Assembly (NCBI GenBank): GCA_001771185.1
Contig: METB01000001.1
Span: 375,200 to 439,199, forward strand
Source of the DNA: a candidate division Kazan bacterium RIFCSPHIGHO2_01_FULL_44_14
Lineage (GTDB): Bacteria > Patescibacteriota > Kazan-3B-28
DNA: 64,000 nucleotides
Direction of reading: 5' to 3'
Translations under genes and position numbers: made by a program
The notes under the pieces: generated by a model
Told to the model about the DNA's origin: nothing
What the model saw: the letters and a program-made list of their open reading frames with translations, nothing else
Database searches by the model: none
Shown: positions 1-64,000 of the stretch, in pieces
Layout of the letters: each line of letters opens with the position of its first letter
Position numbering within the stretch: position 1 is the first letter of the stretch

Positions 1-1794
1 GTGGTGACTGAAAAAGGTAATTATCACGCCAAAGCGGTCATAGTGGTTAATGGTGAATTGCTCTTGGTTGACCCAGAACAACCCGGTAAAAGGGAAGCCG
101 TTGAAGCCGTCCAGGCCTTTGAGCTTTCAAGGGTTGGGTTAGACCAGCTACTCACTGGGCTTGGGGTCCATCCCGAAGATAAAGAGTGGATTACAAAAAA
201 TGTTTTGGTCTTTGATGGAGACAAGAATTATCGCAAAGAGTCCATAGTCAAACCAACCGACCGAATGACCGAATATGAAAAAGCCATCAATGATTATGTG
301 TCGGGCGGAACTGATATTGCAGGGACTCCTTTGGAGAACAAAGCAGAACGAAAGCAATATAGAATCAATATTAACCAAGAATATAAATTGGCTCAACAAG
401 CATTGACTGCCGAAGAGCAGGAACAAATCAAAACCGAGCTAAAAGAATACTACGACCGATATCATTATCCCAATGCTGAATATAATGATCCGGACGCCAT
501 TAAAATGAGTAGCGGGTTAAAAGCGGAGCACTTGGGCCGACTGGATAAGGCCTTTGAAAACGACCTTGAAAGAGCGGTAGTGTCCTATGCTTATCTCAAG
601 ACCATTTTAAGTACACCAGAGAAACGAGCAGAACAAACTAAATATATAGAAAGCCAACTCGGCCATTACTCACATCTTGATTTGGACAACGCCAGAAAAG
701 TCATCAAGACAACAGCCATAACTTCAGTGGATAAGCTTACTTTGGGTCAGAGAGCAAAACTCCGAATTGATTTTGACAAAAAAAATCCGATTTACAGTCC
801 CTATCTGAAACTGCTTCGGACTAGACAAGCGGTACGAGGACTCACCAACACCGAACAGGACTATTTAATCAAGCATGGCAACTTAAAGATGGGAGTCGAG
901 CGACCGGCGGAGAAACCAGAGCCGTCAGTATTGGGCTCATTGGATTATGACAATCAAGAAAAAGAGTGGGTTGCCGGAGCCAATAATGAATTTGTCGGAG
1001 CAAGAAAAAAGAAAAGTAATATTGAACAAAAAGCCAGGGAAATCAGAAAATCGTTCGAAGTCACTGACTCTGGGGCTTTGCGTAAACAGCTCGACCAACT
1101 GTCTGACCAGCAAAAAATCTCCGAGCTCAAACATCAACTTGGTGCACTATTTTCTGGTGGTCAGAAAGAGGGGAAAACCACAAAACCAACAAAGAAAATT
1201 GAAGACAGCCCTATAGGACCAGAAACATTACCTGGCGCTGAACAGATAGTACTTCCAAATGACCAAGAACTCGTCGAATTTTTAGGGGAGAAACTAGATA
1301 AATATTACGAACTATACGAACAAGGAGACAAAAAAACCGAGCAAAAGATGGCAAACATTTTCGCTCTTTTGAAAGAGCTTGTACACGAAGGGGTTATTGA
1401 TAAAACAGAATTTGCAGAAGAAATGAGCCGACGGTTGTTATCTAATGAGGTAGTACTAGACCATGGATACAGCCAGAAGGACCAGGATAAGTATTTTGAA
1501 TCCGCCTACAATAAAGTGAAGGATTATGTTGATAATTACCGTAAAATATCCGACCAAGAAAAACAGGACCGAAAGCAAGCTATTGCCGACGGAATGTTTG
1601 CCCAACGCGGGAGTGAAGTGCTCGTCAGCGACTTAAAGCCAAATATGGTATTTGAAGGCAATGTTTATGCACCAGGTGTTCAAACCCCCGGTTGGTCAGA
1701 CCTTTTGATACCCAAAAACAGACCTCTGTCCCAGGAGGAAATCACGCGCATAAAAACTAAGTTCCCGGGCTCAAAGCTCTCAGTGGGGAAGTAA
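1..1794 (+). CDS. Hypothetical large charged/coiled-coil protein, 5'-truncated by the window edge
   Basis: Open frame runs from base 1 to a stop at 1794. Lys/Glu/Gln-rich with no motif I recognise. Confidence 0.45.
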   Translation: MVTEKGNYHAKAVIVVNGELLLVDPEQPGKREAVEAVQAFELSRVGLDQLLTGLGVHPEDKEWITKNVLVFDGDKNYRKESIVKPTDRMTEYEKAINDYVSGGTDIAGTPLENKAERKQYRININQEYKLAQQALTAEEQEQIKTELKEYYDRYHYPNAEYNDPDAIKMSSGLKAEHLGRLDKAFENDLERAVVSYAYLKTILSTPEKRAEQTKYIESQLGHYSHLDLDNARKVIKTTAITSVDKLTLGQRAKLRIDFDKKNPIYSPYLKLLRTRQAVRGLTNTEQDYLIKHGNLKMGVERPAEKPEPSVLGSLDYDNQEKEWVAGANNEFVGARKKKSNIEQKAREIRKSFEVTDSGALRKQLDQLSDQQKISELKHQLGALFSGGQKEGKTTKPTKKIEDSPIGPETLPGAEQIVLPNDQELVEFLGEKLDKYYELYEQGDKKTEQKMANIFALLKELVHEGVIDKTEFAEEMSRRLLSNEVVLDHGYSQKDQDKYFESAYNKVKDYVDNYRKISDQEKQDRKQAIADGMFAQRGSEVLVSDLKPNMVFEGNVYAPGVQTPGWSDLLIPKNRPLSQEEITRIKTKFPGSKLSVGK

Positions 1795-1816
1795 CATCGG
1801 GTTTCTCTGGTCTCCG

Positions 1817-3607
1817 CTAAACCTCAATCACCACAGGCAGGACTAGTGGGCGACGTTCGGTTTCGCGGAAGAGAAATTCACCCACGCTTTCACGGAGCTT
1901 GGTCTTGATATTAGTCCAGTCATCCGGCACTTTGCCAGTATGCTCTGCAAAAATCTCTTTCACTTTTTGACGGGTCTGATTAATCAGGTCGCCTTTTTCC
2001 CGCATATAGACAAACCCGCGGGAAATGATATCCGGACTACCGACGATTTTGCCGTTTCTATCAACCAGAGCGATTAACACAATCATCCCTTCCCTGGCCA
2101 TGGCTTGACGATCGCGAAGAACGACCTCTTTGACATCGCCTACCCCTAAACCATCTACCATGATAGAACCGACTGGGATTTTTTGGCTACCCTTGCGAGC
2201 TTTGCCTTGGCGAAATTCAACCACATCACCGTCTTCTATAATCAAAATATTGGCAGGACGGATTCCGGTCTCTAGTGCCACCTCTTTGTGAGACACCAAC
2301 ATGTGGTATTCGCCATGTACTGGGATAAACCAGCGCGGACGAACCATCTCTAGCATCTGTTTCATTTCATCGCGGTAAGCATGGCCAGTGACATGCACCT
2401 GCATCTTTTTGTCGAAGATAACATTGGCACCCTGCCGATAAAGATTGTTAATCACGGCGTTGATTGAGCGTTCATTACCGGGGATAGCCGAAGAGGAAAT
2501 CACCACCGTATCACCAGTCCCCAGTTTGACTTGCTTGTGTTCACCAAACGCCATCCGCTGAAGTGCCGAACCCTCTTGTCCTTGGCTACCCGTACTCAAA
2601 ATCACAATTTGAGAATCGGGATACTTTTTGATATTCCGCAAATCGACCATCAGACCTTTAGGGGTCTTAATATAACCGGCTTTACTGGCGACATCGAAAT
2701 ATTTAATCATGCTTCGACCAGTAATCGCGACTTTCCGCCGATACTTCACAGCGGCGGCGATGACGTGTTGCATTCGGTCGATCCGGGAAGCAAAGGAGGC
2801 CACGATCAACCGACCACGAGTGTTGGCAAAAATTTCCATAAAGGCATCCGCAATCACTTGCTCGGACGGGGTCCGACCAGGAGTGTGAACATTGGTGCTT
2901 TCGCTCATCAGAAGCAGTGGTCGCTCCCGACCAATTTGCTCAAACTTAGCATAGTCGGCCTGAATCCCATCGGGCGGGGTGGGGTCGAATTTGAAATCGC
3001 CAGTGTAAATGACTTTGCCTTCCGGAGTATCGACAATAATGGAAAAAGCATCAGGGATACTGTGATTGACCCGAGCAAAGGAAACCGTAAAAACGCCCAA
3101 CCGAATTCGGTCGGTGGGCTGATAGGTAATAACTTTAACATTGCCGGTATCAGAGAATTCTTCCAGGTTGACTTTGATTAACTCGGCGGCTAACCGCGGG
3201 GCATAAACCGGCACACCCAGACGAGGAACAACATGTTGAATAGCGCCAATATGATCTTCGTGACCGTGAGTGATGATAATCCCGCGGAGCTTTTTTTGGT
3301 TGCGCTCTAGGTAGGTTGTGTCCGGAATCACATAGTCAATCCCAGGCATTGATTCGTCTGGCATCATCATCCCGCAATCAAGCACGATAATATCGTTGCC
3401 GTATTCGACTACGATCATATTTTTACCCATACCGCCAACCCCACCCAAAGGAATAACTTTGAGAGTAGGAGCCCCGGAAGGGCGATGGACAGGACGACTG
3501 GCGACTGGCCGGCGATGCGATGGATGAGCCGAACGCGACGGATGAACCGGACGAGATGACCGAGACGAGTGAGTTGGCCGAGACGGCCGAGCAGAACGAT
3601 TATTCAT
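1817..3607 (-). CDS. rnj: Ribonuclease J (metallo-beta-lactamase / beta-CASP RNase)
   Basis: Contains IIITHGHEDHIGA (HxHxDH metallo-beta-lactamase motif) and an RNase J-like core starting KVIPLGGVGGMGKNMIVVEY. Carries an unusual Ser/Arg/Pro-rich 48-aa N-terminal extension. Confidence 0.85.
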   Translation of the reverse strand: MNNRSARPSRPTHSSRSSRPVHPSRSAHPSHRRPVASRPVHRPSGAPTLKVIPLGGVGGMGKNMIVVEYGNDIIVLDCGMMMPDESMPGIDYVIPDTTYLERNQKKLRGIIITHGHEDHIGAIQHVVPRLGVPVYAPRLAAELIKVNLEEFSDTGNVKVITYQPTDRIRLGVFTVSFARVNHSIPDAFSIIVDTPEGKVIYTGDFKFDPTPPDGIQADYAKFEQIGRERPLLLMSESTNVHTPGRTPSEQVIADAFMEIFANTRGRLIVASFASRIDRMQHVIAAAVKYRRKVAITGRSMIKYFDVASKAGYIKTPKGLMVDLRNIKKYPDSQIVILSTGSQGQEGSALQRMAFGEHKQVKLGTGDTVVISSSAIPGNERSINAVINNLYRQGANVIFDKKMQVHVTGHAYRDEMKQMLEMVRPRWFIPVHGEYHMLVSHKEVALETGIRPANILIIEDGDVVEFRQGKARKGSQKIPVGSIMVDGLGVGDVKEVVLRDRQAMAREGMIVLIALVDRNGKIVGSPDIISRGFVYMREKGDLINQTRQKVKEIFAEHTGKVPDDWTNIKTKLRESVGEFLFRETERRPLVLPVVIEV

Positions 3608-3617
3608 AGATGAGTCC

Positions 3618-4229
3618 TTAGAAGATAGATGATTGAACCGAGAGGGTGGGGGACTTGGTTTCTGACAATTGGTCGATTTTGCCCAGTAAAATCGGGATTT
3701 TTTTGAAATCGGACATCAGGGTGGCTCGCAGTCGCGGGTCATAGAGTGCGGCGGCTGGATGATAAATTGGGAAAAAGATTTGATTACCCCTGCGTTTGGC
3801 CGTCCCGCGAATTTCGGAAATTTTTTCGGCCGGTAGAAACCAATGCAGTGCGTGACGGCCAAGTAAAACAATTAATTTTGGCTGAATCAAAGCCAATTCG
3901 CGAGTTAAAAACGATTTATGTTCCTCCACCTCTTCGGGCAGAGGGTCACGATTCTCGGGCGGACGGCATTTCACTACATTAGTGATATAAATATCTTCTC
4001 GCTGCCAACCGATCGTGGACAAGGCCTCGGCCAAAAGTTTCCCAGCCGAACCAACAAATGGATGACCGAGTTCATCTTCCATTTTGCCGGGGGCCTCACC
4101 GATAAACACAACCGGACTATTAATGTTGCCGTCGCCCGGAACAGCTTGTTGACACCCACCTCTTAGAGAACAATGATGGGATTTGATCTCTGCGACTAGC
4201 TTGGCAAATTGACTGCTTTTATCTGACAT
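3618..4229 (-). CDS. Uracil-DNA glycosylase, family 4
   Basis: VVFIGEAPGKMEDELGHPFVGSAGKLL motif (GEAPG...G.PF.G.AG) is typical of family-4 UDG. Confidence 0.8.
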   Translation of the reverse strand: MSDKSSQFAKLVAEIKSHHCSLRGGCQQAVPGDGNINSPVVFIGEAPGKMEDELGHPFVGSAGKLLAEALSTIGWQREDIYITNVVKCRPPENRDPLPEEVEEHKSFLTRELALIQPKLIVLLGRHALHWFLPAEKISEIRGTAKRRGNQIFFPIYHPAAALYDPRLRATLMSDFKKIPILLGKIDQLSETKSPTLSVQSSIF

Positions 4230-4473
4230 AAAACCAAATGAGTGCTACAACCACAGCTCCGAGTAGGAGCCACCCCCAGCCAGAGCCAGAACTGCTTTTG
4301 GGTTCATGGCGCTTGATTGACTGTGGGTTAACCACATAATCATTTTGGGGAGGTAAAAAGATTTGGCGGGCTTTCACTAACTTGGCTTGAGTCCGGCCAA
4401 GCTCCGTGGCACAACGCCCACAAAAAATAGTGGTGGGAGAATTATCGTGCCCGCAATTGTGGCAATGTGCCAT
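4219..4473 (-). CDS. Small zinc-ribbon protein with C-terminal TM helix
   Basis: CxxC...CxxC pairs (CHNCGH...CGRC) and a hydrophobic C-terminus. Confidence 0.4.
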   Translation of the reverse strand: MAHCHNCGHDNSPTTIFCGRCATELGRTQAKLVKARQIFLPPQNDYVVNPQSIKRHEPKSSSGSGWGWLLLGAVVVALIWFYVR

Positions 4474-4476
4474 AAA

Positions 4477-6579
4477 CTATTGCTTACTAGAGTCACCATC
4501 GAGAGTTGCTTTGTGGGAAAGATTGATTCGTCCGAGATTATCAATCTCTGTAACTACCACATCTAGCATATCACCCTCTTTGACCACATCGGTTACCCGA
4601 TCAATTCGACGGTCAGCCAATTGCGAAATATGGACAAGCCCTTCCCGACCAGGGAGAACTTCCACAAAAGCACCAAAGTCCATAATTCGAGTGACTCGGC
4701 CGTGGAATTTTTCGCCGGGTTTGATTTCGCGCATCATGTCGCGAATAGTTTGAGCGGCTTGCTCTCCCAATTTGGGGTCGCTAGAAGTAATGAAGGCGTT
4801 GCCGTCTTCTTCAATCGAGATATTGGTCACCCCCTTACCGCCAGCTCGATCAATAATCTCATTAATTACCCGCCCGCCCGGTCCAATCACTTCACCAATT
4901 CGGTCTTGTGGGACTTTGACCACAATCACCCGAGGCGCAAATGGGGATAGTTCAGGACGAGGAGCGGAAATAATCTTGCCCATTTCCGCCAACAAAAATT
5001 CGCGGGCTTGCTTGGCTTGGGCCAAGGCCTCGCTCATAATTTGCTTAGTAATCCCAGCTACTTTAATATCCATTTGAAGAGCCGTAATCCCATCCCGACT
5101 GCCAGCCACTTTAAAGTCCATATCGCCGTTGAAGTCCTCAATCCCGGCGATGTCAGTTAGAATTTTGTATTTGCCTTCACCAGTAACCAAGCCCATGGCG
5201 ATTCCAGCAACTGGTTTCTTAATTGGCACCCCAGCGTCCATCAAAGACAGGGTACTACCACAGACCGAAGCCATCGAACTGGAACCATTACTGGCCAAGA
5301 TTTCCGATACTACCCGGATGGTGTACGGGAAATCTTCGCGAGAGGGAATCATGGGCATCAATGCCCGTTCAGCTAAAGCCCCGTGACCAATTTCCCGTCT
5401 ACCAGTAGTCCGCATTGGTTTAACTTCACCGGTTGCATAGGGAGGAAAATTGTAGTGATGCATATACCGTTTAGTAGTGTCTAATTCCATCGTGTCCAAA
5501 ACCTGCTCGTCGTCTAGTGACCCTAAGGTAACCGTTGAGAGAGCTTGGGTTTCCCCTCGAGTGAATAGAGCCGAACCGTGAGGCCGTGGCAAAACGCCGA
5601 CCTCAATTGACAAGGGACGGATTTGATCCAACTTGCGGCCATCAGGACGCTTGTCGTGTTCTAAAATATTCCGACGGAATTCTTCGCTAACTACTTTTGA
5701 AAAGATGTCAGCCACCACTGCTTCGGGGTTTTCCTCACTAATGAATTCTTCCCAAATGGCCTGCCGCAAAGTATCCAACTTAGTATTGCGAACGATCTTT
5801 TCGGGATGATATAGGGCCTCTTCAAGTTGGCCACCCAGCCGAGTGGCGATATTGGTCTTAAGTTCTGCCGGAGTAGTTGTCACTTCATATTTATCATTCG
5901 CGACATTCAGACGCTTGACTAATTCATGCTGAATCTCGATGGCTGGCTGAAGTGATTTGTGCGCAAATTCGATTGCATCAACCATCTTGGCTTCAGATAC
6001 TTCCAAAGCCCCGGCCTCAACCATCATAATTGCATCTCTAGTCCCGGCTACCACTAAATCAAGCTGACTTTTGGCCCGCTGTTCGTAAGTTGGGTTGAGA
6101 ATAAATTTGTCATCAACTAGTCCAACCCGAACCCCAGCCACTGGACCATTGAAAGGCGCCCCGGCCTGCATCAACGCCGCCGAAGCAGCCGTAATTGATA
6201 ATACATCCGGATCATGAACTAGGTCGGCTGATAGAACTGTGATGACTACCTGGACATCATTATGGAAGCCCTTTGGGAAAAGGGGACGCAGAGGACGATC
6301 AATCAGCCGAGCTGACAAAATGGCATCCTCACTTGGACGGCCTTCTCGCTTGATAAACCGGCTACCCGAAATCTTGCCGGAAGCATAAAACCGCTCCTCA
6401 TAATCGATCATCAATGGGAAGAAATCAATATTCTCCCGCGGGGTTGCAGCTACCACAGCGGTAGCCAACACCACCGTGTCACCAATCCGCAAAGTAACTG
6501 ACCCATTGGCTAGTCCGGCTAGCCGACCAGTTTCCAACGTAAGCTTGGCTTCGCCAAGCTGGGTTTCAAATTTTTCCAT
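4477..6579 (-). CDS. pnp: Polynucleotide phosphorylase
   Basis: Two RNase PH domains followed by KH and S1 domains. Start chosen at MEKFETQ because it follows an AAGGAG Shine-Dalgarno; the track ORF extends further to 6630. Confidence 0.9.
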   Translation of the reverse strand: MEKFETQLGEAKLTLETGRLAGLANGSVTLRIGDTVVLATAVVAATPRENIDFFPLMIDYEERFYASGKISGSRFIKREGRPSEDAILSARLIDRPLRPLFPKGFHNDVQVVITVLSADLVHDPDVLSITAASAALMQAGAPFNGPVAGVRVGLVDDKFILNPTYEQRAKSQLDLVVAGTRDAIMMVEAGALEVSEAKMVDAIEFAHKSLQPAIEIQHELVKRLNVANDKYEVTTTPAELKTNIATRLGGQLEEALYHPEKIVRNTKLDTLRQAIWEEFISEENPEAVVADIFSKVVSEEFRRNILEHDKRPDGRKLDQIRPLSIEVGVLPRPHGSALFTRGETQALSTVTLGSLDDEQVLDTMELDTTKRYMHHYNFPPYATGEVKPMRTTGRREIGHGALAERALMPMIPSREDFPYTIRVVSEILASNGSSSMASVCGSTLSLMDAGVPIKKPVAGIAMGLVTGEGKYKILTDIAGIEDFNGDMDFKVAGSRDGITALQMDIKVAGITKQIMSEALAQAKQAREFLLAEMGKIISAPRPELSPFAPRVIVVKVPQDRIGEVIGPGGRVINEIIDRAGGKGVTNISIEEDGNAFITSSDPKLGEQAAQTIRDMMREIKPGEKFHGRVTRIMDFGAFVEVLPGREGLVHISQLADRRIDRVTDVVKEGDMLDVVVTEIDNLGRINLSHKATLDGDSSKQ

Positions 6580-6696
6580 CTTACTCCTTTTATCCGGAAA
6601 ACCCGGGCAGTCCCTGGGCGAGTGAGGCAAAGTCAGGAGTAAAAATAAATCCTGTCAACCGATTTACGCTTACTGCTGACTTCACTTGACCCAAAA

Positions 6697-6966
6697 CTAC
6701 TTCCGAATCTTCAATTTTTTAATGACGCTATTATAAACTTTTACATTATGGGTTTCGAGGTAGGCCAGCAGTTTGCGCCGGTTGCCTACCATCTTGAACA
6801 GACCATGCCGGGAGTGAAAATCCTTGGCATGGGTTTTGAGATGCTTGGTTAATTCATTAATTTTCTCGGTCAACAAGGCAATTTGCACCTCTGCCGAACC
6901 AGTATCCTTTTCGTGAGACCGATGCTCGGAGATGATTTTTTTCTTTTTTTCAGCTTGAATAGCCAT
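6697..6966 (-). CDS. rpsO: 30S ribosomal protein S15
   Basis: [10 protein letters not shown]...[27 protein letters not shown] is an S15 signature. Classic rpsO-pnp gene order. Confidence 0.9.
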
Positions 6967-7039
6967 AAATAACTCTAAAAACTTACCCAGCAATAATATC
7001 ACCTAGGGAGAACAAAATCAAGGGTTTAATCGGAGAATT

Positions 7040-8221
7040 CTAGGCCTCCAGCGCCTCTTTTTCTTGACTGCCCAGAGGAGCTCCTCCGAGCCGACGAGTT
7101 TGGTATTCGCGGACTTTTTCGAGAACAATTGGTTCGGCTTCGCTAATGGTCATGTCGAGCAACTTAAACCCGGCTGCTCCCGGATGCCCACCACCACCAA
7201 ACAGACCAGCCACTTCCATGGCATCTACCCCTTTAGCGGTCCGGATGCTTCCAGAGACGACTCGCGCTTCTTTCTCAGACAACAACAGCACAATGTCGGC
7301 ACCAGGGATACTGGTCATTAATTCGTCAATTAAACCACTGGCTTCTTCTGAACTAGCACCGGTGCTAATAAGGTCCTCTGGGGTAACCGTTGCCCAAGCC
7401 AATTTGGTAGTCATATCAAACTGGATCCGAGATAACACCTGCCCCCAGAGTTTGAGCTGAGACAAGGGCTTGGTCTTAAACAAATGCTTGATGATTTCCT
7501 GCTGACGAGCGCCAAAGCCAACTAATTGGGCCGCAACCGTCAGCGACTTGGGGGTAGTATTGGCATTTTGGAACGAGCCGGTATCGGAAATGATCCCGGT
7601 CAACAAACAAGTGGCGATTTCAGGGTCGATCAGATTCGGCCCCAGCGCTTCAATTAAACCAATTAAAATTTCGGCTGTGGAAGTGGCGGTGAGATCAACT
7701 AAATTAACACTGCCAAAATAAGCGTTGCTAGCATGATGATCAATATTGATGACTGGGACTTCCTGGAATAGGGTAGGGTATCGGTCGTAGGCCTGACCCA
7801 ATTGATGTAAGTCAGCAGCGTCTAGCACAATGATTGCATCATACTTGAACTGCCCCTGAACAAAACTAACATTCTCCGGCTGATACCGACCTCGCTTGGG
7901 CGTAATAATAATGTTCAACTTACCGTCTTCAAAGTTGTAAGACAGTTTGTCGGCTTCGGCCACGGGGCTATCGAGAGTGATGATAAAATCACGAACCCCG
8001 TCAATATCGGTCGCCACCTCGCTGATACTTGGTAAAAATTGATAGACCTGGCTGACAGGATCGAGAATCCCCAAAGACACTTCCTTGTTGAGTTTTTTAA
8101 AAACCTGTAGTAGCGCTAGAGCTGAACCGACCGAATCGCCGTCTGGTCGGCTCGGCACGACCAATATCCGCTGGGCGCGGTTGATTAACTCGACGGTCTG
8201 TTGCTTGGGAGTCGTTTCCAT
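7040..8221 (-). CDS. nrnA: DHH/DHHA1 phosphoesterase (NrnA-like oligoribonuclease / pAp phosphatase)
   Basis: DHH motif (INIDHHASN) and DHHA1 GGGGH motif (GGGGHPGAAG). Confidence 0.7.
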   Translation of the reverse strand: METTPKQQTVELINRAQRILVVPSRPDGDSVGSALALLQVFKKLNKEVSLGILDPVSQVYQFLPSISEVATDIDGVRDFIITLDSPVAEADKLSYNFEDGKLNIIITPKRGRYQPENVSFVQGQFKYDAIIVLDAADLHQLGQAYDRYPTLFQEVPVINIDHHASNAYFGSVNLVDLTATSTAEILIGLIEALGPNLIDPEIATCLLTGIISDTGSFQNANTTPKSLTVAAQLVGFGARQQEIIKHLFKTKPLSQLKLWGQVLSRIQFDMTTKLAWATVTPEDLISTGASSEEASGLIDELMTSIPGADIVLLLSEKEARVVSGSIRTAKGVDAMEVAGLFGGGGHPGAAGFKLLDMTISEAEPIVLEKVREYQTRRLGGAPLGSQEKEALEA

Positions 8222-8461
8222 ATTTGACAGCTCAACATACTGAAATAATCGGGAGGTGTCAATCGAACTCGGCTATTTACAGTTCCACTAATAGGCATTA
8301 CTCTAGGGTCTGTAAGAACTTCTTATGCCTAGTAGAGAATTTTAGAATAATTATATTATCACCAATATAATCACCTCCTAGAAAGTCACATCTCTCTAGA
8401 CAAACAAGTTGCCAGTAGCCACTATAATAAAAATACTACTTTCTAAAATCTTCTACTGGGT

Positions 8462-8695
8462 ATGCCAATTATTAAGTCAGCCAAAAAACAGGTTCGCAGC
8501 TCGGCCAAAAAACGCCGACTAAATGCGACTCGGCGTCGAACAATGAAAGAAGCCGTCAAGCAAGTTCGGACTACTCCTTCGGCTGAAAAACTCCGGGTGG
8601 CTTTTAAAGCCCTCGACAAAGCGGCTAAGCGGGGAATAGTGCATCGGAATAAAGCCGCTCGGCTAAAGTCCCGCTTGAGTAAAGCAATTAAGTAG
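8462..8695 (+). CDS. rpsT: 30S ribosomal protein S20
   Basis: MPIIKSAKKQVRSSAKKRRLN...HRNKAARLKSRL resembles S20. Confidence 0.85.
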   Translation: MPIIKSAKKQVRSSAKKRRLNATRRRTMKEAVKQVRTTPSAEKLRVAFKALDKAAKRGIVHRNKAARLKSRLSKAIK

Positions 8696-9635
8696 TAGCT
8701 AAAGTTAGCGTAAATAAATCAAGAGCGTCCGAGGGATCGTACGCCCCGATTTTGATTTGCCAATCAAAGTGAGCCAACCGCTGATAGGCCCGAACTAGTT
8801 GGGACCTCTGAAACCGGGCTGTTATCTGCCAATTAGCCCTAACTACGAATGGTGGCAACTGTGTTAACCTAGCCCCGTCACTCATTTGGACACCGGCAGT
8901 TTTTAAATCACTAATCCGAATTAGATTGCGCAATTGATAGGCAATCGCCCCCATCAACCGAGTTTCGTCTTCGCCCGCCAGCAAACTAGTCGCTACAATT
9001 CGGTGGGCCGAGTTTAAATCCCGACCCAAGGCCGAAGTGACCAAAGCGAAAATGTTAGTTTCCAATGAATCGGTCACTAATAAATCAACGGTGGCTTGGG
9101 TAACGGGCTGTCCATCGGCATAGGCAAACAATTTATTTAATTCATTCTCTACCCGCCAAAGATTGCCACCGGTCTTGGTCAACAAACACTCCAGCACGGC
9201 CGGATTGATTGCCACCCCTCGTTTTTGGGCTAAGCCCTGCACCACCCGGCGTAAAGCCACCCCACCCAGAGGGATAAATTCTTCGGCTTGTTTGGGCTGG
9301 TTGAGTAATTTAAATAATGATTGGCGCTTATCAAATGGTTGGGTTTCGTAAAAAATTGCCGTGACTTCTTCCGGTAACCCGGACTTCAATAAATTAACTA
9401 ACGCGGTTTTAACTTCAGCCGAAGCGCCAGACAATGTATCAGACAGGATCACTAGCCGAGGGCCACCCAATAGAGTTTGAGCCAACAAAACAGACCGTAG
9501 GTTATACCCAGTTAAATCAGTCCCTAGCAGCATCGCTAAATTATCTACCGGGTGCTTACTTAAAAATTTCTGCCGGATTGCAGTCAGTTTGACTTTGGCC
9601 TGATAAGTATCTTCACCGTGAAGCAATAAAATCAT
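8688..9635 (-). CDS. holA: DNA polymerase III delta subunit
   Basis: About 315 aa, LLHGED-type N-terminus, delta-like architecture. Assignment is by overall resemblance only. Confidence 0.5.
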   Translation of the reverse strand: MILLLHGEDTYQAKVKLTAIRQKFLSKHPVDNLAMLLGTDLTGYNLRSVLLAQTLLGGPRLVILSDTLSGASAEVKTALVNLLKSGLPEEVTAIFYETQPFDKRQSLFKLLNQPKQAEEFIPLGGVALRRVVQGLAQKRGVAINPAVLECLLTKTGGNLWRVENELNKLFAYADGQPVTQATVDLLVTDSLETNIFALVTSALGRDLNSAHRIVATSLLAGEDETRLMGAIAYQLRNLIRISDLKTAGVQMSDGARLTQLPPFVVRANWQITARFQRSQLVRAYQRLAHFDWQIKIGAYDPSDALDLFTLTLATT

Positions 9636-11095
9636 TCGATGGGTAAATTGGTTTGTTCTTGTCCCGCTTCGGTTGGTAAAACATTATTAAGGTCGGCTTC
9701 AACTTTATTGGCCTCTTCTACCCCGCGCAGATATTTGGCCGGCCAAGGGATGTAATGACTTTTGAAAGTATCGTTATAAAGTAGTTGGCTATTTTGATAA
9801 ACCTTGCGATATAGAACAACATCGGCTCCGCGATGAGCGATTTCAACTTGTTTGATTCCACCAACCGGCATGGTCGAAGTATCGATATAAATCGGTTCAG
9901 GATAGTCGGTTATATTAGAAACATACGGTCCAGTCATTTCAATCGTCCGACCGGTGTCGGTGCCATAAAAATCAAAGTGGAGTTCATTGCCAACAATATA
10001 AGTATCCATCAAAATACTGCCCGGTGTATCATTGGTAAATTTAAGATCGGGGTAGGGTTGATAAATCGTGGCGTCGGTACCGGGCGGTTCATAATAAGCC
10101 ACTCGGTAAGAATGATTTCGCCGCTCAACGACTGGTAGCCCACCGTTCAAGATCGCTCTAAACGCAGTAGTTGAAACTTGGCATAATCCACCGCCAAATT
10201 CTGGTTCGGTCTTATCACCCTTAATCACCAACTCGGGCAAATAGCCGGTGCTGCCGTCGACCGCTCCTAATGCTCGGATGAACGAGAAGATGCTTTTGGG
10301 AGCGATGATTATCCCGTCAAACTTAGCTGCTCCAGTAGCAATGTTGTGTCGCCGATTGCGGGGGCTCCCAGTAAAATTAGATACTCCACGAGCGATTAGA
10401 GTGTTGATTCCTAATGTGTTGGTCTCGGCCAAAGTAACGGTAGCTGGCCGAGTGGTAATCGGCAAAACGATTGGAGCTGGGTTAAGCAAATTCCGAGCGA
10501 TTAACTCGACCGTTTTATTCATATCCAATGTCTGCCCGGCCTGGTCAGCCATAAATTCAGTCGCCCGGTTATTCTTAATTGTCAGTTTTGCATCGCGTTG
10601 AGGTTTGACTATGCGACTTCCGATTTCGCTAAGATATTGATTTAACTTTGGCCGATTAAAACTATGGACCAAGTCGGTTTCGCTGACGATCGGCTGATGA
10701 GTCCCGACCAAAGCAAAACTCCGCTCGGATAAGCGTTGAGCAAACTGCCCGCGTCGGCCAACTAAAATCGCCTCGTCCGCTAATTTACTGCCATCCAATT
10801 CAAATCCAAACTGGTTGGGATCCATTTCCCAACTTTGGCCTTCAAACTCAAGCCGAATATTCCCAAGCGGTAAACCATCAACTCGCTTACTAATTAATTG
10901 AACAGCTTGAGACCTGGTTCGGCCACCTAAATCGATTTCTAAGAACTGGACTCCGGGGAGAACCCGCCGAGCGTAAATCACATCAACCCCAAAATATGCC
11001 CCTACAGCAACAATCAACAAACCGCCTACTCCGAGCGACATAAATTGGAGCAGGCGGATTTGATGAGAAGTTAATTTGGAGGGGTGACTATCCAT
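9632..11095 (-). CDS. VanW/YoaR-like membrane-anchored cell-wall protein
   Basis: N-terminal TM helix and a long extracytoplasmic domain. Resemblance to the VanW family is weak. Confidence 0.35.
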   Translation of the reverse strand: MDSHPSKLTSHQIRLLQFMSLGVGGLLIVAVGAYFGVDVIYARRVLPGVQFLEIDLGGRTRSQAVQLISKRVDGLPLGNIRLEFEGQSWEMDPNQFGFELDGSKLADEAILVGRRGQFAQRLSERSFALVGTHQPIVSETDLVHSFNRPKLNQYLSEIGSRIVKPQRDAKLTIKNNRATEFMADQAGQTLDMNKTVELIARNLLNPAPIVLPITTRPATVTLAETNTLGINTLIARGVSNFTGSPRNRRHNIATGAAKFDGIIIAPKSIFSFIRALGAVDGSTGYLPELVIKGDKTEPEFGGGLCQVSTTAFRAILNGGLPVVERRNHSYRVAYYEPPGTDATIYQPYPDLKFTNDTPGSILMDTYIVGNELHFDFYGTDTGRTIEMTGPYVSNITDYPEPIYIDTSTMPVGGIKQVEIAHRGADVVLYRKVYQNSQLLYNDTFKSHYIPWPAKYLRGVEEANKVEADLNNVLPTEAGQEQTNLPIE

Positions 11096-11303
11096 CGCTA
11101 ATAATTTCTTGAAGAATCTGTTTGGCCAAAGTTTGCTGGTCGGACTGATGCTCGCTTCGAGTCATCACTTCCATTACCATAATGGTTTCGGCAGGATAGG
11201 GCAATTTATCAGACAAGGGGACTTCAGTCCCGTTTTCTAATATCAGAGTGTCTGTCTGATCGCCCTTTTTCAGGGCCGCCGATAGTACTAATTTAGCCCC
11301 CAT
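11088..11303 (-). CDS. Hypothetical small protein
   Basis: 71-aa ORF co-oriented with and between flanking genes. No motif found. Confidence 0.3.
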   Translation of the reverse strand: MGAKLVLSAALKKGDQTDTLILENGTEVPLSDKLPYPAETIMVMEVMTRSEHQSDQQTLAKQILQEIISDG

Positions 11304-11357
11304 AACTATTTAATCACCAATAACGCAACTAATAATCAATAATCAAAAAGGGGACAG

Positions 11358-13370
11358 TTAGCGGAGAAACAGGCCGACCGCCAACAAAGCCACGATATTA
11401 ATAATTTTAATCATCGGGTTAATCGCGGGACCGGCGGTATCTTTGTAGGGATCTCCGACCGTGTCTCCGGTCACCGCGGCAGCATGAGCAAGTGAGCCCT
11501 TCCCACCCAAGTGTCCTTCCTCAATGTATTTCTTAGCGTTATCCCAAGCCGCTCCGCCGGTAGTCATGGAAATCGCTACAAAAATGCCCGTGACAATACT
11601 CCCGACCAACAACCCCCCGAGTGCCTTGGGGCCCAACAGCCAACCCACCAACAATGGAGTGACTACTGGAAGTAATGCCGGGATAATCATCTCTCGAATC
11701 GCTGCCCGAGTAACAATGTCAACTGCTCGAGCGTAGTTAGGCCGAGCCGTCCCGTCCATAATTCCAGCGATGGTTTTAAATTGATGCCGGACTTCTTTTA
11801 CTACCGCCGCCGCGGTTTTCCCAACTGTTTCCATTGACAGGGCAGCAAACAAATAGGGGAGCAAACCTCCCAGGAACAAGCCAATTAATACCAGCGGGTC
11901 GCCCAACCCGAATTGAACTGATTGACCCTGCAGATTACTTAACTCTTGAGTGTAAGCCGAAAACAACACGATTGCGGCCAACCCAGCCGAACCAATCGCG
12001 TAACCCTTAGTCACCGCCTTAGTAGTATTCCCAATCGCATCTAGTAGATCGGTGACCTGTCGAACTTTCTCTGGAAGCCCAGCCATTGCGGCAATCCCGC
12101 CAGCATTATCGGTAATCGGACCATACGCATCCACTGCGACAATAATCCCTACCATCGACAACATGCTGACAGCGGCAATCGCCACTCCAAACAGACCAGC
12201 AAAATAGTACGCCCCAAAAATGGCTGCCGCAATTACCAACACCGGTAACGTGGTTGATTTCATCCCCACCGCCAATCCCGCGATTACATTAGTTCCATGC
12301 CCAGTTTCGGAAGCGTGAGCAATTTGTCTAACTGGGGCAAACCGGGAAGCCGTGTAGTATTCCGTAATCCAAATAATCAGCCCGGTTACTCCTAGCCCAA
12401 CCAAAGCGCAATAAAACAAATTTAAATAACTAACTCCGGCCAGATTGGCCAATAGATACCGGCTGGCTCCATAAAACCCACTTAACGCCAACACTCCGGC
12501 GACAATCAACCCTTGGTAGAGAGCACCCATAATGTTGTGGCTTTTTTTTGATAACCGTACAAACCAAGTTCCAATAATTGAAGCAATAATTGAAATCCCG
12601 CCGAGAACTAGTGGGAAAACTATCATCAGCGGATTGCCGGCAAACAAGAGCGCCGACAATACCATGGCAGCCACGATTGTAACGGCATAGGTTTCGAATA
12701 AATCAGCCGCCATCCCAGCACAATCCCCAACATTATCACCAACATTATCAGCAATTACGGCCGGGTTCCTGGGGTCATCTTCGGGGATACCGGCTTCAAC
12801 CTTACCGACCAAGTCAGCGCCAACATCCGCTCCTTTGGTGAAGATACCGCCACCGAGTCGGGCGAAGACCGAGATCAAACTTCCGCCGAAGCCCAGACCG
12901 ACCAAAGCATTGATATCATGAAAAATTGCATAAAACCCCGCCACTCCAAGCAGTCCCAACCCGACCACAAATAAACCCGTGACGGCTCCACCTCTAAATG
13001 CCACGGTCAAGGCCTGGCTTAACCCCAGTTCAGCCGCAGCCGCAGTCCTGACATTGGCTCTGACTGAAATATGCATACCAATAAATCCAGCTAATCCTGA
13101 CAGGACCGCCCCAACCAGAAACCCAACTGCCGGCAACAACCCAAGCACAACATAGAGGATAAGAGCTAGGGCTAGAGCCACTATCCCAATCGTAAAGTAT
13201 TGCCGTTTAAGATAGGCCGAAGCACCCTCTTGGATTGCCCGAGCAATTTCCATCATCTTGCTGCTGCCGGTTGGTTGGGACAAAACCCAAATTGACAGTC
13301 CACTAGCATAGAGGACGGCTAACCCACCGGTAATAATGGCGAAGATGATACTTAGGTTGGTTGGATTCAT
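11358..13370 (-). CDS. hppA: Membrane-bound proton/sodium-translocating pyrophosphatase
   Basis: Polytopic membrane protein with [18 protein letters not shown] and DTVGDPYKD motifs characteristic of H+-PPase. Confidence 0.9.
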
Positions 13371-13421
13371 GGGTTAAACACAAATTAACAATAATTGGTT
13401 ATTATATCACTCCTTATTCTA

Positions 13422-14573
13422 TTACTTTTTAGGGGGCTCTGTCAGAGCCCGGCGATAAACTGCCAAAGTTTCTTTGGCCACCCGAGCGAAAGAGTATTTC
13501 TTGGCCTGACGAAAACCCTTATCCCGCAACTCTTTTTGCAGCCGGAAGGTGGTGGCTAATTTATACATGGCTTGAGCAATATCTTCAATATTAGTAGGAT
13601 CAAAATACAGGGCGGCCTCTCCCAAAACCTCCGGCATGACTGAAGTATTTGATGACAAAACCGGGATCCCTGATGCCATCGCTTCCAGCGGTGGCAATCC
13701 GAATCCTTCATAAAGTGACGGAAAAATAAAGGCCTCGGCCTCGGAATAAAAATACGGCAAATCGCTATCTGCGACATACCCAGTCAAAATCACCGCATCC
13801 TGCAAATTTAGTTGTTTAATCAGGGCCGGGATTTCTGAAGCCAAAGGATCGGCCTTCCCGACTAACACTAATTGATAATCGATATCATATCGATGTCGCA
13901 GCAGAGCAAAAGCCCGAACTAGCCGAGCTAAATTTTTGTGATGTCTTTGCTGCCCAACATACAGAAAGAAGGGACGAGAAATGTTGTATTTAGTTTTAAC
14001 CATCTCGACCTTTTTGGGGTCTTCAACTGGCTGGTACCGCTTCGGGGCTGCTTCATACACAACATCAATTTTGTCTGGGTTAATCCCCAAGTACTTTACC
14101 AAATCCCGTTTGGTCCCCTGGGAAATCGCAATAATTCGAGCCGCATTTAAACATGACTGACGAATCACATATCGATAAATAATTCGCCTAAACCAACTCG
14201 TTTGTTTCCGACCCGGGTAGAACCAAAGGGTTAGGTCGTGAATCGTCACTACACTTTTGATTCGCCGAAACCAGACCGGAGAATTAAAATTGGTGTAATG
14301 GATTAAGTCCAAACCAGCCCGGCTCAAAGCCCGGGGGTAAAGAAATTGTTCGCTGTAGGTGTAGTGAGGGAAACGAACCGCTCGCTTCTCTAGATTGGCA
14401 GCATACAGCGGGAAAAATTCGGCCACCTCGGGCAAGACAAAGACCGTAAACTTATCTTCGGTATCGAGCCGAATCAAGTTGGCGACCAGTTCTTCGGTGT
14501 AGGTACCGATTCCAGCAGCTTGGGCAGTCCCAAATAACCGAGCATCGATCCCAATCCGGTAGTGTTTATTCAT
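13422..14573 (-). CDS. Glycosyltransferase family 4 (GT-B)
   Basis: EGFGLPPLEAMASGIPV motif in the C-terminal half. Confidence 0.75.
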   Translation of the reverse strand: MNKHYRIGIDARLFGTAQAAGIGTYTEELVANLIRLDTEDKFTVFVLPEVAEFFPLYAANLEKRAVRFPHYTYSEQFLYPRALSRAGLDLIHYTNFNSPVWFRRIKSVVTIHDLTLWFYPGRKQTSWFRRIIYRYVIRQSCLNAARIIAISQGTKRDLVKYLGINPDKIDVVYEAAPKRYQPVEDPKKVEMVKTKYNISRPFFLYVGQQRHHKNLARLVRAFALLRHRYDIDYQLVLVGKADPLASEIPALIKQLNLQDAVILTGYVADSDLPYFYSEAEAFIFPSLYEGFGLPPLEAMASGIPVLSSNTSVMPEVLGEAALYFDPTNIEDIAQAMYKLATTFRLQKELRDKGFRQAKKYSFARVAKETLAVYRRALTEPPKK

Positions 14574-14574
14574 A

Positions 14575-15801
14575 TTAATTCGCTCTCTCGCCAGGGCGGG
14601 TTACTACCGCCATCATAGCAAACAGCAACCAGAATAAGCTGGCCAAGTCGTTTTTCCAATAAGTCGAATCCACCAGGCCATGGATCAGGATTGCCGACAT
14701 AGCAGTAACCAGACCAATGGTTTGAGAATTGAACTGCCTGGCCATCCGATAAAAGAACTTAACTACCAACCAGAGCCAACCAGCCAGCCCCAATAATCCA
14801 GTATTAATCCAAAACTGCAAATAAACATTGTGAGCATGAAGAATGGCCGTCTCCCAGGGTGGAGAGAAAAGTTGGTTAGCGTAACTTAAATATTGATCTC
14901 GGAACTCCCCCAAACCGATTCCAGTCAACCAATGTTTCTTAATTATCAACATGGCTGTTTGCCAGACCTGCCATCGGACGCTGACCGACGACCGAGCGGT
15001 CAGATTCACCATGGCCTGCAATCTGGGGCTATCCCACTGACTAATAACTGCCAGGCCTGGTAGAATAATTCCCCAAATCCATTCCCACCACCGACGGCGC
15101 CAGTACAAAATCACCCAGACCAAACTCGCTCCAATCAAAGCCAGCCAACCCCCAAACGAGAAAGAAAAGTAGAGAGCAACTCCGCCCAGACCCCAAGCTA
15201 AATAGGTTACCCATCTTTGCCATGGTTTCCCGGTTTGAACCAGAATAATCCCCAATAGCAAAATCGGGACCAGATACATTGATAAATAGTTGGCCGAGGC
15301 AAACCAACCACTGGCCCTCCCGTCTACGGTAACAAATTGTTGAATCACAACCTGCCAGTTGGCCATTACCGAGAGCGGGATGGTTGATAAAATCAGCGCC
15401 GAAATATAATTGTTTAAATCTTCCCGGCCCAGTAGCCAACTAGTTAGCCAGTACATTATGACCGGGACCACAAACCAGCCCTTAAAAATCCCCAAACTTA
15501 GTTGGAGATCGGGGGATACGGCTGTTCCGATAATTAACCCCAACAACAGCAGTCCACCAGCCCAACTCACAGATTGGACGGCTGACCAAAAAGAACGCCA
15601 AGCCCCCTGTGGATATTTTATTACCATCACCATCGCCGACACCATTACCAACAATTCAACTAAGTTGGTCGGGAGCGACCCAACTGATACTTTCACCAAA
15701 TAGGTCGGGATTAAAAGCCAAACTAACCAAAGCGCTCCCCGGGGATTAACCCAAGCAACTATCCCAAACACTATCGCGCTTATAAGTGCCCACATATTCA
15801 T
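14575..15801 (-). CDS. O-antigen ligase/polymerase-like polytopic membrane protein
   Basis: At least 10 TM helices, Wzy_C-like. Start trimmed to MNMWAL to remove the overlap with the upstream paralog. Confidence 0.5.
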   Translation of the reverse strand: MNMWALISAIVFGIVAWVNPRGALWLVWLLIPTYLVKVSVGSLPTNLVELLVMVSAMVMVIKYPQGAWRSFWSAVQSVSWAGGLLLLGLIIGTAVSPDLQLSLGIFKGWFVVPVIMYWLTSWLLGREDLNNYISALILSTIPLSVMANWQVVIQQFVTVDGRASGWFASANYLSMYLVPILLLGIILVQTGKPWQRWVTYLAWGLGGVALYFSFSFGGWLALIGASLVWVILYWRRRWWEWIWGIILPGLAVISQWDSPRLQAMVNLTARSSVSVRWQVWQTAMLIIKKHWLTGIGLGEFRDQYLSYANQLFSPPWETAILHAHNVYLQFWINTGLLGLAGWLWLVVKFFYRMARQFNSQTIGLVTAMSAILIHGLVDSTYWKNDLASLFWLLFAMMAVVTRPGERAN

Positions 15802-16991
15802 TCCTGCTCCTTTAATCCTACCCCGATTATCAACCACCAGATAATTAAGATGGTCGCCGTTAGCCAAGCATTTACAAACAATGACGCCCCCATTAGTCCG
15901 GCCGTCACCGCCCACAACAGTGGTCCGAAAATTGTGGCGTCAACAGTCCAACTCCGCCAAGTTCGCTTGAGGATGATGATCAGCCAATTCAAAAATGCCA
16001 ATAAGCCAACCAACCCGCTAGCGGCAGCCATGGTTAGTAAGCTGCTGTCGAAACCATTTTCGGCTTGTCGAGATAACCGCTCCGTACCGGCCGGGGAATA
16101 TTGATAGCGCTGACTGGCAATCGCGTTGTAGCCCACTCCAAAAATCGGTTTAGCTTTAATCAATCGCCACCCGGCTTGCCAGGATTCGATCCGATATCGG
16201 ACGGTTACATCCAATTGCCAGACCCCTGACAAGCGGTCTTGCAACCGCGGAATAGACATAAACGCTAACGCCACAATGATTAACCCAATACCGACAACTC
16301 GCCGATATCTCATCCACCCAATCATTAGTAAAATGACCACCATCGCCAACAGAGCGCTCCTGGAAAAAGTCGCCAGCACTGATACGATTAGGAACACCGA
16401 AACAACTGCAATGATGACTTTGTCCCGCCGACTGGTTGCTCGCCCCCACATTAATATCCCCAACCCAACTCCAAACGATAAAAATATCCCAACCAAGTTC
16501 GGGTCCAAGAAAGTCGATACCAACCGTCCGTTGTGCGGATCTAATCCTAGATATTCAAATAAAACCAAGTCAGGGAAGAGCCCTAACTGAAGCCAGCCCA
16601 AAACCGCCACCCACAAAAACAAAACCAATAGCCAGCCCGCATAGACCACGGACCGTTTGGCATTAAGGTGCGGCCACAGAACAATTGGGAGTAAACCATA
16701 AATTATGAATCGCCCCAAAAACAATAGTGCAATTAGTCCATTGGACACTCCAAGAGCCGAGAGATTTACTAACCATGATAGAGCGATAGCAACCATCAGT
16801 ATGGACCATCCAAACAGGACTGGCCGAGGAGGCCAACTTGACCAATGCTTTACCATCATGCCCAACCCAATCAAAACGACCCCAGTCACTGCGATGTCTA
16901 CTGCCGGAATAGATAGACCAGCGATTGGCCACTTAATTAACTGGCCCAGACCAACTCCGATTAAGATGGGAATAATTAACCACTTATCCAT
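15798..16991 (-). CDS. O-antigen ligase/polymerase-like polytopic membrane protein (paralog)
   Basis: Polytopic membrane protein with a similar overall architecture to the neighbouring gene. Confidence 0.5.
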   Translation of the reverse strand: MDKWLIIPILIGVGLGQLIKWPIAGLSIPAVDIAVTGVVLIGLGMMVKHWSSWPPRPVLFGWSILMVAIALSWLVNLSALGVSNGLIALLFLGRFIIYGLLPIVLWPHLNAKRSVVYAGWLLVLFLWVAVLGWLQLGLFPDLVLFEYLGLDPHNGRLVSTFLDPNLVGIFLSFGVGLGILMWGRATSRRDKVIIAVVSVFLIVSVLATFSRSALLAMVVILLMIGWMRYRRVVGIGLIIVALAFMSIPRLQDRLSGVWQLDVTVRYRIESWQAGWRLIKAKPIFGVGYNAIASQRYQYSPAGTERLSRQAENGFDSSLLTMAAASGLVGLLAFLNWLIIILKRTWRSWTVDATIFGPLLWAVTAGLMGASLFVNAWLTATILIIWWLIIGVGLKEQE

Positions 16992-18066
16992 AGCGCTGAA
17001 CGATTTGCCAAGTTAATTCTGCGGTCCGTCGCCAACCGAACTCCCGGACTCGTCTAAGTCCGGCTTGTCGAAACTGCTCACGAAGGTCAGCCGAAGATAG
17101 CAATTTGGCCATAGCTTCTGCCAGAGCCCCCGGATTATCCGCCGATACTTTTATAGCCGCATCTCCAACCACTTCGGGGAGAGAGGCCCGGTCACTCACA
17201 ATTGTCGGCACCCCGCAGGCCATCGCTTCAAGCGGGGGAATCCCAAATCCTTCATAAAGCGAAGGGAATACAAAAATATCCGCCAAATTATAAACCGCCG
17301 GCCGATCGTTATCAGTGATGTAGCCGGGAAAAATAATCCGATTGTTGGCTTGTCTCAAAGTTGATTCGGACTGCCAACCAGCCCCCCCAGCCAAAACAAG
17401 AGCGACCTCGGGAAAGCGAGGACCGATTTGGTTAAAGGCCTTGATCAGTTGTTCAAGATTTTTCCGGGGCTCAATTGTCCCTAAATACAAAATAAAGTTT
17501 TTAGGCAAATGATATTTGGTCCGGACGACTGGATCGGCCAATAATGGTTTGAACTGTTCCGCCGCCGCCATCGGGGTAACTGTGATTTGGGCCGATGCCA
17601 CCCCACACAAATTCATGGCTTCTTGCTTGGTAAATTCTGAAATCGCCAAGAGATGGACTGACCGCTTAAAAGCTCGATTGGCAAATATTCGTTCTAGCCA
17701 GATCGCTTTGGATAGATGTGTCCGAGGGAATCTCCAAGCCGTGAAGTCAAATAATGTGGTGATAACTGGAACTGCCGAAGTTAACGCCGGGACAATAAAA
17801 CTAAGCGTCGCCAAAAAAACATCCACCGGCCGACGCCGTAACCACCACATCACTTGCCAGTGCCACCAAACCGACTGGCTAAAACTTTGGACCCGCCACT
17901 TCCCCGCGGGCAGGTTGACGGTCTGTCCGGCGTGAATTAGTAAAACCAGTTCCGCGTCGAAACCGCTAATAAGCCAGGCCCGGACCAATTGGTAGACATA
18001 TTCGCCCTTGCCCGCTCGAGTGGGGTGAGTCGCTTCTCTAAAATCAATTGCAATTTTCATTGTCAT
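16984..18066 (-). CDS. Glycosyltransferase family 4
   Basis: EGFGIPPLEAMACGVP motif. Confidence 0.75.
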   Translation of the reverse strand: MTMKIAIDFREATHPTRAGKGEYVYQLVRAWLISGFDAELVLLIHAGQTVNLPAGKWRVQSFSQSVWWHWQVMWWLRRRPVDVFLATLSFIVPALTSAVPVITTLFDFTAWRFPRTHLSKAIWLERIFANRAFKRSVHLLAISEFTKQEAMNLCGVASAQITVTPMAAAEQFKPLLADPVVRTKYHLPKNFILYLGTIEPRKNLEQLIKAFNQIGPRFPEVALVLAGGAGWQSESTLRQANNRIIFPGYITDNDRPAVYNLADIFVFPSLYEGFGIPPLEAMACGVPTIVSDRASLPEVVGDAAIKVSADNPGALAEAMAKLLSSADLREQFRQAGLRRVREFGWRRTAELTWQIVQRYG

Positions 18067-19481
18067 CGGCCAAGCAATTCCTTAACCACTGCTCGCGGAA
18101 CGGCTCGGGTAATCAACACCATTGCTCCATAACTGATTGCGCCAAGCCCCAAATTAATAAGTAGGTTGACTGACCCGACCCACCAAATTACTCCGCCCAT
18201 TATCAAAGCGCTGAGCGAGGCCTTGGCAAAGACGCCCCATTGAGGAACAAACCGAAGGTCTCGATAGACGATAATTAAGACACAGACAACCACTAGCAAT
18301 TCAGTGGCTACCGTCGTGGCGGCTGCCCCCATATATGAATAGCGGGGGATAAAGACCCAGTTAGTAACAATATTAAAAACCATGGCCAATAAATACGGCC
18401 GAACCAAGATACTTTGACGGCCAGCCGCAATCACACTGTAGTTTAGAGTCGAACCAACGAATGACAATGTAGCCGCCCAAATTAACAATTTAAGCGGAAC
18501 CCCCGAAGCAGCAAAATCGGGACCAGCGATTGCAGTCATTAACGGAGTTGCAATCAACATTGTCCCGATTGCTAATGGCCAAGCTGCTAACGCCATAATG
18601 TCAAACGCCCGGCGGAAGACCCGAACCGCCCGGTCCCGATTTTCGCTTAACGCTTGAGTGATTATTGGGAAAACCGAGCTCATGAAAATAGTCGGAACGG
18701 TCAAAAGCACTTCAATGATTTTATAGGGTGCTCCATAAATCCCAACCGCGTGGCTGTCCTGCATTACTGACAACATCACAGTATCAATCCTGAAATAAAT
18801 CGTTGCCATAACCATCACCACCCCAAGAGGCAGAGCTTCTCGCAAAAACTTCACCCAATATCGGACATCCCATCGAGGGACGAGAGAGGCCATCGAAGTA
18901 GCCCACCACCACTGCCACCCAAGTGAAAAAATATTAGCAATGGCCGTCCCCCAAAGAATCCCAACTAAGCCCAAATCGTTTTTAATTGCCCACCACACCA
19001 GACCTAAATAAAACGCTCGGGTCACAACATTGACAATCGCTACTTTTTGCATTTGTAGCCGAGCTTGGAACAAACTGATTGGGACCTGCAAAAGGGCCAA
19101 TGAAGTTTGCGACAAAGCCCCCACCAAGATTCCTTGATGAATCACGGTATCCGGGTAAATCATCAGCGCCACAAGGTACCCGAGCCCAAAAACCGCTCCA
19201 CTCAAAACCAGTTTCAACCCCATTATATTCCCCAAAACATAACTTTCTTGGGCAGGGAATTTGGTGATTTCCCTAACCTGGAGTAAGAAAAACCCGAAGT
19301 CCACTACCACTCCGATTAGGGACAAATACGCAAAAATAACCGTGTACTGACCATACCCACTAACCCCCAAATACCGCGTCAAGTACGCGATGGCCACAAG
19401 CGAAATGGCGGTCACGATGATTCGCGAAATCACTTGAACAATCGTGTTGTACGCAATCCGTTTGGTGGCACTAGCTTCCAT
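18063..19481 (-). CDS. Polysaccharide biosynthesis flippase (Wzx/MOP family)
   Basis: About 12 TM helices, 472 aa, sits in the glycosyltransferase cluster. Confidence 0.65.
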   Translation of the reverse strand: MEASATKRIAYNTIVQVISRIIVTAISLVAIAYLTRYLGVSGYGQYTVIFAYLSLIGVVVDFGFFLLQVREITKFPAQESYVLGNIMGLKLVLSGAVFGLGYLVALMIYPDTVIHQGILVGALSQTSLALLQVPISLFQARLQMQKVAIVNVVTRAFYLGLVWWAIKNDLGLVGILWGTAIANIFSLGWQWWWATSMASLVPRWDVRYWVKFLREALPLGVVMVMATIYFRIDTVMLSVMQDSHAVGIYGAPYKIIEVLLTVPTIFMSSVFPIITQALSENRDRAVRVFRRAFDIMALAAWPLAIGTMLIATPLMTAIAGPDFAASGVPLKLLIWAATLSFVGSTLNYSVIAAGRQSILVRPYLLAMVFNIVTNWVFIPRYSYMGAAATTVATELLVVVCVLIIVYRDLRFVPQWGVFAKASLSALIMGGVIWWVGSVNLLINLGLGAISYGAMVLITRAVPRAVVKELLGR

Positions 19482-20067
19482 TGGGTTTTTCGATTACCGC
19501 CATATATTGAATTTTTACTCTAGGTAAATACCATTTCGGGAAAAACTTAGGGGAATAGGAGCAGCTTGTGACTACCTGATACGGTTGCAGGATTTGTTCC
19601 CACTGGGATTTGGCCATTAGTCGTTCGTTCCCAAAATCCCGGCGGGGATAACGATGGTTAGGGACCGAGAACACTACCCGCCGAGCAACCCGCAATTGTT
19701 CATTGAATATCTTGTGGATGTCAGCGTCGGAGAAATGTTCCATCAGTCCCTGGTGAAAAACCAAGTCAAAAGATAGGTCGGAGTAGGGAAGAGAAAAGGT
19801 ATCAGCAACTTCAAACTTAGCCAATCCGTTGAATCGGGCGGATTCTGTTTTGGCCTTCTCAATCACTTCGGGACTAATATCGATTCCGGTTACATTTAAA
19901 CCGAGCCATGAGAAAAAGGTACTCATTGCTCCACTCCCAACTCCGACCTCAAGAATGTTTTTGGCCCCAGCTTCTAAGATTACAGACAAAAACTCTTTCT
20001 GCCCATACAGATTGCTTAGCAGTCCCTTTAGGGTTAGAGGAGCTTGATAATACTTGTTCCAATCCAT
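19471..20067 (-). CDS. Class I SAM-dependent methyltransferase
   Basis: ILEVGVGSGAMS glycine-rich SAM-binding motif. Confidence 0.6.
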   Translation of the reverse strand: MDWNKYYQAPLTLKGLLSNLYGQKEFLSVILEAGAKNILEVGVGSGAMSTFFSWLGLNVTGIDISPEVIEKAKTESARFNGLAKFEVADTFSLPYSDLSFDLVFHQGLMEHFSDADIHKIFNEQLRVARRVVFSVPNHRYPRRDFGNERLMAKSQWEQILQPYQVVTSCSYSPKFFPKWYLPRVKIQYMAVIEKPNGS

Positions 20068-20069
20068 GA

Positions 20070-20537
20070 CTAGGCCGGTTTGACTACTACTCGCCGGCTA
20101 GGGCCAATCCCAGTGCTCTCGCTCATAACTCCCGCTTCATTGACTAGCGCCAGATGAATTAGCCGGCGTTCAAAAGATGACATAGGCGGAAGATACACTG
20201 CCGTCCCAGTGGCTTTGACCTGACTCGCTGCGTCGCGAGCGATTTGTATCAGCCGCTCACGTTGCTGTTGATGAAATCCGCCAATATTCAAAGATAAACT
20301 TACCGTTTCGATTGGGAAATCACGCCGGACCATTAACCGGAGTAGGTGTTGTAACGCCAACAATGGGTCGGGCGAGGGCGAGATAAAAATTTCATCTCGA
20401 TCGGTTTTCATTTCAACAATTAACACTCCGTCTTCAGTGGCTACAGTAATTTCTGGGACGAGATCAAACGGGGCACATAATTCCCGCAACCGGTCCTGAA
20501 TTTTTTCCTCAATTGGGGTTAGTTTATTGGTCGCCAT
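20070..20537 (-). CDS. jag: Jag/KhpB RNA-binding protein (KH + R3H)
   Basis: C-terminal R3H motif and the conserved jag-yidC-yidD-rnpA-rpmH order. Start set at MATNKL to avoid overlap with yidC. Confidence 0.7.
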   Translation of the reverse strand: MATNKLTPIEEKIQDRLRELCAPFDLVPEITVATEDGVLIVEMKTDRDEIFISPSPDPLLALQHLLRLMVRRDFPIETVSLSLNIGGFHQQQRERLIQIARDAASQVKATGTAVYLPPMSSFERRLIHLALVNEAGVMSESTGIGPSRRVVVKPA

Positions 20538-21324
20538 GATGGGTGATAGTAGCCACGGCTTTTTCTTCGTGGCCAAATGACTTATAAATAATAACTTGCT
20601 GGATCGCCATAACAATCGTAGTGGTCGCCCAGTATAATCCTAAAGCAGAGGGGAGGGTCAAAGCAATCACCAGAGTCATGACCGGGAAAATATATAGCAT
20701 GGCTTGGTTGGTGATGTTTTGTTGCCCGGTTGCCTTGGTGGTCTTGGCAGTATATCGGATGGTTACCTGGCTCTGAACCAACTGGGCTACTCCGGCCAAT
20801 ATGGCTAAGTATATATTACGGGAGGTTAAATCTACCATGAGGGCCGGGATGTGGGTAAATTGAAGGAAAACCGTGTGCAGTTCCACTGGGGGATGCGGGA
20901 ACCAACCATAAAGATGGACCAAGCTGGCGGTGTTTAAACCAGCCCAGAATACTCGGTACAGCGCCAACAAAATCGGCAATTGAATAATCAGCGGCAGACA
21001 GCTGCCGAAGAGATTGATTTTGTGTTCTTTGTAAATTTTCATAATCTCTTCGGACTGTTTCTTTTGGTCGTCCTTGTAGTCGGCTTTGATTTTTTCAATA
21101 TACGGTTGGACCTTCTGAATGTCGTGCTGGGACTTCAAACTGTTCCGATATGAGGGTTGTAAAATCAATCGGATAAGAACCGTCAGAGCAATGATGGCCA
21201 ACCCGAGGTCTTGGCCTGGGATATAAACATAGAACAACACCAGAATATTCAAAAGCGGAACATACAAAAGCTTCCCAATCCAGCCGTTCCACATTGCCTC
21301 GCTAATTTGCAGTTTGTTATTCAT
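20524..21324 (-). CDS. yidC: Membrane protein insertase YidC (short form)
   Basis: Five TM helices and a conserved C-terminal half. Position between jag and yidD fits. Confidence 0.8.
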   Translation of the reverse strand: MNNKLQISEAMWNGWIGKLLYVPLLNILVLFYVYIPGQDLGLAIIALTVLIRLILQPSYRNSLKSQHDIQKVQPYIEKIKADYKDDQKKQSEEIMKIYKEHKINLFGSCLPLIIQLPILLALYRVFWAGLNTASLVHLYGWFPHPPVELHTVFLQFTHIPALMVDLTSRNIYLAILAGVAQLVQSQVTIRYTAKTTKATGQQNITNQAMLYIFPVMTLVIALTLPSALGLYWATTTIVMAIQQVIIYKSFGHEEKAVATITHHGDQ

Positions 21325-21447
21325 CCCGTTAGAAATAGCGCCCCAGCGTTTTTGCCCTGGCGTTAGCGATATAAATGTAATTTTATAATAACCATCTGTC
21401 TAGTTTGCTTCTGTTCGTCCCGGCAGGTGATTGTTAACGGGATTCAT
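21325..21447. repeat. IR-bounded ~120-bp mini-element (MITE-like): CCCGTTAGAAAT ... (A/T)TT(G/C)TTAACGGG
   Basis: Terminal inverted repeats. Homologous at both ends to the element at 22151..22269 and to the termini of the GIY-YIG element at 37205..37481. Abuts the yidC start codon. Confidence 0.6.
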
Positions 21448-21451
21448 TTTG

Positions 21452-21700
21452 TTAATTGGTTTGTTTATTTAAAACTAGATCAATGCCGGGAGCCGCCCAC
21501 GGATGGCACCGCGAAACCCTAGCCATCCCCAAAAACACCCCGCGGATTACTCCATGCTGTTCGATTGATTGCTTAACATATTCGCTACAGGTTGGCTGAA
21601 GTCGACAAACCCCGGTTGGATGCCACAGTCCCGGCCAACCCTGGTGGGGGACAAGCGTGTTTTGATACAGCGTGATTGCCTTGATCAATAAAGTTTTCAT
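21452..21700 (-). CDS. yidD: Membrane protein insertion efficiency factor YidD
   Basis: CRLQPTCSEY motif and small size. Confidence 0.8.
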   Translation of the reverse strand: MKTLLIKAITLYQNTLVPHQGWPGLWHPTGVCRLQPTCSEYVKQSIEQHGVIRGVFLGMARVSRCHPWAAPGIDLVLNKQTN

Positions 21701-21999
21701 TTGATTTGATTCAGAATGCTGCCCAGTTCCGACTTAATCTGCTGGAAAGATAGGTCGAGGATTGGCTTACGAGCGATAATAATTACCCCGGTGTTAGCCG
21801 ACAGATTTTTCTGGAGAATCACCCTGATCCGACGGCGAATTTTGTTCCTGGCTGCTGCTCGCTTATCCACCTTTTGCCCAGCCACAATCCGAGGCCGGGG
21901 AGCTGGAGTTTGCTTCATATAATACACCGTAAAAGCAGGGCGGTAGATGCGTCTGCCTCGGCGCATCACTTCATCCAACCGATCGGCATCTGTTTTCAT
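21697..21999 (-). CDS. rnpA: RNase P protein component
   Basis: Basic ~100-aa protein (KVDKRAAARNKIRRRIR) located immediately downstream of rpmH. Start set at MKTDAD. Confidence 0.75.
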   Translation of the reverse strand: MKTDADRLDEVMRRGRRIYRPAFTVYYMKQTPAPRPRIVAGQKVDKRAAARNKIRRRIRVILQKNLSANTGVIIIARKPILDLSFQQIKSELGSILNQIK

Positions 22000-22015
22000 G
22001 ATAAACCCAGCGCCG

Positions 22016-22150
22016 TTAGGCGCTGATCCGTTTGCGTCCCTTGGCCCGCCGACGCTGCAACACGGCCCGTCCGTCCTTGGTTGCCATCCGGGCACGAAAG
22101 CCATGGACCCTGGCCCGCTTTATTTTTTTGGGCTGGTAAGTTCTTTTCAT
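22016..22150 (-). CDS. rpmH: 50S ribosomal protein L34
   Basis: Hand translation gives [44 protein letters not shown]. At 44 aa it is below the ORF-track cutoff. Confidence 0.9.
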
Positions 22151-22269
22151 CCCGTTAGAAATAGGAAACCTAGCGTTTCCGTTTCTGGCTTAAAATTATC
22201 CTCGTATATACTTCCTCGTTTATTCTCCCTAATCCTTGTCGACTGTCCCGATAGGTGATTTCTAACGGG
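22151..22269. repeat. IR-bounded ~120-bp mini-element: CCCGTTAGAAAT ... ATTTCTAACGGG
   Basis: Perfect 12-bp terminal IR. Abuts the rpmH start codon. Confidence 0.6.
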
Positions 22270-22280
22270 ATTCATTTGAT

Positions 22281-22545
22281 TTACCTACCTAGTATAGGCA
22301 GATTTATCGGTTCAGGTCAACGAAAGTAGATGAAAGTTCGCTCCATTGTACAAATGTGGATAACTCTGATAAATTGAAGTGTGCCCCGTAGAGAAATTTT
22401 GAAAATGCTGACGCATTGTTTATTGCTCTGAGAGGATTAAAATATTGTTACGGAACACAGTTATCCCCAACGGCTGACGGTGGGGATAACCCACTCAAAA
22501 TTCTTCTAACGGGGTGTGCGACAGGGGAAATTATTGGGGAAAATT
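22281..22545. promoter_or_regulatory. Probable oriC / dnaA promoter region
   Basis: Intergenic region between rpmH and dnaA. One perfect DnaA box (TGTGGATAA) and two near-consensus boxes (TTATCCCCA, TGGGGATAA). Confidence 0.55.
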
Positions 22546-23916
22546 ATGGACGACAAGGAAAAGTTGTGGCGAGCGGTCTTGGGAGAAATTGAAGTCGGCA
22601 TGAGCCCGGCGAATTTCCAGACCTGGTTTAAAAACACCTCCCTTGATGACATCCAAGAAACCAGCGGGATAGTGATAATTCGAGTGCCAAACGACTTTAC
22701 TAAGGGTTGGTTGCAGCAAAAATATCAAAAAGAGATTCACCGCTGTCTCAACAAACACCTTGGCCGGGTGGTAGTAGTCCAATATATAGTTGGAACCAAA
22801 AGAATAGTTCCTCAAGAGGGACGCCCGACCGACGCCCAACTTCCCGCCAACGTAAAACCGATCGAAGAGGTGGTGGTTGAAACCCCGCCAGAGGGACTTA
22901 ACCCCAAACTAACCTTTGAACAGTTTGTGGTGGGGGAGAATAGTAAACTTTGTCATGCCGCCGCCGAATCAGTTGCCAGACAACCGGGGGCCAATTACAA
23001 CCCACTATTTATCTATGGCGGAGTGGGTCTGGGGAAAACCCATCTTTTGCAAGCCATCGGTAACGAGATTCTAAAAAACAATCCCAAAGCCAGGGTCACC
23101 TATATCACTTCTGAACGATTCACTAATGAAATGGTGGAGGCCATCCGGCAAAAAGAGACCAAGGGGTTCAAAGATCGATATCGCCGACTAGATTGTTTAT
23201 TAATCGACGATATCCAATTCGTTTCCGGGAAAGAGCAAACCCAAGAGGAGTTTTTCCATACCTTTAACGCTCTACACAACGCCGGGAAGCAAATCGTGAT
23301 GACTTCCGACCGACCACCGAAAGCCATCCCAGCCCTGGAAGAGCGGCTCCGGTCTCGATTTGGGTGGGGAATGACCGCCGATATTTCCGCTCCGTCCTAT
23401 GAAACCCGGCTGGCAATTCTCCAATCTAAAGCCGCTGCCCAAAAGAAAGAGGTGGCAACCGATATTTTGGAGTATATCGCCAAGTCGGTTAAAAATAATG
23501 TTCGGGAGTTGGAGGGCGCTTTGACCCGAGTTTTGGCCTTTGCTGACCTGAACAATGCCACCCCGACCCTGGATGATGCTAAAAACTTACTCGGGGGGAT
23601 TCTAAATTCCCCAGGTAAAAAAATCGTCAGACCATCAGAAATTATCCGAGCAGTCGCCAACCACTTTAATTTAAAAAAAGAGGATATCTGCGGCCGAAAA
23701 CGGACCAGAGAGGTGGTGGTCCCTAGGCAAATTTTAACTTATTTTTTAAGAGAAGAGTTGGATATGCCCTATGCCCAGATTGGTCATGAGATTGGGGGAA
23801 GGGATCACACTACAATCATCCACGACTATAACAAAATTAAAGAAACAATCATCAATAATGATAGTTTAGACCAAGAAATCACCCAAATAAAAAATAAACT
23901 TTATGTGGTGGATTGA
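22546..23916 (+). CDS. dnaA: Chromosomal replication initiator DnaA
   Basis: Walker A (GGVGLGKTHL), Walker B/sensor region and a C-terminal DNA-binding domain. An alternative GTG start exists at 22516. Confidence 0.9.
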   Translation: MDDKEKLWRAVLGEIEVGMSPANFQTWFKNTSLDDIQETSGIVIIRVPNDFTKGWLQQKYQKEIHRCLNKHLGRVVVVQYIVGTKRIVPQEGRPTDAQLPANVKPIEEVVVETPPEGLNPKLTFEQFVVGENSKLCHAAAESVARQPGANYNPLFIYGGVGLGKTHLLQAIGNEILKNNPKARVTYITSERFTNEMVEAIRQKETKGFKDRYRRLDCLLIDDIQFVSGKEQTQEEFFHTFNALHNAGKQIVMTSDRPPKAIPALEERLRSRFGWGMTADISAPSYETRLAILQSKAAAQKKEVATDILEYIAKSVKNNVRELEGALTRVLAFADLNNATPTLDDAKNLLGGILNSPGKKIVRPSEIIRAVANHFNLKKEDICGRKRTREVVVPRQILTYFLREELDMPYAQIGHEIGGRDHTTIIHDYNKIKETIINNDSLDQEITQIKNKLYVVD

Positions 23917-24078
23917 GTGGGGAGAGACCTGAAATGGGTAAAGTTATCCACAACTTATCCCCAAACTACCAACTATTTACCCCCAACCTGGGTTTCTAGA
24001 AAATCACTCCCACAAACTATAATCTAAGTACTACCCAAAACACACACCTCTATAATCTACTACTAATTTTTTACTCTT

Positions 24079-25212
24079 ATGAATGAAGAAATTTCTATAA
24101 AGGATAGGATTGGGGCTGATATTTCTGTATCAGTGGTATTAGACAAATTAAGAAGTGCATTACAAGGAGTTGAAAGAGTAGTAACTAGTCGGAGTACTTT
24201 ACCGATTTTAAATAATGTTCTGATTAAGACCACTGGTAGTGGGGTAGAGATTATCGCAACTGATTTAGAAATTGGAATAAAATTCTTTTTGGGAGGGAAA
24301 ATAGATAAAGAAGGAAGTATTACAATCCCAGGAAGAACCTTAATTGGATTGATTAATACTCTACATGGAGACACAATTACTCTGTCGAGTAAAAATAATA
24401 TTCTCCAAGTTGTTTCTGGAGAAACTAAAGCCAGTGTTAATGGGGTTCCGGCTGATGATTTTCCAGTTATCCCAGAAGTAGAAAAAGGGAAAGTGGTAAG
24501 TGTAAAATCAGATGTATTTAAAGAACTATTGGCACAGGTTGATTTCGCGGCTTCAAGTGAAGAATCTAGACCGGTCTTAACTGGAGTGTATTTAATTTCA
24601 GGTGGAGGAACTTTAACGGCGGTGGCGACGGATAGTTATCGGTTGTCGGAGGTGGTGGTCAAAGAAAAATTAAGCGCTGATTTTTCGGTGATTATCCCAG
24701 TTAGAACTTTGCAAGAAATCAAGCGGGTGGTTGGAGACACTCCCCAATTTGAGCTTAGAATTGGAGACAACCAAATTATGGTGGTAACCGACAATGCGAC
24801 CCTAGTGTCTCGGATTATCGAAGGGGAGTATCCTAACTATAAACAAATTATTCCTCCAAAGAGCGACACTATTGTTGAGGTTGACATCCAAGAATTAACC
24901 GACGCAATCAAGACCGCGGCGATTTTTTCAATGGAGGGATCAAATACGGTTCGATTGAATATCCAATCAAGCGGGACAATTGAGGTGGTGTCGGAGTCAT
25001 CACAGGTCGGTAATTTTAATTCCAAGGTTAAGGCCGAGGTCAGGGGAGAAGGTGGAGAAATTTCGTTTAATGCAAAATATCTGCTCGACGGGTTGAATAG
25101 TTTTGATACCCCCAAGTGTACTCTGGGGATGAGTGGGAAAACCGCAGCCGGGGTATTTCGCCCAAGTGGGGTAGAAGACCGACTATATTTAGTGATGCCT
25201 CTAAGGAGTTAG
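24079..25212 (+). CDS. dnaN: DNA polymerase III beta sliding clamp
   Basis: 377 aa with three-domain clamp-like repeats, located after dnaA. Confidence 0.85.
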   Translation: MNEEISIKDRIGADISVSVVLDKLRSALQGVERVVTSRSTLPILNNVLIKTTGSGVEIIATDLEIGIKFFLGGKIDKEGSITIPGRTLIGLINTLHGDTITLSSKNNILQVVSGETKASVNGVPADDFPVIPEVEKGKVVSVKSDVFKELLAQVDFAASSEESRPVLTGVYLISGGGTLTAVATDSYRLSEVVVKEKLSADFSVIIPVRTLQEIKRVVGDTPQFELRIGDNQIMVVTDNATLVSRIIEGEYPNYKQIIPPKSDTIVEVDIQELTDAIKTAAIFSMEGSNTVRLNIQSSGTIEVVSESSQVGNFNSKVKAEVRGEGGEISFNAKYLLDGLNSFDTPKCTLGMSGKTAAGVFRPSGVEDRLYLVMPLRS

Positions 25213-25219
25213 GCGAGGG

Positions 25220-26335
25220 ATGCGTATCCAGGCCCTTCGGCTCAACCACTTCCGCAATCTAACCACTTTGGATTTGTCCTCTTTGGGTGAGGTGAATGTT
25301 TTGGTGGGGAAAAATGCTCAAGGCAAGACCAATATATTGGAGGCGATTTTCCTGGCGGCGTCGGGGGAGTCGTTTCGAGTTACCCAAGACAGATATTTAG
25401 TCCAACGCGGGGAAATTGATGCACAAGTGTTTATGGAGGCCACGACCAATGATGGTCGGGATAAGTTTGTCCAATTGTTTTGGGCGGTTGACGGGGGGAC
25501 AGTATCAAAATCGATTAAGCTGAACGCTCTGGTGGTCCCGCGAGCGGATTTAATTAAGACCATCCCGGTGGTGATTTTTTCACCGGAGGATATTGACCTG
25601 GTTCGGTTGAGCTCGGGACATCGGCGGAAGTTTTTGAATTTGGCGGTGGCCAGACACGATGCCGAATATCGGCAGGACTTAATGGAATATACTCGGATCT
25701 GGCGGCAGAGAAACCAACTATTATTACTAATCAAGCAGGGCCGAGAGTCGGAGGCGGAATTGGATGTGTGGGACAACCAATTGGCCGAGGTCGGTTCACG
25801 GATAGTTCGGAAACGGGCCGATTTTGTGTCAGACATCGCTCGGACAGTGGGTGAATATTACAAAACATTCGTACCTAATGGTAACGGGGCCGAACTTCGG
25901 TTGCGCTACGCTCCCAGTATTGGTTTGCCGAATAAAAATGATTATCTGGCGCAAATCCAAAGAGTCCGGCGGTTGGATATCGCTCGGGCAACGACAACCC
26001 ATGGGGTTCATCGAGACGATTTAGTGTTTATTTTGAATGACAGCGACATTCGGTACACGGCATCTCGGGGGGAGTTCCGCAGTGCCGTGTTGGCGTTGAA
26101 GTTGGCCGAAGGCAAATACCTGTATGGTAAGTTGGGGGACCGACCAGTGTTTTTGTTGGATGATGTTTTTTCAGAATTGGACGACGACAGAAGGGTGGCA
26201 TTGGCCGAGGAGATGAAGCAATACCAAACCTTCATTACCACCAATGACGCCAACATGGCGACATTGTTTAACCATCCAAAGGTATTTGAGGTGGTGAAAG
26301 GGGTCATCGCCACGCCGGAGACAGAAGCACAATAG
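25220..26335 (+). CDS. recF: DNA replication/repair protein RecF
   Basis: Walker A (GKNAQGKTNILEAI), an ABC/SMC signature-like region and D-loop (LLDDVFSELD). Confidence 0.85.
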   Translation: MRIQALRLNHFRNLTTLDLSSLGEVNVLVGKNAQGKTNILEAIFLAASGESFRVTQDRYLVQRGEIDAQVFMEATTNDGRDKFVQLFWAVDGGTVSKSIKLNALVVPRADLIKTIPVVIFSPEDIDLVRLSSGHRRKFLNLAVARHDAEYRQDLMEYTRIWRQRNQLLLLIKQGRESEAELDVWDNQLAEVGSRIVRKRADFVSDIARTVGEYYKTFVPNGNGAELRLRYAPSIGLPNKNDYLAQIQRVRRLDIARATTTHGVHRDDLVFILNDSDIRYTASRGEFRSAVLALKLAEGKYLYGKLGDRPVFLLDDVFSELDDDRRVALAEEMKQYQTFITTNDANMATLFNHPKVFEVVKGVIATPETEAQ

Positions 26336-26366
26336 TAGTTTCTTGTGCTCTCCGCTTTTTCATTCC

Positions 26367-26422
26367 GTCATTCCTACGAAGGCAGGAATCTTCCCCATCG
26401 TCATTCTGGCTTGTCCAGAATC
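26367..26422. repeat. Two tandem short palindromes (GTCATTC....GAATCT units)
   Basis: The units resemble the termini of the MITE family at 34524 and 35984. They sit just after the recF stop. Confidence 0.4.
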
Positions 26423-26649
26423 TTTTCAACATTCTTTTGCCACCCCATTTGCTTGCCCAAATATTATTTTGCTACCACTTTGCGTGGTCCTTGCGTGGTA
26501 GCACCGAAAGGACGGCCAGTCGTCGGGGCTATTCAATGGCTAAATCCGTGGGCGCTCTCGCTGAACTCGTCGTCCGTCAGCTGACGGACTCAAACAAGTG
26601 CCTTAAGCGACGGCGATTTTCCAAATGGCTCACGCTCGACTCCGGAGGG

Positions 26650-26700
26650 CGGATGAGGATGGGGTTACTTCTGACAAAGTGGACAGAAGTGAGTGCCGCG
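26650..26700 (-). pseudogene. Divergent duplicate of the mutM 3' end (..GRGTHFCPLCQK stop plus about 10 nt)
   Basis: About 85% nucleotide identity to 27513..27560. Minus-strand translation ends GRGTHFCPLCQK*, against GRGTHYCPICQK* in the real mutM. Confidence 0.55.
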
Positions 26701-26782
26701 ACCACTGTTTGACAAAAATCCGCTCCGGGAGTATGTTTTTGGTGTCTGTAGTTTTTGAACATTACAATCAAGGAGTGGATAG

Positions 26783-27322
26783 ATGATGGACAAGCAAGGA
26801 ACATCAGGGGTTACGTGGTGGATAGGGGTACTAATGGGGGCGGTGTTGGGAGTGGCCGTTGAGGCCCTTGTCTGCATGGTGCCGGTGGTCAATGGACTCC
26901 CGGCCGAAGTCAAAGCCACTGGCGCAGCAGACTCGGCGTTTGTTGGTGCGTTGTTTGGTGGGTGGTTGATTACAATAGGGATTGTGATCCTCCCCTTATT
27001 GGGTTATATCCCCTACTCCCTGACATCTGCCATTCGCTACTACATCGGGATGACGCCGACCGAGCGCCGGGCCTGGCGACTTCGGAGGAAGCTAGTGCGC
27101 GTCGCAGCTCGGAATAAGCGGATATTGCGCGAGGCCCAAGCTCGGGTCGAGATCGCTCGGTTGGAGGAGCAAAAGATCGCTGAACACCAAAGGACGGTCG
27201 ATGAGTTGGTCACCTGTGACCAGGAGGAGTACAAAACGGCGATGCGGATAACTCGGGCCCTTGAGCCGTCGTTAGCGGCAACGCCATCTCCCAAGCGATC
27301 TTCCCAAGCACATTTTCAGTAA
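26783..27322 (+). CDS. Hypothetical membrane protein (2 TM helices plus charged coiled-coil tail)
   Basis: A rho-independent terminator follows it. It lies inside the segment bounded by the mutM 3'-end duplicates. Confidence 0.45.
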   Translation: MMDKQGTSGVTWWIGVLMGAVLGVAVEALVCMVPVVNGLPAEVKATGAADSAFVGALFGGWLITIGIVILPLLGYIPYSLTSAIRYYIGMTPTERRAWRLRRKLVRVAARNKRILREAQARVEIARLEEQKIAEHQRTVDELVTCDQEEYKTAMRITRALEPSLAATPSPKRSSQAHFQ

Positions 27323-27393
27323 ACCCCGGATCTTCCGCGGATCTGTTTGTCGGGGGGTACCCCATCCCCTATCAAACCTTCAGTAAACCTATA

Positions 27394-27419
27394 AACCGCG
27401 GGTCTCCCGCGGTTTTTTT
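27394..27419 (+). terminator. Rho-independent terminator
   Basis: AACCGCGGG tctc CCGCGGTT hairpin followed by TTTTTTTA. Confidence 0.55.
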
Positions 27420-27519
27420 ATATCCGCCGGGTGGCGGATGATTCTATTGAATCATTTCTAGCCTCTCGACTTCGCTCGAGGTCAATGTTGACAAATCGGC
27501 CCCTCGGCTACGCTCGGGG

Positions 27520-28491
27520 TTACTTCTGACAAATTGGGCAATAGTGAGTACCTCGTCCATTGAGGCGGATTTTTTTGATGGTGCTGCCACAGCGTTTGCG
27601 GCAAGGTAGGTCTTTGCGGTCATAAGCCACGAGGTAGTTTTGCATTTGCCCCATTGCGCCCTCGGGGGTGCGGTGGGTGTTGACGCTGGTGCCCATGTAT
27701 TTGATACCTTTTTCTAAAACCTTTTTAATAGCAGAAACGAGTTTGGTGGTGTCGGCTTTGGTGATGGATTTGCCGAGTCGGGTTGGTTTGATGCCGGCGT
27801 AAAAAAGGGCTTCATCGGAATAGATATTGCCAATGCCGGTGACGAGAGATTGGTCTAAAATGATGGTTTTGATGTTGCTCTTGGGGCGACGCTGGATGGC
27901 GGAGTATAAAAAGGCGGGAGTAAAGTTTTTGTCGAACGGCTCCATCCCAAGGTTGGAAAAGAATTTGTCATTTGGGACTTCGGCGGTGGGAGTGAGTTTG
28001 ACCCAGCCGAACCGGCGTTGGTCATTGAAATAGAGATTTCCTTTACTTAACTCAAACCAAACCCGAGTGTGGCGGGACGGCATGGTTTCGATAAAGTTTT
28101 TGTCGGGATGGCCGTAGTTGAGGCGTCCTTTTTCTAATTTGTCACCCCGAACTTGTTTCAGGATCTTGGTTTTAGATGCCGAAACGAGTTCGGCATGACG
28201 AGAGTGGGGGATATAAATCAACTGCCCCGTCATTTTTAGGTGAATCAATAAAGAAAGATCTGACCCGCCCGCACTTCGAGCTGTGGCGGGTTGTTTTGCC
28301 AACGAAACAATAATGCCCTTGCCTCGACGGGTGATGTTTTTAATACTTGCCCCGCGGAGACCTTGTCTCTTTGCGGGGGTGAATCCGAGAGTGCTTCTGG
28401 CCGAGAGAATTTTGACCTGTTTAATTTTCTGCCCGACGATGTGTCGGGAGAGGCCTCTTACTACCGTCTCTACCTCGGGTAACTCTGGCAT
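27520..28491 (-). CDS. mutM: Formamidopyrimidine-DNA glycosylase (Fpg/MutM) with ~50-aa internal insertion
   Basis: MPELPEVE N-terminus with catalytic Pro2/Glu3, H2TH region, and a C-terminal zinc finger CRKRCGSTIKKIRLNGRGTHYCPICQK. Confidence 0.8.
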   Translation of the reverse strand: MPELPEVETVVRGLSRHIVGQKIKQVKILSARSTLGFTPAKRQGLRGASIKNITRRGKGIIVSLAKQPATARSAGGSDLSLLIHLKMTGQLIYIPHSRHAELVSASKTKILKQVRGDKLEKGRLNYGHPDKNFIETMPSRHTRVWFELSKGNLYFNDQRRFGWVKLTPTAEVPNDKFFSNLGMEPFDKNFTPAFLYSAIQRRPKSNIKTIILDQSLVTGIGNIYSDEALFYAGIKPTRLGKSITKADTTKLVSAIKKVLEKGIKYMGTSVNTHRTPEGAMGQMQNYLVAYDRKDLPCRKRCGSTIKKIRLNGRGTHYCPICQK

Positions 28492-28623
28492 AATGCAATC
28501 TCCTGGGTTATTGTTCCAATCCGCCAGTGGGCGGACTTCCGGGAATTCTTCCCTACAGCTTCGGGGAGCTCGGGCATACTGAAGAATTAAAAATTAAAAG
28601 TGGTTAGAGTTGGTGGGAATGGT

Positions 28624-28803
28624 TTATAGGGGGTAGAACGCTTGCCGGGTCCACTTGTCAAAAACCTGTGTCTTTTCTATCCCAAGAGAGGTGGTAATCA
28701 GTCGGGTATCATAGCGGGTGTTAAGGGCAAACAAGAAGCCAAGCATAATCGCAAGAAGGGCAAGGATGGGCCAAATATATTTTTCCCAGGGAGCAGTTTT
28801 CAT
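28624..28803 (-). CDS. Possible 59-aa single-TM protein (below the ORF-track cutoff)
   Basis: Hand translation gives MKTAPWEKYIWPILALLAIMLGFLFALNTRYD... No clear Shine-Dalgarno. Confidence 0.2.
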   Translation of the reverse strand: MKTAPWEKYIWPILALLAIMLGFLFALNTRYDTRLITTSLGIEKTQVFDKWTRQAFYPL

Positions 28804-28859
28804 GGTAGTGAAATTAATTAGTATAAGATTTTTTGAGAAGGACTTCGGGTTTAGGTTAA

Positions 28860-29447
28860 TTATTTATAGTGTTTGGGGTTGTGAGTAGCTCGGGTGTGTT
28901 GATCTGTGGCAGGGGGAGTATTAAGGCGGGTTACGATCGCCCAAAAGTGGGAATACATTTTTTCTTGTGCTTCATTGGTCAAAGTATTGTTGTGCAATAT
29001 GTCATTGCGCCACTGATTTAGATCCTTTAACTTAGTGACTAACGGGGTGTCTAACCTAAGCTCCTCACGAGCGAACTCGATCTTGCCATAGAAATTGGCA
29101 GTTTTTAGAAGGAGTTTTTTAATTTTTTTCTTAACACTTGAGTCGGAGGTTACATGGGAGCTTATATAATCGTCTAGCTCCCGCTCGCATACAAAGTGGT
29201 ATAGAATGAGTTCTGTTTTTTTGATTGCGATGTTAAACAATTCACCTCCACGAACCTGCTTTTTGTAGTGATTGTTAAATACTCGGGAGGCGGTAGCAGA
29301 AGTTCTTGTGGCTCTATTTGCCAACAGTTGTTTCAAAAGAGGAGCATCCTCTATATCGTTGGTTATTGCCATAAAAACCAATGGGTAGTAGAGCTTTTTA
29401 AGCTTTTCTCGTACTCCTTGGCTATTTGGAGTAATTGCACGGCTCAT
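28860..29447 (-). CDS. Hypothetical protein with possible HEPN-like RNxxxH motif
   Basis: C-terminal WRNDILHNN fits the R-x4-6-H pattern of HEPN RNases. The start codon overlaps the stop of the polA-fragment pseudo-ORF. Confidence 0.4.
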   Translation of the reverse strand: MSRAITPNSQGVREKLKKLYYPLVFMAITNDIEDAPLLKQLLANRATRTSATASRVFNNHYKKQVRGGELFNIAIKKTELILYHFVCERELDDYISSHVTSDSSVKKKIKKLLLKTANFYGKIEFAREELRLDTPLVTKLKDLNQWRNDILHNNTLTNEAQEKMYSHFWAIVTRLNTPPATDQHTRATHNPKHYK

Positions 29448-29448
29448 A

Positions 29449-29568
29449 TCTTTTTGGTTTCTCCCCAGCTTACTCCAGCTTCGACAACCACATGGATAGG
29501 GACATCGAGCTGATAGACATTTTCCATTTTGTCGCGGACGAGTTTGGTGATGGACTCTATCATTGATA
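29449..29568 (-). pseudogene. Divergent duplicate of the polA 3' end (39 codons)
   Basis: Minus-strand translation MIESITKLVRDKMENVYQLDVPIHVVVEAGVSWGETKKI* matches the PolA C-terminus KKVAKLVKDKMENVYQLDVPIHVDAEAGVNWGETKPA*. About 85% nucleotide identity to 30662..30780. Confidence 0.6.
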
Positions 29569-29826
29569 TCCTAATATTTCCAGAGTGGCCTTGACGGATG
29601 GATTAGTAGTGTTCAATAGCGTTACCCTGCCGGGGTATTTCTCGAATAACGGTCGCAGAAACTCATCCCCCCAAGAAGGAGCAAAGGCATTAACGCCGGC
29701 AAAATCAATTTCCAATGATTCGCCCGAGGAAATATCTGTAAGCTGTGATTGTAATGCCAAGGCGGCGTCTCGGCCAGCTGGTCGCGACATCAAGATGGCG
29801 CCAAATTTTTCTAATTTAATCAGCAT
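29560..29826 (-). CDS. STAS-like domain protein (DUF4325-like)
   Basis: 88 aa. ...LEIDFAGVNAFAPSWGDEFLRPLF resembles the DUF4325/STAS fold that is frequently encoded next to GHKL ATPases. Confidence 0.45.
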   Translation of the reverse strand: MLIKLEKFGAILMSRPAGRDAALALQSQLTDISSGESLEIDFAGVNAFAPSWGDEFLRPLFEKYPGRVTLLNTTNPSVKATLEILGYQ

Positions 29827-29843
29827 AACCCTAAGTCAAAGAA

Positions 29844-30590
29844 TTAGAAGTAGAGAACCGCTAGGCAGCCGCGCAAAAAGGGAGCCAGTTGAACCTTTAA
29901 ATCAGTATCATTCTGTCGTAGTTCAAGTTTCGCATCGCCGGATTGGAAAGTAAGACGCAGAGGATTTTCGGTAACCACTTTGCGGGTGAGTTTCAAGCCG
30001 TTGCCCCTCGCTTCCGGGTCGCGACCGGATATTCTTTCGGTGAAAGCGAGCCAAAGGGCGTCTTGGTGGGTTTGGAGATTAGGACGGACGCGCTGGAGGG
30101 TATGTAACACGCCTACGCCACGATCGGCCATCACTAAGTATCTATCGAAGATGCTGTAGTAGAAATAAATCCCGGGCAGGTCAGGCCAATTACCAATATT
30201 GTGGTCAAATGAATTGTTGCCAATCTCACCAGCAACAATAGTGATTAAGGGAGTTAAATAGCGTAACGTTGGCACTTTGGTTAGTTCGTAGGCCATTCGT
30301 TCTATGCGGGCAGAAAATACATCACGGGTGGCGCAGTACTGGTCTGGTGAGGGCACGATCCGATTCTCTGGCACGGTCGCCCAGTGGAGCGCGGAGTTCA
30401 CCAGGGGCGCAGTTCTTTTTAGGCGTTTGGCATAAATAGTGGCCTCGATATCTTCGGCAAGATAGTAGCGGTGCCCCGTGGCAGAGGCGCGATGGGACTT
30501 GAGTGCTCCGCTACTGTCCCAGCGTCTTAGGGTGTCCATCGAAACCCCGAGCCGTTTGGCCGCCTCGCCTATGTAGAGATGTTTAGTCAT
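29844..30590 (-). CDS. MerR/excisionase-type HTH fused to GHKL (HATPase_c) ATPase domain
   Basis: N-terminal IGEAAKRLGVSMDTLRRW helix-turn-helix. C-terminal half has an N-box-like EIGNNSFDH, DRGVGV (G1) and GRDPEARGNGLKL (G2). Confidence 0.5.
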   Translation of the reverse strand: MTKHLYIGEAAKRLGVSMDTLRRWDSSGALKSHRASATGHRYYLAEDIEATIYAKRLKRTAPLVNSALHWATVPENRIVPSPDQYCATRDVFSARIERMAYELTKVPTLRYLTPLITIVAGEIGNNSFDHNIGNWPDLPGIYFYYSIFDRYLVMADRGVGVLHTLQRVRPNLQTHQDALWLAFTERISGRDPEARGNGLKLTRKVVTENPLRLTFQSGDAKLELRQNDTDLKVQLAPFLRGCLAVLYF

Positions 30591-30661
30591 ACCTGTAATC
30601 TATGTATTTTACGACCTAATTATATCAAAATGCATAGATTGCGTCAATGGGCGAGTTGGGG

Positions 30662-32848
30662 CTAGGCAGGTTTGGTTTCGCCCCAGTTTACACCAGCTTC
30701 GGCATCGACATGGATGGGGACATCGAGCTGATAAACATTTTCCATTTTGTCCTTTACGAGTTTGGCGACCTTTTTGATGTCTTTGGTCGGGACTTCCAGC
30801 ACTAGTTCGTCGTGGACTTGGAGAAGCATTCGAGAACCTGGACTTGCTTTCGGCAGGGCTTTGGCGAGTTCAATCATGGCGACTTTCAGTAAGTCAGCGG
30901 CGGTGCCTTGGACGGGCATATTGATAGCGGCGCGGATGGAAGCGTTGCGGACGGCGGGGACTTGGGATTTAATTTCTGGGATGTAGCGACGACGGCCAAA
31001 CAAAGTTTCAACATAGCCATGCTGTTTAGCGAAGGCGGCGGTGTCGTCCATATATTGTTTGATTTCCGGATGAAGTTCGAAGTATTTATGAATATAGTTG
31101 GTGGCCTGGTGGATGGTCATATTAGTTCGAGCGGCCAGGCCGTAAGGGGAGACGCCGTAGATGATGCCGAAGTTAATCACCTTGGCATTTCGGCGCATGT
31201 CTTTGGTGACATCTTTAATTTTGACGCCGTTGACTTCAGCGGCGACGGTAGTGTGGATGTCCTCACCTTTATTGAAAGTCCGAATCATTCGCTTGTCGTG
31301 AGCGAGGGAGGCAATAACCCGCAGTTCGATTTGAGAATAATCAGCAGAGATTAACCGGAAACTCTTGGGGGCAATAAAGGCCTTGCGGATTTCGGCGCCC
31401 AAGTCAGAACGGATGGGAATGTTTTGAAGGTTGGGGTCTTTGGATGAAAGCCGTCCAGTGGAAGTGTCTTGGGCGTAAGTGGTGTGGACGCGGTTGTTTT
31501 TGTCGACTAGTTTAGGCAGGGTTTCGAGGTAGGTGTTCTTGAGTTTGGTGAGCTGACGATATTCTAAAATATGTTTGATAACAGGATGAGCGCGGTAGAT
31601 TTTTTCAAGTTCCGATACCCCGGTGGAATAGCCGGTCTTGCCAGTCAGTCGACGGCCAGGAGTTTTGGCGATATCTAAAGTTGGGAGTCCAAGGTCTTTG
31701 AATAAAAAAGTTGCCAGTTGAGCAGGGGAACTGATGTTAAATGGCTGGTCGGCGTATTTGTGGATATTCTTCTCGAGTTTTTCAATGCGAATGGAGATTT
31801 GGTCGTTTAGTTTTTTGAGCAGTTTAATGTCCAGCAAAATACCCGCTCGTTCCATTTTGCGGAGGATGGGGTCAAGTTGTTGGTCGAGGTCTTTCACGGT
31901 TTTTTTCTGGGGCCCTTTAGACCGACGGGCCTTATCAAAAAAAGATGCTTGTTTCCCAGCCGGTGGGGTTGTGAGGGTCCCGTTGGGAATTTTTTCATAG
32001 AGGGTCTTGAAGCCCATCCGCCGGAAGAATTCGGCAACTCGGAATTTATCGAAAGCGATGGCCTCGGCTTTGGCTAAATCAAGCTTGATAGGGATGGCGG
32101 TATGAATAGTGGCCAACCCCTGACTTTTGATGGCGTCCGGTTTACTCTTTTTTAATTTATCGGCGATGGTGGGAGAAATCTTCTCCAAGTTTTCATAGAT
32201 GGTTTCGATAGTCCCAAATTCTTGTAGAAGTTTGAGGGCAGTGACTTCACCAATGCCAGCCACCCCGGGGATGTTGTCAGAGGGGTCACCGCGGAGTCCT
32301 TTAAAATCGATAACTTGGTCGGGGCGGATGCCTTTGGTTTTTAAAACTTCTTCGGGGGTGTAGATGACGATATCGGAAAAACCTTTGCGCGGGGCATATA
32401 CAAAAATATGGTCGTTTACTAGTTGGAGGGCGTCCATATCACCGGTGGCAATGTAGGTATCGAGGGTGGCCGGGGCTTGCTTGGCCAATGTTCCAATAAT
32501 GTCATCCGCTTCAAAACCGTCTTTCAAAAAGACCGGGACATTGAAACTTTCGAGCAAGGCCTGAACTTCGGGGATTTGGTCGTAGAGTTCCTGGGGAGCT
32601 TTAATGCGAGTGGCCTTGTACTCAACATATTCTTTGTGGCGGAAAGTCGGGGCATTGGTATCAAAAGCCACTGCGATATAGTCGGGCTTGAGGCGGGTGT
32701 AAATGTTGATTAACATCACGGCAAAACCATAAATTGCCGTGGTGGGAGCGCCTGATGGGGAGGTGAGATTGGCACGTGAAAAAGCGTGGAAGGCACGGTG
32801 GACCAGGGCGTTGCCATCAATAAGGACTAGTTTTTTTCTAATAGTCAT
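30662..32848 (-). CDS. polA: DNA polymerase I (5'-3' exonuclease plus polymerase domains; no room for a 3'-5' exonuclease domain)
   Basis: N-terminal LVLIDGNALVHRAFHAF 5'-nuclease motif. C-terminal motif A (DYSQIELR), motif B (RRNAKVINFGIIYG) and motif C (QVHDEL). Only 728 aa. Confidence 0.9.
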   Translation of the reverse strand: MTIRKKLVLIDGNALVHRAFHAFSRANLTSPSGAPTTAIYGFAVMLINIYTRLKPDYIAVAFDTNAPTFRHKEYVEYKATRIKAPQELYDQIPEVQALLESFNVPVFLKDGFEADDIIGTLAKQAPATLDTYIATGDMDALQLVNDHIFVYAPRKGFSDIVIYTPEEVLKTKGIRPDQVIDFKGLRGDPSDNIPGVAGIGEVTALKLLQEFGTIETIYENLEKISPTIADKLKKSKPDAIKSQGLATIHTAIPIKLDLAKAEAIAFDKFRVAEFFRRMGFKTLYEKIPNGTLTTPPAGKQASFFDKARRSKGPQKKTVKDLDQQLDPILRKMERAGILLDIKLLKKLNDQISIRIEKLEKNIHKYADQPFNISSPAQLATFLFKDLGLPTLDIAKTPGRRLTGKTGYSTGVSELEKIYRAHPVIKHILEYRQLTKLKNTYLETLPKLVDKNNRVHTTYAQDTSTGRLSSKDPNLQNIPIRSDLGAEIRKAFIAPKSFRLISADYSQIELRVIASLAHDKRMIRTFNKGEDIHTTVAAEVNGVKIKDVTKDMRRNAKVINFGIIYGVSPYGLAARTNMTIHQATNYIHKYFELHPEIKQYMDDTAAFAKQHGYVETLFGRRRYIPEIKSQVPAVRNASIRAAINMPVQGTAADLLKVAMIELAKALPKASPGSRMLLQVHDELVLEVPTKDIKKVAKLVKDKMENVYQLDVPIHVDAEAGVNWGETKPA

Positions 32849-32977
32849 ATGTATATATTATACCTGACCATCCTGGTCGTCCCCGCGTAGGCGGGGACCC
32901 AGACAGAAAAAGATTTTTAATTTTCTTTTCTGGGTTCCCGTTTCCACGGGAACGACGGAGAAGATCAGGTAAGAAAA

Positions 32978-32998
32978 AGGCCTCCAGAGAGGAGGCCT
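32978..32998 (-). terminator. Rho-independent terminator for gene 33005..33460
   Basis: AGGCCTCC...GGAGGCCT hairpin followed on the minus strand by TTTTTCTT. Confidence 0.45.
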
Positions 32999-33004
32999 GA
33001 AAAA

Positions 33005-33460
33005 TCAACCAGAAGCCGAAAAGGTGTTGGTGGGAGGAGGGAGAGTAAGTGTACCAAGAGAAGGATAAAACCGATCGGCGAAAAGATTAGATTTTCGGTT
33101 CTCGATGTTGTAGAACCGATCGAGCACCGCAGTGAACAGGTTGAGGGTGAAGTACTTTTGGAAAGCCGGTAGGACTGAAAGGATTTCTGGCGGTGGGTCC
33201 TGAAGCGGGTTGGCAGTGATCTCGCCGTCGAACCACATGAAGGCAACGACGATGGCAATTTGTGGAATGGTATTGCATTCCCGAGATTGGCGGACGAGGT
33301 CGATTAATTCGTCGTGCCCGCAAGCACTTCCAAACTCGTCCAGCAGTAAAAACTCGGTTCCCGTTAGAACCCGGCGAACTCGCTGGTCGTTGGCGACTTT
33401 TATGAAATCGATTTGGGCAGAGGACAAACATTTTTTCCAAACCGATTCTTTTTTGCCCAT
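33005..33460 (-). CDS. Hypothetical protein
   Basis: Strong Shine-Dalgarno (AGGAGG, 8 nt upstream) and a terminator downstream. No motif recognised. Confidence 0.45.
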   Translation of the reverse strand: MGKKESVWKKCLSSAQIDFIKVANDQRVRRVLTGTEFLLLDEFGSACGHDELIDLVRQSRECNTIPQIAIVVAFMWFDGEITANPLQDPPPEILSVLPAFQKYFTLNLFTAVLDRFYNIENRKSNLFADRFYPSLGTLTLPPPTNTFSASG

Positions 33461-33643
33461 GGGTCATCCTCCTAAAAGTAAAGTACAAATCGGACATATC
33501 AGTATAGCATAAGCAAAAGGCCTCCTCTTGGAGACCTTATCCTCTCAATCTTAATAGGGAGGGAGAGTAGCGAGCTTGGCCTTTGGGCCGGGCTTCGCCC
33601 GTGAGCGTCGAGAGGGAACCCACTGGGTCCCTCTCGAGACAAA

Positions 33644-34510
33644 TTACCGAATTTGGTAGGTCAGGTTGACAGTGACTTTAATGCTGAAGTTGCCTGGTTC
33701 TGGAGTGGGGGCAACTACTTTTTCTCCACCACCCATACCGTCGTAAAGTGGGATTGGATTGTCATTGTATTCGTTGACCGACATCAGCCGACCAATTCTA
33801 AAACCGCCGTCTTCGGCCATTTGCTTGGCCTTGTCTTTGGCCTTGCTCATCGCCTCTTTTCTGGCTTCCGCTAGTTTGCTGTCGGGATTTTCTAAAGTAA
33901 AGACAACTTGCCCAACCTCGTTAGCACCGGCTTTGGTGGCAGCGGCGACTACATCGGTAGTGATATTGAGGTCGCGGATTGTAATTTGATAAGAGTGTTG
34001 GGCGCGGTATCCTGTAACAGTCGAAGTCCCATTGGAACGATAGGACTGTTCGGGGTAGAGGTTGTAGTTGGTGGTCTTAATGTCTTTGTCTTCAATCCCG
34101 AGGGTGGTGAGAGTATCTTTGATTTTTTGAGAAATGTCTGTAACTTGTTTTTCAACATTGGCCACGGTGTTGGCCAACTTGTTGACCCCAACAGTAACCT
34201 TGGCGATGTCGGGAGTGGCATAAACGGTAGCGTCAGCAGAGACATTCAATCCCTCGGGTTGGGTGGGATTGCTGACGCGGTTGCCAAACATATTGATGGC
34301 TCCGATAACTACACCAACGATGACCACTAAAGTTACTAAATCGACAAGTCGTTTGACGAGGTAGTTATTAGTAGGTGGCTTCGGGGTCGGTTGGGTAAAA
34401 ACAGGCGGTGGAGTTGTAGGGGTCGAAGGTGTCGGTGAAGTTGGTGATTGGTTGAAGTTGATTGGGCCAGAGGGCTCAATCGGATTTAGATTAGCGTCGA
34501 ATTCTACCAT
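33644..34510 (-). CDS. SIMPL/DUF541 family envelope protein with Pro/Thr-rich N-terminal linker and TM anchor
   Basis: C-terminal region ...YRAQHSYQITIRDLNITTDVVAAATKAGANEVGQVVFTLENPD... resembles DUF541. Confidence 0.55.
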   Translation of the reverse strand: MVEFDANLNPIEPSGPINFNQSPTSPTPSTPTTPPPVFTQPTPKPPTNNYLVKRLVDLVTLVVIVGVVIGAINMFGNRVSNPTQPEGLNVSADATVYATPDIAKVTVGVNKLANTVANVEKQVTDISQKIKDTLTTLGIEDKDIKTTNYNLYPEQSYRSNGTSTVTGYRAQHSYQITIRDLNITTDVVAAATKAGANEVGQVVFTLENPDSKLAEARKEAMSKAKDKAKQMAEDGGFRIGRLMSVNEYNDNPIPLYDGMGGGEKVVAPTPEPGNFSIKVTVNLTYQIR

Positions 34511-34523
34511 AGGGCTCCTTTCT

Positions 34524-34630
34524 TGCTGTCATTCTGAACGTAGTGAAGAATCTAGTGATAGCGTTCTGCCACACAGCAGAACTAGATCCTTCGACTCTTC
34601 TGCTGTACAGCAGAATCGCTCAGGATGACA
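34524..34630. repeat. MITE-like ~107-bp element with TGTCATTCTGAACG / CGCTCAGGATGACA terminal IRs
   Basis: Over its internal sequence it is essentially the reverse complement of the element at 35984..36079. Its termini match the IRs of the GIY-YIG element at 40750..41112. Confidence 0.6.
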
Positions 34631-34648
34631 TATTATGATATTAACGGT

Positions 34649-35974
34649 TCATTGTAGCAAACTTTTAATATACTCGCGCTCGTCGTAGGGGATGAGACCG
34701 GTTCGGGTGGCCATCATGGTTTGAGCGCCAAGCGCCAGGAACAAGACGGTGTCGTCGGGTTGGGCTTGTTCAAGCGCAAACCGGACGGCAGCTTTCCGAT
34801 CAACGATGATATAGAGGTTTTCATCTTCGTGAAACTTTTCCGGGGGAATCCCAGGGCGGATTTGATTGATAATGTCCATCGGGTCTTCGTTTCCGGGATC
34901 TTCTTCAGTCAGGATAATTGTGTCAGCAAAGTTGCTGGCAATTTTGCCAAGGACTGGACGTTTAGTTTTATCTCGATCGCCGGCTGACCCGAATACGGCG
35001 ATTAGTTTTTTGGGTGAAAACTCACGGACGGCCGAAAAGACCTTTTCAAAACCGTCTGGGGTGTGGGCATAGTCACAAATCACGGTGAATGGTTGGCCGA
35101 CCTTAATTCGGTCCATCCGGCCAGGGACGCTAGTGACACTCTCAAGCCCTTGTTTGATAATGGGGGTTGGTACTCCCAGAGCAAAGGCGGCGGAAGCGGC
35201 CGCCAAGGCGTTTTGGATATTGAATGTCCCGGGCAAGTGTAGCCGAACCGGGAGAGTTCCGGTTGGAGTCCGCATCTCAAACGAACTACCAGTCGGAGAG
35301 AGTTGAATAGCAGTGGCGGAAAGGGAGCTCTCGCGGGTCTCTAATGGTAGTTCTCTTTCAATGGTGTAATAAAAAGTATGGTCGGAAGGATACTTGGCGA
35401 GATAAGAAGAGGTCGGGTCGTCAAAATTTAACACCATAATTTTCGGGACGCCAGATTGGCGGGGTGAGGCGTATAGTTCGCGAAACAACTTGGCTTTGGC
35501 GTCGCGATACTCTTCAAAGGTTCGGTGATAGTCGAAGTGGTCTTGGGTGAGATTAGTGAAGACGGCTACATCATAGAAAATTCCCCAAGTTCGATGTTGG
35601 TTTAAAGCGTGAGACGAGGTTTCGATTACGGCGTATTTACATTTGGCGTTTACCATCCGGCGAAGCAATTTTTGGAGAGCGAAGGGGGACAGGGTGGTCA
35701 TTTTACTTTCGTTAACCCAACGCTTGTCACCAATCCAGAAGTTGACTGTCGTAGCGAGTCCGACTTTGGCCCCGCTGACGGCTAAAATATTGGCTAACAT
35801 GTTGCAGGTAGTAGTTTTCCCGTTGGTCCCGGTTACTCCAATTACGATTAGTTTTTGAGAGGGGAAGCCGCTTAGAGTTGAAGCCAAAACTCCTCTACCT
35901 TTGTGGTAGGTGTTGTAGAGAAAAGTGTCGGGGGCGAAGGCCCGGCCAAGAATTTTTTTGAGGAGATATTTCAT
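34649..35974 (-). CDS. Mur ligase family protein (MurE/Mpl-like)
   Basis: GVTGTNGKTTT P-loop and Mur ligase middle and C-terminal domains. Start is ambiguous among 35974, 35989 and 36052. Confidence 0.6.
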   Translation of the reverse strand: MKYLLKKILGRAFAPDTFLYNTYHKGRGVLASTLSGFPSQKLIVIGVTGTNGKTTTCNMLANILAVSGAKVGLATTVNFWIGDKRWVNESKMTTLSPFALQKLLRRMVNAKCKYAVIETSSHALNQHRTWGIFYDVAVFTNLTQDHFDYHRTFEEYRDAKAKLFRELYASPRQSGVPKIMVLNFDDPTSSYLAKYPSDHTFYYTIERELPLETRESSLSATAIQLSPTGSSFEMRTPTGTLPVRLHLPGTFNIQNALAAASAAFALGVPTPIIKQGLESVTSVPGRMDRIKVGQPFTVICDYAHTPDGFEKVFSAVREFSPKKLIAVFGSAGDRDKTKRPVLGKIASNFADTIILTEEDPGNEDPMDIINQIRPGIPPEKFHEDENLYIIVDRKAAVRFALEQAQPDDTVLFLALGAQTMMATRTGLIPYDEREYIKSLLQ

Positions 35975-35983
35975 GGTTTGTTT

Positions 35984-36079
35984 TGTCATCCTGAGCGGAA
36001 ACGAAGGATCTAGTTCTGCTGTACAGCAGAACGCTATCGCTAGATTCTTCATCCCGGCAGGCCGGGATTCAGAATGACG
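35984..36079. repeat. MITE-like ~96-bp element, inverted copy of 34524..34630
   Basis: TGTCATCCTGAGCG terminus. Internal ...ctagttctgctgtacagcagaacgctatcgctagattcttca... is the reverse complement of element A. Confidence 0.6.
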
Positions 36080-36088
36080 GGAAAATTA

Positions 36089-37138
36089 TCATCGGAAGCG
36101 ACTGATGAACGAATAGATTCGATAAAGAGAGCGATTCAGGGGCAACTCGAGCGTACCTATATATTCTACTGCTTGTCCGCCAAAGCCCTGCTTGAATCGG
36201 GTGATGCCAGCCCAAGGATGGTCGGGGTCGGGATGAATCCCACCGAGGTCATAAAATCGCATCCCTCGGCGCTTGGCCATGGTCATTCCAAACCAATGTA
36301 GCAGGTAAGGGGCCATCAGATTTTTATAGGTATCGCTGGAGGCCCCATGGACATAGGTGGTAGTATCGCCGAAGGTGACCAAAAAGATACTACCGAGAGG
36401 TGTATCGTTAATAATTTTTTCGTCGACATCAACCAACTTCTCGGCAAACAGTAGATTCCCCATCCCGGCTTGGTGGAGGGTGTGGATTTGAGTGATGTAG
36501 TAATTGGTTGAGTGGGGAATAAAGCCCTGGCGGCGACCGGTCTGGGTGGCTAGTCGAGCGAATTCTTTAATGTCTTCTTCACCAGTGCCGGACTTGATTA
36601 AAACTTCGTGTTTAGTCGCTACGTTAATGTTGTAGCGGGTTTTGGGTTTCATCTGTTGACGCAAAACTTCATCGCTAGTGTCTAATTTTACCAGCTGAAT
36701 GTGGCGGGGCTGGATGTTTTTATAAGGATTCGGGATAAAATTATTTGAGCGGTAAAAGGACAAGGTTAGAGCATCGTGAGCGAAAGCGTTGGGATCGATT
36801 CGAAACAGAATGGTTCGGTTGGTATGGCCCAACCGATTAATTTCTTGCAGTAAGAGCTTAGCGCTCTCTTGTTGGAGTTGAGCTGAAAGCCGTTTATTTA
36901 CGATGCTACCCCGCGGGGAATAGAGGATATACCAACCAAATCCGAGTGATAGTCGGATTACTAGCAGCTGATTGACGATTTCCCCGTCGTGTTCAACGGC
37001 TAACCGCCAGATAGGGTTGCCGAGCTTGAGCTGGAATTCACCCCAGGCCCAACTTTGCAGAAAATGCCGATCGGGTCGGGTGAGTAGGGCAGAGTCCCAA
37101 ATCTCTTGAGCCAGGGCTGACGGGGGAAGTAGTTTCAT
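36089..37138 (-). CDS. FemAB-family peptidoglycan interpeptide bridge aminoacyltransferase
   Basis: N-terminal ...FLQSWAWGEFQ... is a hallmark of the FemAB family. About 350 aa. Confidence 0.7.
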   Translation of the reverse strand: MKLLPPSALAQEIWDSALLTRPDRHFLQSWAWGEFQLKLGNPIWRLAVEHDGEIVNQLLVIRLSLGFGWYILYSPRGSIVNKRLSAQLQQESAKLLLQEINRLGHTNRTILFRIDPNAFAHDALTLSFYRSNNFIPNPYKNIQPRHIQLVKLDTSDEVLRQQMKPKTRYNINVATKHEVLIKSGTGEEDIKEFARLATQTGRRQGFIPHSTNYYITQIHTLHQAGMGNLLFAEKLVDVDEKIINDTPLGSIFLVTFGDTTTYVHGASSDTYKNLMAPYLLHWFGMTMAKRRGMRFYDLGGIHPDPDHPWAGITRFKQGFGGQAVEYIGTLELPLNRSLYRIYSFISRFR

Positions 37139-37204
37139 ACATGCTTATTATAGCAGAAAAGTGGCTTCTGGACTGCTATTCTTATGGTATAATTGGGACG
37201 CGGT

Positions 37205-37481
37205 CCCGTTAGAGACCAGATAGTATGTACTATGTCTATATATCGCGTAGTAGTAAGTCGGGCCGGTTGTATACTGGGTTTACTTCCAATCTACGGAAAC
37301 GCCCGATAGTGCATAGTAGTAATATGGGTGGTTACACTTCTGGCCGTGGGCCTTATCGTTTGGTTTACTACGAGGCGTGTAACAACATTGAGGACGCTTT
37401 GGCGCGTGAGTTGTATTTAAAGTCAGGTATGGGTAAGAGATATATAAAAAATCGTATTCGGCGTTTCCTGTCTCTAACGGG
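37205..37481 (+). mobile_element. GIY-YIG element bounded by perfect 12-bp IRs CCCGTTAGAGAC / GTCTCTAACGGG
   Basis: The IRs flank the GIY-YIG ORF. The same IR core bounds the non-coding mini-elements at 21325, 22151, 46451 and 47234. Confidence 0.55.
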
Positions 37482-37485
37482 ATGA
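37225..37485 (+). CDS. GIY-YIG nuclease family protein (COG2827/UPF0213-like)
   Basis: MYYVYISRSSKSGRLYTGFTSNLRKR matches the GIY-YIG core (YVY...G.LY.G.T.NL..R). Two paralogs lie elsewhere in the window. Confidence 0.7.
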   Translation: MYYVYISRSSKSGRLYTGFTSNLRKRPIVHSSNMGGYTSGRGPYRLVYYEACNNIEDALARELYLKSGMGKRYIKNRIRRFLSLTG

Positions 37486-38519
37486 AGATTTTAGCAATTG
37501 AGACATCCTGTGACGATACTGGGGTGGCCATTGTAGAAAATGGTCATCGGGTTTTAGTGAACCTAGTCGCTTCTCAAGAGAAATTACATGCGACTTTTGG
37601 CGGGGTGGTGCCCGAGGTAGCTTCGAGAGAGCACCTTAAGGCGGTTTTCCCGTTGATTGATTTGGCGTTGCAAAAAGCCAAATCAACTCCAAAGAAGATT
37701 GATGCGATTGCCGTGACAGTAGGCCCCGGGCTGTTGGGGTCGTTATTGGTAGGAGTAAATGCCGCCAAAGTTTTAGGTTATTTGTGGGGGAAACCGGTCG
37801 TTCCAGTCAATCATCTAATGGGACATATTTATGCCGGGTTTATTAATCGGCCCAAAGTGGGATTACCGGTATTGGCTTTGGTGGTTAGTGGCGGTCATAG
37901 TGAATTGGTGCTGATAAAGAAACAGGGTGAGTATAAATATTTGGGCGGGACGCGAGACGACGCGGCGGGAGAAGCGTTTGATAAAGTTGCGCGATTATTA
38001 GGGTTAGGATATCCGGGAGGACCAGCAGTAGCCGCAGAGGCGGCTAAATTACAAATTACAAATGACAAATTACAAATGTTGAGGAGAAGAGGGATTGTTT
38101 TGCCGAGGCCGATGTTGGGAGAAGATAATTTGGATTTTAGTTTTTCAGGATTAAAGACGGCAGTAGCCATCGTAGTAGCGAATTCCAAATTACATCCGCC
38201 AGCTGGCGGACCAAATGACAACCAGGTTAGAGCGGAGATCGCTCACGAATTCCAGTCGGCGGTAGTGGATGTCTTGGTGGGCAAATTATTCCGAGCGGTC
38301 ATTCAATATCAGCCCAAAACAATTGTGTTGGGAGGCGGGGTAGTGGCTAATCGCGAACTACGCAAACGAGTGGAGGAGTTGGCCGGAAAACATAATTGGC
38401 GGTTAGCAATTCCGGACTTTCAATACTGTACGGATAATGCGGCAATGGTCGGAGCGGCGGCATGGCATATTGGGATAAGTAAAAATTCGCAGTGGTACAA
38501 TGTTAATGTGATAAGTTAG
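37482..38519 (+). CDS. tsaD: tRNA N6-adenosine threonylcarbamoyltransferase TsaD (Kae1/YgjD)
   Basis: MKILAIETSCDDTGVAIV N-terminus and HxxGH metal site (HLMGHIYAG). Confidence 0.9.
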   Translation: MKILAIETSCDDTGVAIVENGHRVLVNLVASQEKLHATFGGVVPEVASREHLKAVFPLIDLALQKAKSTPKKIDAIAVTVGPGLLGSLLVGVNAAKVLGYLWGKPVVPVNHLMGHIYAGFINRPKVGLPVLALVVSGGHSELVLIKKQGEYKYLGGTRDDAAGEAFDKVARLLGLGYPGGPAVAAEAAKLQITNDKLQMLRRRGIVLPRPMLGEDNLDFSFSGLKTAVAIVVANSKLHPPAGGPNDNQVRAEIAHEFQSAVVDVLVGKLFRAVIQYQPKTIVLGGGVVANRELRKRVEELAGKHNWRLAIPDFQYCTDNAAMVGAAAWHIGISKNSQWYNVNVIS

Positions 38520-38556
38520 GTGGGCATAGGATATATTTTCTAAATTCTTCTACGGG

Positions 38557-40704
38557 GTGGATAAGACATTTGACTTCAAAAAACTAGAGTCGGGGCTATA
38601 TGACTCGTGGGAAAAATCGGGAGTGTTCACGCCTAAAATAGAGACCGGCAAACAGCCGTATACGATTATTATGCCGCCACCTAATGCTAATGCCAGTTTG
38701 CATATTGGGCATGCTTTATTTGTGACGGTCGAAGATATTATGGTGCGTTACCATCGGATGAAGGGGGAGCCGACGCTGTGGTTACCTGGGGCGGATCATG
38801 CCGGGATCGCGACCCAAGTATCTTTTGAAAAAGAATTGGCCAAGCAAGATAAAACCCGGTTCGATTTGGGGAGAGATGAGTTCGTGAAACAAACCTTTGA
38901 TTTTACGGTTAAGAATCGGATAACGATGGAAAACCAATTGCGAGCTCTGGGGGCAAGTTGCGATTGGACCAGGAAAAAGTTTACTCTCGATTCGGATGTC
39001 AGCGAGGCGGTGTTTACAACTTTCAAAAAAATGTATGACGAAGGACTAATCTACCGGGGAGAGCGAATTGTGAACTGGTGTCCTAGGTGTGCCACCTCAC
39101 TATCCGACTTGGAAGTTGAGCACAAGGAAACCGAAGGAGTGCTTACATATATTAAATATCCGGTGGTGGGGGGTGGAGAAATTGTGGTGGCAACGACTCG
39201 GCCGGAGACGATGTTGGGTGACACGGCCGTAGCGGTGAACCCCAACGACAAGCGATATGTCAAACTGGTCGGACAAAAAGTTTTATTGCCGTTAATGGAA
39301 CGGGAAATCCCGATTATCACAGACATAGTGGTGGATATGGAGTTTGGAACAGGGGCGGTGAAAGTGACCCCGGCGCATGACTCAACCGATTTTGAAATCG
39401 GTCAACGGCATGGATTGCCGACGATTTCGGTGATTGGTCAAGATTTAAAAATGACAGAAAGCGCTGGCCGGTATGCGGGGATGAAGACGAAAGAAGCGCG
39501 AGAGAAGGTGATAGCGGATTTGCAAACAGTCGGGTTGATTGAAAAAACCCAGCCACATCTTCACAGTGTTGGCCGATGTCAGCGGTGCGATTCGGTGGTT
39601 GAGCCAATTATTTCTAAACAGTGGTTTGTGAAAATCGCTTCTTTGGCCAAGCCGGCAATCGAGGCAGTAAAGCGGGGGGCGATCAAATTTATCCCACAGC
39701 ATTTTGAGAAACTCTACTTTAACTGGATGGAAAATATTCGGGATTGGAACATCAGTCGGCAGTTGTGGTGGGGACACCAGATTCCTGTCTGGTACTGCCA
39801 AGCCCAGCAAGTTAAAAGTGATAAGTTAAAAGTGATAAGTGAAGGAGGGGATAATTTTATAGTTTCAGCAGAGAGGCCGGGGAAGTGTCCGGTGTGCGGA
39901 AAGTGTGAAATGTGTCAGGACACAGATACGCTCGACACTTGGTTCTCATCAGGGCTGTGGCCATTTACGACATTAGGTTGGCCAAAGTCAACCGAAGATT
40001 TTAAATATTTTTATCCCACTACAATGATGGAGACGGGGTGGGATATTATCTTTTTCTGGGTGGCTCGAATGATTATGCTGGGGATTTATTGCACTGGCAA
40101 ACCGCCATTTGAGTTGGTCTATTTGAATGGGTTGGTTCGTGACCAAGAGGGGAACAAAATCTCTAAGTCCAAAGGGAATGTGATTGATCCAATGATGATG
40201 GTTGAGAAATACGGCGCCGATGCTCTGCGGATGGGGCTAGTAGTGGGGACAGCAGCGGGGAACGATACGGCAATGTCGGAAGATAAAGTTAGGGCTTACC
40301 GGAACTTTGCTAACAAGATTTGGAACGCGGCGCGGTTTATTAATTTGGAAGTCAGTACGCCAAAGGCCGTTAAAGAAGTAGAGCTGACGGCCGAGGACAC
40401 GGCTTGGTTGAAAGAATTTGACGAAATGATACGCGAGACGACCAAGATGATGGAGCAATATCAGCTGGGTCAGGCAGCAGAAAAACTTTACGGTTATTTT
40501 TGGCACACATTTTGCGACAAGCATATCGAAGCAGCCAAGCCGCGATTGAAGGATGAGCAGCAAAAAGAAACTGCCGCTGCAGTTCTGGATCACATTCTAA
40601 AAAACTCTCTGATTATGCTTCATCCATTTGTACCATTCGTGACGGAAGCAGTTTGGGGCGAGCTCTACGATGATCAATTAATTACGGCCGCTTGGCCGAA
40701 ATAG
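38557..40704 (+). CDS. valS: Valyl-tRNA synthetase (short form without C-terminal coiled-coil)
   Basis: HIGH motif (PPPNANASLHIGHA), KMSKS motif (KISKSKGN), TTRPETMLGDTAVAVNP editing-domain signature. Only 715 aa. Confidence 0.8.
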   Translation: MDKTFDFKKLESGLYDSWEKSGVFTPKIETGKQPYTIIMPPPNANASLHIGHALFVTVEDIMVRYHRMKGEPTLWLPGADHAGIATQVSFEKELAKQDKTRFDLGRDEFVKQTFDFTVKNRITMENQLRALGASCDWTRKKFTLDSDVSEAVFTTFKKMYDEGLIYRGERIVNWCPRCATSLSDLEVEHKETEGVLTYIKYPVVGGGEIVVATTRPETMLGDTAVAVNPNDKRYVKLVGQKVLLPLMEREIPIITDIVVDMEFGTGAVKVTPAHDSTDFEIGQRHGLPTISVIGQDLKMTESAGRYAGMKTKEAREKVIADLQTVGLIEKTQPHLHSVGRCQRCDSVVEPIISKQWFVKIASLAKPAIEAVKRGAIKFIPQHFEKLYFNWMENIRDWNISRQLWWGHQIPVWYCQAQQVKSDKLKVISEGGDNFIVSAERPGKCPVCGKCEMCQDTDTLDTWFSSGLWPFTTLGWPKSTEDFKYFYPTTMMETGWDIIFFWVARMIMLGIYCTGKPPFELVYLNGLVRDQEGNKISKSKGNVIDPMMMVEKYGADALRMGLVVGTAAGNDTAMSEDKVRAYRNFANKIWNAARFINLEVSTPKAVKEVELTAEDTAWLKEFDEMIRETTKMMEQYQLGQAAEKLYGYFWHTFCDKHIEAAKPRLKDEQQKETAAAVLDHILKNSLIMLHPFVPFVTEAVWGELYDDQLITAAWPK

Positions 40705-40749
40705 GATTAGGATTTCGGTTTGTTTTTATATTGTTCCAAGGTGTCTTTT

Positions 40750-41112
40750 TTGTCATCCCGAGCGCAGTCGAGGGATCTGGCTATGAGTGCGAGACAATAC
40801 TATGTTTATATCTTGGCGAACCATAGTCGGGTTTTATATATTGGTGTAACCAATAATTTGACGCGACGGGTATACGAGCATAATCATGATTTAGTCCCGG
40901 GTTTTACACGCAAGTATAAAATTCATCGGTTGGTTTATCAGGAACATTGTGACGACGTTGAAAACGCTATTGCCAGAGAAAAACAGTTGAAAAATTGGAG
41001 ACGAGACAAGAAAGTAGCTTTAATTAACCGAATCAACCCAGAGTGGGAAGATTTGGTAGGTGTAGTAACGGGCTAGATCCCTCGATTCGCTCCGCTCACT
41101 CGGGATGACAAA
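40750..41112 (+). mobile_element. GIY-YIG element bounded by ~29-bp IRs TTGTCATCCCGAGCG..CGAGGGATCT
   Basis: The left IR (40750..40778) and right IR (41075..41112) are reverse complements. The termini match the MITE family at 34524 and 35984. Confidence 0.55.
40783..41076 (+). CDS. GIY-YIG nuclease family protein
   Basis: MSARQYYVYILANHSRVLYIGVTNNLTRRVYEHN matches the GIY-YIG core. Confidence 0.7.
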   Translation: MSARQYYVYILANHSRVLYIGVTNNLTRRVYEHNHDLVPGFTRKYKIHRLVYQEHCDDVENAIAREKQLKNWRRDKKVALINRINPEWEDLVGVVTG

Positions 41113-41266
41113 GTCGATGGTTGATTACAATAACAAAGGGGCTACTCGTCTAGTAGCCCCAAGCCTTATTACGTGAAGGACGTTGGCGTTGCCAACCTAT
41201 AGGATTCACCTCCTTGGTTTTGAGAATAAGGAACATCGGCTTACGCCAGCTTGAATGTAGCACGGG

Positions 41267-42034
41267 TTAGTTCCCATAACCAGGCAGGATAGAGGGGAGG
41301 TTGTAAGTAGTGCCGGCTGAACTGCCGCCAGTTGATTGGTTGGCATATTGTGGTCGGGCGACTTTGAGGACTCCACCTGAAGGGAACTCCATTAAAACCC
41401 AGATTCTGGTTTCAGCGACAATCTCGGCGTTGTAATTGGTTTGATAATTGGCAATCGCATTAACATCTTGGATCGGGGCGTAGGCCAAACGGTCTTGAAG
41501 CCAGGTGGTCTCGTCGCCAGTTTTAGTATTGAAACTGCGGATAATGTCGTTCGAGAAAATCACTAACACATTAGTCCCTTTTTGATACCAAGCCCGACCA
41601 CCGTCCTGATAAGCGTAAGCCAAATCGCTATTGGCGGGTGGGAGGATTCCTGCCAAGGCCGATGGTTGGTAGATCTCGGTATCGGAGCGGTCGCTTAGGA
41701 AGTAAGAGGCGGTTGGTGCAGTGAGAGTGTCGGAAGGTGATGAGTAGAAAGAGTCGGCTGGGCGATAAACTAAGTTAATAGTGGCCTTGGCGTCTTGGCC
41801 AATCTTGGCCGGGTTGTCAGGGAGATGAATATCCAGAAACCCCGGGGTAGGTACTTGGATAGCAGGGCCAGTAACCGAAGTATTTTGTAATAATGACGCC
41901 AAAACATCCGATTGAGTAGATTGAGAATGGGCTGGAGCGGGCTGGTAGTTGCGGACAGCGGGCAAGACCTCGGCGAAGACCAGGCCGAGGAGAAGAAAGA
42001 GAGCGAATAAGTTACGGAGTTTAACCATAAACAA
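41267..42034 (-). CDS. Secreted hypothetical protein (signal peptide)
   Basis: N-terminal signal sequence MFMVKLRNLFALFLLLGLVFA. A hairpin at 41140..41162 may act as a terminator. Confidence 0.45.
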   Translation of the reverse strand: MFMVKLRNLFALFLLLGLVFAEVLPAVRNYQPAPAHSQSTQSDVLASLLQNTSVTGPAIQVPTPGFLDIHLPDNPAKIGQDAKATINLVYRPADSFYSSPSDTLTAPTASYFLSDRSDTEIYQPSALAGILPPANSDLAYAYQDGGRAWYQKGTNVLVIFSNDIIRSFNTKTGDETTWLQDRLAYAPIQDVNAIANYQTNYNAEIVAETRIWVLMEFPSGGVLKVARPQYANQSTGGSSAGTTYNLPSILPGYGN

Positions 42035-42082
42035 GCGGGTTGAGTCCGCTTACTTTTCACCTGGTCTTATTATACCATGGTC

Positions 42083-43732
42083 TTATTCGGCAATCACTCG
42101 TAAAAGTTCATCTAGGGTAGTAATCCCGGCAGAAACCTTGGCTATCCCATCTTGGGCCAGAGTGGTCATCCCTTGGCTGACAGCAAGTTGCTTAATCTCG
42201 TTTGAAGATGCCCCGGAAAGAATTTTGGCTTGAATTTCAGGGGTGACTTTAAGCAGTTCGAAAATTCCAATTCGTCCACGGTAGCCGGTACCATTACATT
42301 TATCACAACCTTTGACGAGGGGAACCGTGGCGGGGATTTGAGCATCGGGCAGGATTGATTTGATTTTGGCAATGAAGATTGTGTCTGGCGCAGAAGTAGC
42401 AGTTTTGCAATCGGAGCAGATTTTGCGGACTAACCGTTGAGCAATAATTAACCTAAGAGCGTCGGCGAATAAATTGGGTTTAGCATCCAAGTCCACCAAC
42501 CTCGGGATGGCTCCAGCAGCATCGTTCGTGTGAAGAGTGGAGAGAACTAGGTGGCCGGTCAGCGAAGCATTAACAGCAATGTCAGCGGTTTCCTGATCTC
42601 GGATTTCTCCGACTAAAATAATATCTGGGTCTTGGCGAACGATGGCTCGCAGAGCGTTAGCAAAGTCATAATTTTCTTCTGGGTTAACTTGGGTTTGGGT
42701 GACGCCGTTGAGTTGGTACTCGATTGGGTCCTCGACAGTGATGATTTTAGTGGTAGGAGAGTTGATAGTGTTCAACACAGCGTAGAGAGTGGTGGTTTTC
42801 CCGGAGCCGGTTGGGCCAGTATTCAAAATTAGACCATTGGGTTGGTGAATGGCTTCATCGATAACTTGGCGATCACGTTGGCTTAATCCTAATTCATCTA
42901 GGGAAACAAACTTCCCCGTTTGGGGGAGTAGCCGCATAACCACTGATTCGCCATATTGGGTTGGCAAAACAGAAACTCGGATGTCGTAATGTTCGTCCTC
43001 GGCGGTGATAGAAAAACGGCCGTCTTGAGAACTTTCTTTAATATTTAATTTGAGAGTAGCCAGGAGTTTAATTCGGCTAAGAACGGTTTCGTGGGTGGCT
43101 TTGGGCAGGGTGGCAATGTCTTGGAGGACGCCGTCCAATCGATACCGCAACCGGACATCGGTTTGAGTTGGTTCGATATGAATGTCGGAAGCCCCTAAGC
43201 CAGTGGCTCCAGCAAAAATCAATTCAACCAAATCGCTGGTTGAGGTCTTGGCTAACTTGGTTTGAAAATTTTTCAGGTCGGTAAGTTTGGTAATCGAAGT
43301 CCCGGGTTTGCCGAGATTGATGGAGGTAGTAATTGGGTGCCCATCCTTGGGAGCGAAAGTGTCATAGAGGCCGATGACATAGCGTATTGATGAATCAGAC
43401 ACCAGGACTGGTTGGAACTGATATTCATCCATGGCGTCTAGTTGTTTAAGCGCAGTTAGCGTAGCGGGGGAGTTGGGGTTGGTGAGAGCCAACATAACTT
43501 TAGTCCCGGTTTTTTCAAAAGCAAAAATTTGAGCCGATTCAACTAACTCTTTGGGAACAATCGCAACGGCAGCCGGGTCGGGCTGAAGGTTATTTAAGTT
43601 TCGATATTCTAAATTGAACTGGGCTGCCTGGGTTTTGGTCAGTTCTTCTTCCTTAGTCCGCTGAAGATGCTTCACGGTCTGTTCTAATGGAGCTTGATTG
43701 TCGTCTGGTTGGGGGTTAGATTGATTAGTCAT
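42083..43732 (-). CDS. pilB: Type IV pilus / type II secretion assembly ATPase (PilB/GspE family)
   Basis: Walker A (GPTGSGKTTT), Asp and His boxes, and a tetracysteine CxxC...CDKCNGTGY zinc motif. N-terminal GSPII_E_N-like domain. Start set at MTNQSN. Confidence 0.8.
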   Translation of the reverse strand: MTNQSNPQPDDNQAPLEQTVKHLQRTKEEELTKTQAAQFNLEYRNLNNLQPDPAAVAIVPKELVESAQIFAFEKTGTKVMLALTNPNSPATLTALKQLDAMDEYQFQPVLVSDSSIRYVIGLYDTFAPKDGHPITTSINLGKPGTSITKLTDLKNFQTKLAKTSTSDLVELIFAGATGLGASDIHIEPTQTDVRLRYRLDGVLQDIATLPKATHETVLSRIKLLATLKLNIKESSQDGRFSITAEDEHYDIRVSVLPTQYGESVVMRLLPQTGKFVSLDELGLSQRDRQVIDEAIHQPNGLILNTGPTGSGKTTTLYAVLNTINSPTTKIITVEDPIEYQLNGVTQTQVNPEENYDFANALRAIVRQDPDIILVGEIRDQETADIAVNASLTGHLVLSTLHTNDAAGAIPRLVDLDAKPNLFADALRLIIAQRLVRKICSDCKTATSAPDTIFIAKIKSILPDAQIPATVPLVKGCDKCNGTGYRGRIGIFELLKVTPEIQAKILSGASSNEIKQLAVSQGMTTLAQDGIAKVSAGITTLDELLRVIAE

Positions 43733-43742
43733 GGAGAATAAT

Positions 43743-44657
43743 TTAAGAAGTGGGGAGGGCTTTGCCAAGGACGATGGCTTTATCGAGGGCGCCTTCGATG
43801 GGGAAGTTTTCGAGTCGGACTCGAGCGACATTTTCCCATAGACCGGCCTCTTCTACTGTAGCAGAAAAGGCGAAGGTCAAAGATGCGGTTGGATTATTGT
43901 GGGTAAGCTCGATCCGGTATTCTCCCATCCAGCCACTGCCAATTAATTGGGGCTGACCAGTTTGACCAACCGTGAGGGAATCACTGCCTTGGATGTGATT
44001 GAGTCCGCGTGGGAGTAAATCGTCGACAACGAAAACGGCTACGACTTGGTCGCCACTGGCGCTGTCTGGGACATTGCTTACACTCACGCTAACTTCAATT
44101 TTGAAATCAACCTGGGTTTGGCCATCAGCCAGAGCATCAACATAGTGAGTGTAACTGCCGTCAGGAGCCAACCGAACTTGTTTGGAGATACTGTAAGTAA
44201 ATTTCAATCCGCTAACGGGTTCCTCTTGTCCTGGTTGAGTAACGACTGGTAGGCCTCCGCTATTGAGGTCAGTTGGGTCAGTCCCTAAAATAATTTCAAT
44301 TCCATCAGCGACACCATCGCCGTCAGTGTCGGGGTTGGTTGGGTCGGTTCCGGGATCATCGAGGCCGTTGTAAATGCCGGAGTTATTTTCTTTGGAGTTT
44401 TCAATTCCATCATTGTCGTGGTCGCCGGGGCCGGTAACTTTTGGGCTAACCGCGGGAGTGGTTTCGTCGGGGATGTCTAACTCCCCGGCTGGATTGGTGA
44501 TGTCGGTATCGCGTTCAGCCATGGTCCGAGTACCCCAGCGCTCTTCGATCCCGGAAGTTTCTCTAATAAAAGTCGCCCCCAAGGTTGCGATAATAACCAC
44601 ACTGACAATGGTGGCGCCGGTGACGATGGCAAAACCAGATCCAACCCCGATACGCAT
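43743..44657 (-). CDS. Surface protein: N-terminal TM/pilin-like anchor, Ca-binding TSP3-like Asp repeats, C-terminal DUF11-like domain
   Basis: N-terminal MRIGVGSGFAIVTGATIVSVVIIATLG is hydrophobic (G|F but no Glu at +5). DPTNPDTDGDGVADG repeat. C-terminal ...VAVFVVDDLLPRGLNHIQGSD...GWMGEYRIEL... resembles DUF11. Confidence 0.4.
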   Translation of the reverse strand: MRIGVGSGFAIVTGATIVSVVIIATLGATFIRETSGIEERWGTRTMAERDTDITNPAGELDIPDETTPAVSPKVTGPGDHDNDGIENSKENNSGIYNGLDDPGTDPTNPDTDGDGVADGIEIILGTDPTDLNSGGLPVVTQPGQEEPVSGLKFTYSISKQVRLAPDGSYTHYVDALADGQTQVDFKIEVSVSVSNVPDSASGDQVVAVFVVDDLLPRGLNHIQGSDSLTVGQTGQPQLIGSGWMGEYRIELTHNNPTASLTFAFSATVEEAGLWENVARVRLENFPIEGALDKAIVLGKALPTS

Positions 44658-44659
44658 AA

Positions 44660-46450
44660 TTACTCCCCGGTTAGATTACGCAGTTCGGCTAATTGGGCAG
44701 GGTCAGAAGTGACGATTTTATCTTCCACATAACTAGCCACAACTTTAATGGCGGCATGGTTAGTGCCGGCAAAGAAAAGTCCTTCACCAACTTCGGACTC
44801 GAGCAGTAGGAACTTTTCACCTTGGGTCAAATTGAAGGTCTCGGCGACGACATCAATCGAAGCCGGGGACTGGCGGAAGAGCAGTTGAAGAGACGAGTTG
44901 GCTACCACTGCCTTACCATATTTGGAGCCCAAAAAGTCCTCTACATCCTGGGTAATAGTGGTGAGCCCGAGATAATATTTGCGAGCTCGTTTGGCGATAC
45001 TATATAAGAATTTAGCCGAGTCCTCGTATTGCATTAAAATCCAGGCCTCGTCGATGATGAGCAGACGCTTTTTAATATTGAAGCGGATTTTATTCCAAAT
45101 ATAATTCAACACCACATACATAGCGATGGGGCGAAGGGCGTCCTCCAAATCCCGAATATTGAAGACAACTAAACCGGTGTCTAAATCAAAATTGGTTGGT
45201 TTGTTGAAGATGCCAGCGAAAGTCCCGCGGGTATATTTGCTAAGTCGTTGAGACAAACTTTCGGCTCCCTGCATGTTGTCCAAAACATTTTGCAAGTCCT
45301 CCATCGTCGGCATTGGGTTTTTGTGGGTGGCGGTGTCGTTGGTGATATCTTTGAGGGCGTAGGTTTCATGTAAGGCCTTGTCCATCAAAGCATCTTCTTC
45401 GGGAGTCAAAGTCCCGACCAGCAAATTCATCAGGCCAAGCAAAGTGACGATGGCGGAGCGAAGGACTTTTTCGCCGTCAGCATCGACGCCCAGGTCGGGC
45501 AGGTCAAATGGATTAATCCGTTTGTCGCTGTTGAGCGAGATAGAAATAAATGAACCGCCAATGGCATTGGCCAGGGTCTCGTATTCATTCTCTGGATCGA
45601 TGACAATCGTGTCAGTTCCGAACATCGCACTGCGCAAAACCTCGAGTTTGACCGCATAGGACTTACCTCCACCGGACTTGGCGAAGACAGCCATGTTGGC
45701 ATTTTCTAAATCGAACCGGTCAAATAAAATCAGCGAATTGTTGTGCCGGTTGATACCATACAGAACACCTTTGCCGGTAGTCAGGTCAACCGAAGTGAAG
45801 GGGAAAGTGGTAGCAAGTGAGGAACTGGTCATGTTGCGGACAATATCTAACTCATCTAAGCCCAGTGGCAAAGAAGAATTAAAGCCCTGCTCCATTTGAA
45901 GTAAAGCATGCTTGGTGTAAACTAATTGGCCGCCCAGCGTGGTTTCAATGTGTTGGGTAATCGATTCCAACTCTTCGGGGGTCTTGGCGTAGATGGTGAA
46001 ATACAAACCATAATGGAAGAACCGTTCCATCCCGCGTTGCAGACGGTCACGGAGTTCCTCGGCATCTTGGTAGGCGACTTCCAGTTCGGGGTCGCGAACA
46101 GCGCCCTTTTCTTGGTTGATTCGAAGCGAGGACTCCATTTCGGCCACTTTCCGGCGGAGCGTATTCATAATGGCAGTACTGTCAATCGGGTAGATGTGCA
46201 TCGAAATGTCCAAATCAACATCATAGTTAATGACTGGGTTGAGCCAGTTGGTTTCAATATATTGAGGGTAGGTGAGCACAAACAGGGTTCGGACAAACCG
46301 GCCATTGAGCTCAATGGAATCATTTTTGATTTCCATAGAAGCCGGGGCAACCAAATCACGAATTGAAACTAGGCCAGCTTCAAATTGTTCGACGGCTTTG
46401 CGGGCGTCAGCTTCTTTTTGGGGCTTAGGTTTTCTTTTGAATAGAGCCAT
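44660..46450 (-). CDS. VirB4/TrbE-family type IV secretion ATPase
   Basis: P-loop FAKSGGGKSYAVK and the VirB4-typical Walker B LLIIDEAW. About 600 aa, comparable to the Gram-positive/CPR VirB4 class. Confidence 0.7.
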   Translation of the reverse strand: MALFKRKPKPQKEADARKAVEQFEAGLVSIRDLVAPASMEIKNDSIELNGRFVRTLFVLTYPQYIETNWLNPVINYDVDLDISMHIYPIDSTAIMNTLRRKVAEMESSLRINQEKGAVRDPELEVAYQDAEELRDRLQRGMERFFHYGLYFTIYAKTPEELESITQHIETTLGGQLVYTKHALLQMEQGFNSSLPLGLDELDIVRNMTSSSLATTFPFTSVDLTTGKGVLYGINRHNNSLILFDRFDLENANMAVFAKSGGGKSYAVKLEVLRSAMFGTDTIVIDPENEYETLANAIGGSFISISLNSDKRINPFDLPDLGVDADGEKVLRSAIVTLLGLMNLLVGTLTPEEDALMDKALHETYALKDITNDTATHKNPMPTMEDLQNVLDNMQGAESLSQRLSKYTRGTFAGIFNKPTNFDLDTGLVVFNIRDLEDALRPIAMYVVLNYIWNKIRFNIKKRLLIIDEAWILMQYEDSAKFLYSIAKRARKYYLGLTTITQDVEDFLGSKYGKAVVANSSLQLLFRQSPASIDVVAETFNLTQGEKFLLLESEVGEGLFFAGTNHAAIKVVASYVEDKIVTSDPAQLAELRNLTGE

Positions 46451-46532
46451 CCCGTTAAAAATTTTTACTAATGTATGTGTATTGCATCTTGGTGGTCTGT
46501 TGTTTGTGCCCGTTTTCTAGATTTTTAACGGG
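46451..46532 (-). promoter_or_regulatory. Conserved ~85-nt leader element with 12-bp IR (CCCGTTAAAAAT / ATTTTTAACGGG), copy 1
   Basis: About 85% identical to 47234..47320. Ends ...TAACGGG directly at the ATG of the VirB4 gene. Confidence 0.5.
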
Positions 46533-46540
46533 ACAGGTAG

Positions 46541-47233
46541 TTATTGTCCTGGGTTGGTATCCTTAATATGCTGGATGACTGAAACATCGACATTACTGAC
46601 CGAAAATAGTTTTTGTCTCCGGGCGGTATCAGTATTGTAGGTAGTATAGAACAGCTCAATCAATTCTTGAGTGTTGAGTTGGACATTATGCAACCCCAGC
46701 CCAGCCAGACCAGACGAGGCCAAGGAAGTCCGTTCCATCAACTTGGTTTTAACTTCCTCAAATCGGCCACCCAATGAAACCGGCCCACTCTTTTTACCAA
46801 AAAGTCCAGCCAGAAATCCGCCGGTAGGGAGTTCGACGCCGGTATCGTAGGGGATAACTAGATAGAAGGTTTTACTCATGATGTTAGCGACACCGATGAG
46901 TTCGCGGACGAAGTTGGTGTACTCGGTAGTTTGAGTTCGAAGCAGGTCATTGGTTTGTTGACGGCTAAGGGTGTCGAGTTGGGCCAAGTAATTGTCCAAA
47001 TCCAACATTCGGGACTGGACAACGATTTGGATTGGGAATCCTAGGCCGTTGAGAAAGGCCTGGTACTGCTGCATCATCGCTTCTTGTTCGTCCCTGGATT
47101 TGAGGTTGAAGTTGATGGCGTTGACCATCAATACAGTCCGAAATCCGCCGGTCTTTAAAATCACTATCCCATCGCGGACTTCCTTGATAGGTAGGTACTT
47201 TTGAGTACTGTTGGGCTGCTTTGATTTAGCCAT
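46541..47233 (-). CDS. VirB4 N-terminal-domain paralog (no ATPase domain)
   Basis: LPIKEVRDGIVILKTGGFRTVLMVNAINF... parallels the VirB4 N-terminus SIRDLVAPASMEIKNDSIELNGRFVRTLFVLTYP... The same leader element precedes it. Confidence 0.4.
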   Translation of the reverse strand: MAKSKQPNSTQKYLPIKEVRDGIVILKTGGFRTVLMVNAINFNLKSRDEQEAMMQQYQAFLNGLGFPIQIVVQSRMLDLDNYLAQLDTLSRQQTNDLLRTQTTEYTNFVRELIGVANIMSKTFYLVIPYDTGVELPTGGFLAGLFGKKSGPVSLGGRFEEVKTKLMERTSLASSGLAGLGLHNVQLNTQELIELFYTTYNTDTARRQKLFSVSNVDVSVIQHIKDTNPGQ

Positions 47234-47320
47234 CTCGTTAAAATTTTTTGTCAGTGTAAGTGTATTGCATCTTGGTGGTTTGTTAGTTTTGCCCGTTTTC
47301 TTGATTCTCTTGGGACAGGT
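47234..47320 (-). promoter_or_regulatory. Conserved ~85-nt leader element, copy 2 (IR degenerated)
   Basis: Shares ...gtgtattgcatcttggtgg.ttgtt.gtt.tgcccgttttct... with copy 1. Ends TAACGAG directly at the ATG. Confidence 0.5.
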
Positions 47321-47322
47321 AA

Positions 47323-47871
47323 TTATTCGTTTTCTGCTAAGACATCTTCTACATCCAGACCGGCTTCGTTAACGAGAGAGGGATTCTCATTTAAATTATT
47401 TACTTGAGTTGTCACCGCCTCCTGATCGTCCGGCTTAATTGTACCACCCGCATCTAAGACCCGAGACAGCTTTTCGAGCTGACTTTGCAATTCTTTGCCT
47501 TGTTTGCGTTCTTGAAGTTCACTTTTAGTGTCTTTGATATCGGTGGCTGACACTTTAATTGTTTCTACCAACTCGCGGGGTTCTTTATGCCACACTCGTT
47601 GTTTATTGGCCAACCAAAACTTGAACAAGTTGACGATAAAGACACCAAAGGGCTGTCCGTTAACTTTGCTAAAAGCAAAGGCAATGCTCAAAGACCCGGC
47701 TACTAAACTGATTAGGACAAACTCGATGCCATAGAGATACTGCATCGCGTAATACTGGTAAGCGATGAAGACGATTGAGGCGCCAGCCAAGACATAAAGG
47801 AATTGCTTTAGGGTCAATGGGCCGACGAGCCGGTCTTCACGGGTAACGTCTTGTGGGATTTTAGCAGGCAT
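47323..47871 (-). CDS. Small two-TM membrane protein, possible VirB3/PrgI-like T4SS component
   Basis: Two adjacent hydrophobic helices followed by a charged tail. Called mainly on position between the VirB6-like and VirB4-like genes; homology was not verified. Confidence 0.3.
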   Translation of the reverse strand: MPAKIPQDVTREDRLVGPLTLKQFLYVLAGASIVFIAYQYYAMQYLYGIEFVLISLVAGSLSIAFAFSKVNGQPFGVFIVNLFKFWLANKQRVWHKEPRELVETIKVSATDIKDTKSELQERKQGKELQSQLEKLSRVLDAGGTIKPDDQEAVTTQVNNLNENPSLVNEAGLDVEDVLAENE

Positions 47872-47880
47872 AAGATTTGA

Positions 47881-50607
47881 TTAAGATTTAGGTTTGTTAG
47901 TGATAATACTATCCAAGGTTTTTAGGACTCGGTTGACATCCAATTCCCTGCCATCTAGTTCTAAACTGTTTAAGTCGAAATGGTCTAGCGCTTGAGTGAT
48001 GTTTCCATTTTGAGTAGCATTAAGAACCGAGTTGCGAGATTCCTGGGCGGCCTGGATGGGGTCGGCAGTGTTTTGGAGTGCGGTCAAGATTTCCTGACGA
48101 AGTTTAGGGATTTCATTCTCAAGGTAATCTTTCGGAGAATCCCCGGTTGGAGACGAGGTCTTGTTCAGAGAGGCCGTCACATTGGAAGTGTATTGTGACT
48201 GGTTATTGATTTGAGCATTGATAGCCGACTGTTGCTGATTAACGCTTTGTTCGGCCGCAGTCCGGTTGGCCTCTTCGGTGGCTTTTTGCTGTTCAAGCCC
48301 AGAAATCTGTTGGTTATTTTCGATGATGGTTTTAATACTAGTTAAAGCATTGGGACTGGTGGCCCCAGCGGCAAAGATTCGGGCGTTGTTGATGTCTTCG
48401 GGTTTAATACCGGATGATAATACCGATGCCAGTTTTGCCGAAGTTGTTTCGTCAACCCCGATACCTTTGAGATAGTCATTGGTTTTTATCTCTCGAGCCG
48501 CTTGGTTCGTAGTTGTTGACGCGATGTTATCAAGTTCCTTCTTTTGGTCTGAAGTTAAATTGTTGACAGTGGCTTTGTCGGTATTGGAGGACAGTTCGGA
48601 GAGATTATCGCGGAGACCGGGATTATCAACCAATGCTTTTAGGGTTTGAGGGTCTAATTGTTTGCCGGCCTCTACGGCACGGTTAGCGGCTTCTTGCTCG
48701 GCAGTGCTAAGACCCTTTAACCCGTCAGCGGCTGTTTCGGTTTCTTGGCTTAGTGCCTGAATGGCCGTATTTAATTTATTCAGGCCGTCCTCTAGTGACT
48801 TTAGCGTGGCAGAACTTTTGGCCAGGTCGCCATAGTTGGCCCCGCCTGCACCAGAAACGCCAGCGGTTTCGTCGTCTGCTTCACCGGATTTGGGTGGGGC
48901 ATATTTGCCTTTGCTCCAGCGATATCCGGCTTGTTTTAATAAATCATCTCCTGTCCGGCTTTCCATACTTCCATCTGGTTGCAGTGTTTTAAATGGTTGG
49001 TCTAATAGATTATTGTGATCTTTTTCGATTTGTATCCGTTCCTCTTTATCACGGGTCGCATTGCGGACACGGCGCATAACCGCTTGGGCAATCTTAAGTT
49101 TGCGGGCGTTCAAAAGGGTAGGGCTAGCACCGTATGCTTCGTAGGCCTCCTTAAGTTCGTCGGCAGCGCCCTTACCAGTTGGTTCGGTTTTCATTTTGAC
49201 ATCAACCATGTCGGCCAAGAAGGAGTTGTCGCGGTCAGCCGCTTGGTCACGCTTAGAGACCAGACCTGGGTTTCTGTTTTCAAATTCTAATTTCAGGGCG
49301 GTCTTCTCGGCTGAGCTTAAGTCATCCATCGAACTTGCACCAAACCGAGGTAATTGGCTTTCGATATATTTGTTTTCCTTGTTGTCGTAATCGGCTAGAG
49401 TGCGCTCATCTCCGGGCTGGAGTTTATCCATTACACCCTTGCGAGTAGCCAATTCACCGACTTTCTTGGCCGACTTCACGCGGGTATCAAGCGCGGCCAT
49501 ATTGACATCCATTTGCCGGAGCAGTCCGCCGGCCTTTGAACCCTTAAATCCTTCCATACCCAATTGCCAGTATTTACCGGCAGTAGCAGAGATAGCTTTA
49601 CTGGAGGCCTGGAACGGTTTGTTGGCCAGGTCAGTCATAAACTTGGTGGCTGCGCTGATTGGGACTTTTAGCGTTCCTGGTGTGTTGGCGGCGGCTAGCA
49701 TTAAAGCAATTACGACGATGTAGTACATAAAGGTCGCAGCACTGGCGCCACTGTTTAATCCAGCATTGCTACCGGCAGGGCTAGTAAATGAATCGATGAT
49801 TAATTGTCCGATCGAGTTGGTGTCACTGGGCTTTAACATACTGGCTATGCCTAAAAGCAAGTAGGCGAGTGGCAAAACCAGAATCCAGCGAATTAAATCG
49901 CTCCACCAAGTTTGAGCCATACCCTGCAAATCCTTGTGGGGGAGCAAGCTCAAAGCAAACATGATTGGGCCAAAGATGGTCAAAATAATTAGACGGACTG
50001 CTCGCTCAATCAAAACAAACGCCAGTCGGAAGAAAACATAGGTGCTAATGGCGTAGACGGCCAACATCATGAGAGAGAGGCCGATGTATTTTACGAGGTC
50101 GACGTCATAACCTCCAACGACTTTGGGCGAGAAGAGCAGGTTAATGTCATTAACGAAGGTTTCTATCTGAGATGGCTCAAATCCAAGCATAGTGTGAGCG
50201 GTGTTTTTAAGAGCGTCGCCCACTTCAATCAATACCAATACGATTTGATAACTTAAGTTGGCTAATGCTACTGAAGTAATCAGCCCAGTAATGGCTTTTT
50301 TAAAGTTGTATCCACCCGAGCGGGTGATAATCATGATGGCGAAAGCCACCAATGCCAAGAAGAAAAGGACATTAGCTGCCATTGTCATAACTCCCCAGGC
50401 CTGGAGTACTGCCGGGCTACCAAGAATTAGATTCTGTCCCTTAAGGACCACTTCATTGATGATCCATAGCAAAAAACTATTAATCATCGCCAAAAATGCT
50501 TCAATGCCGATAATTAACCCCCCAACGATGACCTTGAGTACTGGTTGGGCAATAATACCTACGCCAAGTCCGAGAGCTGCCAGAAGAGTGATTGTAATCG
50601 GATCCAT
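47881..50607 (-). CDS. VirB6/TrbL-like polytopic membrane protein with ~550-aa hydrophilic coiled-coil/low-complexity C-terminal extension
   Basis: At least six TM helices in the first ~350 aa, then an Ala/Gln/Asn/Ser/Thr-rich coiled region. Start set at MDPITITLL. Confidence 0.45.
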   Translation of the reverse strand: MDPITITLLAALGLGVGIIAQPVLKVIVGGLIIGIEAFLAMINSFLLWIINEVVLKGQNLILGSPAVLQAWGVMTMAANVLFFLALVAFAIMIITRSGGYNFKKAITGLITSVALANLSYQIVLVLIEVGDALKNTAHTMLGFEPSQIETFVNDINLLFSPKVVGGYDVDLVKYIGLSLMMLAVYAISTYVFFRLAFVLIERAVRLIILTIFGPIMFALSLLPHKDLQGMAQTWWSDLIRWILVLPLAYLLLGIASMLKPSDTNSIGQLIIDSFTSPAGSNAGLNSGASAATFMYYIVVIALMLAAANTPGTLKVPISAATKFMTDLANKPFQASSKAISATAGKYWQLGMEGFKGSKAGGLLRQMDVNMAALDTRVKSAKKVGELATRKGVMDKLQPGDERTLADYDNKENKYIESQLPRFGASSMDDLSSAEKTALKLEFENRNPGLVSKRDQAADRDNSFLADMVDVKMKTEPTGKGAADELKEAYEAYGASPTLLNARKLKIAQAVMRRVRNATRDKEERIQIEKDHNNLLDQPFKTLQPDGSMESRTGDDLLKQAGYRWSKGKYAPPKSGEADDETAGVSGAGGANYGDLAKSSATLKSLEDGLNKLNTAIQALSQETETAADGLKGLSTAEQEAANRAVEAGKQLDPQTLKALVDNPGLRDNLSELSSNTDKATVNNLTSDQKKELDNIASTTTNQAAREIKTNDYLKGIGVDETTSAKLASVLSSGIKPEDINNARIFAAGATSPNALTSIKTIIENNQQISGLEQQKATEEANRTAAEQSVNQQQSAINAQINNQSQYTSNVTASLNKTSSPTGDSPKDYLENEIPKLRQEILTALQNTADPIQAAQESRNSVLNATQNGNITQALDHFDLNSLELDGRELDVNRVLKTLDSIITNKPKS

Positions 50608-50836
50608 AGTTTTGGTGTTTATTTTTTTGCTGGTTGAGTTGAGCCAAATAAGATTAGCCACCCAACAAGTAATTATTTAATTATAGCAAAAAATAGGGAA
50701 TTAGTCAAGAGGGAACTGGGCGGGGCTAAAATGGCCCAGAAACCGTTATATCAGATACGAAGTTTAGTCAAAGACCGGGAAATCAGGCATAATAGTAGTA
50801 GTTTACAAATCGGTAAAAAGAGGATGTAATCTTGCG

Positions 50837-52282
50837 ATGATAGAGGAGCCGCAAAATCAGTCCCAGAGCCCAAAATCGCCCCAGGATGAATTAGACGAAT
50901 TGTTGCGCCAAAGTAGAGCGACTCGGCCAATGTCTGGTATTAAATTGCCGGACAACAAACCAACAGGGGATCGGAATTGGTTGGGGGTAGGTATTGTCGG
51001 GCTGGCAGTTATTTTGGTTGCCGGGACGGGGTATTTGTTATTGAGCGGAATCAAATTTGGGACTGGAGAGGTAATTTTGGGGCTTAATCAGAGTCCGGTG
51101 GCTCTGTCGATAGACGATAAAAGTTACGGTCAGGTCAGCAACGGCGACATGATTCGCTTAAAAGTTGGTCAACATACATTGGTTTTGACCAGAGAGGGCT
51201 TTTTGAATTTGACCGAGATGGTGGAAGTCAGCCGGAGTCAGCAGTTGGCGATTAATTTGGAACTACTGCCAATCCCAGAAATCCAAACTGTGATTGACCA
51301 CCCGGTTAGTTTTGTGCGATTGAATCAAGACGGCTCCGAGATGGCTTATCTTGATTCCCAAGATAAGAGTTTTAAAACCATCAAACTGGATGATTCAAGT
51401 ATTGCTAACTTGTTCAAAGGCAGTTTCTCTGGGGTGACTGATGTGATGTGGTCACGAGTTGGTCAATCGGCGTTGGTGAAAATAACCGGGCGACCGACTT
51501 TGTCGAATATGTTGGATAATCGAGCGGTTCAGGGTCGGTATATCCCGCTCGGGACTCCGGGCGGTCGGCCCGATCAGGCCCCGGCCAAATCGAACGGAGT
51601 AAGCACTTGGTTATTTGACGATGACCGCAAACCGGCTAGCGGTTGGCAGCCGATTTTATTAAGCGATAGTGTTCGGGAGGCAGTATTTAGTGCGGACGGG
51701 AGTTCAATTATTTATATTTACGAAACCGCCGATGGTGAATACTCGCTAGTGCGGGCTTGGCCAGACGGGTTGGAATGGGAACGGCTGATTGTGGAGATGC
51801 CTCGACTGGAAACCCCGCAATTTACTTGGGGACCAGACGATAGATATGTATTAGTTCAGACCGCGGGTAAATTAATGCTCTTGGATTTAATAGCCAAAAC
51901 ATTGTCTGAACCGTTCCCGGATTATGCGGCGGGAAGCCAATTTGCTTTTTCAACTGATGGGACAAGAGTGGCGTATTTAGCGAAGTCAGAGGATGGCACT
52001 ATCCGGTTGAAGACCTATGACTTTTTGTCTGGGGTGGCGGTGGTAGTGGAAGGTCTGGCTGTGAATGGTGAAACCAGTATGGTTTGGACGACTGGGAATT
52101 CGCTAATGGTGGCGACTGGCGGACAGTCGTTTGAACTGGTTAATGTAGAACGAGGGACTCGGATGACAATTCCTCTGGCCGGGAACACGACCAGTTCTCA
52201 AATAGAGCGGATGGAATACAGCAAAACCGCAAAAGTTTTGATGTTGGTAACCGATGCGGGGGTATCGATGATGAAAGTGTGA
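50837..52282 (+). CDS. Hypothetical membrane-anchored protein with beta-propeller-like repeats
   Basis: N-terminal TM helix. Repeated ...DGS.I.Y... / FSTDGTRVAYL... segments reminiscent of TolB/PD40 blades. Divergently oriented to the T4SS-like operon. Confidence 0.4.
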   Translation: MIEEPQNQSQSPKSPQDELDELLRQSRATRPMSGIKLPDNKPTGDRNWLGVGIVGLAVILVAGTGYLLLSGIKFGTGEVILGLNQSPVALSIDDKSYGQVSNGDMIRLKVGQHTLVLTREGFLNLTEMVEVSRSQQLAINLELLPIPEIQTVIDHPVSFVRLNQDGSEMAYLDSQDKSFKTIKLDDSSIANLFKGSFSGVTDVMWSRVGQSALVKITGRPTLSNMLDNRAVQGRYIPLGTPGGRPDQAPAKSNGVSTWLFDDDRKPASGWQPILLSDSVREAVFSADGSSIIYIYETADGEYSLVRAWPDGLEWERLIVEMPRLETPQFTWGPDDRYVLVQTAGKLMLLDLIAKTLSEPFPDYAAGSQFAFSTDGTRVAYLAKSEDGTIRLKTYDFLSGVAVVVEGLAVNGETSMVWTTGNSLMVATGGQSFELVNVERGTRMTIPLAGNTTSSQIERMEYSKTAKVLMLVTDAGVSMMKV

Positions 52283-52353
52283 GCCCCGGCAGGGGTCTGA
52301 TGTGAAAGTAATCTTTGGAATTTGATTATTGATTATGGGGGATTAAGGTTGTT

Positions 52354-54351
52354 ATGGCAGATGATAATGACACCAAGAACCAGAGACGGTTAAAAGTAAA
52401 AAAGATTCGTGAACGGATTGAACGATTGGTTCAACAGTCGCGAATTAATTTGGATTTTTATGCAAGTGTGGCTGCCCAACTAGAACGGGCGAATAAACAA
52501 ATTGATGATGGTCAGCGTCAGGATGAATTTAATCAAGAGGATTTGGCGGATCAGCGAGTCAAGAATCAAGCGGGTGACGAGGACGAAGAAGAAGAGAATG
52601 AAGAGCAGCCCGAGCAACCAGAGCCCGAGCAACCAGAGCAGCAAGAGCAGCAAGAACGGCAAGAGCCAGAACAGCCCGAAGACCAACCATCTGCACGGAA
52701 AGACCAATTAGAAAAACTACGTCAGGCCAGAGAGACGTATCAGAAAGTGCAGAAAGCGGCCGAGACAGCCAAAAAAATGGCCGAAGCGGCTAAGTCAGCC
52801 AAGACGGTGGCGACGGTCGGAGCATTTTTAGCGGAAACCTGGTGGATATGGGTAATCTTATTGGTGTTACTATTACTAGTTGCTTTAGCTTATATGATTT
52901 TTGGTGGGGCGGGGAATAAGGTGCTAGATATGGCTGGTGGTTCTATCCCAATTGCGATGGACTATCAGAATAAAGAACATCAAAAACTGGTAGCGGATGT
53001 AGAGGGGCTAGTAAAAGATGGGGCATTATTAATGAACGAGAATTCGGCTAAGGACTTGTCTTGGCAATCAGATAAAAATGGTAAACCAATTCATGCGTTG
53101 GACTGGCGAACGATGGAAACCTTAAGTTATTTGGCCGGTAAATATAAAATTGGAGTAAAGTTTTTGAAGAGCAATGGACCAGATATGACACGGCGTATGC
53201 CAGTGGCCAAGGGGGAAGAAAATAGCGAGCCGATTGACGCACCGTCGGCGTATAGCTTCGGCCAAGGAATTGCGATTACAAGTATTGGGGTAACTAGTTT
53301 AGAATTAACTGAAGCGATGGGGTTGCCCCAACCTGTTCCAGTACAGGTGAATTGGCAGAAGCAAGTGGTAGAAAAAGCGCTAAGGCCGATTTATGAGCAA
53401 CTGCAGGTAGATGCTAGAGCATTATTTAATGCAACGGTGCAGGCGAATGCTCAAGCTGACACCGATGAAAAGGGGTTGGAGGTGTTGGCCAGAGCACATG
53501 AACAAGCAGTGACGGACTCGGCCAAGAATCCTCAGGCCAAAATTAAAGATAATTATATGATAGCTAAAGAAGCGCTTGATAATCTGATTATTAATCTTGA
53601 ACGAATGCGTGAGGTTGGGAAGTGTTGGGAGGAAAAACCATGGTTGGACCCGCGGGCTTGTCGATTTAGTACTAAGGCCAGTGGATATTTAGGCGGGGCA
53701 AGCGGCCTTTTTGAAAAATCTGGTACCGCGTTTATCGATGGTTGGGGAGAACAAACGGATAGTGGGCCAATCCATCAGGGGCTGTGGGCCACTTTTAGGG
53801 CAATGCAAGTGGCGAACATGTTGGGATGGAATGGGAACGAAGAAGAGATTGATTTGTGGAAGGCCTACGAGGCCAGACAAAATATTCGTAAGCTTGCGTT
53901 GGATATTTTACGGATGCCAGTGGCATTGGCTGGTGAAGGGCAGGATTTTAATGCGGACTTGGTGGCTAAACAATTAATCATTTATAGTCCAGAAGATGAC
54001 TTAGACAATGGGTTGCCTGATTTTGATGTCTACCCTAGAGGGACAATCGCAGTCGATGAGGGGGGAGTTGGTTATGACTCAACTGGGCACGATAATGTGA
54101 TTGATGTGCGGGATAATCATTTTATGTCACTACCAATTGATGGCGGTATATTTAGTAAGCTTGGTACTGTTTTTATCTATAAGACCGACAGCGCTGGGCA
54201 AATTGCCAAAGAGATACTTGAATGGGCAGCGGCCAGTTTTACCCTTGGAGGGAGTAAGATGATGGATTTGTGGGATGGGGGAGGAATTGAGAAACCAGGT
54301 GAAGAAAGGGTTAAAGTTTCTTATAGAAGTTTTGTCCATATTGGGTTTTGA
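52354..54351 (+). CDS. Hypothetical protein: N-terminal coiled-coil, acidic (E/Q/P) QPEQPE repeat tract, TM helix, ~450-aa C-terminal domain
   Basis: EEEENEEQPEQPEPEQPEQQEQQERQEPEQPEDQ low-complexity tract and TM segment WWIWVILLVLLLLVALAYMIF. Confidence 0.4.
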   Translation: MADDNDTKNQRRLKVKKIRERIERLVQQSRINLDFYASVAAQLERANKQIDDGQRQDEFNQEDLADQRVKNQAGDEDEEEENEEQPEQPEPEQPEQQEQQERQEPEQPEDQPSARKDQLEKLRQARETYQKVQKAAETAKKMAEAAKSAKTVATVGAFLAETWWIWVILLVLLLLVALAYMIFGGAGNKVLDMAGGSIPIAMDYQNKEHQKLVADVEGLVKDGALLMNENSAKDLSWQSDKNGKPIHALDWRTMETLSYLAGKYKIGVKFLKSNGPDMTRRMPVAKGEENSEPIDAPSAYSFGQGIAITSIGVTSLELTEAMGLPQPVPVQVNWQKQVVEKALRPIYEQLQVDARALFNATVQANAQADTDEKGLEVLARAHEQAVTDSAKNPQAKIKDNYMIAKEALDNLIINLERMREVGKCWEEKPWLDPRACRFSTKASGYLGGASGLFEKSGTAFIDGWGEQTDSGPIHQGLWATFRAMQVANMLGWNGNEEEIDLWKAYEARQNIRKLALDILRMPVALAGEGQDFNADLVAKQLIIYSPEDDLDNGLPDFDVYPRGTIAVDEGGVGYDSTGHDNVIDVRDNHFMSLPIDGGIFSKLGTVFIYKTDSAGQIAKEILEWAAASFTLGGSKMMDLWDGGGIEKPGEERVKVSYRSFVHIGF

Positions 54352-54464
54352 TGTAGTGTAGGGGTTGATAAACGGGTTTTTGGTGGGGTAAACAAGCAAC
54401 ACTGAGCGTCAATAGCCGAGCGAGCTATGTCGAGCTCGTGCGTAGCGCGAAGTTGTTGCGCAGT

Positions 54465-54554
54465 GGAGGCGTGGCCGAGTGGTTTATGGCGCTAGTCTCG
54501 AAAACTGGTTGGGGAGTAATCCCCTCGGAGGTTCAAATCCTCCCGCCTCCGCCA
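54465..54554 (+). tRNA. tRNA-Ser (anticodon CGA), type II with long variable arm, CCA encoded
   Basis: Acceptor stem GGAGGCG/CGCCTCC. Anticodon stem CTAGT/ACTGG with loop CTCGAAA. T-arm GGTTCAAATCC. Confidence 0.85.
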
Positions 54555-54609
54555 TACTTCGCCAAGGCTTCGAGTGGCCTGTGGCCAGATATGTAATAAT
54601 GGGGTAGTT

Positions 54610-55095
54610 ATGGCAGACCCAAAGCAAGAAGTTGGCACTCTCCGATATGAATGGACTGCGCTTGAATTCCCTCGGGTGGAGCGGACTAGAGTTTGGTATT
54701 TGGTGGCTGGGTTAGTTGGGCTTGGATTGTTGGCGTATACCATATATACCAGGCAATGGGCGGGAACAGCTGTCGTGCTAATGATTGGGGTGGTAGTTTA
54801 TCTGATGGGGAGAGTTGTCCCAAGAACTTTTGTTCATCGGTTAACAAGCCGTGGGGTAGAAGTGGGAGATAAATTTTATCCGTACACAGAGTTGAGAGCG
54901 TTTTGGGTGATTAATACCTCTAACAGTCGGACATTAAATCTGATATCAGCTAAGAAATTTAGTTTGCTTTTAACTTTACAATTAGAAGGGGCTGATGTAG
55001 AAAAGGTAAGAGAAGTTTTGTTGGAGTTTTTGCCAGAAGAGCCCGGGCGAGGCGAAGATGTGATTGACCGGGTTGGCAGGTTCTTTCGGTTTTAA
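54610..55095 (+). CDS. Hypothetical membrane protein (two TM helices, bPH/DUF304-like)
   Basis: Start set at MADPKQ, preceded by a GGGG Shine-Dalgarno-like stretch. Two adjacent TM helices. Confidence 0.4.
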   Translation: MADPKQEVGTLRYEWTALEFPRVERTRVWYLVAGLVGLGLLAYTIYTRQWAGTAVVLMIGVVVYLMGRVVPRTFVHRLTSRGVEVGDKFYPYTELRAFWVINTSNSRTLNLISAKKFSLLLTLQLEGADVEKVREVLLEFLPEEPGRGEDVIDRVGRFFRF

Positions 55096-55174
55096 TTATT
55101 ATGCGCCCGCCTGCAACGCTATGCGTAGCATTGCGGGCTGGCCCGTAGCTCTGTGGGCTGGCAGGGGGTTAGGA

Positions 55175-55426
55175 GTGTATTACATCTATGTTTTATTTTC
55201 AAGTAAAGATACGCACTTCTATGTTGGTTATACGAAGGATTTAAGGAAACGGGTAGAAGTGCACAACGTCGATGCTGTGGACGCCACAAAGTCACGCCGA
55301 CCGTTAAAACTGGTGTATTATGAGGCATGCTTGTCGGAGAACGCGGCGTTGGTGCGAGAGAAGCAACTTAAAACAGGGTTTGGTAGAGCGTATTTAAAAA
55401 CAAGGATTAACATTATGCGCCCGTAG
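55175..55426 (+). CDS. GIY-YIG nuclease family protein (probable GTG start)
   Basis: (V)YYIYVLFSSKDTHFYVGYTKDLRKRVEVHN matches the GIY-YIG core. The track ORF extends upstream to 55064 but the domain starts here. Stop codon overlaps the tRNA-Arg 5' end. Confidence 0.5.
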   Translation: MYYIYVLFSSKDTHFYVGYTKDLRKRVEVHNVDAVDATKSRRPLKLVYYEACLSENAALVREKQLKTGFGRAYLKTRINIMRP

Positions 55427-55493
55427 CTCAGGGGATTAGAGCGCGTAGCTACGGACTACGAGGTCGGGGGTTCGAATCCCTCCGGGCGTACCA
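55417..55493 (+). tRNA. tRNA-Arg (anticodon ACG)
   Basis: GCGCCCGTAGCTCAGGGGATTAGAGCG... cloverleaf. Anticodon stem CGTAG/CTACG with loop CTACGGA. T-arm GGTTCGAATCC. CCA encoded. Confidence 0.85.
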
Positions 55494-55521
55494 CGTCAAT
55501 TTGGTGGATTGAAAATAAAAT

Positions 55522-55646
55522 GGGGCCCCCGAAATGTTCTAGTTCTGACGGATGGAGGAACGAGGATTTTGGGGAGAGGAAGAATGACGAGGCCTAAAAG
55601 CACCCCGGCAGGCCGGGATAGCGTGAAGCCGAGTCCATTCTGACGA
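55522..55646 (+). ncRNA. Conserved ~125-nt structured element directly upstream of tRNA-Ser(GCT), copy 1
   Basis: About 80% identical to 56247..56383. Contains a hairpin with compensatory substitutions (CCCCGGCaggGCCGGG here, CCCCGCCAT..ATGGCGGG in copy 2). Ends at the tRNA 5' end. Confidence 0.4.
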
Positions 55647-55736
55647 GGAGAGGTGGCTGAGTGGCCGAAAGCGACACACTGCTAACGTGTTATACCCGTA
55701 AGGGTATCGCGGGTTCGAATCCCGCCCTCTCCTCCA
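55647..55736 (+). tRNA. tRNA-Ser (anticodon GCT), type II
   Basis: Acceptor stem GGAGAGG/CCTCTCC. Anticodon loop CTGCTAA. Long variable arm. T-arm GGTTCGAATCC. CCA encoded. Confidence 0.8.
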
Positions 55737-55743
55737 GAATTTT

Positions 55744-56205
55744 ATGAAACCAGACCATCAGAAATTTTTGCAGGTGGCTATTACTGAAGCCCAAAAGGCC
55801 GGTGTCAAAAAAGAAGTGCCGATTGGTGCAGTGATTGTAGACGCAAATGGCAATATTATCGGGCGAGGCAGAAATCAGACCCACGCAAAGAAAGATGGGT
55901 TAGGACATGCAGAATTGGTAGCGTTACGGCAAGCCCAGAGAAAATTGGGTGATTGGCGGTTTCCCGGAGCGAAAATATATGTAACACTTGAGCCCTGTTT
56001 GATGTGCTTGGGGGCGATTGGGAATGCCAGGATTAAGGAAGTTTATTATGGGTTAGCCGACCCGTTGTTTGGGTCGATTGAGAGTAAACTAACAAATAAG
56101 CAGGTAAAGAAAATGTTCCCAAAGTTAGAATGTTTTAAACTTCCAGACGATGGGACGGTGGCTGGTCTAATGAAACAGTTTTTTCATGGCTTAAGAAAAC
56201 GGTAG
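55744..56205 (+). CDS. tadA: tRNA-specific adenosine deaminase
   Basis: HAELVAL...PCLMCLGAI motif (H-A-E plus PCxxC zinc site). About 150 aa. Confidence 0.85.
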   Translation: MKPDHQKFLQVAITEAQKAGVKKEVPIGAVIVDANGNIIGRGRNQTHAKKDGLGHAELVALRQAQRKLGDWRFPGAKIYVTLEPCLMCLGAIGNARIKEVYYGLADPLFGSIESKLTNKQVKKMFPKLECFKLPDDGTVAGLMKQFFHGLRKR

Positions 56206-56246
56206 GGTACAATAGAGGCGTTAGGCAGTTTAATATTTTTGATAAA

Positions 56247-56383
56247 CGGGGTCCCCGAAATGCTCTAGTCCCGACGAATGGAGGAACGAGGATTTTGGGG
56301 AGAGGAGAAATGACGAGACCCAAAAGCACCCCGCCATCTGTAAACAATGGCGGGATAGTGTAAAGTTGAGTCCATTTGGACGA
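56247..56383 (+). ncRNA. Conserved structured element upstream of tRNA-Ser(TGA), copy 2
   Basis: See copy 1. Same 5' block GGGGNCCCCGAAATG.TCTAGT.C.GACG.ATGGAGGAACGAGGATTTTGGGGAGAGGA and same 3' block GTCCATT.GGACGAGG. Confidence 0.4.
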
Positions 56384-56473
56384 GGAGGCGTGGCCGAGCG
56401 GTTTATGGCGCCAGTCTTGAAAACTGGTTGGGGAGCAATCCTCTCACAGGTTCGAATCCTGTCGCCTCCGCCA
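56384..56473 (+). tRNA. tRNA-Ser (anticodon TGA), type II, CCA encoded
   Basis: Acceptor stem GGAGGCG. Anticodon stem CCAGT/ACTGG with loop CTTGAAA. T-arm GGTTCGAATCC. Confidence 0.85.
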
Positions 56474-56492
56474 GACAAATATTCAGGGAACA

Positions 56493-56523
56493 AAAAAGAA
56501 GCCCCAGAGGGGCTTCTTTTGAT
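56493..56523. terminator. Bidirectional rho-independent terminator
   Basis: GAAGCCCC agag GGGCTTC hairpin flanked by A-tract and T-tract (AAAAAAGAAGCCCCAGAGGGGCTTCTTTTGA). Confidence 0.6.
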
Positions 56524-56541
56524 TATGTAGTTGGAACTAAG

Positions 56542-56865
56542 TTATTGAATCAATCCAATAACTACATTAACGATGGCATATGACAGACCGATAATGACCA
56601 CACCCACAAGGGCGTTGGTAATCATGGTTTTGCCTGATTCAGCACCTTTGGCGCCACCGGTGATATAGGTTATACCACCAAACACCAAATATCCAACAGC
56701 GATGATGCCGGCAATGCTAAACACCCAAGTTATAAGTGCACCAATGGTGGCTTGGATGGAGGTGCCTTCTGTTATATCGGTAACATTACCACCTTGGGCG
56801 AATGCTGGTAGTGCAAGCCACAAAGAAGTGACGATACCAGTACCGATTGATAATACCTTTTTCAT
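56542..56865 (-). CDS. VirB2/TrbC-like pilin candidate (signal peptide plus two hydrophobic helices)
   Basis: Signal peptide MKKVLSIGTGIVTSLWLALPAFA|QGG. Two glycine-rich hydrophobic segments separated by a short GGAKGAESGK loop. About 107 aa. Paralogous to the next gene; both end LIQ. Confidence 0.4.
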   Translation of the reverse strand: MKKVLSIGTGIVTSLWLALPAFAQGGNVTDITEGTSIQATIGALITWVFSIAGIIAVGYLVFGGITYITGGAKGAESGKTMITNALVGVVIIGLSYAIVNVVIGLIQ

Positions 56866-56904
56866 ATTACGACCCTTTAATTATTAATATGAACCGAAGT
56901 ACCT

Positions 56905-57225
56905 TTATTGTATCAAACTGATAGCCAAATTAATAATAGCGGTGGCAAGCCCAACAATAATCCCACCGACAATTGTGGCGGTAATGGTTTTCTTCCCGGC
57001 TTCGGCTTGACCAGTAATATATTGGATGCCGCCAAAAACCAGCATTAATACCATAATTAATCCGGCAATCCCCAGGATGTAAACTTGGAGTCCTTCAACG
57101 ATTGAAATAACTTTGTTAATCAGACCGGCAAGTTTGCTCATGCCGATTCCGGCTCCAACAGAAAGACCGGCGTTATTTGGTTGGGCATAGGCCGTCAGTA
57201 CCCATTTGGTAATCCAATTTATCAT
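56905..57225 (-). CDS. VirB2/TrbC-like pilin candidate (paralog)
   Basis: Same architecture. ...VFGGIQYITGQAEAGKKTI... aligns with ...VFGGITYITGGAKGAESGKTMI... in the neighbour. Confidence 0.4.
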   Translation of the reverse strand: MINWITKWVLTAYAQPNNAGLSVGAGIGMSKLAGLINKVISIVEGLQVYILGIAGLIMVLMLVFGGIQYITGQAEAGKKTITATIVGGIIVGLATAIINLAISLIQ

Positions 57226-58577
57226 TCGAGTTTGTTGATGTCTCTGACGGCTACATCAATGGCAACTTCGGGACTAATTTTGTCTTTAACTACACTATCA
57301 ATCATTCGGCCAAAAATACTTTCGATCTCGGGAGTGTTCTTACGATACCAGGATTTGGCATAGTCAATTTGTTGAGCGACTGGAGCGTAGTAGCGGCGAC
57401 TGGTCATGGTATCTTGAAGTTCTTTGCTGGCCGGGATGTGTCCGGTGGCGCGGAAGAAAGCACTTTGAGAATTGCGCTTGGTCATAAATTTGATAAAGTC
57501 CCAGGCCTCATTGGGATGCTGACTATTCTTAGAGACGGTCTCGCCCCAATAGTTAGCGATGGTGATTGGATTTTGGATTTGGCGTTGAGGCAGGACGGCC
57601 GTTTCGAATCGAAGTTTGGGAGCAAACTGTTGGATTAGCGGAACATGATAAGCGTAACCAAACATCATGGCGGCTTTCCCTTCGATAAAGGCCTGAACAT
57701 CGGAGGGGAAGACCCGACTGCCATCGGCATTTTTGGCATCAGTATAGGTATAGACGGGAGACCCTGGGGTAGCAAATTGAGTGTAGTAACTTAAGGCGTT
57801 TTGACTGGCCATAAAGGGTGGGTTGGTGTCAGGTGCTGGCAGATTAAAAGTCGCGGTGGTATGATCGGCCGAGGTCATTTCGGCACCATATTGCATCATT
57901 AGAGCAGCTAGGATATCAGCGGCTCGGGGGATACCATCATTACCGCCAAGGGTGATGGCGGAACGGGTAATATTGCCCCGGCTATCTTTTTCGGTGAGTT
58001 TGGGAATCAGATCAACTAGGTCCTGAAGCGTCCGTGGCGGTTGTTTGATTTTCTTGGCACTAAAGATGTCGGTGTTATAGAAGAGCATTAGGTCGTCTAT
58101 ATAGTAAGGTACTGCGTAGATGCGATTGTTAGAGATAAAGTCGGTTTGAACGACATCGGGGAAGAGATTTCGGTAATCCTTAACACTCATCAGACCGGCC
58201 GGCATCGGAGCAATCTGATTAATCTGGTAGGGGAGCCAGTCATTATGGAGCATGAACATGTCCGGGCCAGCACCGTCAGCGATTAATTTGATCAGATTCT
58301 GCTGATAGTCGTAAATAGTTTCGCCGGGCTTTAAACTGATTTTCTTTACCTCGATGGTAATGTTCGGGTGTTTACTGGTGTAACTGTTAATAAGTTCGTC
58401 GAGGGCATCGCTCTCATCCCATAGTCGCCAATACTCCAAAGTAATTGGTTCATTGGAAATGACCGGAGGCGCTTCGGTAGTATCACTGCTACCGCCTCTT
58501 TTGCACGACAAAGCAGTCAGGGAGACCCCAATTAAAAGGGCGAGAAAAATCGAGTAGAGACGGTGGCGGTTGGTCAT
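57222..58577 (-). CDS. ABC transporter extracellular solute-binding lipoprotein (family 1, sugar-type)
   Basis: Lipoprotein signal (...LTALSC). About 450-aa periplasmic binding protein fold. Confidence 0.65.
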   Translation of the reverse strand: MTNRHRLYSIFLALLIGVSLTALSCKRGGSSDTTEAPPVISNEPITLEYWRLWDESDALDELINSYTSKHPNITIEVKKISLKPGETIYDYQQNLIKLIADGAGPDMFMLHNDWLPYQINQIAPMPAGLMSVKDYRNLFPDVVQTDFISNNRIYAVPYYIDDLMLFYNTDIFSAKKIKQPPRTLQDLVDLIPKLTEKDSRGNITRSAITLGGNDGIPRAADILAALMMQYGAEMTSADHTTATFNLPAPDTNPPFMASQNALSYYTQFATPGSPVYTYTDAKNADGSRVFPSDVQAFIEGKAAMMFGYAYHVPLIQQFAPKLRFETAVLPQRQIQNPITIANYWGETVSKNSQHPNEAWDFIKFMTKRNSQSAFFRATGHIPASKELQDTMTSRRYYAPVAQQIDYAKSWYRKNTPEIESIFGRMIDSVVKDKISPEVAIDVAVRDINKLE

Positions 58578-59446
58578 TTGCGGTTTGCGAATCGGTTGAT
58601 TAATTGCTGACGAAGTTGAGGTTGGTCGAGGGCGTATTCAATAATGGTAGCGAGGTATGAAGCCGGGTCTCCGGTGGTGAGCCATTTCCCACCAACTACT
58701 TTGCGGGTGACAACCGGAGCGATTTTGATGAGATGTTTGATGGCGTCGGCGGTCCAAAATTCATTGTCTTTGCCGTGCCTAGTTTGTTTCAGAGCCCGAA
58801 AGATATCGGGAGTAAAAAGATAACGGCCAAATGATGCTAAATGAGAAGGGGCTTGTTGCGGTGAGGGCTTTTCGACAATGTCTTCTAGGAAAGGTGTATC
58901 CGACCGCAACTTTACTATGCCATATTTTGATACTTCTTTGCTATCTACTTCTTGTACGCCGATAATGCTACAGTGGTGTTTGCGGTAGGTGTCGATGAGT
59001 TGTTTGGAAAAAGAGATTTTTGATTTAACCAGATCGTCGCCAAAAGCGTAGATGAAGGGCTCGTTGCCAATCAGATCTTGAGCGGTAATCAAGGGGAGAG
59101 CATTGCCATAGCCCTCGATTTGTCGGACATAGACAAACTTGGCCAGTTTACTGATTTGTTTCATTTGCTGAACCAGGGCTTTTTTGCCTTGGGCAAGCAA
59201 CTGATGTTCCAGTTCAAAAGACGGATCAAAGTGATCTTCGACCGATTTCTTTTGCCAGTTAGTGACCAAGATGATTTCTTTGATTCCGGCATCATGCAGT
59301 TCCTCGGCGATGTACTGGACGATTGGTTTGTCGATGATTGGCAGCATTTCTTTGGGACTGGCTTTGGTGATTGGTAGAAACCGAGTGCCAAATCCAGCGA
59401 CAGCGATTACGGCTTTACGGACCGGGGGCAGTTTAGCGGGAGTCAT
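58574..59446 (-). CDS. galU: UTP--glucose-1-phosphate uridylyltransferase
   Basis: VRKAVIAVAGFGTRFLPITKASPKEMLPIIDKP motif. Confidence 0.85.
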   Translation of the reverse strand: MTPAKLPPVRKAVIAVAGFGTRFLPITKASPKEMLPIIDKPIVQYIAEELHDAGIKEIILVTNWQKKSVEDHFDPSFELEHQLLAQGKKALVQQMKQISKLAKFVYVRQIEGYGNALPLITAQDLIGNEPFIYAFGDDLVKSKISFSKQLIDTYRKHHCSIIGVQEVDSKEVSKYGIVKLRSDTPFLEDIVEKPSPQQAPSHLASFGRYLFTPDIFRALKQTRHGKDNEFWTADAIKHLIKIAPVVTRKVVGGKWLTTGDPASYLATIIEYALDQPQLRQQLINRFANRK

Positions 59447-59879
59447 CTTGAATTTGAATTATTTTGGTATGACTAGTGGAAGCCAAAGGCATAATGATAG
59501 TTAAGATTCCATTATTTAGCGATGCTCGAGTGCGGTCTGGATCGATCGGTTTAGGGAGATCAACGGTTCGGCTTAAATTCCCCCAGTGGCATTCTTGGAG
59601 ATAGAAGTGTTCTTTCTCCTCGCTCCTACCTTGCCAACTGTTTTTGTTAATCGTTAATTGATTTGGGGTGATGGTGACACTAATATCGTGGATACCGGCT
59701 CCGGCAATCGGGGACCTAGCAATCAATTTGTTACCGGTTCGCAGTAGATCAACCGGAAGCTCGCTAGCATCGACACTATCAGTTGCCAAATCTTCGGCTT
59801 CAACTTCCTCACCATCACGAAAGGTGATGGTCTTACTCCCGGCCGACTGGTTTTGAGCGAAAAATGTATTGCGCAGCAT
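59433..59879 (-). CDS. Hsp20/alpha-crystallin family small heat-shock protein
   Basis: Alpha-crystallin domain ending SLNNGILTIIMP. About 148 aa. Confidence 0.7.
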   Translation of the reverse strand: MLRNTFFAQNQSAGSKTITFRDGEEVEAEDLATDSVDASELPVDLLRTGNKLIARSPIAGAGIHDISVTITPNQLTINKNSWQGRSEEKEHFYLQECHWGNLSRTVDLPKPIDPDRTRASLNNGILTIIMPLASTSHTKIIQIQDDSR

Positions 59880-59954
59880 CTCCTATCAATTATAAACTGC
59901 ATATCCTGAAGCGCAATTTCGGTAATGGTTTTGTTATAATAGGAATATCTATCA

Positions 59955-62279
59955 ATGATGAGACCGATAGCTTACATTTTGGCTGTTGGATTATTGGCTG
60001 GAGTGATTCAGCCGGTTCCGGTTGCTCAGGTTTTGGCGGCCAGCCAGTTTGCAGCTGAAGTGGTTTTGGTGGGTCCGTCACTTAATTTAAAAGCCGGGGC
60101 GATAGGGGGGTTTGAAGTGGTGGTCAGGAATGCCGGGACGACAACTTGGGCTAACACCGGAGCCAATGCGGTAAAACTAGGGACGATCAAGACCCAAGAT
60201 CACTCGGGTAAATTTTATCATTCGAGTTGGCTGTCTTCGAATCGGGTAGTCACGATGCAAGAGGATGTAGCGGCTACCGGACAACTGGCTCATTTTTCAA
60301 TTATGGTAATGGCTAGCGGGGGAGGCAAGACAATCGAACATTTTGGTCTGGTGATTGAAGGGGTAACTTGGATTGGCGGAATTGATATTCCGTTGACCAT
60401 TAATGTCCAGCCGGCGATATTCAAGACGGGATTGACCCAACAGTCGGTGAATAAGGTGACACTCAAGGCCAAAGAAACCACCACGGTCAGTGTCAGTTTT
60501 CAAAATTTGGGAGATATCGCTTGGCAAAATAGCGGAGGGGTAGCAGTAAAGATCGGGACAATATCCCCATTCGACCATGCCGGGAAGTTGTATCACTCAA
60601 GTTGGTTGAGCTCAAACCGGGTGACTTCGGCGAGTACAATCGTGGAACCAAATGGAACCGGAATATTTAATTTTACGATTCAGGCACCCAGTCAAGTTGG
60701 AACCTTCAAAGAAGAATTTGGTCTGGTGGCCGAAGGGGTAACTTGGTTTGATGCGCGATTTGGGTTAGAGGTTACGGTGGTCCCGGCAATTTACAGTGCC
60801 AAATATATTCAGCAATCGTCTGGGGTGATTTCTCTTTCGCCGGGAGACGGTTCGGTGTTGTGGGTGGACTTCCAAAATACCGGAAACACCACTTGGTCAG
60901 CCGAAGAAGTAAATGCAACAAGGTTAGGGACGGCCAGGACGCTGGACCGAGCCAGTGGATTTTATGACTCTAGTTGGTTATCGACCAACCGCACGGCCAC
61001 GATTACTCCTAGCCAAGTGAAACCGGGCGAAACAGCTCGTTTTACTTTTACGATTAAGGCGCCGGACCGAATTGGACAGTATCGGGAATATTTTCGAGTA
61101 GTAATCGAGGGAGTAAGTTGGTTGCCGGATGTCGGTTTATATTGGGACATCCATGTGGACGAAGAGTTGGTGATTGCTAGTCCGATTCGAGTTGGGATTA
61201 CTTCAACAACGAGTAGTATTACTGTTCAAGGCAACATGGCTATCCGGCGGGGCTCGGATAAAGGGCTGGTGCGCAAAGTTTATGGTGGGTCGGTTAGCGT
61301 TACTGCACTGAATTCTGGGTATCGATTGAGTACTGGGGAAGAAGTTAAAGATTATTTGCGGATCGTGCCAATTAATCAAGGGGTAATTAGTGTGTCGACT
61401 GACGGAGTTGGTTCTTATGACACTTTTCGGGGAATTGTTGAAGTCAGACGGTCAAGTTTGTCTAATAATGTTTGGGTGGTCAATACACTAGAGTTGGAGG
61501 ACTACTTAAAAGGGATTGCTGAAGTGCCAGACAGTTGGCCGGTAGAGTCGCAGAGAGCCCAGATGGTAGCGGCCAGAACTTTTGCAGCCAAGAAACGGTT
61601 GGCGCCCCGGGCCGATATTTTTGATATGTATGACGATACTCGGGATCAAGTTTATTACGGTTATGATTATGAAGTTCAAAAACCGAATCTAGTGGCGGCG
61701 GCTGAAGCCACTCGGGGGCTAGTGATTAAATATGGAGGACAACCAATCTCGGCTTATTTTTTCTCCGATAGCGGTGGGGCGACCGAGAATGTGGAAAATG
61801 TGTGGGGGAAGGGTAACCCGGCATCAGCCATTCCATATTTAAAGGGGGTACTGGATCCGTACGCTAAACCAATCGATTGGAGTGCTACATTAACCCAAGA
61901 TTATTTGCAAGGAAGATTTGATAGTCAACTGGGGATTGCAGCAAATGGTAGTGAAATTATCGACAAAATTGATGTGGTGGAGCGGTTCCCGTCTGGTCGG
62001 GCCAAGACAGTGAACTTTACCTTACGTAGCGGACGAGTGGTGGCGGTACCGTTTTATGATTTTGATTATCTAACTAACAATAATGATATTAAAAGTATGA
62101 ACTTTACGGTTCAAACAGTCGGGTTTGTTGATAAGCCCGACTTTATGTTTGTTGGTCAAGGATGGGGACACGGAGTGGGTTTGCCACAATGGGGAGCGAG
62201 ACGGATGGCCGAAGCTGGCAAGAATTTTCAGGAGATTTTAACTTACTACTACACCGGTGTCCAAATCGCCGCGCTTTGA
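59955..62279 (+). CDS. SpoIID/LytB-domain protein with signal peptide and three or four tandem ~100-aa N-terminal repeat domains
   Basis: C-terminal SpoIID region (VAARTFAAKK...FFSDSGGATENVENVWG). N-terminal repeats each contain ...TW.N.G...V.LGT......G.FYHSSWLSSNR... Confidence 0.75.
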   Translation: MMRPIAYILAVGLLAGVIQPVPVAQVLAASQFAAEVVLVGPSLNLKAGAIGGFEVVVRNAGTTTWANTGANAVKLGTIKTQDHSGKFYHSSWLSSNRVVTMQEDVAATGQLAHFSIMVMASGGGKTIEHFGLVIEGVTWIGGIDIPLTINVQPAIFKTGLTQQSVNKVTLKAKETTTVSVSFQNLGDIAWQNSGGVAVKIGTISPFDHAGKLYHSSWLSSNRVTSASTIVEPNGTGIFNFTIQAPSQVGTFKEEFGLVAEGVTWFDARFGLEVTVVPAIYSAKYIQQSSGVISLSPGDGSVLWVDFQNTGNTTWSAEEVNATRLGTARTLDRASGFYDSSWLSTNRTATITPSQVKPGETARFTFTIKAPDRIGQYREYFRVVIEGVSWLPDVGLYWDIHVDEELVIASPIRVGITSTTSSITVQGNMAIRRGSDKGLVRKVYGGSVSVTALNSGYRLSTGEEVKDYLRIVPINQGVISVSTDGVGSYDTFRGIVEVRRSSLSNNVWVVNTLELEDYLKGIAEVPDSWPVESQRAQMVAARTFAAKKRLAPRADIFDMYDDTRDQVYYGYDYEVQKPNLVAAAEATRGLVIKYGGQPISAYFFSDSGGATENVENVWGKGNPASAIPYLKGVLDPYAKPIDWSATLTQDYLQGRFDSQLGIAANGSEIIDKIDVVERFPSGRAKTVNFTLRSGRVVAVPFYDFDYLTNNNDIKSMNFTVQTVGFVDKPDFMFVGQGWGHGVGLPQWGARRMAEAGKNFQEILTYYYTGVQIAAL

Positions 62280-62952
62280 TGGGGTGGTGTGGTTTATTAA
62301 AGAAGGGATAGCCCCATCTCGATGTGTTGGTTGCGGCAAAGTTGGGACTTGGCTGTGCACTGATTGTGCTAGCCAAATTTTATTTTTGAAGGTTCAAAAT
62401 TGTTATCGGTGCGGTCGGTTAATGCCTCGTGGGCGAACTTGTGACAATTGCCGTCGGCAGACGAATTTGGACGGAGTAGTGGTAGCGACCCATTTTGAAA
62501 TTGGTCCAATTCGTGAGTTGATTCACGAGTTGAAATACAGCGGAACAGTTGAGTTAGCTAATCTTCTGGGGGCAATGTTGGTGCGTACAATTTTAGTGAA
62601 TGAGTTGGCAGATTTTGTATTGGTGCCGGTCCCATTGCATGGCAAGCGGATAATTGAGCGAGGGTTTAACCAAGCCGAGCTTTTAACTCGCCAAATAATC
62701 GAACGGACGGGGATGGAAACTGAATTGATTTTGAGTCGGGTAAAGGCAACTTTGTCGCAAACCAAACTGACTCGGGTGGAACGGTTGAGAAATATTTCTG
62801 GGGCTTTTGAATGCCGAGTCGCGTTAGAGGGCATTAACATATTGTTGGTAGATGATGTGATGACAACAGGGGCAACCTTGGAGGAATGCGCTAAAACATT
62901 AAAACGAGCCGGGGCTAAACGGGTTTGGGGAGTGGTGGTTGCCAGAGGTTGA
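62257..62952 (+). CDS. comFC: ComF-family phosphoribosyltransferase (ComFC-like)
   Basis: N-terminal double zinc-finger (CVGCG...CTDC, CYRCG...CDNC) and PRTase motif ILLVDDVMTTGATL. GTG start is ambiguous among 62257, 62284 and 62287. Confidence 0.65.
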   Translation: MSKSPRFDGVVWFIKEGIAPSRCVGCGKVGTWLCTDCASQILFLKVQNCYRCGRLMPRGRTCDNCRRQTNLDGVVVATHFEIGPIRELIHELKYSGTVELANLLGAMLVRTILVNELADFVLVPVPLHGKRIIERGFNQAELLTRQIIERTGMETELILSRVKATLSQTKLTRVERLRNISGAFECRVALEGINILLVDDVMTTGATLEECAKTLKRAGAKRVWGVVVARG

Positions 62953-63265
62953 TTTTATTTTTTCAAGCACCTGTGCGGTGCTTAACCCGCGACTACTTTT
63001 GTCTTGCCAAAAGTAGCCAAAAGCGCTGGCCAACATCCTCGGGTCTATTCATTGGCTAAATCGCTGGGCGCTTCCGCCGAACTCGTTGTTTCACTCCTCA
63101 AACAACGGCTTCGCCCCAAGCGATTTAGCTCAATTCAGCCTGCCTGCCGGTAGGCAGGAACGACCCTCGTTCTAGGGCCAATAAAGAATGGATTTAGATA
63201 CCTGGCTGGCTTGATGGGTCCCAACAGAAATAGACGACCTCGTTCCAAAGGGTCGTAAAATAAAA

Positions 63266-63290
63266 AGCCCGACGAGGGTCGGGCAAGATG
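63266..63290 (-). terminator. Rho-independent terminator for gene 63300..63542
   Basis: GCCCGAC cctc GTCGGGC hairpin followed on the minus strand by TTTTTATTTT. Confidence 0.45.
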
Positions 63291-63299
63291 AGATTGGCA

Positions 63300-63542
63300 C
63301 TAGAGGGCTGTTTCGAGATTGGTACAAAAACTTCTGCAGCCAAATAGGCCTTCGTGACGTTTGTGATTCTCGTCTTCTATGATGACGGGAGTTTCACCGC
63401 AGCCACCTTCTACGCGAGAAATGCCGAAAATCTCAATGACTCCATGTTCTGCAATACTTTCCAGACGCTCTTGGATTTCGGAGCTATATCCTTCGTCAAC
63501 ACCACGCACTAGCCAAATCCCTGGCTTTTCTGTCTCCGTCAT
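63300..63542 (-). CDS. Hypothetical small Cys-containing protein
   Basis: Start at MTETEK has an AAGGAG Shine-Dalgarno 6 nt upstream. About 80 aa. No motif recognised. Confidence 0.4.
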   Translation of the reverse strand: MTETEKPGIWLVRGVDEGYSSEIQERLESIAEHGVIEIFGISRVEGGCGETPVIIEDENHKRHEGLFGCRSFCTNLETAL

Positions 63543-63624
63543 GGTTCTACTCCTTACAAAGAACAAAAATAGAAGTCGGCTTGAGTATATCACTATTGGG
63601 GATAGGGGTTGATATAATGCTTTT

Positions 63625-64000
63625 ATGAACCCAAGTATTTTTCGGGCCTACGATATTAGAGGGGTTTACCCAACCGAGTTAGATGAGCAAGATGCTTATA
63701 AAATTGCTCGGGCAGTAGTTGAATATGCTCGTCCTAAAACTGTGGCTGTAGGTAGGGATGCTCGTTTGTCAGCACCGAGTATTGCTCAAGCAGTAATGTT
63801 GGGGTTTGAAGATAGTGGCTGTGAAGTGACGGATCTAGGGATGGTAGCTTCTGATATGGTGTCGTGGGCAAATGGAGCATTAGGATTTGATTTGACGGTG
63901 AGCGTGTCAGCATCGCATAACCCGAAAGAATGGATTGGGTTGAAATTTACTTGGCAGGGAGGATGTGCGATGGGTGGCGAGGGAGAATTGCAGGAAATCC
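63625..64000 (+). CDS. Phosphohexomutase (phosphomannomutase/phosphoglucomutase or GlmM), 3'-truncated by the window edge
   Basis: MNPSIFRAYDIRG N-terminus and the SASHNP active-site serine loop. Confidence 0.7.
   Translation, partial: MNPSIFRAYDIRGVYPTELDEQDAYKIARAVVEYARPKTVAVGRDARLSAPSIAQAVMLGFEDSGCEVTDLGMVASDMVSWANGALGFDLTVSVSASHNPKEWIGLKFTWQGGCAMGGEGELQEI

Follow-up and report, generated by a model that had tools for sequence, protein, structure and literature searches.

Bacteria of the CPR/Patescibacteria have tiny genomes with few recognisable regulators or mobile elements, and the polA locus of this candidate division Kazan bacterium, where two small genes lie between two copies of the polA 3′ end, raises the question of how such DNA is acquired and what it encodes. 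All coordinates below refer to the window, the whole 64-kb stretch (64,000 nucleotides) that was analysed. The strongest direct repeat of the entire window pairs 29453–29550 with 30671–30768, 98 nt that align without gaps at 87% identity (86.7% in the repeat-to-repeat comparison) with a spacing of 1218 nt. The original prediction had placed a duplicated polA end here at ≈85% identity; local BLAST of the two copies (E = 1.3e-30) bears this out, and the objection of spurious low-complexity similarity fails, since the repeated sequence is not low-complexity. The features concerned are as follows.

30662..32848, minus strand: polA, 728 aa, the apparent insertion target (Pfam DNA_pol_A, E 2e-147; 5_3_exonuc_N, E 6e-52)
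30671..30768, minus strand: repeat copy I, within polA (repeat family D1, 87% identity)
29453..29550, minus strand: repeat copy F, a displaced polA 3′-end fragment, inside the 39-codon ORF 29444..29563
29844..30590, minus strand: HTH-GHKL gene, 248 aa, with a MerR-type HTH (≈5–50), a long helix (45–72) and a predicted GHKL/Bergerat-fold kinase-like domain (≈85–248)
29560..29826, minus strand: STAS-like DUF4325 gene, 88 aa, with an invariant PSWGDEFL motif (Ser51)

The second copy corresponds to the final ≈100 nt of polA, whose product harbors 5′–3′ exonuclease and family A polymerase domains (Pfam reports no 3′–5′ exonuclease domain in it) and shares 82 to 84% amino acid identity with the corresponding proteins of loci L004 to L009; copy I is typical of this polA clade. 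The 39-codon ORF that contains the first copy reads MIESITKLVRDKMENVYQLDVPIHVVVEAGVSWGETKKI* and matches the extreme end of Pfam DNA_pol_A (profile positions 346–381 of 381, E 7e-4, a score under the gathering cutoff). Its start overlaps the DUF4325 stop codon, and its stop overlaps the start of the next gene, in each case as ATGA. Exactly two genes, those for the 248- and 88-aa products, lie between the repeats and nothing else, as had been predicted. Independent assemblies show this arrangement as well (L003, 99.4% identical, with L142 and L143 also close), and it is therefore not an assembly artefact.

To place the cassette in its genomic context, we compared the locus with those of other Kazan-like Patescibacteria (labelled L001 and so on). 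Two neighbors beyond the fragment define the other side of the site.

27520..28491, minus strand: fpg/mutM, the conserved right-hand flank (Pfam Fapy_DNA_glyco, H2TH, zf-FPG)
28860..29447, minus strand: 195-aa cargo gene outside the cassette, with an Rx4H (RNDILH) motif (PHROG 5483, E 3e-8, function unassigned)

In five species (L004, L007, L014, L018, and L020), polA directly abuts fpg, and at empty sites of distinct sub-clades the two genes overlap by a single base. Roughly eight lineages carry the same cassette at this junction, with a polA-end fragment after it, and many other relatives have unrelated cargo there, which is also flanked by duplications. The cargo includes NYN- and CYTH-domain genes; the 195-aa gene of the window has a partial relative at the same site in L006 and is absent from strains L142 to L146, where other genes sit in its place. 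A 170-aa ORF of L001 looks PIN-like by eye and has no Pfam match. By this comparison, the junction of polA with fpg is a hot spot of gene gain. The empty sites and the polA-end fragments in other cassette-bearing lineages show, at the level of genome comparison, that a self-contained 1.1-kb operon, the cassette, has been inserted at the polA 3′ end, in agreement with what the original prediction expected of related genomes.

The divergence of the cassette differs sharply from that of its surroundings. DNA homology between the window and L001 covers exactly 29567–30651, and synonymous divergence within the cassette is modest (dS 0.65–0.90), while polA and murE of the same two genomes are saturated (third-codon positions ≈35% identical, dS not computable); the cassette thus moves horizontally. 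Among cassette-bearing lineages, polA is 56 to 68% identical and the HTH protein 47 to 93% identical to that of the window, and the two values do not track each other (polA 62% versus HTH protein 93% in L145; 66% versus 73% in L012). The position shared by several lineages and the high conservation of the family's protein sequence could also be read as an ancestral cassette, combined with a local tandem duplication, repeated loss, and similarity maintained by purifying selection. We regard this account as scarcely credible, as it is opposed by the contrast in synonymous divergence, by the discordance of cassette and polA similarity, by the consistent lack of a cassette in the closest species (polA 82–84%), and by the one-base overlap of polA and fpg in distinct sub-clades.

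The ends of the insertion provide insights into how it may have been made. Two short segments stand out as foreign to this polA clade.

30662..30670, minus strand: apparently imported polA tail CCTGCCTAG (Pro-Ala-stop), which replaces the ancestral tail, now found after the fragment copy
29539..29563, minus strand: apparently imported fragment head ATGATAGAGTCCATCACCAAACTCG, 25 nt, homologous to the L145-type head ATGACGGAGTCCGCCGCCAAACTCG

The new tail and the sequence after its stop codon are homologous to the L145 tail CCCGTCTAG CCCCCCAATCCGCCCATTGAC and to CCTATCTAA of L029. The tail that polA bears in a species with no cassette (L005), AAGATATGA, now terminates the fragment, so that copy F ends in AAAAAGATATGA, as native L005 polA does. 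At the opposite side, the fragment head is a remnant of an L145/L031-type polA end (MESAAKL), and CCAAACTCG is where it meets polA-end sequence from the window's clade. In strain L142, 99.3% identity with the window stops exactly at 29539 and gives way to an L145-type fragment. Judged from these matches, only the last two polA codons with the stop and the 25-nt fragment head are what arrived with the cassette. Short shared motifs mark the junctions (ACCAAA, CCAAACTCG, ATGGA, and TGGGG). The repeat at polA insertions is 54 to 104 nt long, most of it agrees with the resident polA's clade, and in L001, L012, L029, and L145 the fragment resembles the polA end of the same genome.

Direct repeats of a gene 3′ end around foreign DNA are the textbook scar of site-specific integration, the route originally proposed for this locus, and a decayed or nonautonomous integrative element with its att site in the polA 3′ end, its recombinase lost or acting in trans, would also account for a polA tail and post-stop sequence that travel with the cassette like one attP arm and for reuse of the site in many lineages. 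The accompanying prediction that no integrase remains was correct. None of the three window proteins scanned contains a recombinase domain in searches of Pfam, NCBIfam, and PHROGs, where matches are confined to the HTH (one, to IS607 TnpA, scores 24 bits versus a cutoff of 110 over residues 9–58 of the 248-aa protein), and precomputed Pfam annotation of called genes reveals no recombinase in or beside the cassette in L001, L002, and L141 to L149 (L001, L002, and L142 have long flanks; L012 and L029 are listed as ORFs only). The boundaries also vary: the two copies diverge at TGGGG in L001, at ACCAAA in the window and L029, and after the stop codon in L012, the fragment begins at three or four different polA positions, and no fixed crossover core is common to all insertions among the lineages compared. 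Furthermore, family members elsewhere are flanked by other duplications (a ruvC 3′ end, the end of a HAD gene with its terminator, and the 5′ end of an exonuclease gene), and no conserved termini or inverted repeats are found at the cassette ends across 14 repeat-bearing loci. The polA-end repeat is therefore not a dedicated att site, and with boundaries on short motifs and a repeat that follows the resident polA clade, site-specific integration in this form is unlikely.

The junctions instead lead us to infer ends-in homologous or microhomology recombination that requires no integrase. A donor segment consisting of the last polA codons and stop, the cassette, and the first codons of a polA-end fragment would recombine with the polA 3′ end of the recipient, with the two short donor arms facing each other on the target in an insertion-type geometry; equivalently, a circle excised through the repeats would integrate in Campbell fashion. 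The gap between the arms would be copied from the recipient, leaving ≈100 nt of own-clade polA end on both sides and polA intact, with the left crossover placed at ACCAAA and the right one at CCAAACTCG. A cassette so flanked could enter any relative with a similar polA end and could be lost again by recombination between the repeats. Some evidence counts against this scheme. The two repeat copies are 86.7% identical to each other, while copy I is 87.8% identical to the L006 polA end, and the copies also differ by multibase codon changes; because they are no closer to each other than copy I is to polA ends of other species, gap repair from a single recipient requires that the event be old or that polA later underwent allelic exchange. 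Natural transformation delivers single-stranded DNA, which also speaks against an ends-in route, and we know of no demonstration of ends-in integration in these organisms. A single reciprocal crossover at TGGGG was considered and dropped after the differences were polarised against L004 to L009 and the L142 and L145 data were taken into account.

The cassette belongs to a large family. We find at least 4970 sequence clusters, and wherever a locus is long enough to tell, the two genes occur together (78 of 78); such a pair is a recurring, unstudied CPR module, as the original prediction supposed of an uncharacterised two-gene unit. A literature search for DUF4325 gave only passing mentions, and searches on partner-switching with STAS and MerR, or on mobile elements of Patescibacteria, returned nothing relevant. 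Conserved neighbors are lacking among 122 neighboring ORFs of 64 family loci (the largest cluster has three members), and neither a sigma factor nor a PP2C phosphatase is found beside the pair in these loci or in the window, where the flanks are polA and the polA fragment. Flanking repeats occur at 10 of 64 loci; in controls, the counts are 0 of 192 (mismatched) and 2 of 105 (shifted). Viral collections are nearly devoid of the cassette, with one IMG/VR locus, and GenBank phages match the HTH alone.

The operon has its own predicted control region, arranged as follows.

30619..30647, minus strand: the cassette's own predicted promoter, TTGACG, 17-nt spacer, TATAAT, with TG ahead of the −10 box
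30597..30640, no strand assigned: inverted pair of the putative operator motif, ATGCATAGATT and ATACATAGATT, flanking the −10 box

The promoter matches 11 of 12 consensus positions and is kept in L001, L012, and L145. The two motif copies lie on either side of the −10 box and not in the spacer, and the 64-kb window contains no further match. Across 54 family loci, the ≈130 nt ahead of the HTH gene contain one to four copies of TGCATAGAT, which is almost absent elsewhere and often forms direct repeats ≈10 or ≈20 nt apart. The inverted pair is presumed to be the binding site of the HTH domain.

The predicted products suggest what the cassette may do. In the 248-aa protein, the HTH clears the Pfam thresholds for MerR (42 bits, cutoff 28.2) and MerR_1 (38.9 bits, cutoff 21.6), is followed by the helix spanning residues 45–72 in the predicted structure, and is the only portion matched by phmmer searches of the PDB, all to MerR-family proteins. 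Of the domains originally proposed, this HTH is upheld by the profile searches and the HATPase is not, as no HATPase model in Pfam or NCBIfam matches; GHKL membership is supported solely by conserved motifs, the N, G1, and G2 ATP-binding boxes that are invariant across the family, and by the predicted structure. Structure comparison gives the C-terminal domain a kinase-like GHKL fold rather than a nuclease or recombinase fold, and the pair comes structurally closest to anti-sigma kinases and their antagonists rather than to MORC-like ATPases. Fold and architecture lead us to infer that the GHKL protein is SpoIIAB/RsbW-like and its DUF4325 partner SpoIIAA-like. Sequence-level similarity of the pair to STAS or HATPase models is absent, hhalign of DUF4325 with a SpoIIAA sequence gave no alignment, and a DUF4325 profile searched against PDB sequences returned only chance matches to an oomycete effector. 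Ser51 of the PSWGDEFL motif is invariant and starts the helix spanning residues 50–63 of the predicted structure; on topology only, it may be the counterpart of the SpoIIAA phosphoserine.

We favor a regulatory partner-switch on the basis of these models. A dimer of the HTH-kinase would bind its own promoter at the TGCATAGAT repeats, and the STAS-like partner would bind the kinase domain in an ATP-dependent manner and perhaps become phosphorylated at or near Ser51. The DNA-bound regulator would then switch states as in SpoIIAB–SpoIIAA, with a fused DNA-binding domain as output in place of a sequestered sigma factor. Against this function stand the missing sequence-level similarity to STAS and HATPase models, the lack of a sigma factor or PP2C phosphatase beside the pair, and a set of candidate targets that is limited to its own promoter.

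The original prediction had allowed a defence or a regulatory role; likeness to SpoIIAB and SpoIIAA favors the latter. As an antiphage system in a defence island, the pair would be in suitable company, with NYN and CYTH genes at this hot spot in relatives, the Rx4H-motif gene in the window, and further diverse cargo, and GHKL ATPases occur in some defence systems. In PADLOC-DB v2, however, only the HTH is matched, by mad1, a 60-position HTH profile (E 8.5e-10), and neither DUF4325 nor the 195-aa protein has a match. Coupled with the kinase-like nearest structures, the lack of an effector domain, neighbors that vary from locus to locus, and near-absence from viral collections, this makes a defence function highly improbable.

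A selfish role, as a toxin–antitoxin-like addiction or self-promoting module in which, in the extreme form, the HTH-GHKL protein aids its own insertion, accords with a horizontally transferred, apparently autoregulated two-gene operon that has a private operator, no conserved neighbors, and enriched flanking repeats, and with an HTH akin to that of IS607 transposases and of excisionases. Against it, neither protein matches a known toxin or antitoxin family, the HTH similarity is of a generic MerR/Xis type, and the GHKL fold of the C-terminal domain is not that of a nuclease or recombinase; unrelated cargo at the hot spot also bears flanking duplications, and the repeats are therefore not specific to the cassette. 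We consider this role improbable. Slightly less doubtful, although still quite unlikely, is a selfish cassette with no recombinase, an autoregulated partner-switch that spreads through CPR genomes with short pieces of conserved host genes as homology arms, perhaps with addiction-like or recombination-modulating upkeep; if true, flanking duplications would be the sign of a general means of acquiring genes in these reduced genomes that has yet to be described. The reading we hold to be probable joins integrase-free ends-in insertion of the operon with an HTH-kinase/STAS partner-switch as its cargo. On this reading, the locus would reveal a very common regulatory pair in which the switch formed by an anti-sigma kinase and its antagonist has become DNA-binding, and it would document, through its empty sites, donors, and junctions, how a cassette crosses species with no integrase by way of duplicated ends of conserved genes.

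These features can be compared with known systems. Islands bounded by attL and attR at gene 3′ ends share with this locus the direct repeats of a gene end, the replacement of last codons and stop, empty sites, and reuse of the site; here, in contrast, no integrase or excisionase gene is found, the insert is only 1.1 kb, and the repeat is long, derives from the resident polA clade, and has variable boundaries that sit on microhomologies. Ends-in or Campbell recombination gives the same product, target–insert–target, with the gap from the recipient and only the arm ends from the donor, but is known as a laboratory outcome and from plasmids, whereas here it would be a natural interspecies route with arms of ≈10 to 25 nt and imperfect homology. 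An IS607-type serine transposase shares only the MerR-like HTH, the C-terminal domain here being GHKL and not a serine recombinase. MerR regulators share an N-terminal HTH above the Pfam threshold, the long helix that follows, and operator repeats around their own promoter, whereas here a GHKL kinase-like domain replaces the effector-binding domain; a 19- to 20-nt spacer is typical of MerR-activated promoters, while the 17-nt spacer here is not over-long. Finally, SpoIIAB–SpoIIAA and RsbW–RsbV share GHKL kinase boxes and an adjacent gene for a STAS-fold antagonist (by predicted structure here). They differ in that here the kinase is fused to a MerR HTH and long helix, no sigma factor or PP2C gene lies beside the pair, the STAS-like protein is shorter (88–97 aa) with no sequence-level similarity to the models, and the module is mobile.

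All relevant genes of the polA–fpg region are found on the minus strand of the window, arranged as follows.

30662..32848, minus strand, polA
29844..30590, minus strand, 248-aa gene (HTH-kinase)
29560..29826, minus strand, 88-aa gene (DUF4325)
29444..29563, minus strand, 39-codon ORF, a copy of the polA C terminus
28860..29447, minus strand, 195-aa gene
27520..28491, minus strand, fpg

The two-gene cassette is flanked, as originally noted, by a direct repeat of the polA end (29453–29550 versus 30671–30768), which is ungapped, 98 nt in each copy, 87% identical, and the top repeat family of the window (local BLAST E 1e-30). The 39-codon ORF overlaps both neighboring genes by ATGA, at its start and at its stop, and the same arrangement is found in the independent assemblies L003, L142, and L143 (L numbers denote loci in related genomes and metagenomes). 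The 195-aa gene that follows the polA fragment harbors an RNDILH motif (Rx4H, HEPN-like) and matches PHROG 5483 of unknown function (E 3e-8), with a DndB match below threshold only; a partial relative occupies the same site in L006.

Scanning the polA protein against one genome per species yielded 57 loci. The nearest relatives are Patescibacteria labeled Kazan or “Saccharibacteria,” with polA sequences 56 to 84% identical and a common gene order of murE, SIMPL, polA, a variable region, and fpg. In L004, L007, L014, L018, and L020, polA and fpg directly adjoin one another, from 1 nt apart to an overlap of a few nt, and this empty site is distributed over several subclades. Most other species harbor unrelated genes (0.5 to 3 kb) at this position, which in close relatives of the window include NYN, CYTH, Trypsin_2, and AIRS domain genes. 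Empty sites and varied, unrelated cargo thus identify the polA–fpg interval as a gene-gain hot spot. Several genes inserted here have starts that overlap the polA stop, and several of the many unrelated genes in this region of L004–L031 and L141–L149 are unannotated.

The cassette is a horizontally moving insertion, found directly 3′ of polA in L001/L002, L012, L029, L141, L145, and L149, as well as in the window's own species. Its similarity does not follow that of the hosts: identities to the window for polA versus the HTH protein are 62% versus 93% in L145, 58% versus 85% in L001, 66% versus 73% in L012, and 68% versus 71% in L149, and all six species with polA 82 to 84% identical to that of the window lack the cassette. 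DNA homology between the window and L001 spans exactly 29567–30651 (83% identity); just 594 nt of polA can be aligned, at 69% identity. Synonymous divergence in this pair is 0.65 for the HTH gene and 0.90 for the DUF4325 gene, whereas third-codon positions of polA and murE are ≈35% identical and dS is not computable. Low cassette dS against saturated hosts, together with similarity that does not track polA, makes vertical inheritance with losses very unlikely. The cassette itself also provides homology for recombination between lineages. Between murE and 29539, strain L142 matches the window at 99.3% identity; past this point it has an L145-type fragment and other downstream genes, and the cassette thus serves as a recombination bridge. 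L143, of the same species, shares these features, and the DUF4325 gene is the first segment of L142/L143 to diverge from the window (91% aa identity).

The fragment that follows DUF4325 in L001, L012, L029, and L145 is similar to the polA end of the same genome (e.g., MENIYPLDVPLTVNIESGPSWG in L001, MENIYKLDVPIIANVSAGPSWG in L012, and ESAAKLDAPIEAK in L145). The two repeat copies diverge at a short motif common to both, which is TGGGG in L001 and ACCAAA in the window and L029; in L012, they diverge immediately past the stop. The intact polA of the window ends in ACCAAA followed by CCTGCCTAG and then CCCCAACTCGCCCATTGAC; this tail and post-stop region are homologous to ACCAAG followed by CCCGTCTAG CCCCCCAATCCGCCCATTGAC in L145, which indicates that the cassette brought with it the final two codons and stop of polA, as well as the sequence past the stop. 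The displaced fragment of the window retains AAAAAGATATGA, the native polA tail of L005. Its first 25 nt (ATGATAGAGTCCATCACCAAACTCG) are homologous to the L145-type fragment head (ATGACGGAGTCCGCCGCCAAACTCG), which corresponds to the L145 polA sequence MESAAKL, and it switches at a shared CCAAACTCG to window-clade polA sequence. This switch is a microhomology junction, and because it restarts eight codons further upstream, the window fragment comprises 39 codons versus 27 to 30 elsewhere. In five of the six junction types (window, L001, L012, L029, and L142–L146), the fragment is an intact in-frame mini-ORF with a start (ATG or GTG) that overlaps the DUF4325 stop; this mini-ORF may maintain translational coupling of the downstream gene.

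The insertion product is target–insert–target, with the donor-derived part limited to the extreme arm ends and the interior of both copies matching the clade of the recipient. This pattern is expected if a fragment of the structure polA tail–cassette–polA head entered the recipient by ends-in (insertion-type) recombination and the gap between the arms was repaired from the recipient; it would equally result from the excision, through the repeats, of a circle that then underwent Campbell integration. As a caveat to this model, the polA-internal and fragment copies of the window are 86.7% identical, as diverged as the former is from other species of the clade, and thus the event is old or polA alleles have been exchanged since. 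Site-specific integration at the polA 3′ end, as first proposed, is probably wrong. Pfam, NCBIfam, and PHROGs reveal no recombinase domain in the cassette of the window or in the gene that follows, and the called genes that surround the cassette in L001, L002, and L141–L149 likewise include no recombinase. A site-specific recombinase might have catalyzed insertion in trans, but this is unlikely given insertion boundaries that vary between lineages and repeats that match the resident clade. Judged from its junctions, the cassette transfer route would instead be a naturally occurring case of insertion that requires no integrase and duplicates the target.

A second gene-end duplication in the window involves the fpg 3′ end (27516–27562), repeated at 26661–26707 (47 nt, 83% identity; copies 855 nt apart). 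It extends from the final codons of fpg through the stop to 5 nt beyond and flanks a 0.8-kb insert with one unannotated 179-aa ORF (26783..27322, plus strand). In relatives, fpg-start duplications flank other cargo between polA and fpg; short ones within the insert are found in L005, L009, L013, and L022 (weaker, E ≈1e-4, in L009 and L022). Duplication of the target end is not specific to the two-gene cassette and appears to be a general mark of gene gain at closely packed gene junctions in these genomes, and we speculate that it persists because it preserves the upstream gene end and the downstream translation start.

Other repeats were also found in the window. A 79-nt direct repeat (46445–46523 versus 47228–47306, 85%) spans the start codon plus upstream sequence of each of two adjacent minus-strand genes, encoding 596-aa (ATPase-like) and 230-aa proteins, such that duplicated 5′ regions bracket the latter gene. 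A 93-nt direct repeat (55518–55610 versus 56244–56336, 88%) flanks tRNA-Ser(gct) together with a 153-aa gene, within a cluster that comprises a tRNA-Arg and three tRNA-Ser genes (54465, 55417, 55647, and 56384), where Rfam finds no family besides tRNA. The annotated murE ORF begins with 50 nt (36002–36051, minus strand) that have an inverted copy just beyond the murE 3′ end (34544–34593, plus strand, 92%), and an overlapping 43-nt motif (GTCATCC.GAGCG...GGATC; 35976–36018) recurs 4.8 kb away at 40743–40785; it probably represents a short dispersed repeat and not coding sequence.

HTH-kinase matches comprise at least 4970 clusters at 90% identity, all named ones from Patescibacteria, and a full HMM search with a cutoff of E<1e-30 returned 131 representatives, some of which are ≈190-aa forms that lack the HTH. 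Among 80 metagenome loci, DUF4325 lies directly 3′ of the HTH-kinase gene in all 78 that are informative, none is adjacent to polA, and immediate neighbors are essentially all different. The original reading of the locus, a scar left by insertion at the end of a gene with a recurrent two-gene cargo, is correct. Significant flanking direct repeats (E<1e-5) surround the pair in 10 of 64 loci, versus 0 of 192 mismatched pairs and 2 of 105 same-locus shifted pairs. Examples are a 125-nt stretch of the ruvC 3′ end in L117 (a downstream 60-aa ORF matches Pfam RuvC, E 4e-8), the end of a HAD gene together with a terminator in L071, the 5′-terminal 36 nt of an exonuclease gene in L137, and a terminator with a promoter in L104; no shared termini were found among repeat-bearing loci. 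A single contig, L065 (2–226 and 3829–4721), harbors two cassette copies, or at least two DUF4325 genes, within 4.7 kb, and a genome can thus carry multiple copies. Viral collections are nearly devoid of the cassette, and a defense role, considered plausible at the outset, is unsupported, with the pair unrecognized by PADLOC.

The predicted cassette promoter is near consensus (TTGACG-17-TATAAT). In 54 family loci, the ≈130 nt preceding the HTH gene contain one to four copies of the motif TGCATAGAT, which is otherwise almost absent (140 loci searched) and in the window is found only at 30597–30640. Autoregulation is the sole output that the cassette sequence would predict. In the 248-aa protein, a MerR HTH (Pfam E 8e-11) and a long helix precede a domain in which the GHKL N, G1, and G2 boxes are invariant. 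From these features, the pair would function as a partner switch that resembles SpoIIAB/SpoIIAA in its combination of kinase and antagonist but differs in that the kinase is fused to a DNA-binding domain, a new architectural variant of partner-switching regulators.

Follow-up and report, generated by a model that had tools for sequence, protein, structure and literature searches.

The genome of a candidate division Kazan bacterium, a member of the Candidate Phyla Radiation (CPR), encodes a 97-aa nuclease that very probably belongs to the Ssn family, and the ~30-nt hairpin units found around its gene and elsewhere in the window (the whole 64-kb stretch of DNA analysed here) are very probably its cognate repeats. 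Systems consisting of a nuclease and its repeats were already described in 2013 and 2025, making this a new example rather than a new kind of mobile element. The first-pass annotation had called the system previously undescribed, which does not hold: the repeats are CGTC-tagged REPs (PMC3733652) and their pairing with a nuclease is that of Ssn/SRM (PMC11893778). What is new is the CPR host, a GA-type hairpin, and the existence of relatives differing in their cassette and dimer content.

The GIY-YIG cassette spans 40751..41110 and reads TGTCATCCCGAGCG..GGGATCT, followed by the ORF and an inverted copy ending in ..GGGATGACA at 41110. Its left hairpin unit (40751..40780, plus strand; TGTCATCCCGAGCGCAGTCGAGGGATCTGG) precedes the ssn-like gene (40783..41076, plus strand), and the CTAG tail of the right unit (41073..41110, minus strand) overlaps the stop codon of that gene. 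The encoded protein is a single-domain GIY-YIG nuclease, in which PF01541 (4e-15) covers residues 5-77. There is no other independent domain; the sole further match, to the related GIY-YIG-like T5orf172 model, falls on that same region. Homologs of this protein are 92-130 aa long. Searches with the protein gave no match in NCBIfam, only UPF0213 proteins (E 0.0017) in the PDB, and no meaningful assignment in PADLOC and PHROGs. Phages rarely carry such a gene: 2.9 million viral contigs contain about 17 full-length homologs.

A tblastn search of a 7.3-Gb database with the 97-aa protein retrieved an N. gonorrhoeae gene at E 3e-15. This gene encodes 94 aa, is embedded among 9 canonical NTS copies, and its product is 47% identical to the 97-aa protein over 88 aa (pairwise E 9e-25); from its size and context, we infer that it is the ortholog of N. 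meningitidis SsnA. The alignment takes in the C-terminal REKQLKxW..W.DL region of the family, and the catalytic positions Y9, Y19-G21, R28/R29, H33, E66 and N85, unchanged across 26 homologs, line up with the gonococcal protein. The catalytic residues of N. meningitidis SsnA are Y6, Y17 and E64, and the 97-aa protein falls within the E < 1e-10 to Neisseria SsnA that defines Ssn homologs (PMC11893778). Ssn nucleases are single-domain GIY-YIG proteins flanked by hairpins (Chenal et al. 2025, Nat Commun 16:2388, PMC11893778). They bind these hairpins only as ssDNA and cut that strand just upstream of them, with neither dsDNA nor RNA being a substrate; the identity of the loop is dispensable and loop extensions are tolerated (PMC11893778). 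The characterised homolog is an ssDNA nuclease that limits transformation, which is the only function tested (PMC11893778).

The hairpin units share an architecture of about 30 nt: a (T/C)GTC tag, a stem beginning with AT, a loop that varies, and an ATCT tail. The unpaired CGTC/TGTC tag, the AT-initial stem and a short 3′ tail are present in all 10 window units, the tail being CTA, CTT or CTG versus the CCA consensus of CGTC-tagged REPs. The first-pass annotation had proposed that the GIY-YIG element shares its terminus with two non-coding elements (A and B, see below), and had set enrichment above chance as a test beforehand. With at most one mismatch, TGTCATYCYGARCG has 5 matches in 64 kb against 0.08 expected, namely at both ends of A, at one end of B and at both ends of the cassette, the remaining B end being a CGTC-tagged variant. 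The longer pattern GTCATYCYGARC..GARGRATC has 3 matches in the 64-kb window against 0.00 expected. These common termini bear out that the non-coding elements and the cassette form one system. A second, different GIY-YIG gene (37225..37485) is bounded by 12-bp terminal inverted repeats of its own and is likewise absent from the relatives.

A, B and the cassette together have six units, all of a form we designate GA-type: a 5-bp stem (ATTCT, ATCCT or ATCCC, differing between A, B and the cassette), then GA..GA, then an inner segment of 11 to 37 nt (a loop example is GCGNAGC). Folded singly as DNA, these units reach -0.8 to -3.1 kcal/mol (z about 0), no better than shuffled sequences. Short-type units lie elsewhere. 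The hairpins that had been noticed after recF are two tandem units with CGTC tags (26366..26424, plus strand), one at 26366..26392 (6-bp stem, 8-nt loop) and one at 26399..26424 (7-bp stem, 5-nt loop). A unit dimer (28140..28200, minus strand; ..SRHAELVSASKTKILKQVRGDK..) lies in frame inside fpg, where the unit at 28176 has an 8-bp stem and a 5-nt loop; the same dimer is found in fpg of one relative (L018). Just beyond the window, an aminoacyl-tRNA synthetase gene contains another dimer. Rfam searches of the whole window at the gathering threshold, and of A and the cassette at permissive E-values, returned tRNAs and noise only. Reading CUGA..UGAAGA as a K-turn or C/D box was dropped, since the helices are symmetric without a 3-nt bulge and SsnA does not bind RNA.

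One dimer subfamily is represented twice, as elements A and B, both in gaps between the genes of the femAB-murE-SIMPL operon. Element A (34527..34630) consists of two hairpin units that form a 104-bp dimer with outward tags, between the murE stop and the start of a SIMPL-family gene. Its left unit (34527..34555, plus strand) has a TGTC tag, the stem ATTCT/AGAAT, GA..GA and a CTAG tail; a spacer hairpin follows (34564..34581; TTCTGCCACACAGCAGAA), and then the right unit (34582..34630, minus strand) with the stem ATCCT/AGGAT and a loop that holds the 18-nt palindrome TTCTGCTGTACAGCAGAA (34598..34615). Element B (35984..36079) is a 96-bp dimer, inverted with respect to A, in the gap that separates the femAB stop from the murE start. 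It consists of a left unit (35984..36013, plus strand; stem ATCCT/AGGAT, loop GAGCGGAAACGA), a spacer palindrome (36014..36031), again TTCTGCTGTACAGCAGAA, and a right unit (36040..36079, minus strand) with a CGTC tag, the stem ATTCT/AGAAT and an extra hairpin, ATCCCGGCCTGCCGGGAT, nested in its loop.

That A and B are mutual reverse complements, as first noticed, is upheld by aligning A end to end with B in reverse complement: column identity is 80%, and a 50-nt core, which includes spacer sequence, reaches 92%. Since A and B have this non-hairpin spacer in common, the dimer must have been copied as one piece, in a REPIN-like manner. The two elements differ mainly by two indels (11 and 19 nt), each a small hairpin inside a unit loop, and such nested hairpins fit with the loop extensions tolerated in Ssn/SRM (PMC11893778). 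As ssDNA, element A folds into one long hairpin (-23.1 kcal/mol, z -4.5) and element B reaches -22.5 kcal/mol (z -4.7). A third, degenerate copy of the A/B type lies ~0.8 kb outside the window start (L125, 14311..14455). Direct repeats indicative of target-site duplication were found beside neither A nor B nor the cassette.

The inverted pair does flank a Mur ligase gene, as the first-pass annotation stated; more precisely, this is murE (34649..35974, minus strand; 441 aa), which, like all its CPR relatives, is devoid of the N-terminal Mur ligase domain. A longer ORF up to 36052 is read-through of element B, not murE proper. Truncation of the murE N-terminus by element B was considered and rejected, since all CPR homologs are about 445 aa. 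The genes femAB, murE and SIMPL are co-oriented, with A and B inside that transcription unit. The suggestion that A and B mediate inversion or excision of murE was abandoned, as the order and orientation of these genes are the same in every contig examined, with or without the elements.

Beyond the window, the association of repeats with the nuclease was followed in 80 metagenomic loci encoding homologs with 53-67% identity to the 97-aa protein. A unit lies upstream of the gene in 45 of the 80 loci, an inverted unit downstream in 55, and units on both sides in 39. The nearest unit faces outward in 38/55 upstream and 44/52 downstream cases. Pairing was counted from the tags rather than with a covariance model, because loops are variable and the count is simpler and less circular: a perfect 5-bp complement lies within 60 nt of 113 of the 143 gene-adjacent TGTCAT tags, where chance would give about 6%. 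The paired tags use 13 different stems, which amounts to covariation. The published SRM pattern, HGTCWYN(0-2)YYVSBRHN(0-5)WNVSBRGN(0-2)RNCYNB, finds nothing in the window (0.26 matches expected), and canonical NTS-type repeats matching it occur at only 5/80 homolog loci, so the units here are a divergent form; those in the window agree with the pattern in tag and tail, but not in stem and loop.

Syntenic contigs were obtained via exact-protein look-ups of MurE homologs, as a MurE scan of genome contigs gave only 39-41% relatives, which are useless for synteny. In the syntenic relatives (81-83% MurE identity), the presence/absence polymorphism that the first-pass annotation had called for was found: element A is missing from the murE-SIMPL gap in L018 and L021, and L018, L019 and L020 lack the whole ssn cassette at its syntenic position. 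The site of B is occupied by a different, shorter dimer, and the cassette gap of L018 holds a degenerate solo unit without the gene. No clean empty site for A, B or the cassette was found in the relatives, whose intergenic spacers are too diverged for this.

These features place the system closest to Ssn/SRM, with which it shares a ~94-97-aa single-domain GIY-YIG protein, inverted hairpins framing the gene on both sides, the (C/T)GTCAT tag and ATC(T/C) tail, and many more copies scattered in the genome with variable, extendable loops. It differs in its host, as CPR bacteria are absent from Chenal et al. 2025, in its dominant GA-type hairpin, missed by the published pattern, and in its outward, TIR-like tags, whereas the nearest N. 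gonorrhoeae repeats face inward. The mismatch with the SRM pattern, the weak folds of single GA-type units and the inward-facing gonococcal repeats count against an Ssn/SRM identity. The nuclease activity of the 97-aa protein is predicted by homology.

CGTC/TGTC-tagged REPs, which include Neisseria dRS3 and Rickettsia RPE-4/RPE-6, have stems starting with AT, dimers with structured spacers and intragenic copies, and no transposase or dedicated enzyme was known for them in 2013 (Di Nocera et al. 2013, BMC Genomics 14:522, PMC3733652). The units here resemble them in the unpaired tag, the AT-initial stem and the 3-nt tail, in occurring mostly as inverted dimers with conserved spacers containing small stem-loops (A and B), and in having in-frame copies within DNA-repair genes (fpg). 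Stems of 8-9 bp and loops of 4-5 nt characterise the published families; only the short-type units come near, with the fpg pair fitting and the recF pair having 6-7-bp stems, whereas A, B and the cassette are GA-type with loops of 11 to 37 nt. With RAYT/REP systems, REPINs and IS200/IS605 TnpA, the system shares a small nuclease gene between inverted hairpins that are also dispersed as inverted dimers, the predicted recognition of the hairpin in ssDNA, and the dimer as the copied unit. Here, the enzyme is a GIY-YIG protein rather than an HUH/Y1 (IS200-like) transposase, without a covalent tyrosine intermediate for strand transfer, and the tag is CGTC rather than the GTAG of RAYT/REPINs. Like classical MITEs (Correia elements, Nezha), the dimers are about 100 bp, bounded by terminal inverted repeats, intergenic, and present or absent between relatives; unlike those, A, B and the cassette show no target-site duplication, their ends are autonomous hairpins rather than plain DDE transposase binding sites, and the parent gene is not a known transposase.

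By analogy with the characterised enzymes, the 97-aa protein would recognise a unit only in the folded, single-stranded form of the strand that carries it, and would then cut that strand a few nt 5′ of the tag, a step we infer by homology with the enzymes of Neisseria, N. elongata, N. wadsworthii and Wolbachia. A and B are each two tag-outward units around a spacer holding a small palindrome, and the cassette is laid out like them, its gene standing where they have the spacer. Dimer and spacer were copied together, as in REPINs, and copies could spread through Ssn-dependent mobilisation or recombination. Mobilisation of the elements by the nuclease is plausible. The cellular role may match that in Neisseria, i.e. 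cutting incoming ssDNA near repeats.

It is possible, though doubtful, that the cassette is an autonomous transposon with the nuclease as its transposase, and that A and B are internally deleted MITEs moved in trans. Such an origin would account for the IS-like cassette with outward tags (the dominant layout among homologs), the identical end architecture of MITEs and cassette down to the CTAG tails, the presence or absence of the cassette and element A among relatives, and the duplication of dimer plus spacer; the Ssn authors, who noted the IS-like repeat-gene-repeat layout, raised the same idea (PMC11893778). Against this, there is neither a target-site duplication nor a clean empty site, and GIY-YIG enzymes cut DNA by hydrolysis, with none known to rejoin it. 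The copies in this genome have diverged in their stems (ATTCT, ATCCT, ATCCC), unlike a recent burst, the intragenic copies are old and common to L018, and the only tested Ssn function is restriction of transforming ssDNA.

The reverse order of events, in which the dimers came first and a free-standing GIY-YIG homing endonuclease inserted into the middle of one, making the MITE-like elements targets rather than derivatives, is unlikely. The gene does sit exactly at the position of the A/B spacer, between two CTAG/CTGG tails, the repeats far outnumber the genes, and the L018 gap retains its degenerate unit without a gene. The characterised enzyme, however, cuts ssDNA outside the hairpin rather than at a dimer centre, the protein lacks the DNA-binding domain typical of GIY-YIG homing enzymes, and no window dimer except the cassette has ATCCC stems at both ends. 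We consider it very improbable that the units are REP-like terminators, attenuators or mRNA stabilisers in operons, with an incidental link to the nuclease. Orientation-specific association with the gene in 45-55 of 80 loci across phyla argues against this, as do the lack of RNA binding by SsnA (PMC11893778), the lack of an Rfam family match, and the in-frame units inside fpg and the aminoacyl-tRNA synthetase gene. The location of A and B within a co-oriented transcription unit and of other units after recF would suit a role as RNA, as is argued for many REPs by Di Nocera et al. (PMC3733652).

Under the assignment to Ssn/SRM, nuclease and repeats form a pair whose identity and biochemistry are already published. 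Most metagenomic relatives of the 97-aa protein carry the GA-type hairpin, which escapes the published search pattern, so present Ssn/SRM censuses probably undercount. The cassette and dimer differences between syntenic genomes are the kind of evidence needed for testing the proposed mobility. More speculatively, Ssn may here be an active, REPIN-like replicator and not a domesticated one, the nuclease copying GA-type dimers with their spacer, as well as the cassette, to new sites. If so, the differences from the 81-83% relatives (the cassette and element A gained or lost, the site of B flipped in orientation and remodelled) would provide the first evidence from genome comparison that Ssn/SRM elements are mobile, and the GA-type hairpin would be a new and more widespread specificity class missed by the published motif. 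CPR organisms are thought to be heavily dependent on DNA uptake. With Ssn/SRM extending to the Candidate Phyla Radiation, an ssDNA nuclease could matter there.

Two inverted hairpin-repeat dimers, element A (34527..34630) and element B (35984..36079), lie on either side of murE (34649..35974, minus strand, 441 aa). As the first-pass annotation had claimed for a ~100-bp inverted pair around a Mur ligase gene, A aligns end to end with the reverse complement of B, at 80% column identity and at 92% across a 50-nt core. The alignment gaps (11 nt and 19 nt) are non-random, since each coincides with a small additional hairpin within the loop of a unit. The termini said to be common to A, B and a GIY-YIG element were also recovered: allowing one mismatch, the 14-mer TGTCATYCYGARCG has five matches in the 64-kb window (0.08 expected): two at the ends of A, two at the ends of the GIY-YIG cassette (40751..41110) and the fifth at one end of B. 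The remaining end of B carries a CGTC version of the tag, and a longer pattern covering the entire hairpin gives three matches in the window (0.00 expected). The shared feature is real and far above chance expectation. Folded whole as single-stranded DNA, A and B each give one long hairpin, at -23.1 and -22.5 kcal/mol respectively (z ~-4.6). A longer murE ORF up to 36052 was rejected, as it merely reads through element B (peptide ..FPLRMTK..); the short MurE N-terminus is typical of the lineage.

Each element end is one ~30-nt unit, consisting of an unpaired (T/C)GTC tag, a stem starting with AT, a loop, the complementary stem with its AT end, and a CT(A/T/G) tail. Two forms occur in the window. 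Short units are near-perfect hairpins, such as CGTC-ATTCTGG-CTTGT-CCAGAAT-CTT after recF, where hairpins had already been reported, and CGTC-ATGCCGAA-CTCGT-TTCGGCAT-CTA within fpg. The other form, which we designated GA-type, is used by all six units in the two elements and the cassette: a 5-bp stem (ATTCT, ATCCT or ATCCC) is followed by GA on both strands (a potential tandem G.A pair) and a variable inner segment of 11 to 37 nt. Two units have a complete additional hairpin within this segment: B has ATCCCGGCCTGCCGGGAT, and A has an 18-nt palindrome, TTCTGCTGTACAGCAGAA, which recurs exactly or nearly so as the spacer of both elements. From this arrangement, A and B are dimers with outward tags: unit(+), CTAG, spacer hairpin, CTAG, unit(-). 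The cassette is built likewise, except that a 97-aa ORF replaces the spacer, and the right-hand CTAG overlaps the ORF's stop codon. As single-stranded DNA, single GA-type units fold weakly (z ~0), and short units and the fpg dimer fold strongly. The palindrome, TTCTG(C/T)TGTACAGCAGAA, is found at 34598..34615, 36014..36031 and 34564..34581, and at 14327..14344 of L125, a contig of the same organism reaching past the window start. Occurring as dimer spacer and nested in loops at separate loci, it looks as if it were an independent small insertion module.

The cassette ORF (40783..41076) encodes a GIY-YIG domain alone (97 aa; PF01541, 4e-15), and the same sequence is already deposited, annotated as hypothetical, for a groundwater candidate division Kazan bacterium. 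Relatives number over 6,600, at 55-70% identity and spread across many phyla; in 26 homologs the GIY, YIG, Arg, His, Glu and Asn positions are invariant. A strict detector, requiring GTCA and a perfect 5-bp stem, was run on 80 metagenomic homolog loci and found an upstream sense-orientation unit in 45, a downstream inverted unit in 55 and both in 39. To avoid circularity, a second test was anchored on the tag only: for 113 of 143 outward TGTCAT tags beside the genes (79%), a perfect 5-bp complement lies no more than 60 nt away (~6% by chance). The stem co-varies, with 13 different sequences among these 113 units, of which 83 are GA-type and 10 of a CG..CG type. Upstream, the gene-nearest unit points outward in 38 of 55 cases, and downstream in 44 of 52. 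Hand inspection of loci from another CPR, a Chloroflexota, a high-GC and a Phycisphaerae genome gave the same picture with more stem variants.

This architecture had been taken for a previously undescribed mobile-element system, a claim that is overtaken by the literature. CGTC-tagged REPs, with a CGTC or TGTC tag, an AT-starting stem and a 3-nt tail, occur mainly as inverted dimers, often with small stem-loops in their spacers, and also within genes, notably repair genes; Neisseria dRS3 and Rickettsia RPE-4 and RPE-6 are members, and no dedicated transposase was known as of 2013 (Di Nocera et al. 2013, PMC3733652). The missing enzyme is SsnA, a 94-aa single-domain GIY-YIG nuclease (CDD cd10448) whose gene has a repeat on both sides, for which the general name is SRM and the Neisseria name NTS (Chenal et al. 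2025, PMC11893778). Binding by SsnA requires the hairpin to be single-stranded DNA, and cleavage falls on one strand, a few nucleotides upstream; the enzyme is inactive on double-stranded DNA and RNA, tolerates loop changes and extensions, and in N. meningitidis reduces transformation by repeat-carrying DNA (PMC11893778). The same authors likened repeat-gene-repeat to an insertion sequence and suggested domestication, without demonstrating mobility or mentioning CPR (PMC11893778); our literature search on Ssn/SRM found no later paper.

In a plasmid collection, tblastn matched two 2.17-Mb N. gonorrhoeae records (NZ_CP119140.1 and NZ_CP119142.1), both of them whole chromosomes that bear plasmid labels. 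The matched gene (94 aa) lies among nine canonical NTS copies. Over 88 aa its product and the window protein share 47% identity (E 9e-25), C-terminal REKQLKxW..W.DL stretch included, so that by homology the window protein is a putative Ssn family member. The flanking hairpins likewise agree with published SRMs in tag, tail and architecture, but the published degenerate SRM pattern has no match in the window (0.26 expected), so the units represent a divergent form of the motif; that pattern flanks only 5 of the 80 homolog loci, all NTS-like. The feature fits best as a CPR representative of the Ssn nuclease/CGTC-REP system.

Syntenic contigs of relatives (L018 to L021) were found through exact-protein look-ups of MurE homologs (83% identity in L018, L019 and L020, 81% in L021). 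A presence/absence check, proposed with the original claim, showed that the cassette, element A and a second GIY-YIG gene are missing from the syntenic gaps. Between leuS and the next gene, covered by L018-L020, the gap is 214 nt against 562 nt in the window, with a degenerate solo unit in place of the cassette; the murE-SIMPL gap is devoid of A, and the tsaD-femAB gap of the second gene. The femAB-murE gap (window 35975..36090; L018 9929..10000; L021 1637..1728) holds a 52-nt dimer of short-type units, shorter than B, which lies in the opposite orientation to B along with its ~10-nt flank GGGAAATTA. Recombination between units would leave flanks in place, yet this flank travels with the ATTCT unit, pointing either to the entire spacer having flipped in place or to insertions that arose independently. 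Shared spacer sequence in A and B shows that duplication acted on the dimer as a whole; ~0.8 kb outside the window start there is a third relative of A, in degenerate form. Against active transposition stand the considerable differences among units and the age of the fpg dimer, shared with L018; neither a target-site duplication nor a clean empty site is visible for A, B or the cassette between window and relatives. The suggestion that A and B might invert or excise murE found no sign in its favor: in all contigs of this organism and its relatives, femAB, murE and the SIMPL-family gene point the same way.

Units also reside within genes. A short-type dimer (28140..28200) is inserted in frame in fpg (27520..28491, minus strand), encoding ..SRHAELVSASKTKILKQVRGDK..; L018 fpg carries the same insertion with differently decayed tags and stems, marking it as old and tolerated, much like Rickettsia palindromic elements. 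Just past the window end, on contig L126 of the same organism, a dimer lies in frame in a class I aminoacyl-tRNA synthetase gene (20966..21033; ..RHPEFISGSKVEMLNQVQHDE..) and a single unit at the 3' end of a phosphoglucomutase-family gene (15034..15057). The ~1.2-kb recF-fpg interval (26336..27519) contains tandem units and a 179-aa ORF (26783..27322) with no match in Pfam or NCBIfam; in L018, recF directly abuts fpg.

The second GIY-YIG gene (37225..37485, 86 aa) has 12-bp inverted repeats of its own, CCCGTTAGAGAC, on either side (37205..37482) and ends exactly at the tsaD start codon. Its product is nearer UPF0213 BH0048 than SsnA and lacks the C-terminal REKQLKxW..W.DL stretch; the empty site in L018 and L021 reads GTGAGCAAATTATAGCATAGAAAG, and a further subfamily member is found at L126 19406..19669. 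Near copies of its repeat, CCCGTTAGAAAT (21325..21336, 22151..22162, 22258..22269), abut the yidC and rpmH start codons, with one upstream of dnaA, and could be solo ends of this family or a common leader motif. GC skew changes sign at ~20000..24000, and rpmH-rnpA-yidC diverge from dnaA-dnaN-recF, so a replication origin probably lies inside the window; all bona fide window units fall within 20 kb to the right of this region. Adjoining the cassette is a cluster (42083..50661) of PilB/T2SSE-type ATPase, VirB4/TraG-like ATPase, TraC-like, PrgI-like and T4SS pilin genes, of possible relevance to how this CPR organism takes up or transfers DNA.

Interest now rests on the CPR host lineage, on the GA-type hairpin, which current search patterns fail to pick up, and on differences among relatives that make the question of mobility testable.

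Follow-up and report, generated by a model that had tools for sequence, protein, structure and literature searches.

A probable origin-proximal chromosomal type IV secretion system of the Patescibacteria type, with an adjacent pilB gene, in a Kazan-class bacterium

The locus analysed here is very probably a chromosomal, origin-proximal type IV secretion system (T4SS) of the Patescibacteria type, derived from the MPF-FATA conjugation machinery of monoderm bacteria, and the PilB encoded within it is most likely an ordinary pilus ATPase. Relaxase-free chromosomal T4SSs are already known from the ultra-small Patescibacteria (CPR). The position of pilB beside the T4SS genes probably results from a lineage-wide gene order, and the Kazan-class locus is therefore a further example of these systems and not a new machine. 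The component set, the absence of a relaxase, the VirB2-like pilins and the closeness to dnaA were all described in the survey of Patescibacteria T4SSs (Quinonero-Coronel 2025, PMC12102498), and the T4SS was reported to be essential for the epibiotic growth of Southlakia epibionticum (Wang 2023, PMC10633639; reviewed in PMC12857230 and PMC11665869). The following features were located in the window, which is the whole 64-kb stretch of DNA that was analysed.

41138..41160, minus strand: terminator-like hairpin (consensus match only) 3' of the 255-aa gene; 9-bp stem with 6 G-C pairs, T-rich tail
41267..42034, minus strand: secreted protein, 255 aa, with an N-terminal signal/anchor (hydrophobic segment); last gene of the operon-like block
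42083..43732, minus strand: PilB/GspE-type type IV pilus extension ATPase, 549 aa; MshEN N-domain, Walker A/B, His box, two CxxC motifs
43743..44657, minus strand: membrane-anchored surface protein, 304 aa; calcium-binding TSP3 repeats, weak DUF11/Ig-like C-terminal domain
44660..46450, minus strand: VirB4 ATPase of the MPF-FATA type, 596 aa, without the N-terminal domain
46541..47233, minus strand: TrsD-type protein of 230 aa, a homologue of the N-domain found in full-length VirB4
47323..47871, minus strand: PrgI/VirB3-like two-TM protein, 182 aa (PF12666)
47881..50607, minus strand: extended VirB6-like protein of 908 aa; residues 1-310 with about 7 TM segments
50680..50708, minus strand: promoter-like site (consensus match only) upstream of the VirB6-like gene; TTGACT, 17 nt, TG-TATAAT; 11/12 matches
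50837..52282, plus strand: single-TM protein, 481 aa, divergent from the T4SS genes; PEGA domain, E 6.3e-5
52354..54351, plus strand: single-TM protein, 665 aa; acidic N-terminus, conserved external domain of about 470 aa
56542..56865, minus strand: VirB2-like T4SS pilin, 107 aa; PF18895 35.3 bits (cutoff 26.6), TrbC/VirB2 1.1e-5; signal peptide, two TM helices
56905..57225, minus strand: VirB2-like T4SS pilin, 106 aa; PF18895 (T4SS_pilin) 29.8 bits (cutoff 26.6), TrbC/VirB2 2.3e-5; two TM helices
57222..58577, minus strand: orphan solute-binding lipoprotein (SBP), Pfam match to SBP_bac_1/8

The main block consisted of seven co-oriented genes, which ran from 50607 to 41267 on the minus strand in the order VirB6-like protein, PrgI/VirB3, TrsD, VirB4, TSP3/Ig-like protein, PilB and 255-aa protein, with gaps of 9, 89, 90, 2, 10 and 48 nt. 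The site at 50680..50708 had the top score in the promoter scan of 41-58.7 kb and may serve as the promoter of the block. The tight spacing, together with the single promoter-like site and the single terminator-like hairpin, suggests that the block is one operon. The initial annotation had described a six-gene unit. Its six open reading frames were all present on the minus strand at the coordinates it gave, except that the start of pilB is most likely 43732 (549 aa, as in the orthologues) and not 43831; the gene of the 255-aa secreted protein was the seventh member of the unit. This protein matched no Pfam or NCBIfam family, and its orthologues, 39-46% identical, occupied the same position across the Kazan clade.

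The VirB4 ATPase scored 396 bits against the NCBIfam model of the CD1110-family VirB4 (cutoff 325), with a match restricted to model positions 177-730 of 752, and it also matched P-loop_TraG, AAA_10 and CagE_TrbE_VirB of Pfam. Its closest solved relative was the Gram-positive VirB4 4AG5 (E 2e-45; TrwK, 8e-8). The DEAW Walker B motif first claimed for this protein was confirmed by the sequence LLIIDEAW at residues 463-470. The similarity of the 230-aa protein fell on the N-terminal ~120 positions of VirB4 models, with NCBIfam matches to VirB4_plasma (positions 98-233, 8.6e-10), CD1110 (positions 2-118, 5.8e-6) and TrsD/TraD (7.2e-5), and its orthologues matched the TraC-like family PF26593; the earlier suggestion of a VirB4 N-domain homologue thus stood by its matches to the N-terminal model positions, and the protein is TrsD. 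The two-TM protein matched PF12666 with an E value of 1.2e-9 (39 bits, cutoff 27). Relatives of VirB4 were encoded at 589 CPR loci; trsD preceded virB4 in 35 related loci, the PrgI gene adjoined trsD and virB4 in 34, and the three proteins occurred together in many CPR classes beyond the Kazan clade.

The 908-aa protein is VirB6-like: its assignment draws on transitive homology and on structural scores that were modest (Foldseek E 0.05). Profile searches of the six proteins first listed returned VirB4, PrgI and T2SSE matches, no direct match of the 908-aa protein to Pfam TrbL, with homology visible through intermediates only, and a sub-threshold DUF11 match. The best structural match was TrwI of R388, and the polytopic N-terminal membrane domain of the VirB6/TrbL type was common to TrwI/VirB6 and to RvhB6 of the Rickettsiales. 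The large hydrophilic C-terminal extension was shared with extended VirB6 proteins such as RvhB6 (PMC12857230), whereas the ~570-aa tail of the Kazan protein was all-helical, poorly conserved even inside the clade, and attached to a protein without a direct TrbL match. The tail had been described as long and of low complexity; it proved to be hydrophilic and all-helical, and its entropy of 3.94 bits showed that it is not of low complexity. The gene of the 304-aa surface protein began 2 nt past the virB4 stop and kept this position throughout the Kazan clade. The protein carried an N-terminal TM segment (residues 3-33) and a TSP3_bac repeat above cutoff (25.7 bits, cutoff 25), while the DUF11 label given to it previously was based on a match below threshold (E 0.011). 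It is a candidate adhesin.

Two VirB2-like pilin genes (56542-57225) were overlooked in the earlier component list, and the apparatus cannot be called minimal, as was first claimed, because these pilins are encoded 6 kb away. A 4-nt overlap joined the start of the 106-aa pilin gene to the stop of the SBP gene before it, and a terminator-like hairpin followed the 107-aa pilin gene at 56357-56327; the SBP gene and both pilin genes are apparently co-transcribed. Orthologues of the 106-aa pilin were present in the Kazan locus L081, and the order of SBP followed by pilins recurred in L081 and in the Berkelbacteria locus L015 (SBP identity with L015 27%, E 1e-51). On the opposite strand, the gene of the 481-aa PEGA protein was syntenic with the T4SS across the Kazan clade, and in L015 a PEGA-domain protein of similar size followed virB4, with weak pairwise similarity. 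The 665-aa protein, whose gene was likewise syntenic with the locus and had orthologues in the Kazan clade, gave no significant family or PDB match and a poor AF2 model (pLDDT 41). The PilB, SBP and PEGA neighbours are not mentioned in the published CPR T4SS survey (Quinonero-Coronel 2025, PMC12102498).

Comparison with the T4SS of S. epibionticum (SEML1_0006-0019; Wang et al. 2023 Cell; Quinonero-Coronel et al. 2025 Microb Genom) showed that both loci are chromosomal, lie near dnaA, and combine an MPF-FATA-like VirB4 with TrsD, PrgI/VirB3, VirB6 and VirB2-like pilins in a cluster without relaxase or coupling protein, in a monoderm CPR host. The initial annotation had drawn a parallel with the epibiotic Saccharibacteria; the T4SS is of the same kind, but its bearer belongs to the Kazan class and not to the Saccharimonadia. 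The Kazan locus also differs in having two pilins only, 6 kb off in the SBP-pilin unit instead of in an in-cluster array, and in carrying the TSP3/Ig-like protein, PilB and the secreted 255-aa protein after virB4, where no lysozyme/peptidase (VirB1-like) gene was found. Neither a VirB8-like nor a VirB1-like component could be recognised. The staphylococcal trs regions of pGO1/pSK41 and the C. difficile CTn (CD1110) share with it the CD1110-family VirB4 (whose score passed the curated cutoff), a TrsD encoded on its own, a VirB3 of the PrgI/TrsC type and a monoderm architecture that lacks VirB7, VirB9 and VirB10. Those systems, however, are plasmid- or ICE-borne, with relaxase, T4CP and oriT and without a VirB2 pilin, whereas the Kazan locus is chromosomal, with VirB2-like pilins but neither relaxase nor T4CP.

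That the locus belongs to an integrative conjugative element, or is what decay has left of one, with relaxase and coupling protein beyond the window, is already largely refuted and extremely improbable. VirB4, TrsD, PrgI and VirB6 do descend from monoderm conjugation machinery (PMC12102498), and tRNA genes occur in the wider region. Against this, the flanks consisted of housekeeping genes for 42 kb on the upstream side and 13 kb on the downstream side (dnaA, dnaN, recF, polA, murE, valS, tsaD, tRNAs) with even GC content, virB4 being the 19th CDS from dnaA at a distance of 22 kb; no integrase or compositional island was found in the window. Profile searches detected no relaxase, VirD4 or VirB7-11 family in any window ORF of at least 110 aa, in agreement with the absence of these genes noted at the outset and with the earlier view of a reduced chromosomal T4SS-like system that is not a conjugative element. 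The same gene layout was present at seven distinct Kazan-clade loci, one of them from a genome with a 602-kb contig, and locus and flanks are syntenic over a class-level clade. CPR T4SSs are moreover inherited vertically: for VirB4, 99% of nearest relatives come from the same class (PMC12102498).

In the working model of a Patescibacteria-type T4SS, VirB4 hexamers would dock at the membrane via PrgI/VirB3, and TrsD would provide in trans the N-domain absent from VirB4. VirB4 would then power the assembly of a VirB6-based translocon and the polymerisation of the VirB2-like pilins into a conjugative-type pilus, while the TSP3/Ig-like protein and the long helical tail of VirB6 may span the cell wall to the surface. 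Such a machine would serve not plasmid conjugation but an exchange of cargo, protein or other, with a host bacterium on contact, in either direction. Alternatively, the T4SS could be an inward DNA/nucleotide uptake device like ComB of Helicobacter, working with competence functions and with PilB as a ComGA-like motor; uptake as such is raised in PMC11665869. A ComFC-like gene lies nearby at 62257-62952, another (33% identity) stands directly beside PilB in L015, comF is frequent in T4SS loci of the ABY1 class (PMC12102498), and nucleotide synthesis is generally absent in CPR bacteria (PMC11665869, PMC12857230). This explanation is nevertheless quite unlikely. The linkage of comFC is loose, 5 kb past the pilins and on the opposite strand, and comEC, comEA and dprA are absent from the locus. 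S. epibionticum can do without comEC but not without its T4SS (PMC11665869, PMC12857230), and the role of the T4SS there is therefore not ComEC-dependent transformation.

PilB was a canonical pilus ATPase, with matches to T2SSE (E 6e-120) and MshEN, 494 bits against TIGR02538 PilB versus 54.7 bits against VirB11, and colinearity with the solved PilB structures 5zfr and 5tsg at about 1e-110. It was colinear over its full length with type IVa PilB (Geobacter 5TSG, Myxococcus 3JC8) and GspE, sharing MshEN, Walker A/B, the His box and the tetracysteine zinc motif, but its gene stands at the 3' end of a T4SS operon without pilC, pilM, pilT or pilin genes. It is most likely an ordinary extension ATPase of a type IV pilus or competence pilus, separate from the T4SS. 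From the gene arrangement, pilB is probably co-transcribed at the end of the T4SS operon, which would tie the expression of attachment pili to that of the T4SS.

PilB and VirB11 are members of one ATPase superfamily, and VirB11 is absent from monoderm T4SSs. On this premise PilB might be an integral ATPase of a Kazan/Berkelbacteria variant, recruited as a VirB11 analogue for assembly of the VirB2-like pilus or for secretion in a hybrid T4SS/T4P; we consider this unlikely. In its favour, pilB begins 10 nt past the preceding gene in the same apparent operon, the two genes pilB and virB4 are neighbours in all of the Kazan clade, at PilB identities as low as 50%, and also in one genome of the Berkelbacteria, weak VirB11 matches were found, and the 64-kb window held no pilC, pilM, pilD or type IV pilin gene. 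In that genome (L015) PilB sits beside an array of five VirB2-pilin genes, 5 kb away from virB4, in different order and orientation, which could indicate selection for linkage. However, synteny in the clade extends equally to the entire ~30-kb block near the origin with its housekeeping genes, and the conserved pilB-virB4 adjacency is therefore not specific evidence. PilB lay beside valS-tsaD-femAB-murE in the relatives L085 and L086 with no T4SS within 10 kb, was missing from the 5 kb of sequence available after virB4 at a second Berkelbacteria locus, and was not found within 10 kb of virB4 in ~70 other CPR loci. PilB also keeps the full pilus-ATPase architecture, and F-type T4SSs build their pili with VirB4 alone.

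A functional link between PilB and the T4SS is unproven because the whole block is syntenic, T4SS-free PilBs hold the valS-tsaD position, and lone PilBs occur in CPR. The term "fused" in the initial annotation thus had no demonstrated functional sense. Nor is a PilB without pilC, pilM and pilT neighbours unusual in the phylum, as had been thought, because such genes recur in other CPR, including Moranbacteria and Paceibacterota.

Seven closely spaced ORFs on the minus strand formed the T4SS block, encoding a VirB6-like protein (908 aa), PrgI, TrsD, VirB4, a surface protein, PilB, and a secreted protein of 255 aa. The ORFs listed in the initial annotation were present, co-oriented, and closely spaced. 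The block and the VirB2-like pilin genes were located as follows:

50607 to 41267, minus strand: T4SS block, seven ORFs with gaps of 9, 89, 90, 2, 10, and 48 nt
56542-56865: VirB2-like pilin gene, above the PF18895 cutoff
56905-57225: second VirB2-like pilin gene, above the PF18895 cutoff

Of the promoter-like sites in the region, the strongest was located just upstream of the VirB6-like gene, and the 255-aa gene was followed by a strong terminator-like hairpin, a predicted layout consistent with one operon. By its sequence, the locus is a Kazan-clade example of the already described Patescibacteria T4SS derived from the MPF-FATA type.

The 596-aa VirB4 matched the NCBIfam CD1110 VirB4 family with 396 bits (curated cutoff 325) and the Pfam families P-loop_TraG, AAA_10, and CagE_TrbE_VirB, and the DEAW Walker B motif attributed to it earlier was found as LLIIDEAW. 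Among solved structures in the PDB, the Gram-positive VirB4 4AG5 was the best relative (E 2e-45), and TrwK of R388 ranked behind it. Similarity ranking would place the protein in the Patescibacteria clade of the MPF-FATA type. The alignment of VirB4 was confined to positions 177-730 of the 752-position CD1110 model, while the 230-aa protein encoded upstream of it matched the first ~120 positions of VirB4 models as well as the TrsD/TraD family; the 230-aa protein is therefore a separate N-domain homologue, TrsD. The N-domain homology proposed for it before was thus retained, but it was TrsD rather than a loose VirB4 paralogue. The small protein with two TM helices described in the same annotation proved to be PrgI/VirB3 (182 aa), which scored above the PF12666 cutoff. 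TrsD and PrgI adjoined virB4, with the same order in 34-35 related loci, and PF26593 and PF12666 were present on their orthologues in relatives. The cluster also encoded a polytopic VirB6 homologue. Searching PDB sequences with profiles of the VirB6-like family yielded nothing but coiled-coil noise, which came from the C-terminal extension, and the homology to VirB6 was established through structure and intermediates.

The VirB2-like pilin genes, which were missed in the initial gene inventory, sit ~10 kb from virB4. The Kazan reference locus L081 contained two T4SS_pilin genes beside a gene for a solute-binding lipoprotein (SBP), and from this arrangement the pilin genes in the window were then recognised. 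They were apparently translationally coupled to an orphan SBP gene. Together with HSP20 and NTP_transferase genes, the SBP gene and the two pilin genes made up a unit of overlapping genes (56542-59879), in which genes for an ABC permease or ATPase were lacking. The order of SBP followed by pilins recurred in L081 and in the Berkelbacteria locus L015, and was absent from the other CPR loci examined.

When all ORFs of at least 110 aa were scanned with Pfam and NCBIfam, neither a relaxase nor a coupling protein (VirD4/TcpA) was detected in the 64-kb window, as had been claimed. The other ORFs of this size included no integrase and no type IV pilus component; they encoded housekeeping proteins (RNase J, PNPase, H+-PPase, glycosyltransferases, and the products of yidC, rnpA, dnaA, dnaN, recF, fpg, polA, murE, femAB, tsaD, and valS), apart from a few without matches. 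GC content was uniform across the window (0.45-0.49), with no compositional island, and virB4 was the 19th CDS from dnaA (at 22516), 22 kb away. A conjugative T4SS or integrative conjugative element was judged very unlikely from the lack of relaxase, T4CP, and integrase in the window, the uniform GC, and the housekeeping flanks; instead of the patchy distribution of such an element, the locus kept its synteny in every Kazan-clade relative compared.

For VirB4, 589 genomic loci with confirmed relatives emerged, nearly all of them on contigs labelled as CPR. The top 80 of these 589 were 53-82% identical, and the closest (75-82%) came from Kazan-clade MAGs. The fetched loci were surveyed by tblastn and HMM censuses, and the complete block, its divergently transcribed 481-aa and 665-aa neighbours, and the valS-tsaD-femAB-murE flank were conserved in order in every Kazan-clade locus fetched, including one genome with a 602-kb contig. 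In other CPR classes, VirB4 was usually accompanied by TrsD and PrgI, and often by pilin arrays and VirB6-like genes. A survey of 3035 genomes described the VirB4 proteins of Patescibacteria as one monophyletic clade inside MPF-FATA, with TrsD, PrgI, VirB6, and VirB2-like pilins near virB4, with relaxases nearly absent and dnaA often close (Quinonero-Coronel et al. 2025, PMC12102498). An essential T4SS with pilins and without relaxase or coupling protein was reported in Southlakia epibionticum (Wang et al. 2023, PMC10633639), the only organism in which the need of the T4SS for epibiotic growth has been shown, by Tn-seq (PMC10633639). Two reviews stressed that the function of the patescibacterial T4SS is unknown (PMC12857230, PMC11665869). 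The locus studied here adds the little-studied Kazan clade to the known range of this system; it reveals no new kind of machine and does not settle what the T4SS transports. The one CPR bacterium open to genetic work cannot do without its T4SS, and each well-resolved variant therefore helps to define the conserved core and the lineage-specific accessories.

PilB was a complete PilB/GspE-type ATPase, containing the MshEN (N1) domain, Walker A and B motifs, a His box, and two CxxC motifs (zinc-binding pairs), and was colinear with solved PilB structures. Its start probably lies at 43732, giving 549 aa as in orthologues. The protein scored 494 bits with the PilB model TIGR02538 and 54.7 bits with the VirB11 model TIGR02788, far below the cutoff of 250. 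Its identification as VirB11 was rejected on this score and on its architecture, since a VirB11 has ~330 aa and neither MshEN nor the CxxC pairs. Pfam scans and a pilin-motif scan found no PilC, PilM/N/O, prepilin peptidase, or class III signal-peptide pilins in the window, which bore out the report of a PilB lacking pilC and pilM. The literature gave no lineage-specific answer on pilC, pilM, pilD, pilins, or a second PilB in Kazan genomes.

Whether PilB is functionally linked to the T4SS was weighed against its being an ordinary pilus ATPase co-expressed with the T4SS, which is the reading we favour, although it is not proven. The gene was tightly packed inside the apparent operon, and its adjacency to the T4SS was kept down to 50% PilB identity, both of which speak for a link. 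However, the whole origin-proximal block was equally syntenic in the Kazan clade, and the conserved adjacency therefore carries little specific weight. Outside the clade, the PilB of the Berkelbacteria locus L015 followed virB4 in another arrangement, with an array of five VirB2-pilin genes and with SBP and PEGA genes as its neighbours, which also favours a link; a second Berkelbacteria locus, by contrast, encoded a VirB1-like hydrolase behind virB4, and the 5 kb available there contained no PilB, and ~70 other CPR loci had no PilB within 10 kb of virB4. Moreover, the PilBs of the relatives L085 and L086 (46-49% identical) sat at the same place on the valS side, where no T4SS was present within 10 kb, and the nearest PilBs outside the clade stood alone among housekeeping genes. 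The initial interpretation was thus supported in part: the relaxase-free T4SS stood, while for PilB the ordinary pilus ATPase was preferred to a dedicated link. In a more novel reading, the T4SS of Kazan and some Berkelbacteria would have acquired a dedicated accessory set, consisting of the PilB/GspE-type ATPase, a TSP3/Ig-like surface protein, and an orphan SBP lipoprotein coupled to VirB2-like pilins, and PilB would serve as a second, VirB11-like motor of a monoderm conjugative-type pilus. We consider this improbable; if true, it would represent a T4SS/type IV pilus hybrid not described before.

PilB homologues of 780-935 aa in Moranbacteria/Paceibacterota (L087 10001-12551, L088 10001-12640, and P0013-P0020) matched T2SSE in two separate stretches, as would result if the ATPase were interrupted by an insertion, possibly an intein. 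Upstream of PilB, L085 (2485-9882) and L086 (1997-9894) encoded a Peptidase_C39_2 protein together with one protein of 148 aa and a giant one of ~1800 aa, and L085 also encoded a lysozyme/amidase protein further upstream.

The surface protein (304 aa) had an N-terminal anchor and, in Pfam, TSP3 calcium-binding repeats just above the cutoff; the DUF11 match named in the initial annotation was sub-threshold. The 255-aa secreted protein belonged to no known family in Pfam or NCBIfam, and its position was conserved among Kazan relatives. The 665-aa neighbour matched nothing in Pfam, NCBIfam, or the PDB, and its AF2 model, built from a 5-sequence alignment, was unusable (pLDDT 41.5). Its apparent relationship with the Peptidase_C39_2 proteins of L085 and L086, suggested by a custom HMM, was rejected since only a TM segment matched (hhalign probability 18%). 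For the 481-aa PEGA protein, weak local similarity is suggestive of orthology across Kazan, Berkelbacteria, and L085. PilB, the TSP3/Ig-like protein, the SBP-pilin unit, and the PEGA-domain and 665-aa membrane proteins are candidates for functions in adhesion or in bridging the wall; none of them is mentioned in the Quinonero-Coronel survey (PMC12102498). These lineage-specific accessory genes are leads, not findings.

In the mechanism that we infer, VirB4 would be anchored by PrgI, with TrsD complementing it, and would power the VirB6 translocon and assembly of the VirB2-like pilus, while the C-terminal extension of VirB6 and the TSP3/Ig-like protein would supply wall-spanning and surface contacts. 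Rather than conjugation, the T4SS would serve an exchange with a host cell that depends on contact.

A direct repeat of 80-90 nt (85-88% identical) occupied both intergenic gaps upstream of virB4 and trsD (46445-46523 and 47228-47306), reaching each start codon, where Kazan relatives had 2-nt gaps. The window contained only these two copies, and the other loci fetched contained none. One copy (z -2.4) can adopt a fold that hides the virB4 start codon, whereas the other (z +1.5) does not fold; a conserved RNA structure or riboregulator was rejected on this difference and on the absence of further copies.

The cumulative GC skew reached its minimum at ~19-23 kb, beside rnpA, yidC, and dnaA (19000-24000), which suggests oriC there. 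The T4SS operon (41267-50661) belongs to the right-hand replichore and is encoded on the minus strand; it would therefore be transcribed head-on to replication. Four tRNA genes (54465, 55417, 55647, and 56384) clustered between the T4SS neighbours and the pilin unit, and tRNA-Ser leaders of ~93 nt and 51 nt were duplicated upstream of two genes with 80-88% identity (55518-55664 and 56244-56401). Three small GIY-YIG nuclease-domain genes were scattered around the locus (37225-37485, 40720-41076, and 55064-55426). The tsaD-valS and valS-secreted-protein junctions were uninterrupted in the Kazan relatives L081 and L084, and the three nuclease genes therefore resemble lineage-specific insertions from a small family of mobile genes. 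A ComFC-like gene with a double zinc ribbon and a phosphoribosyltransferase domain (62257-62952) was located 5 kb beyond the pilins, and a 33% identical homologue directly adjoined PilB in the Berkelbacteria locus L015 (18958-19584).
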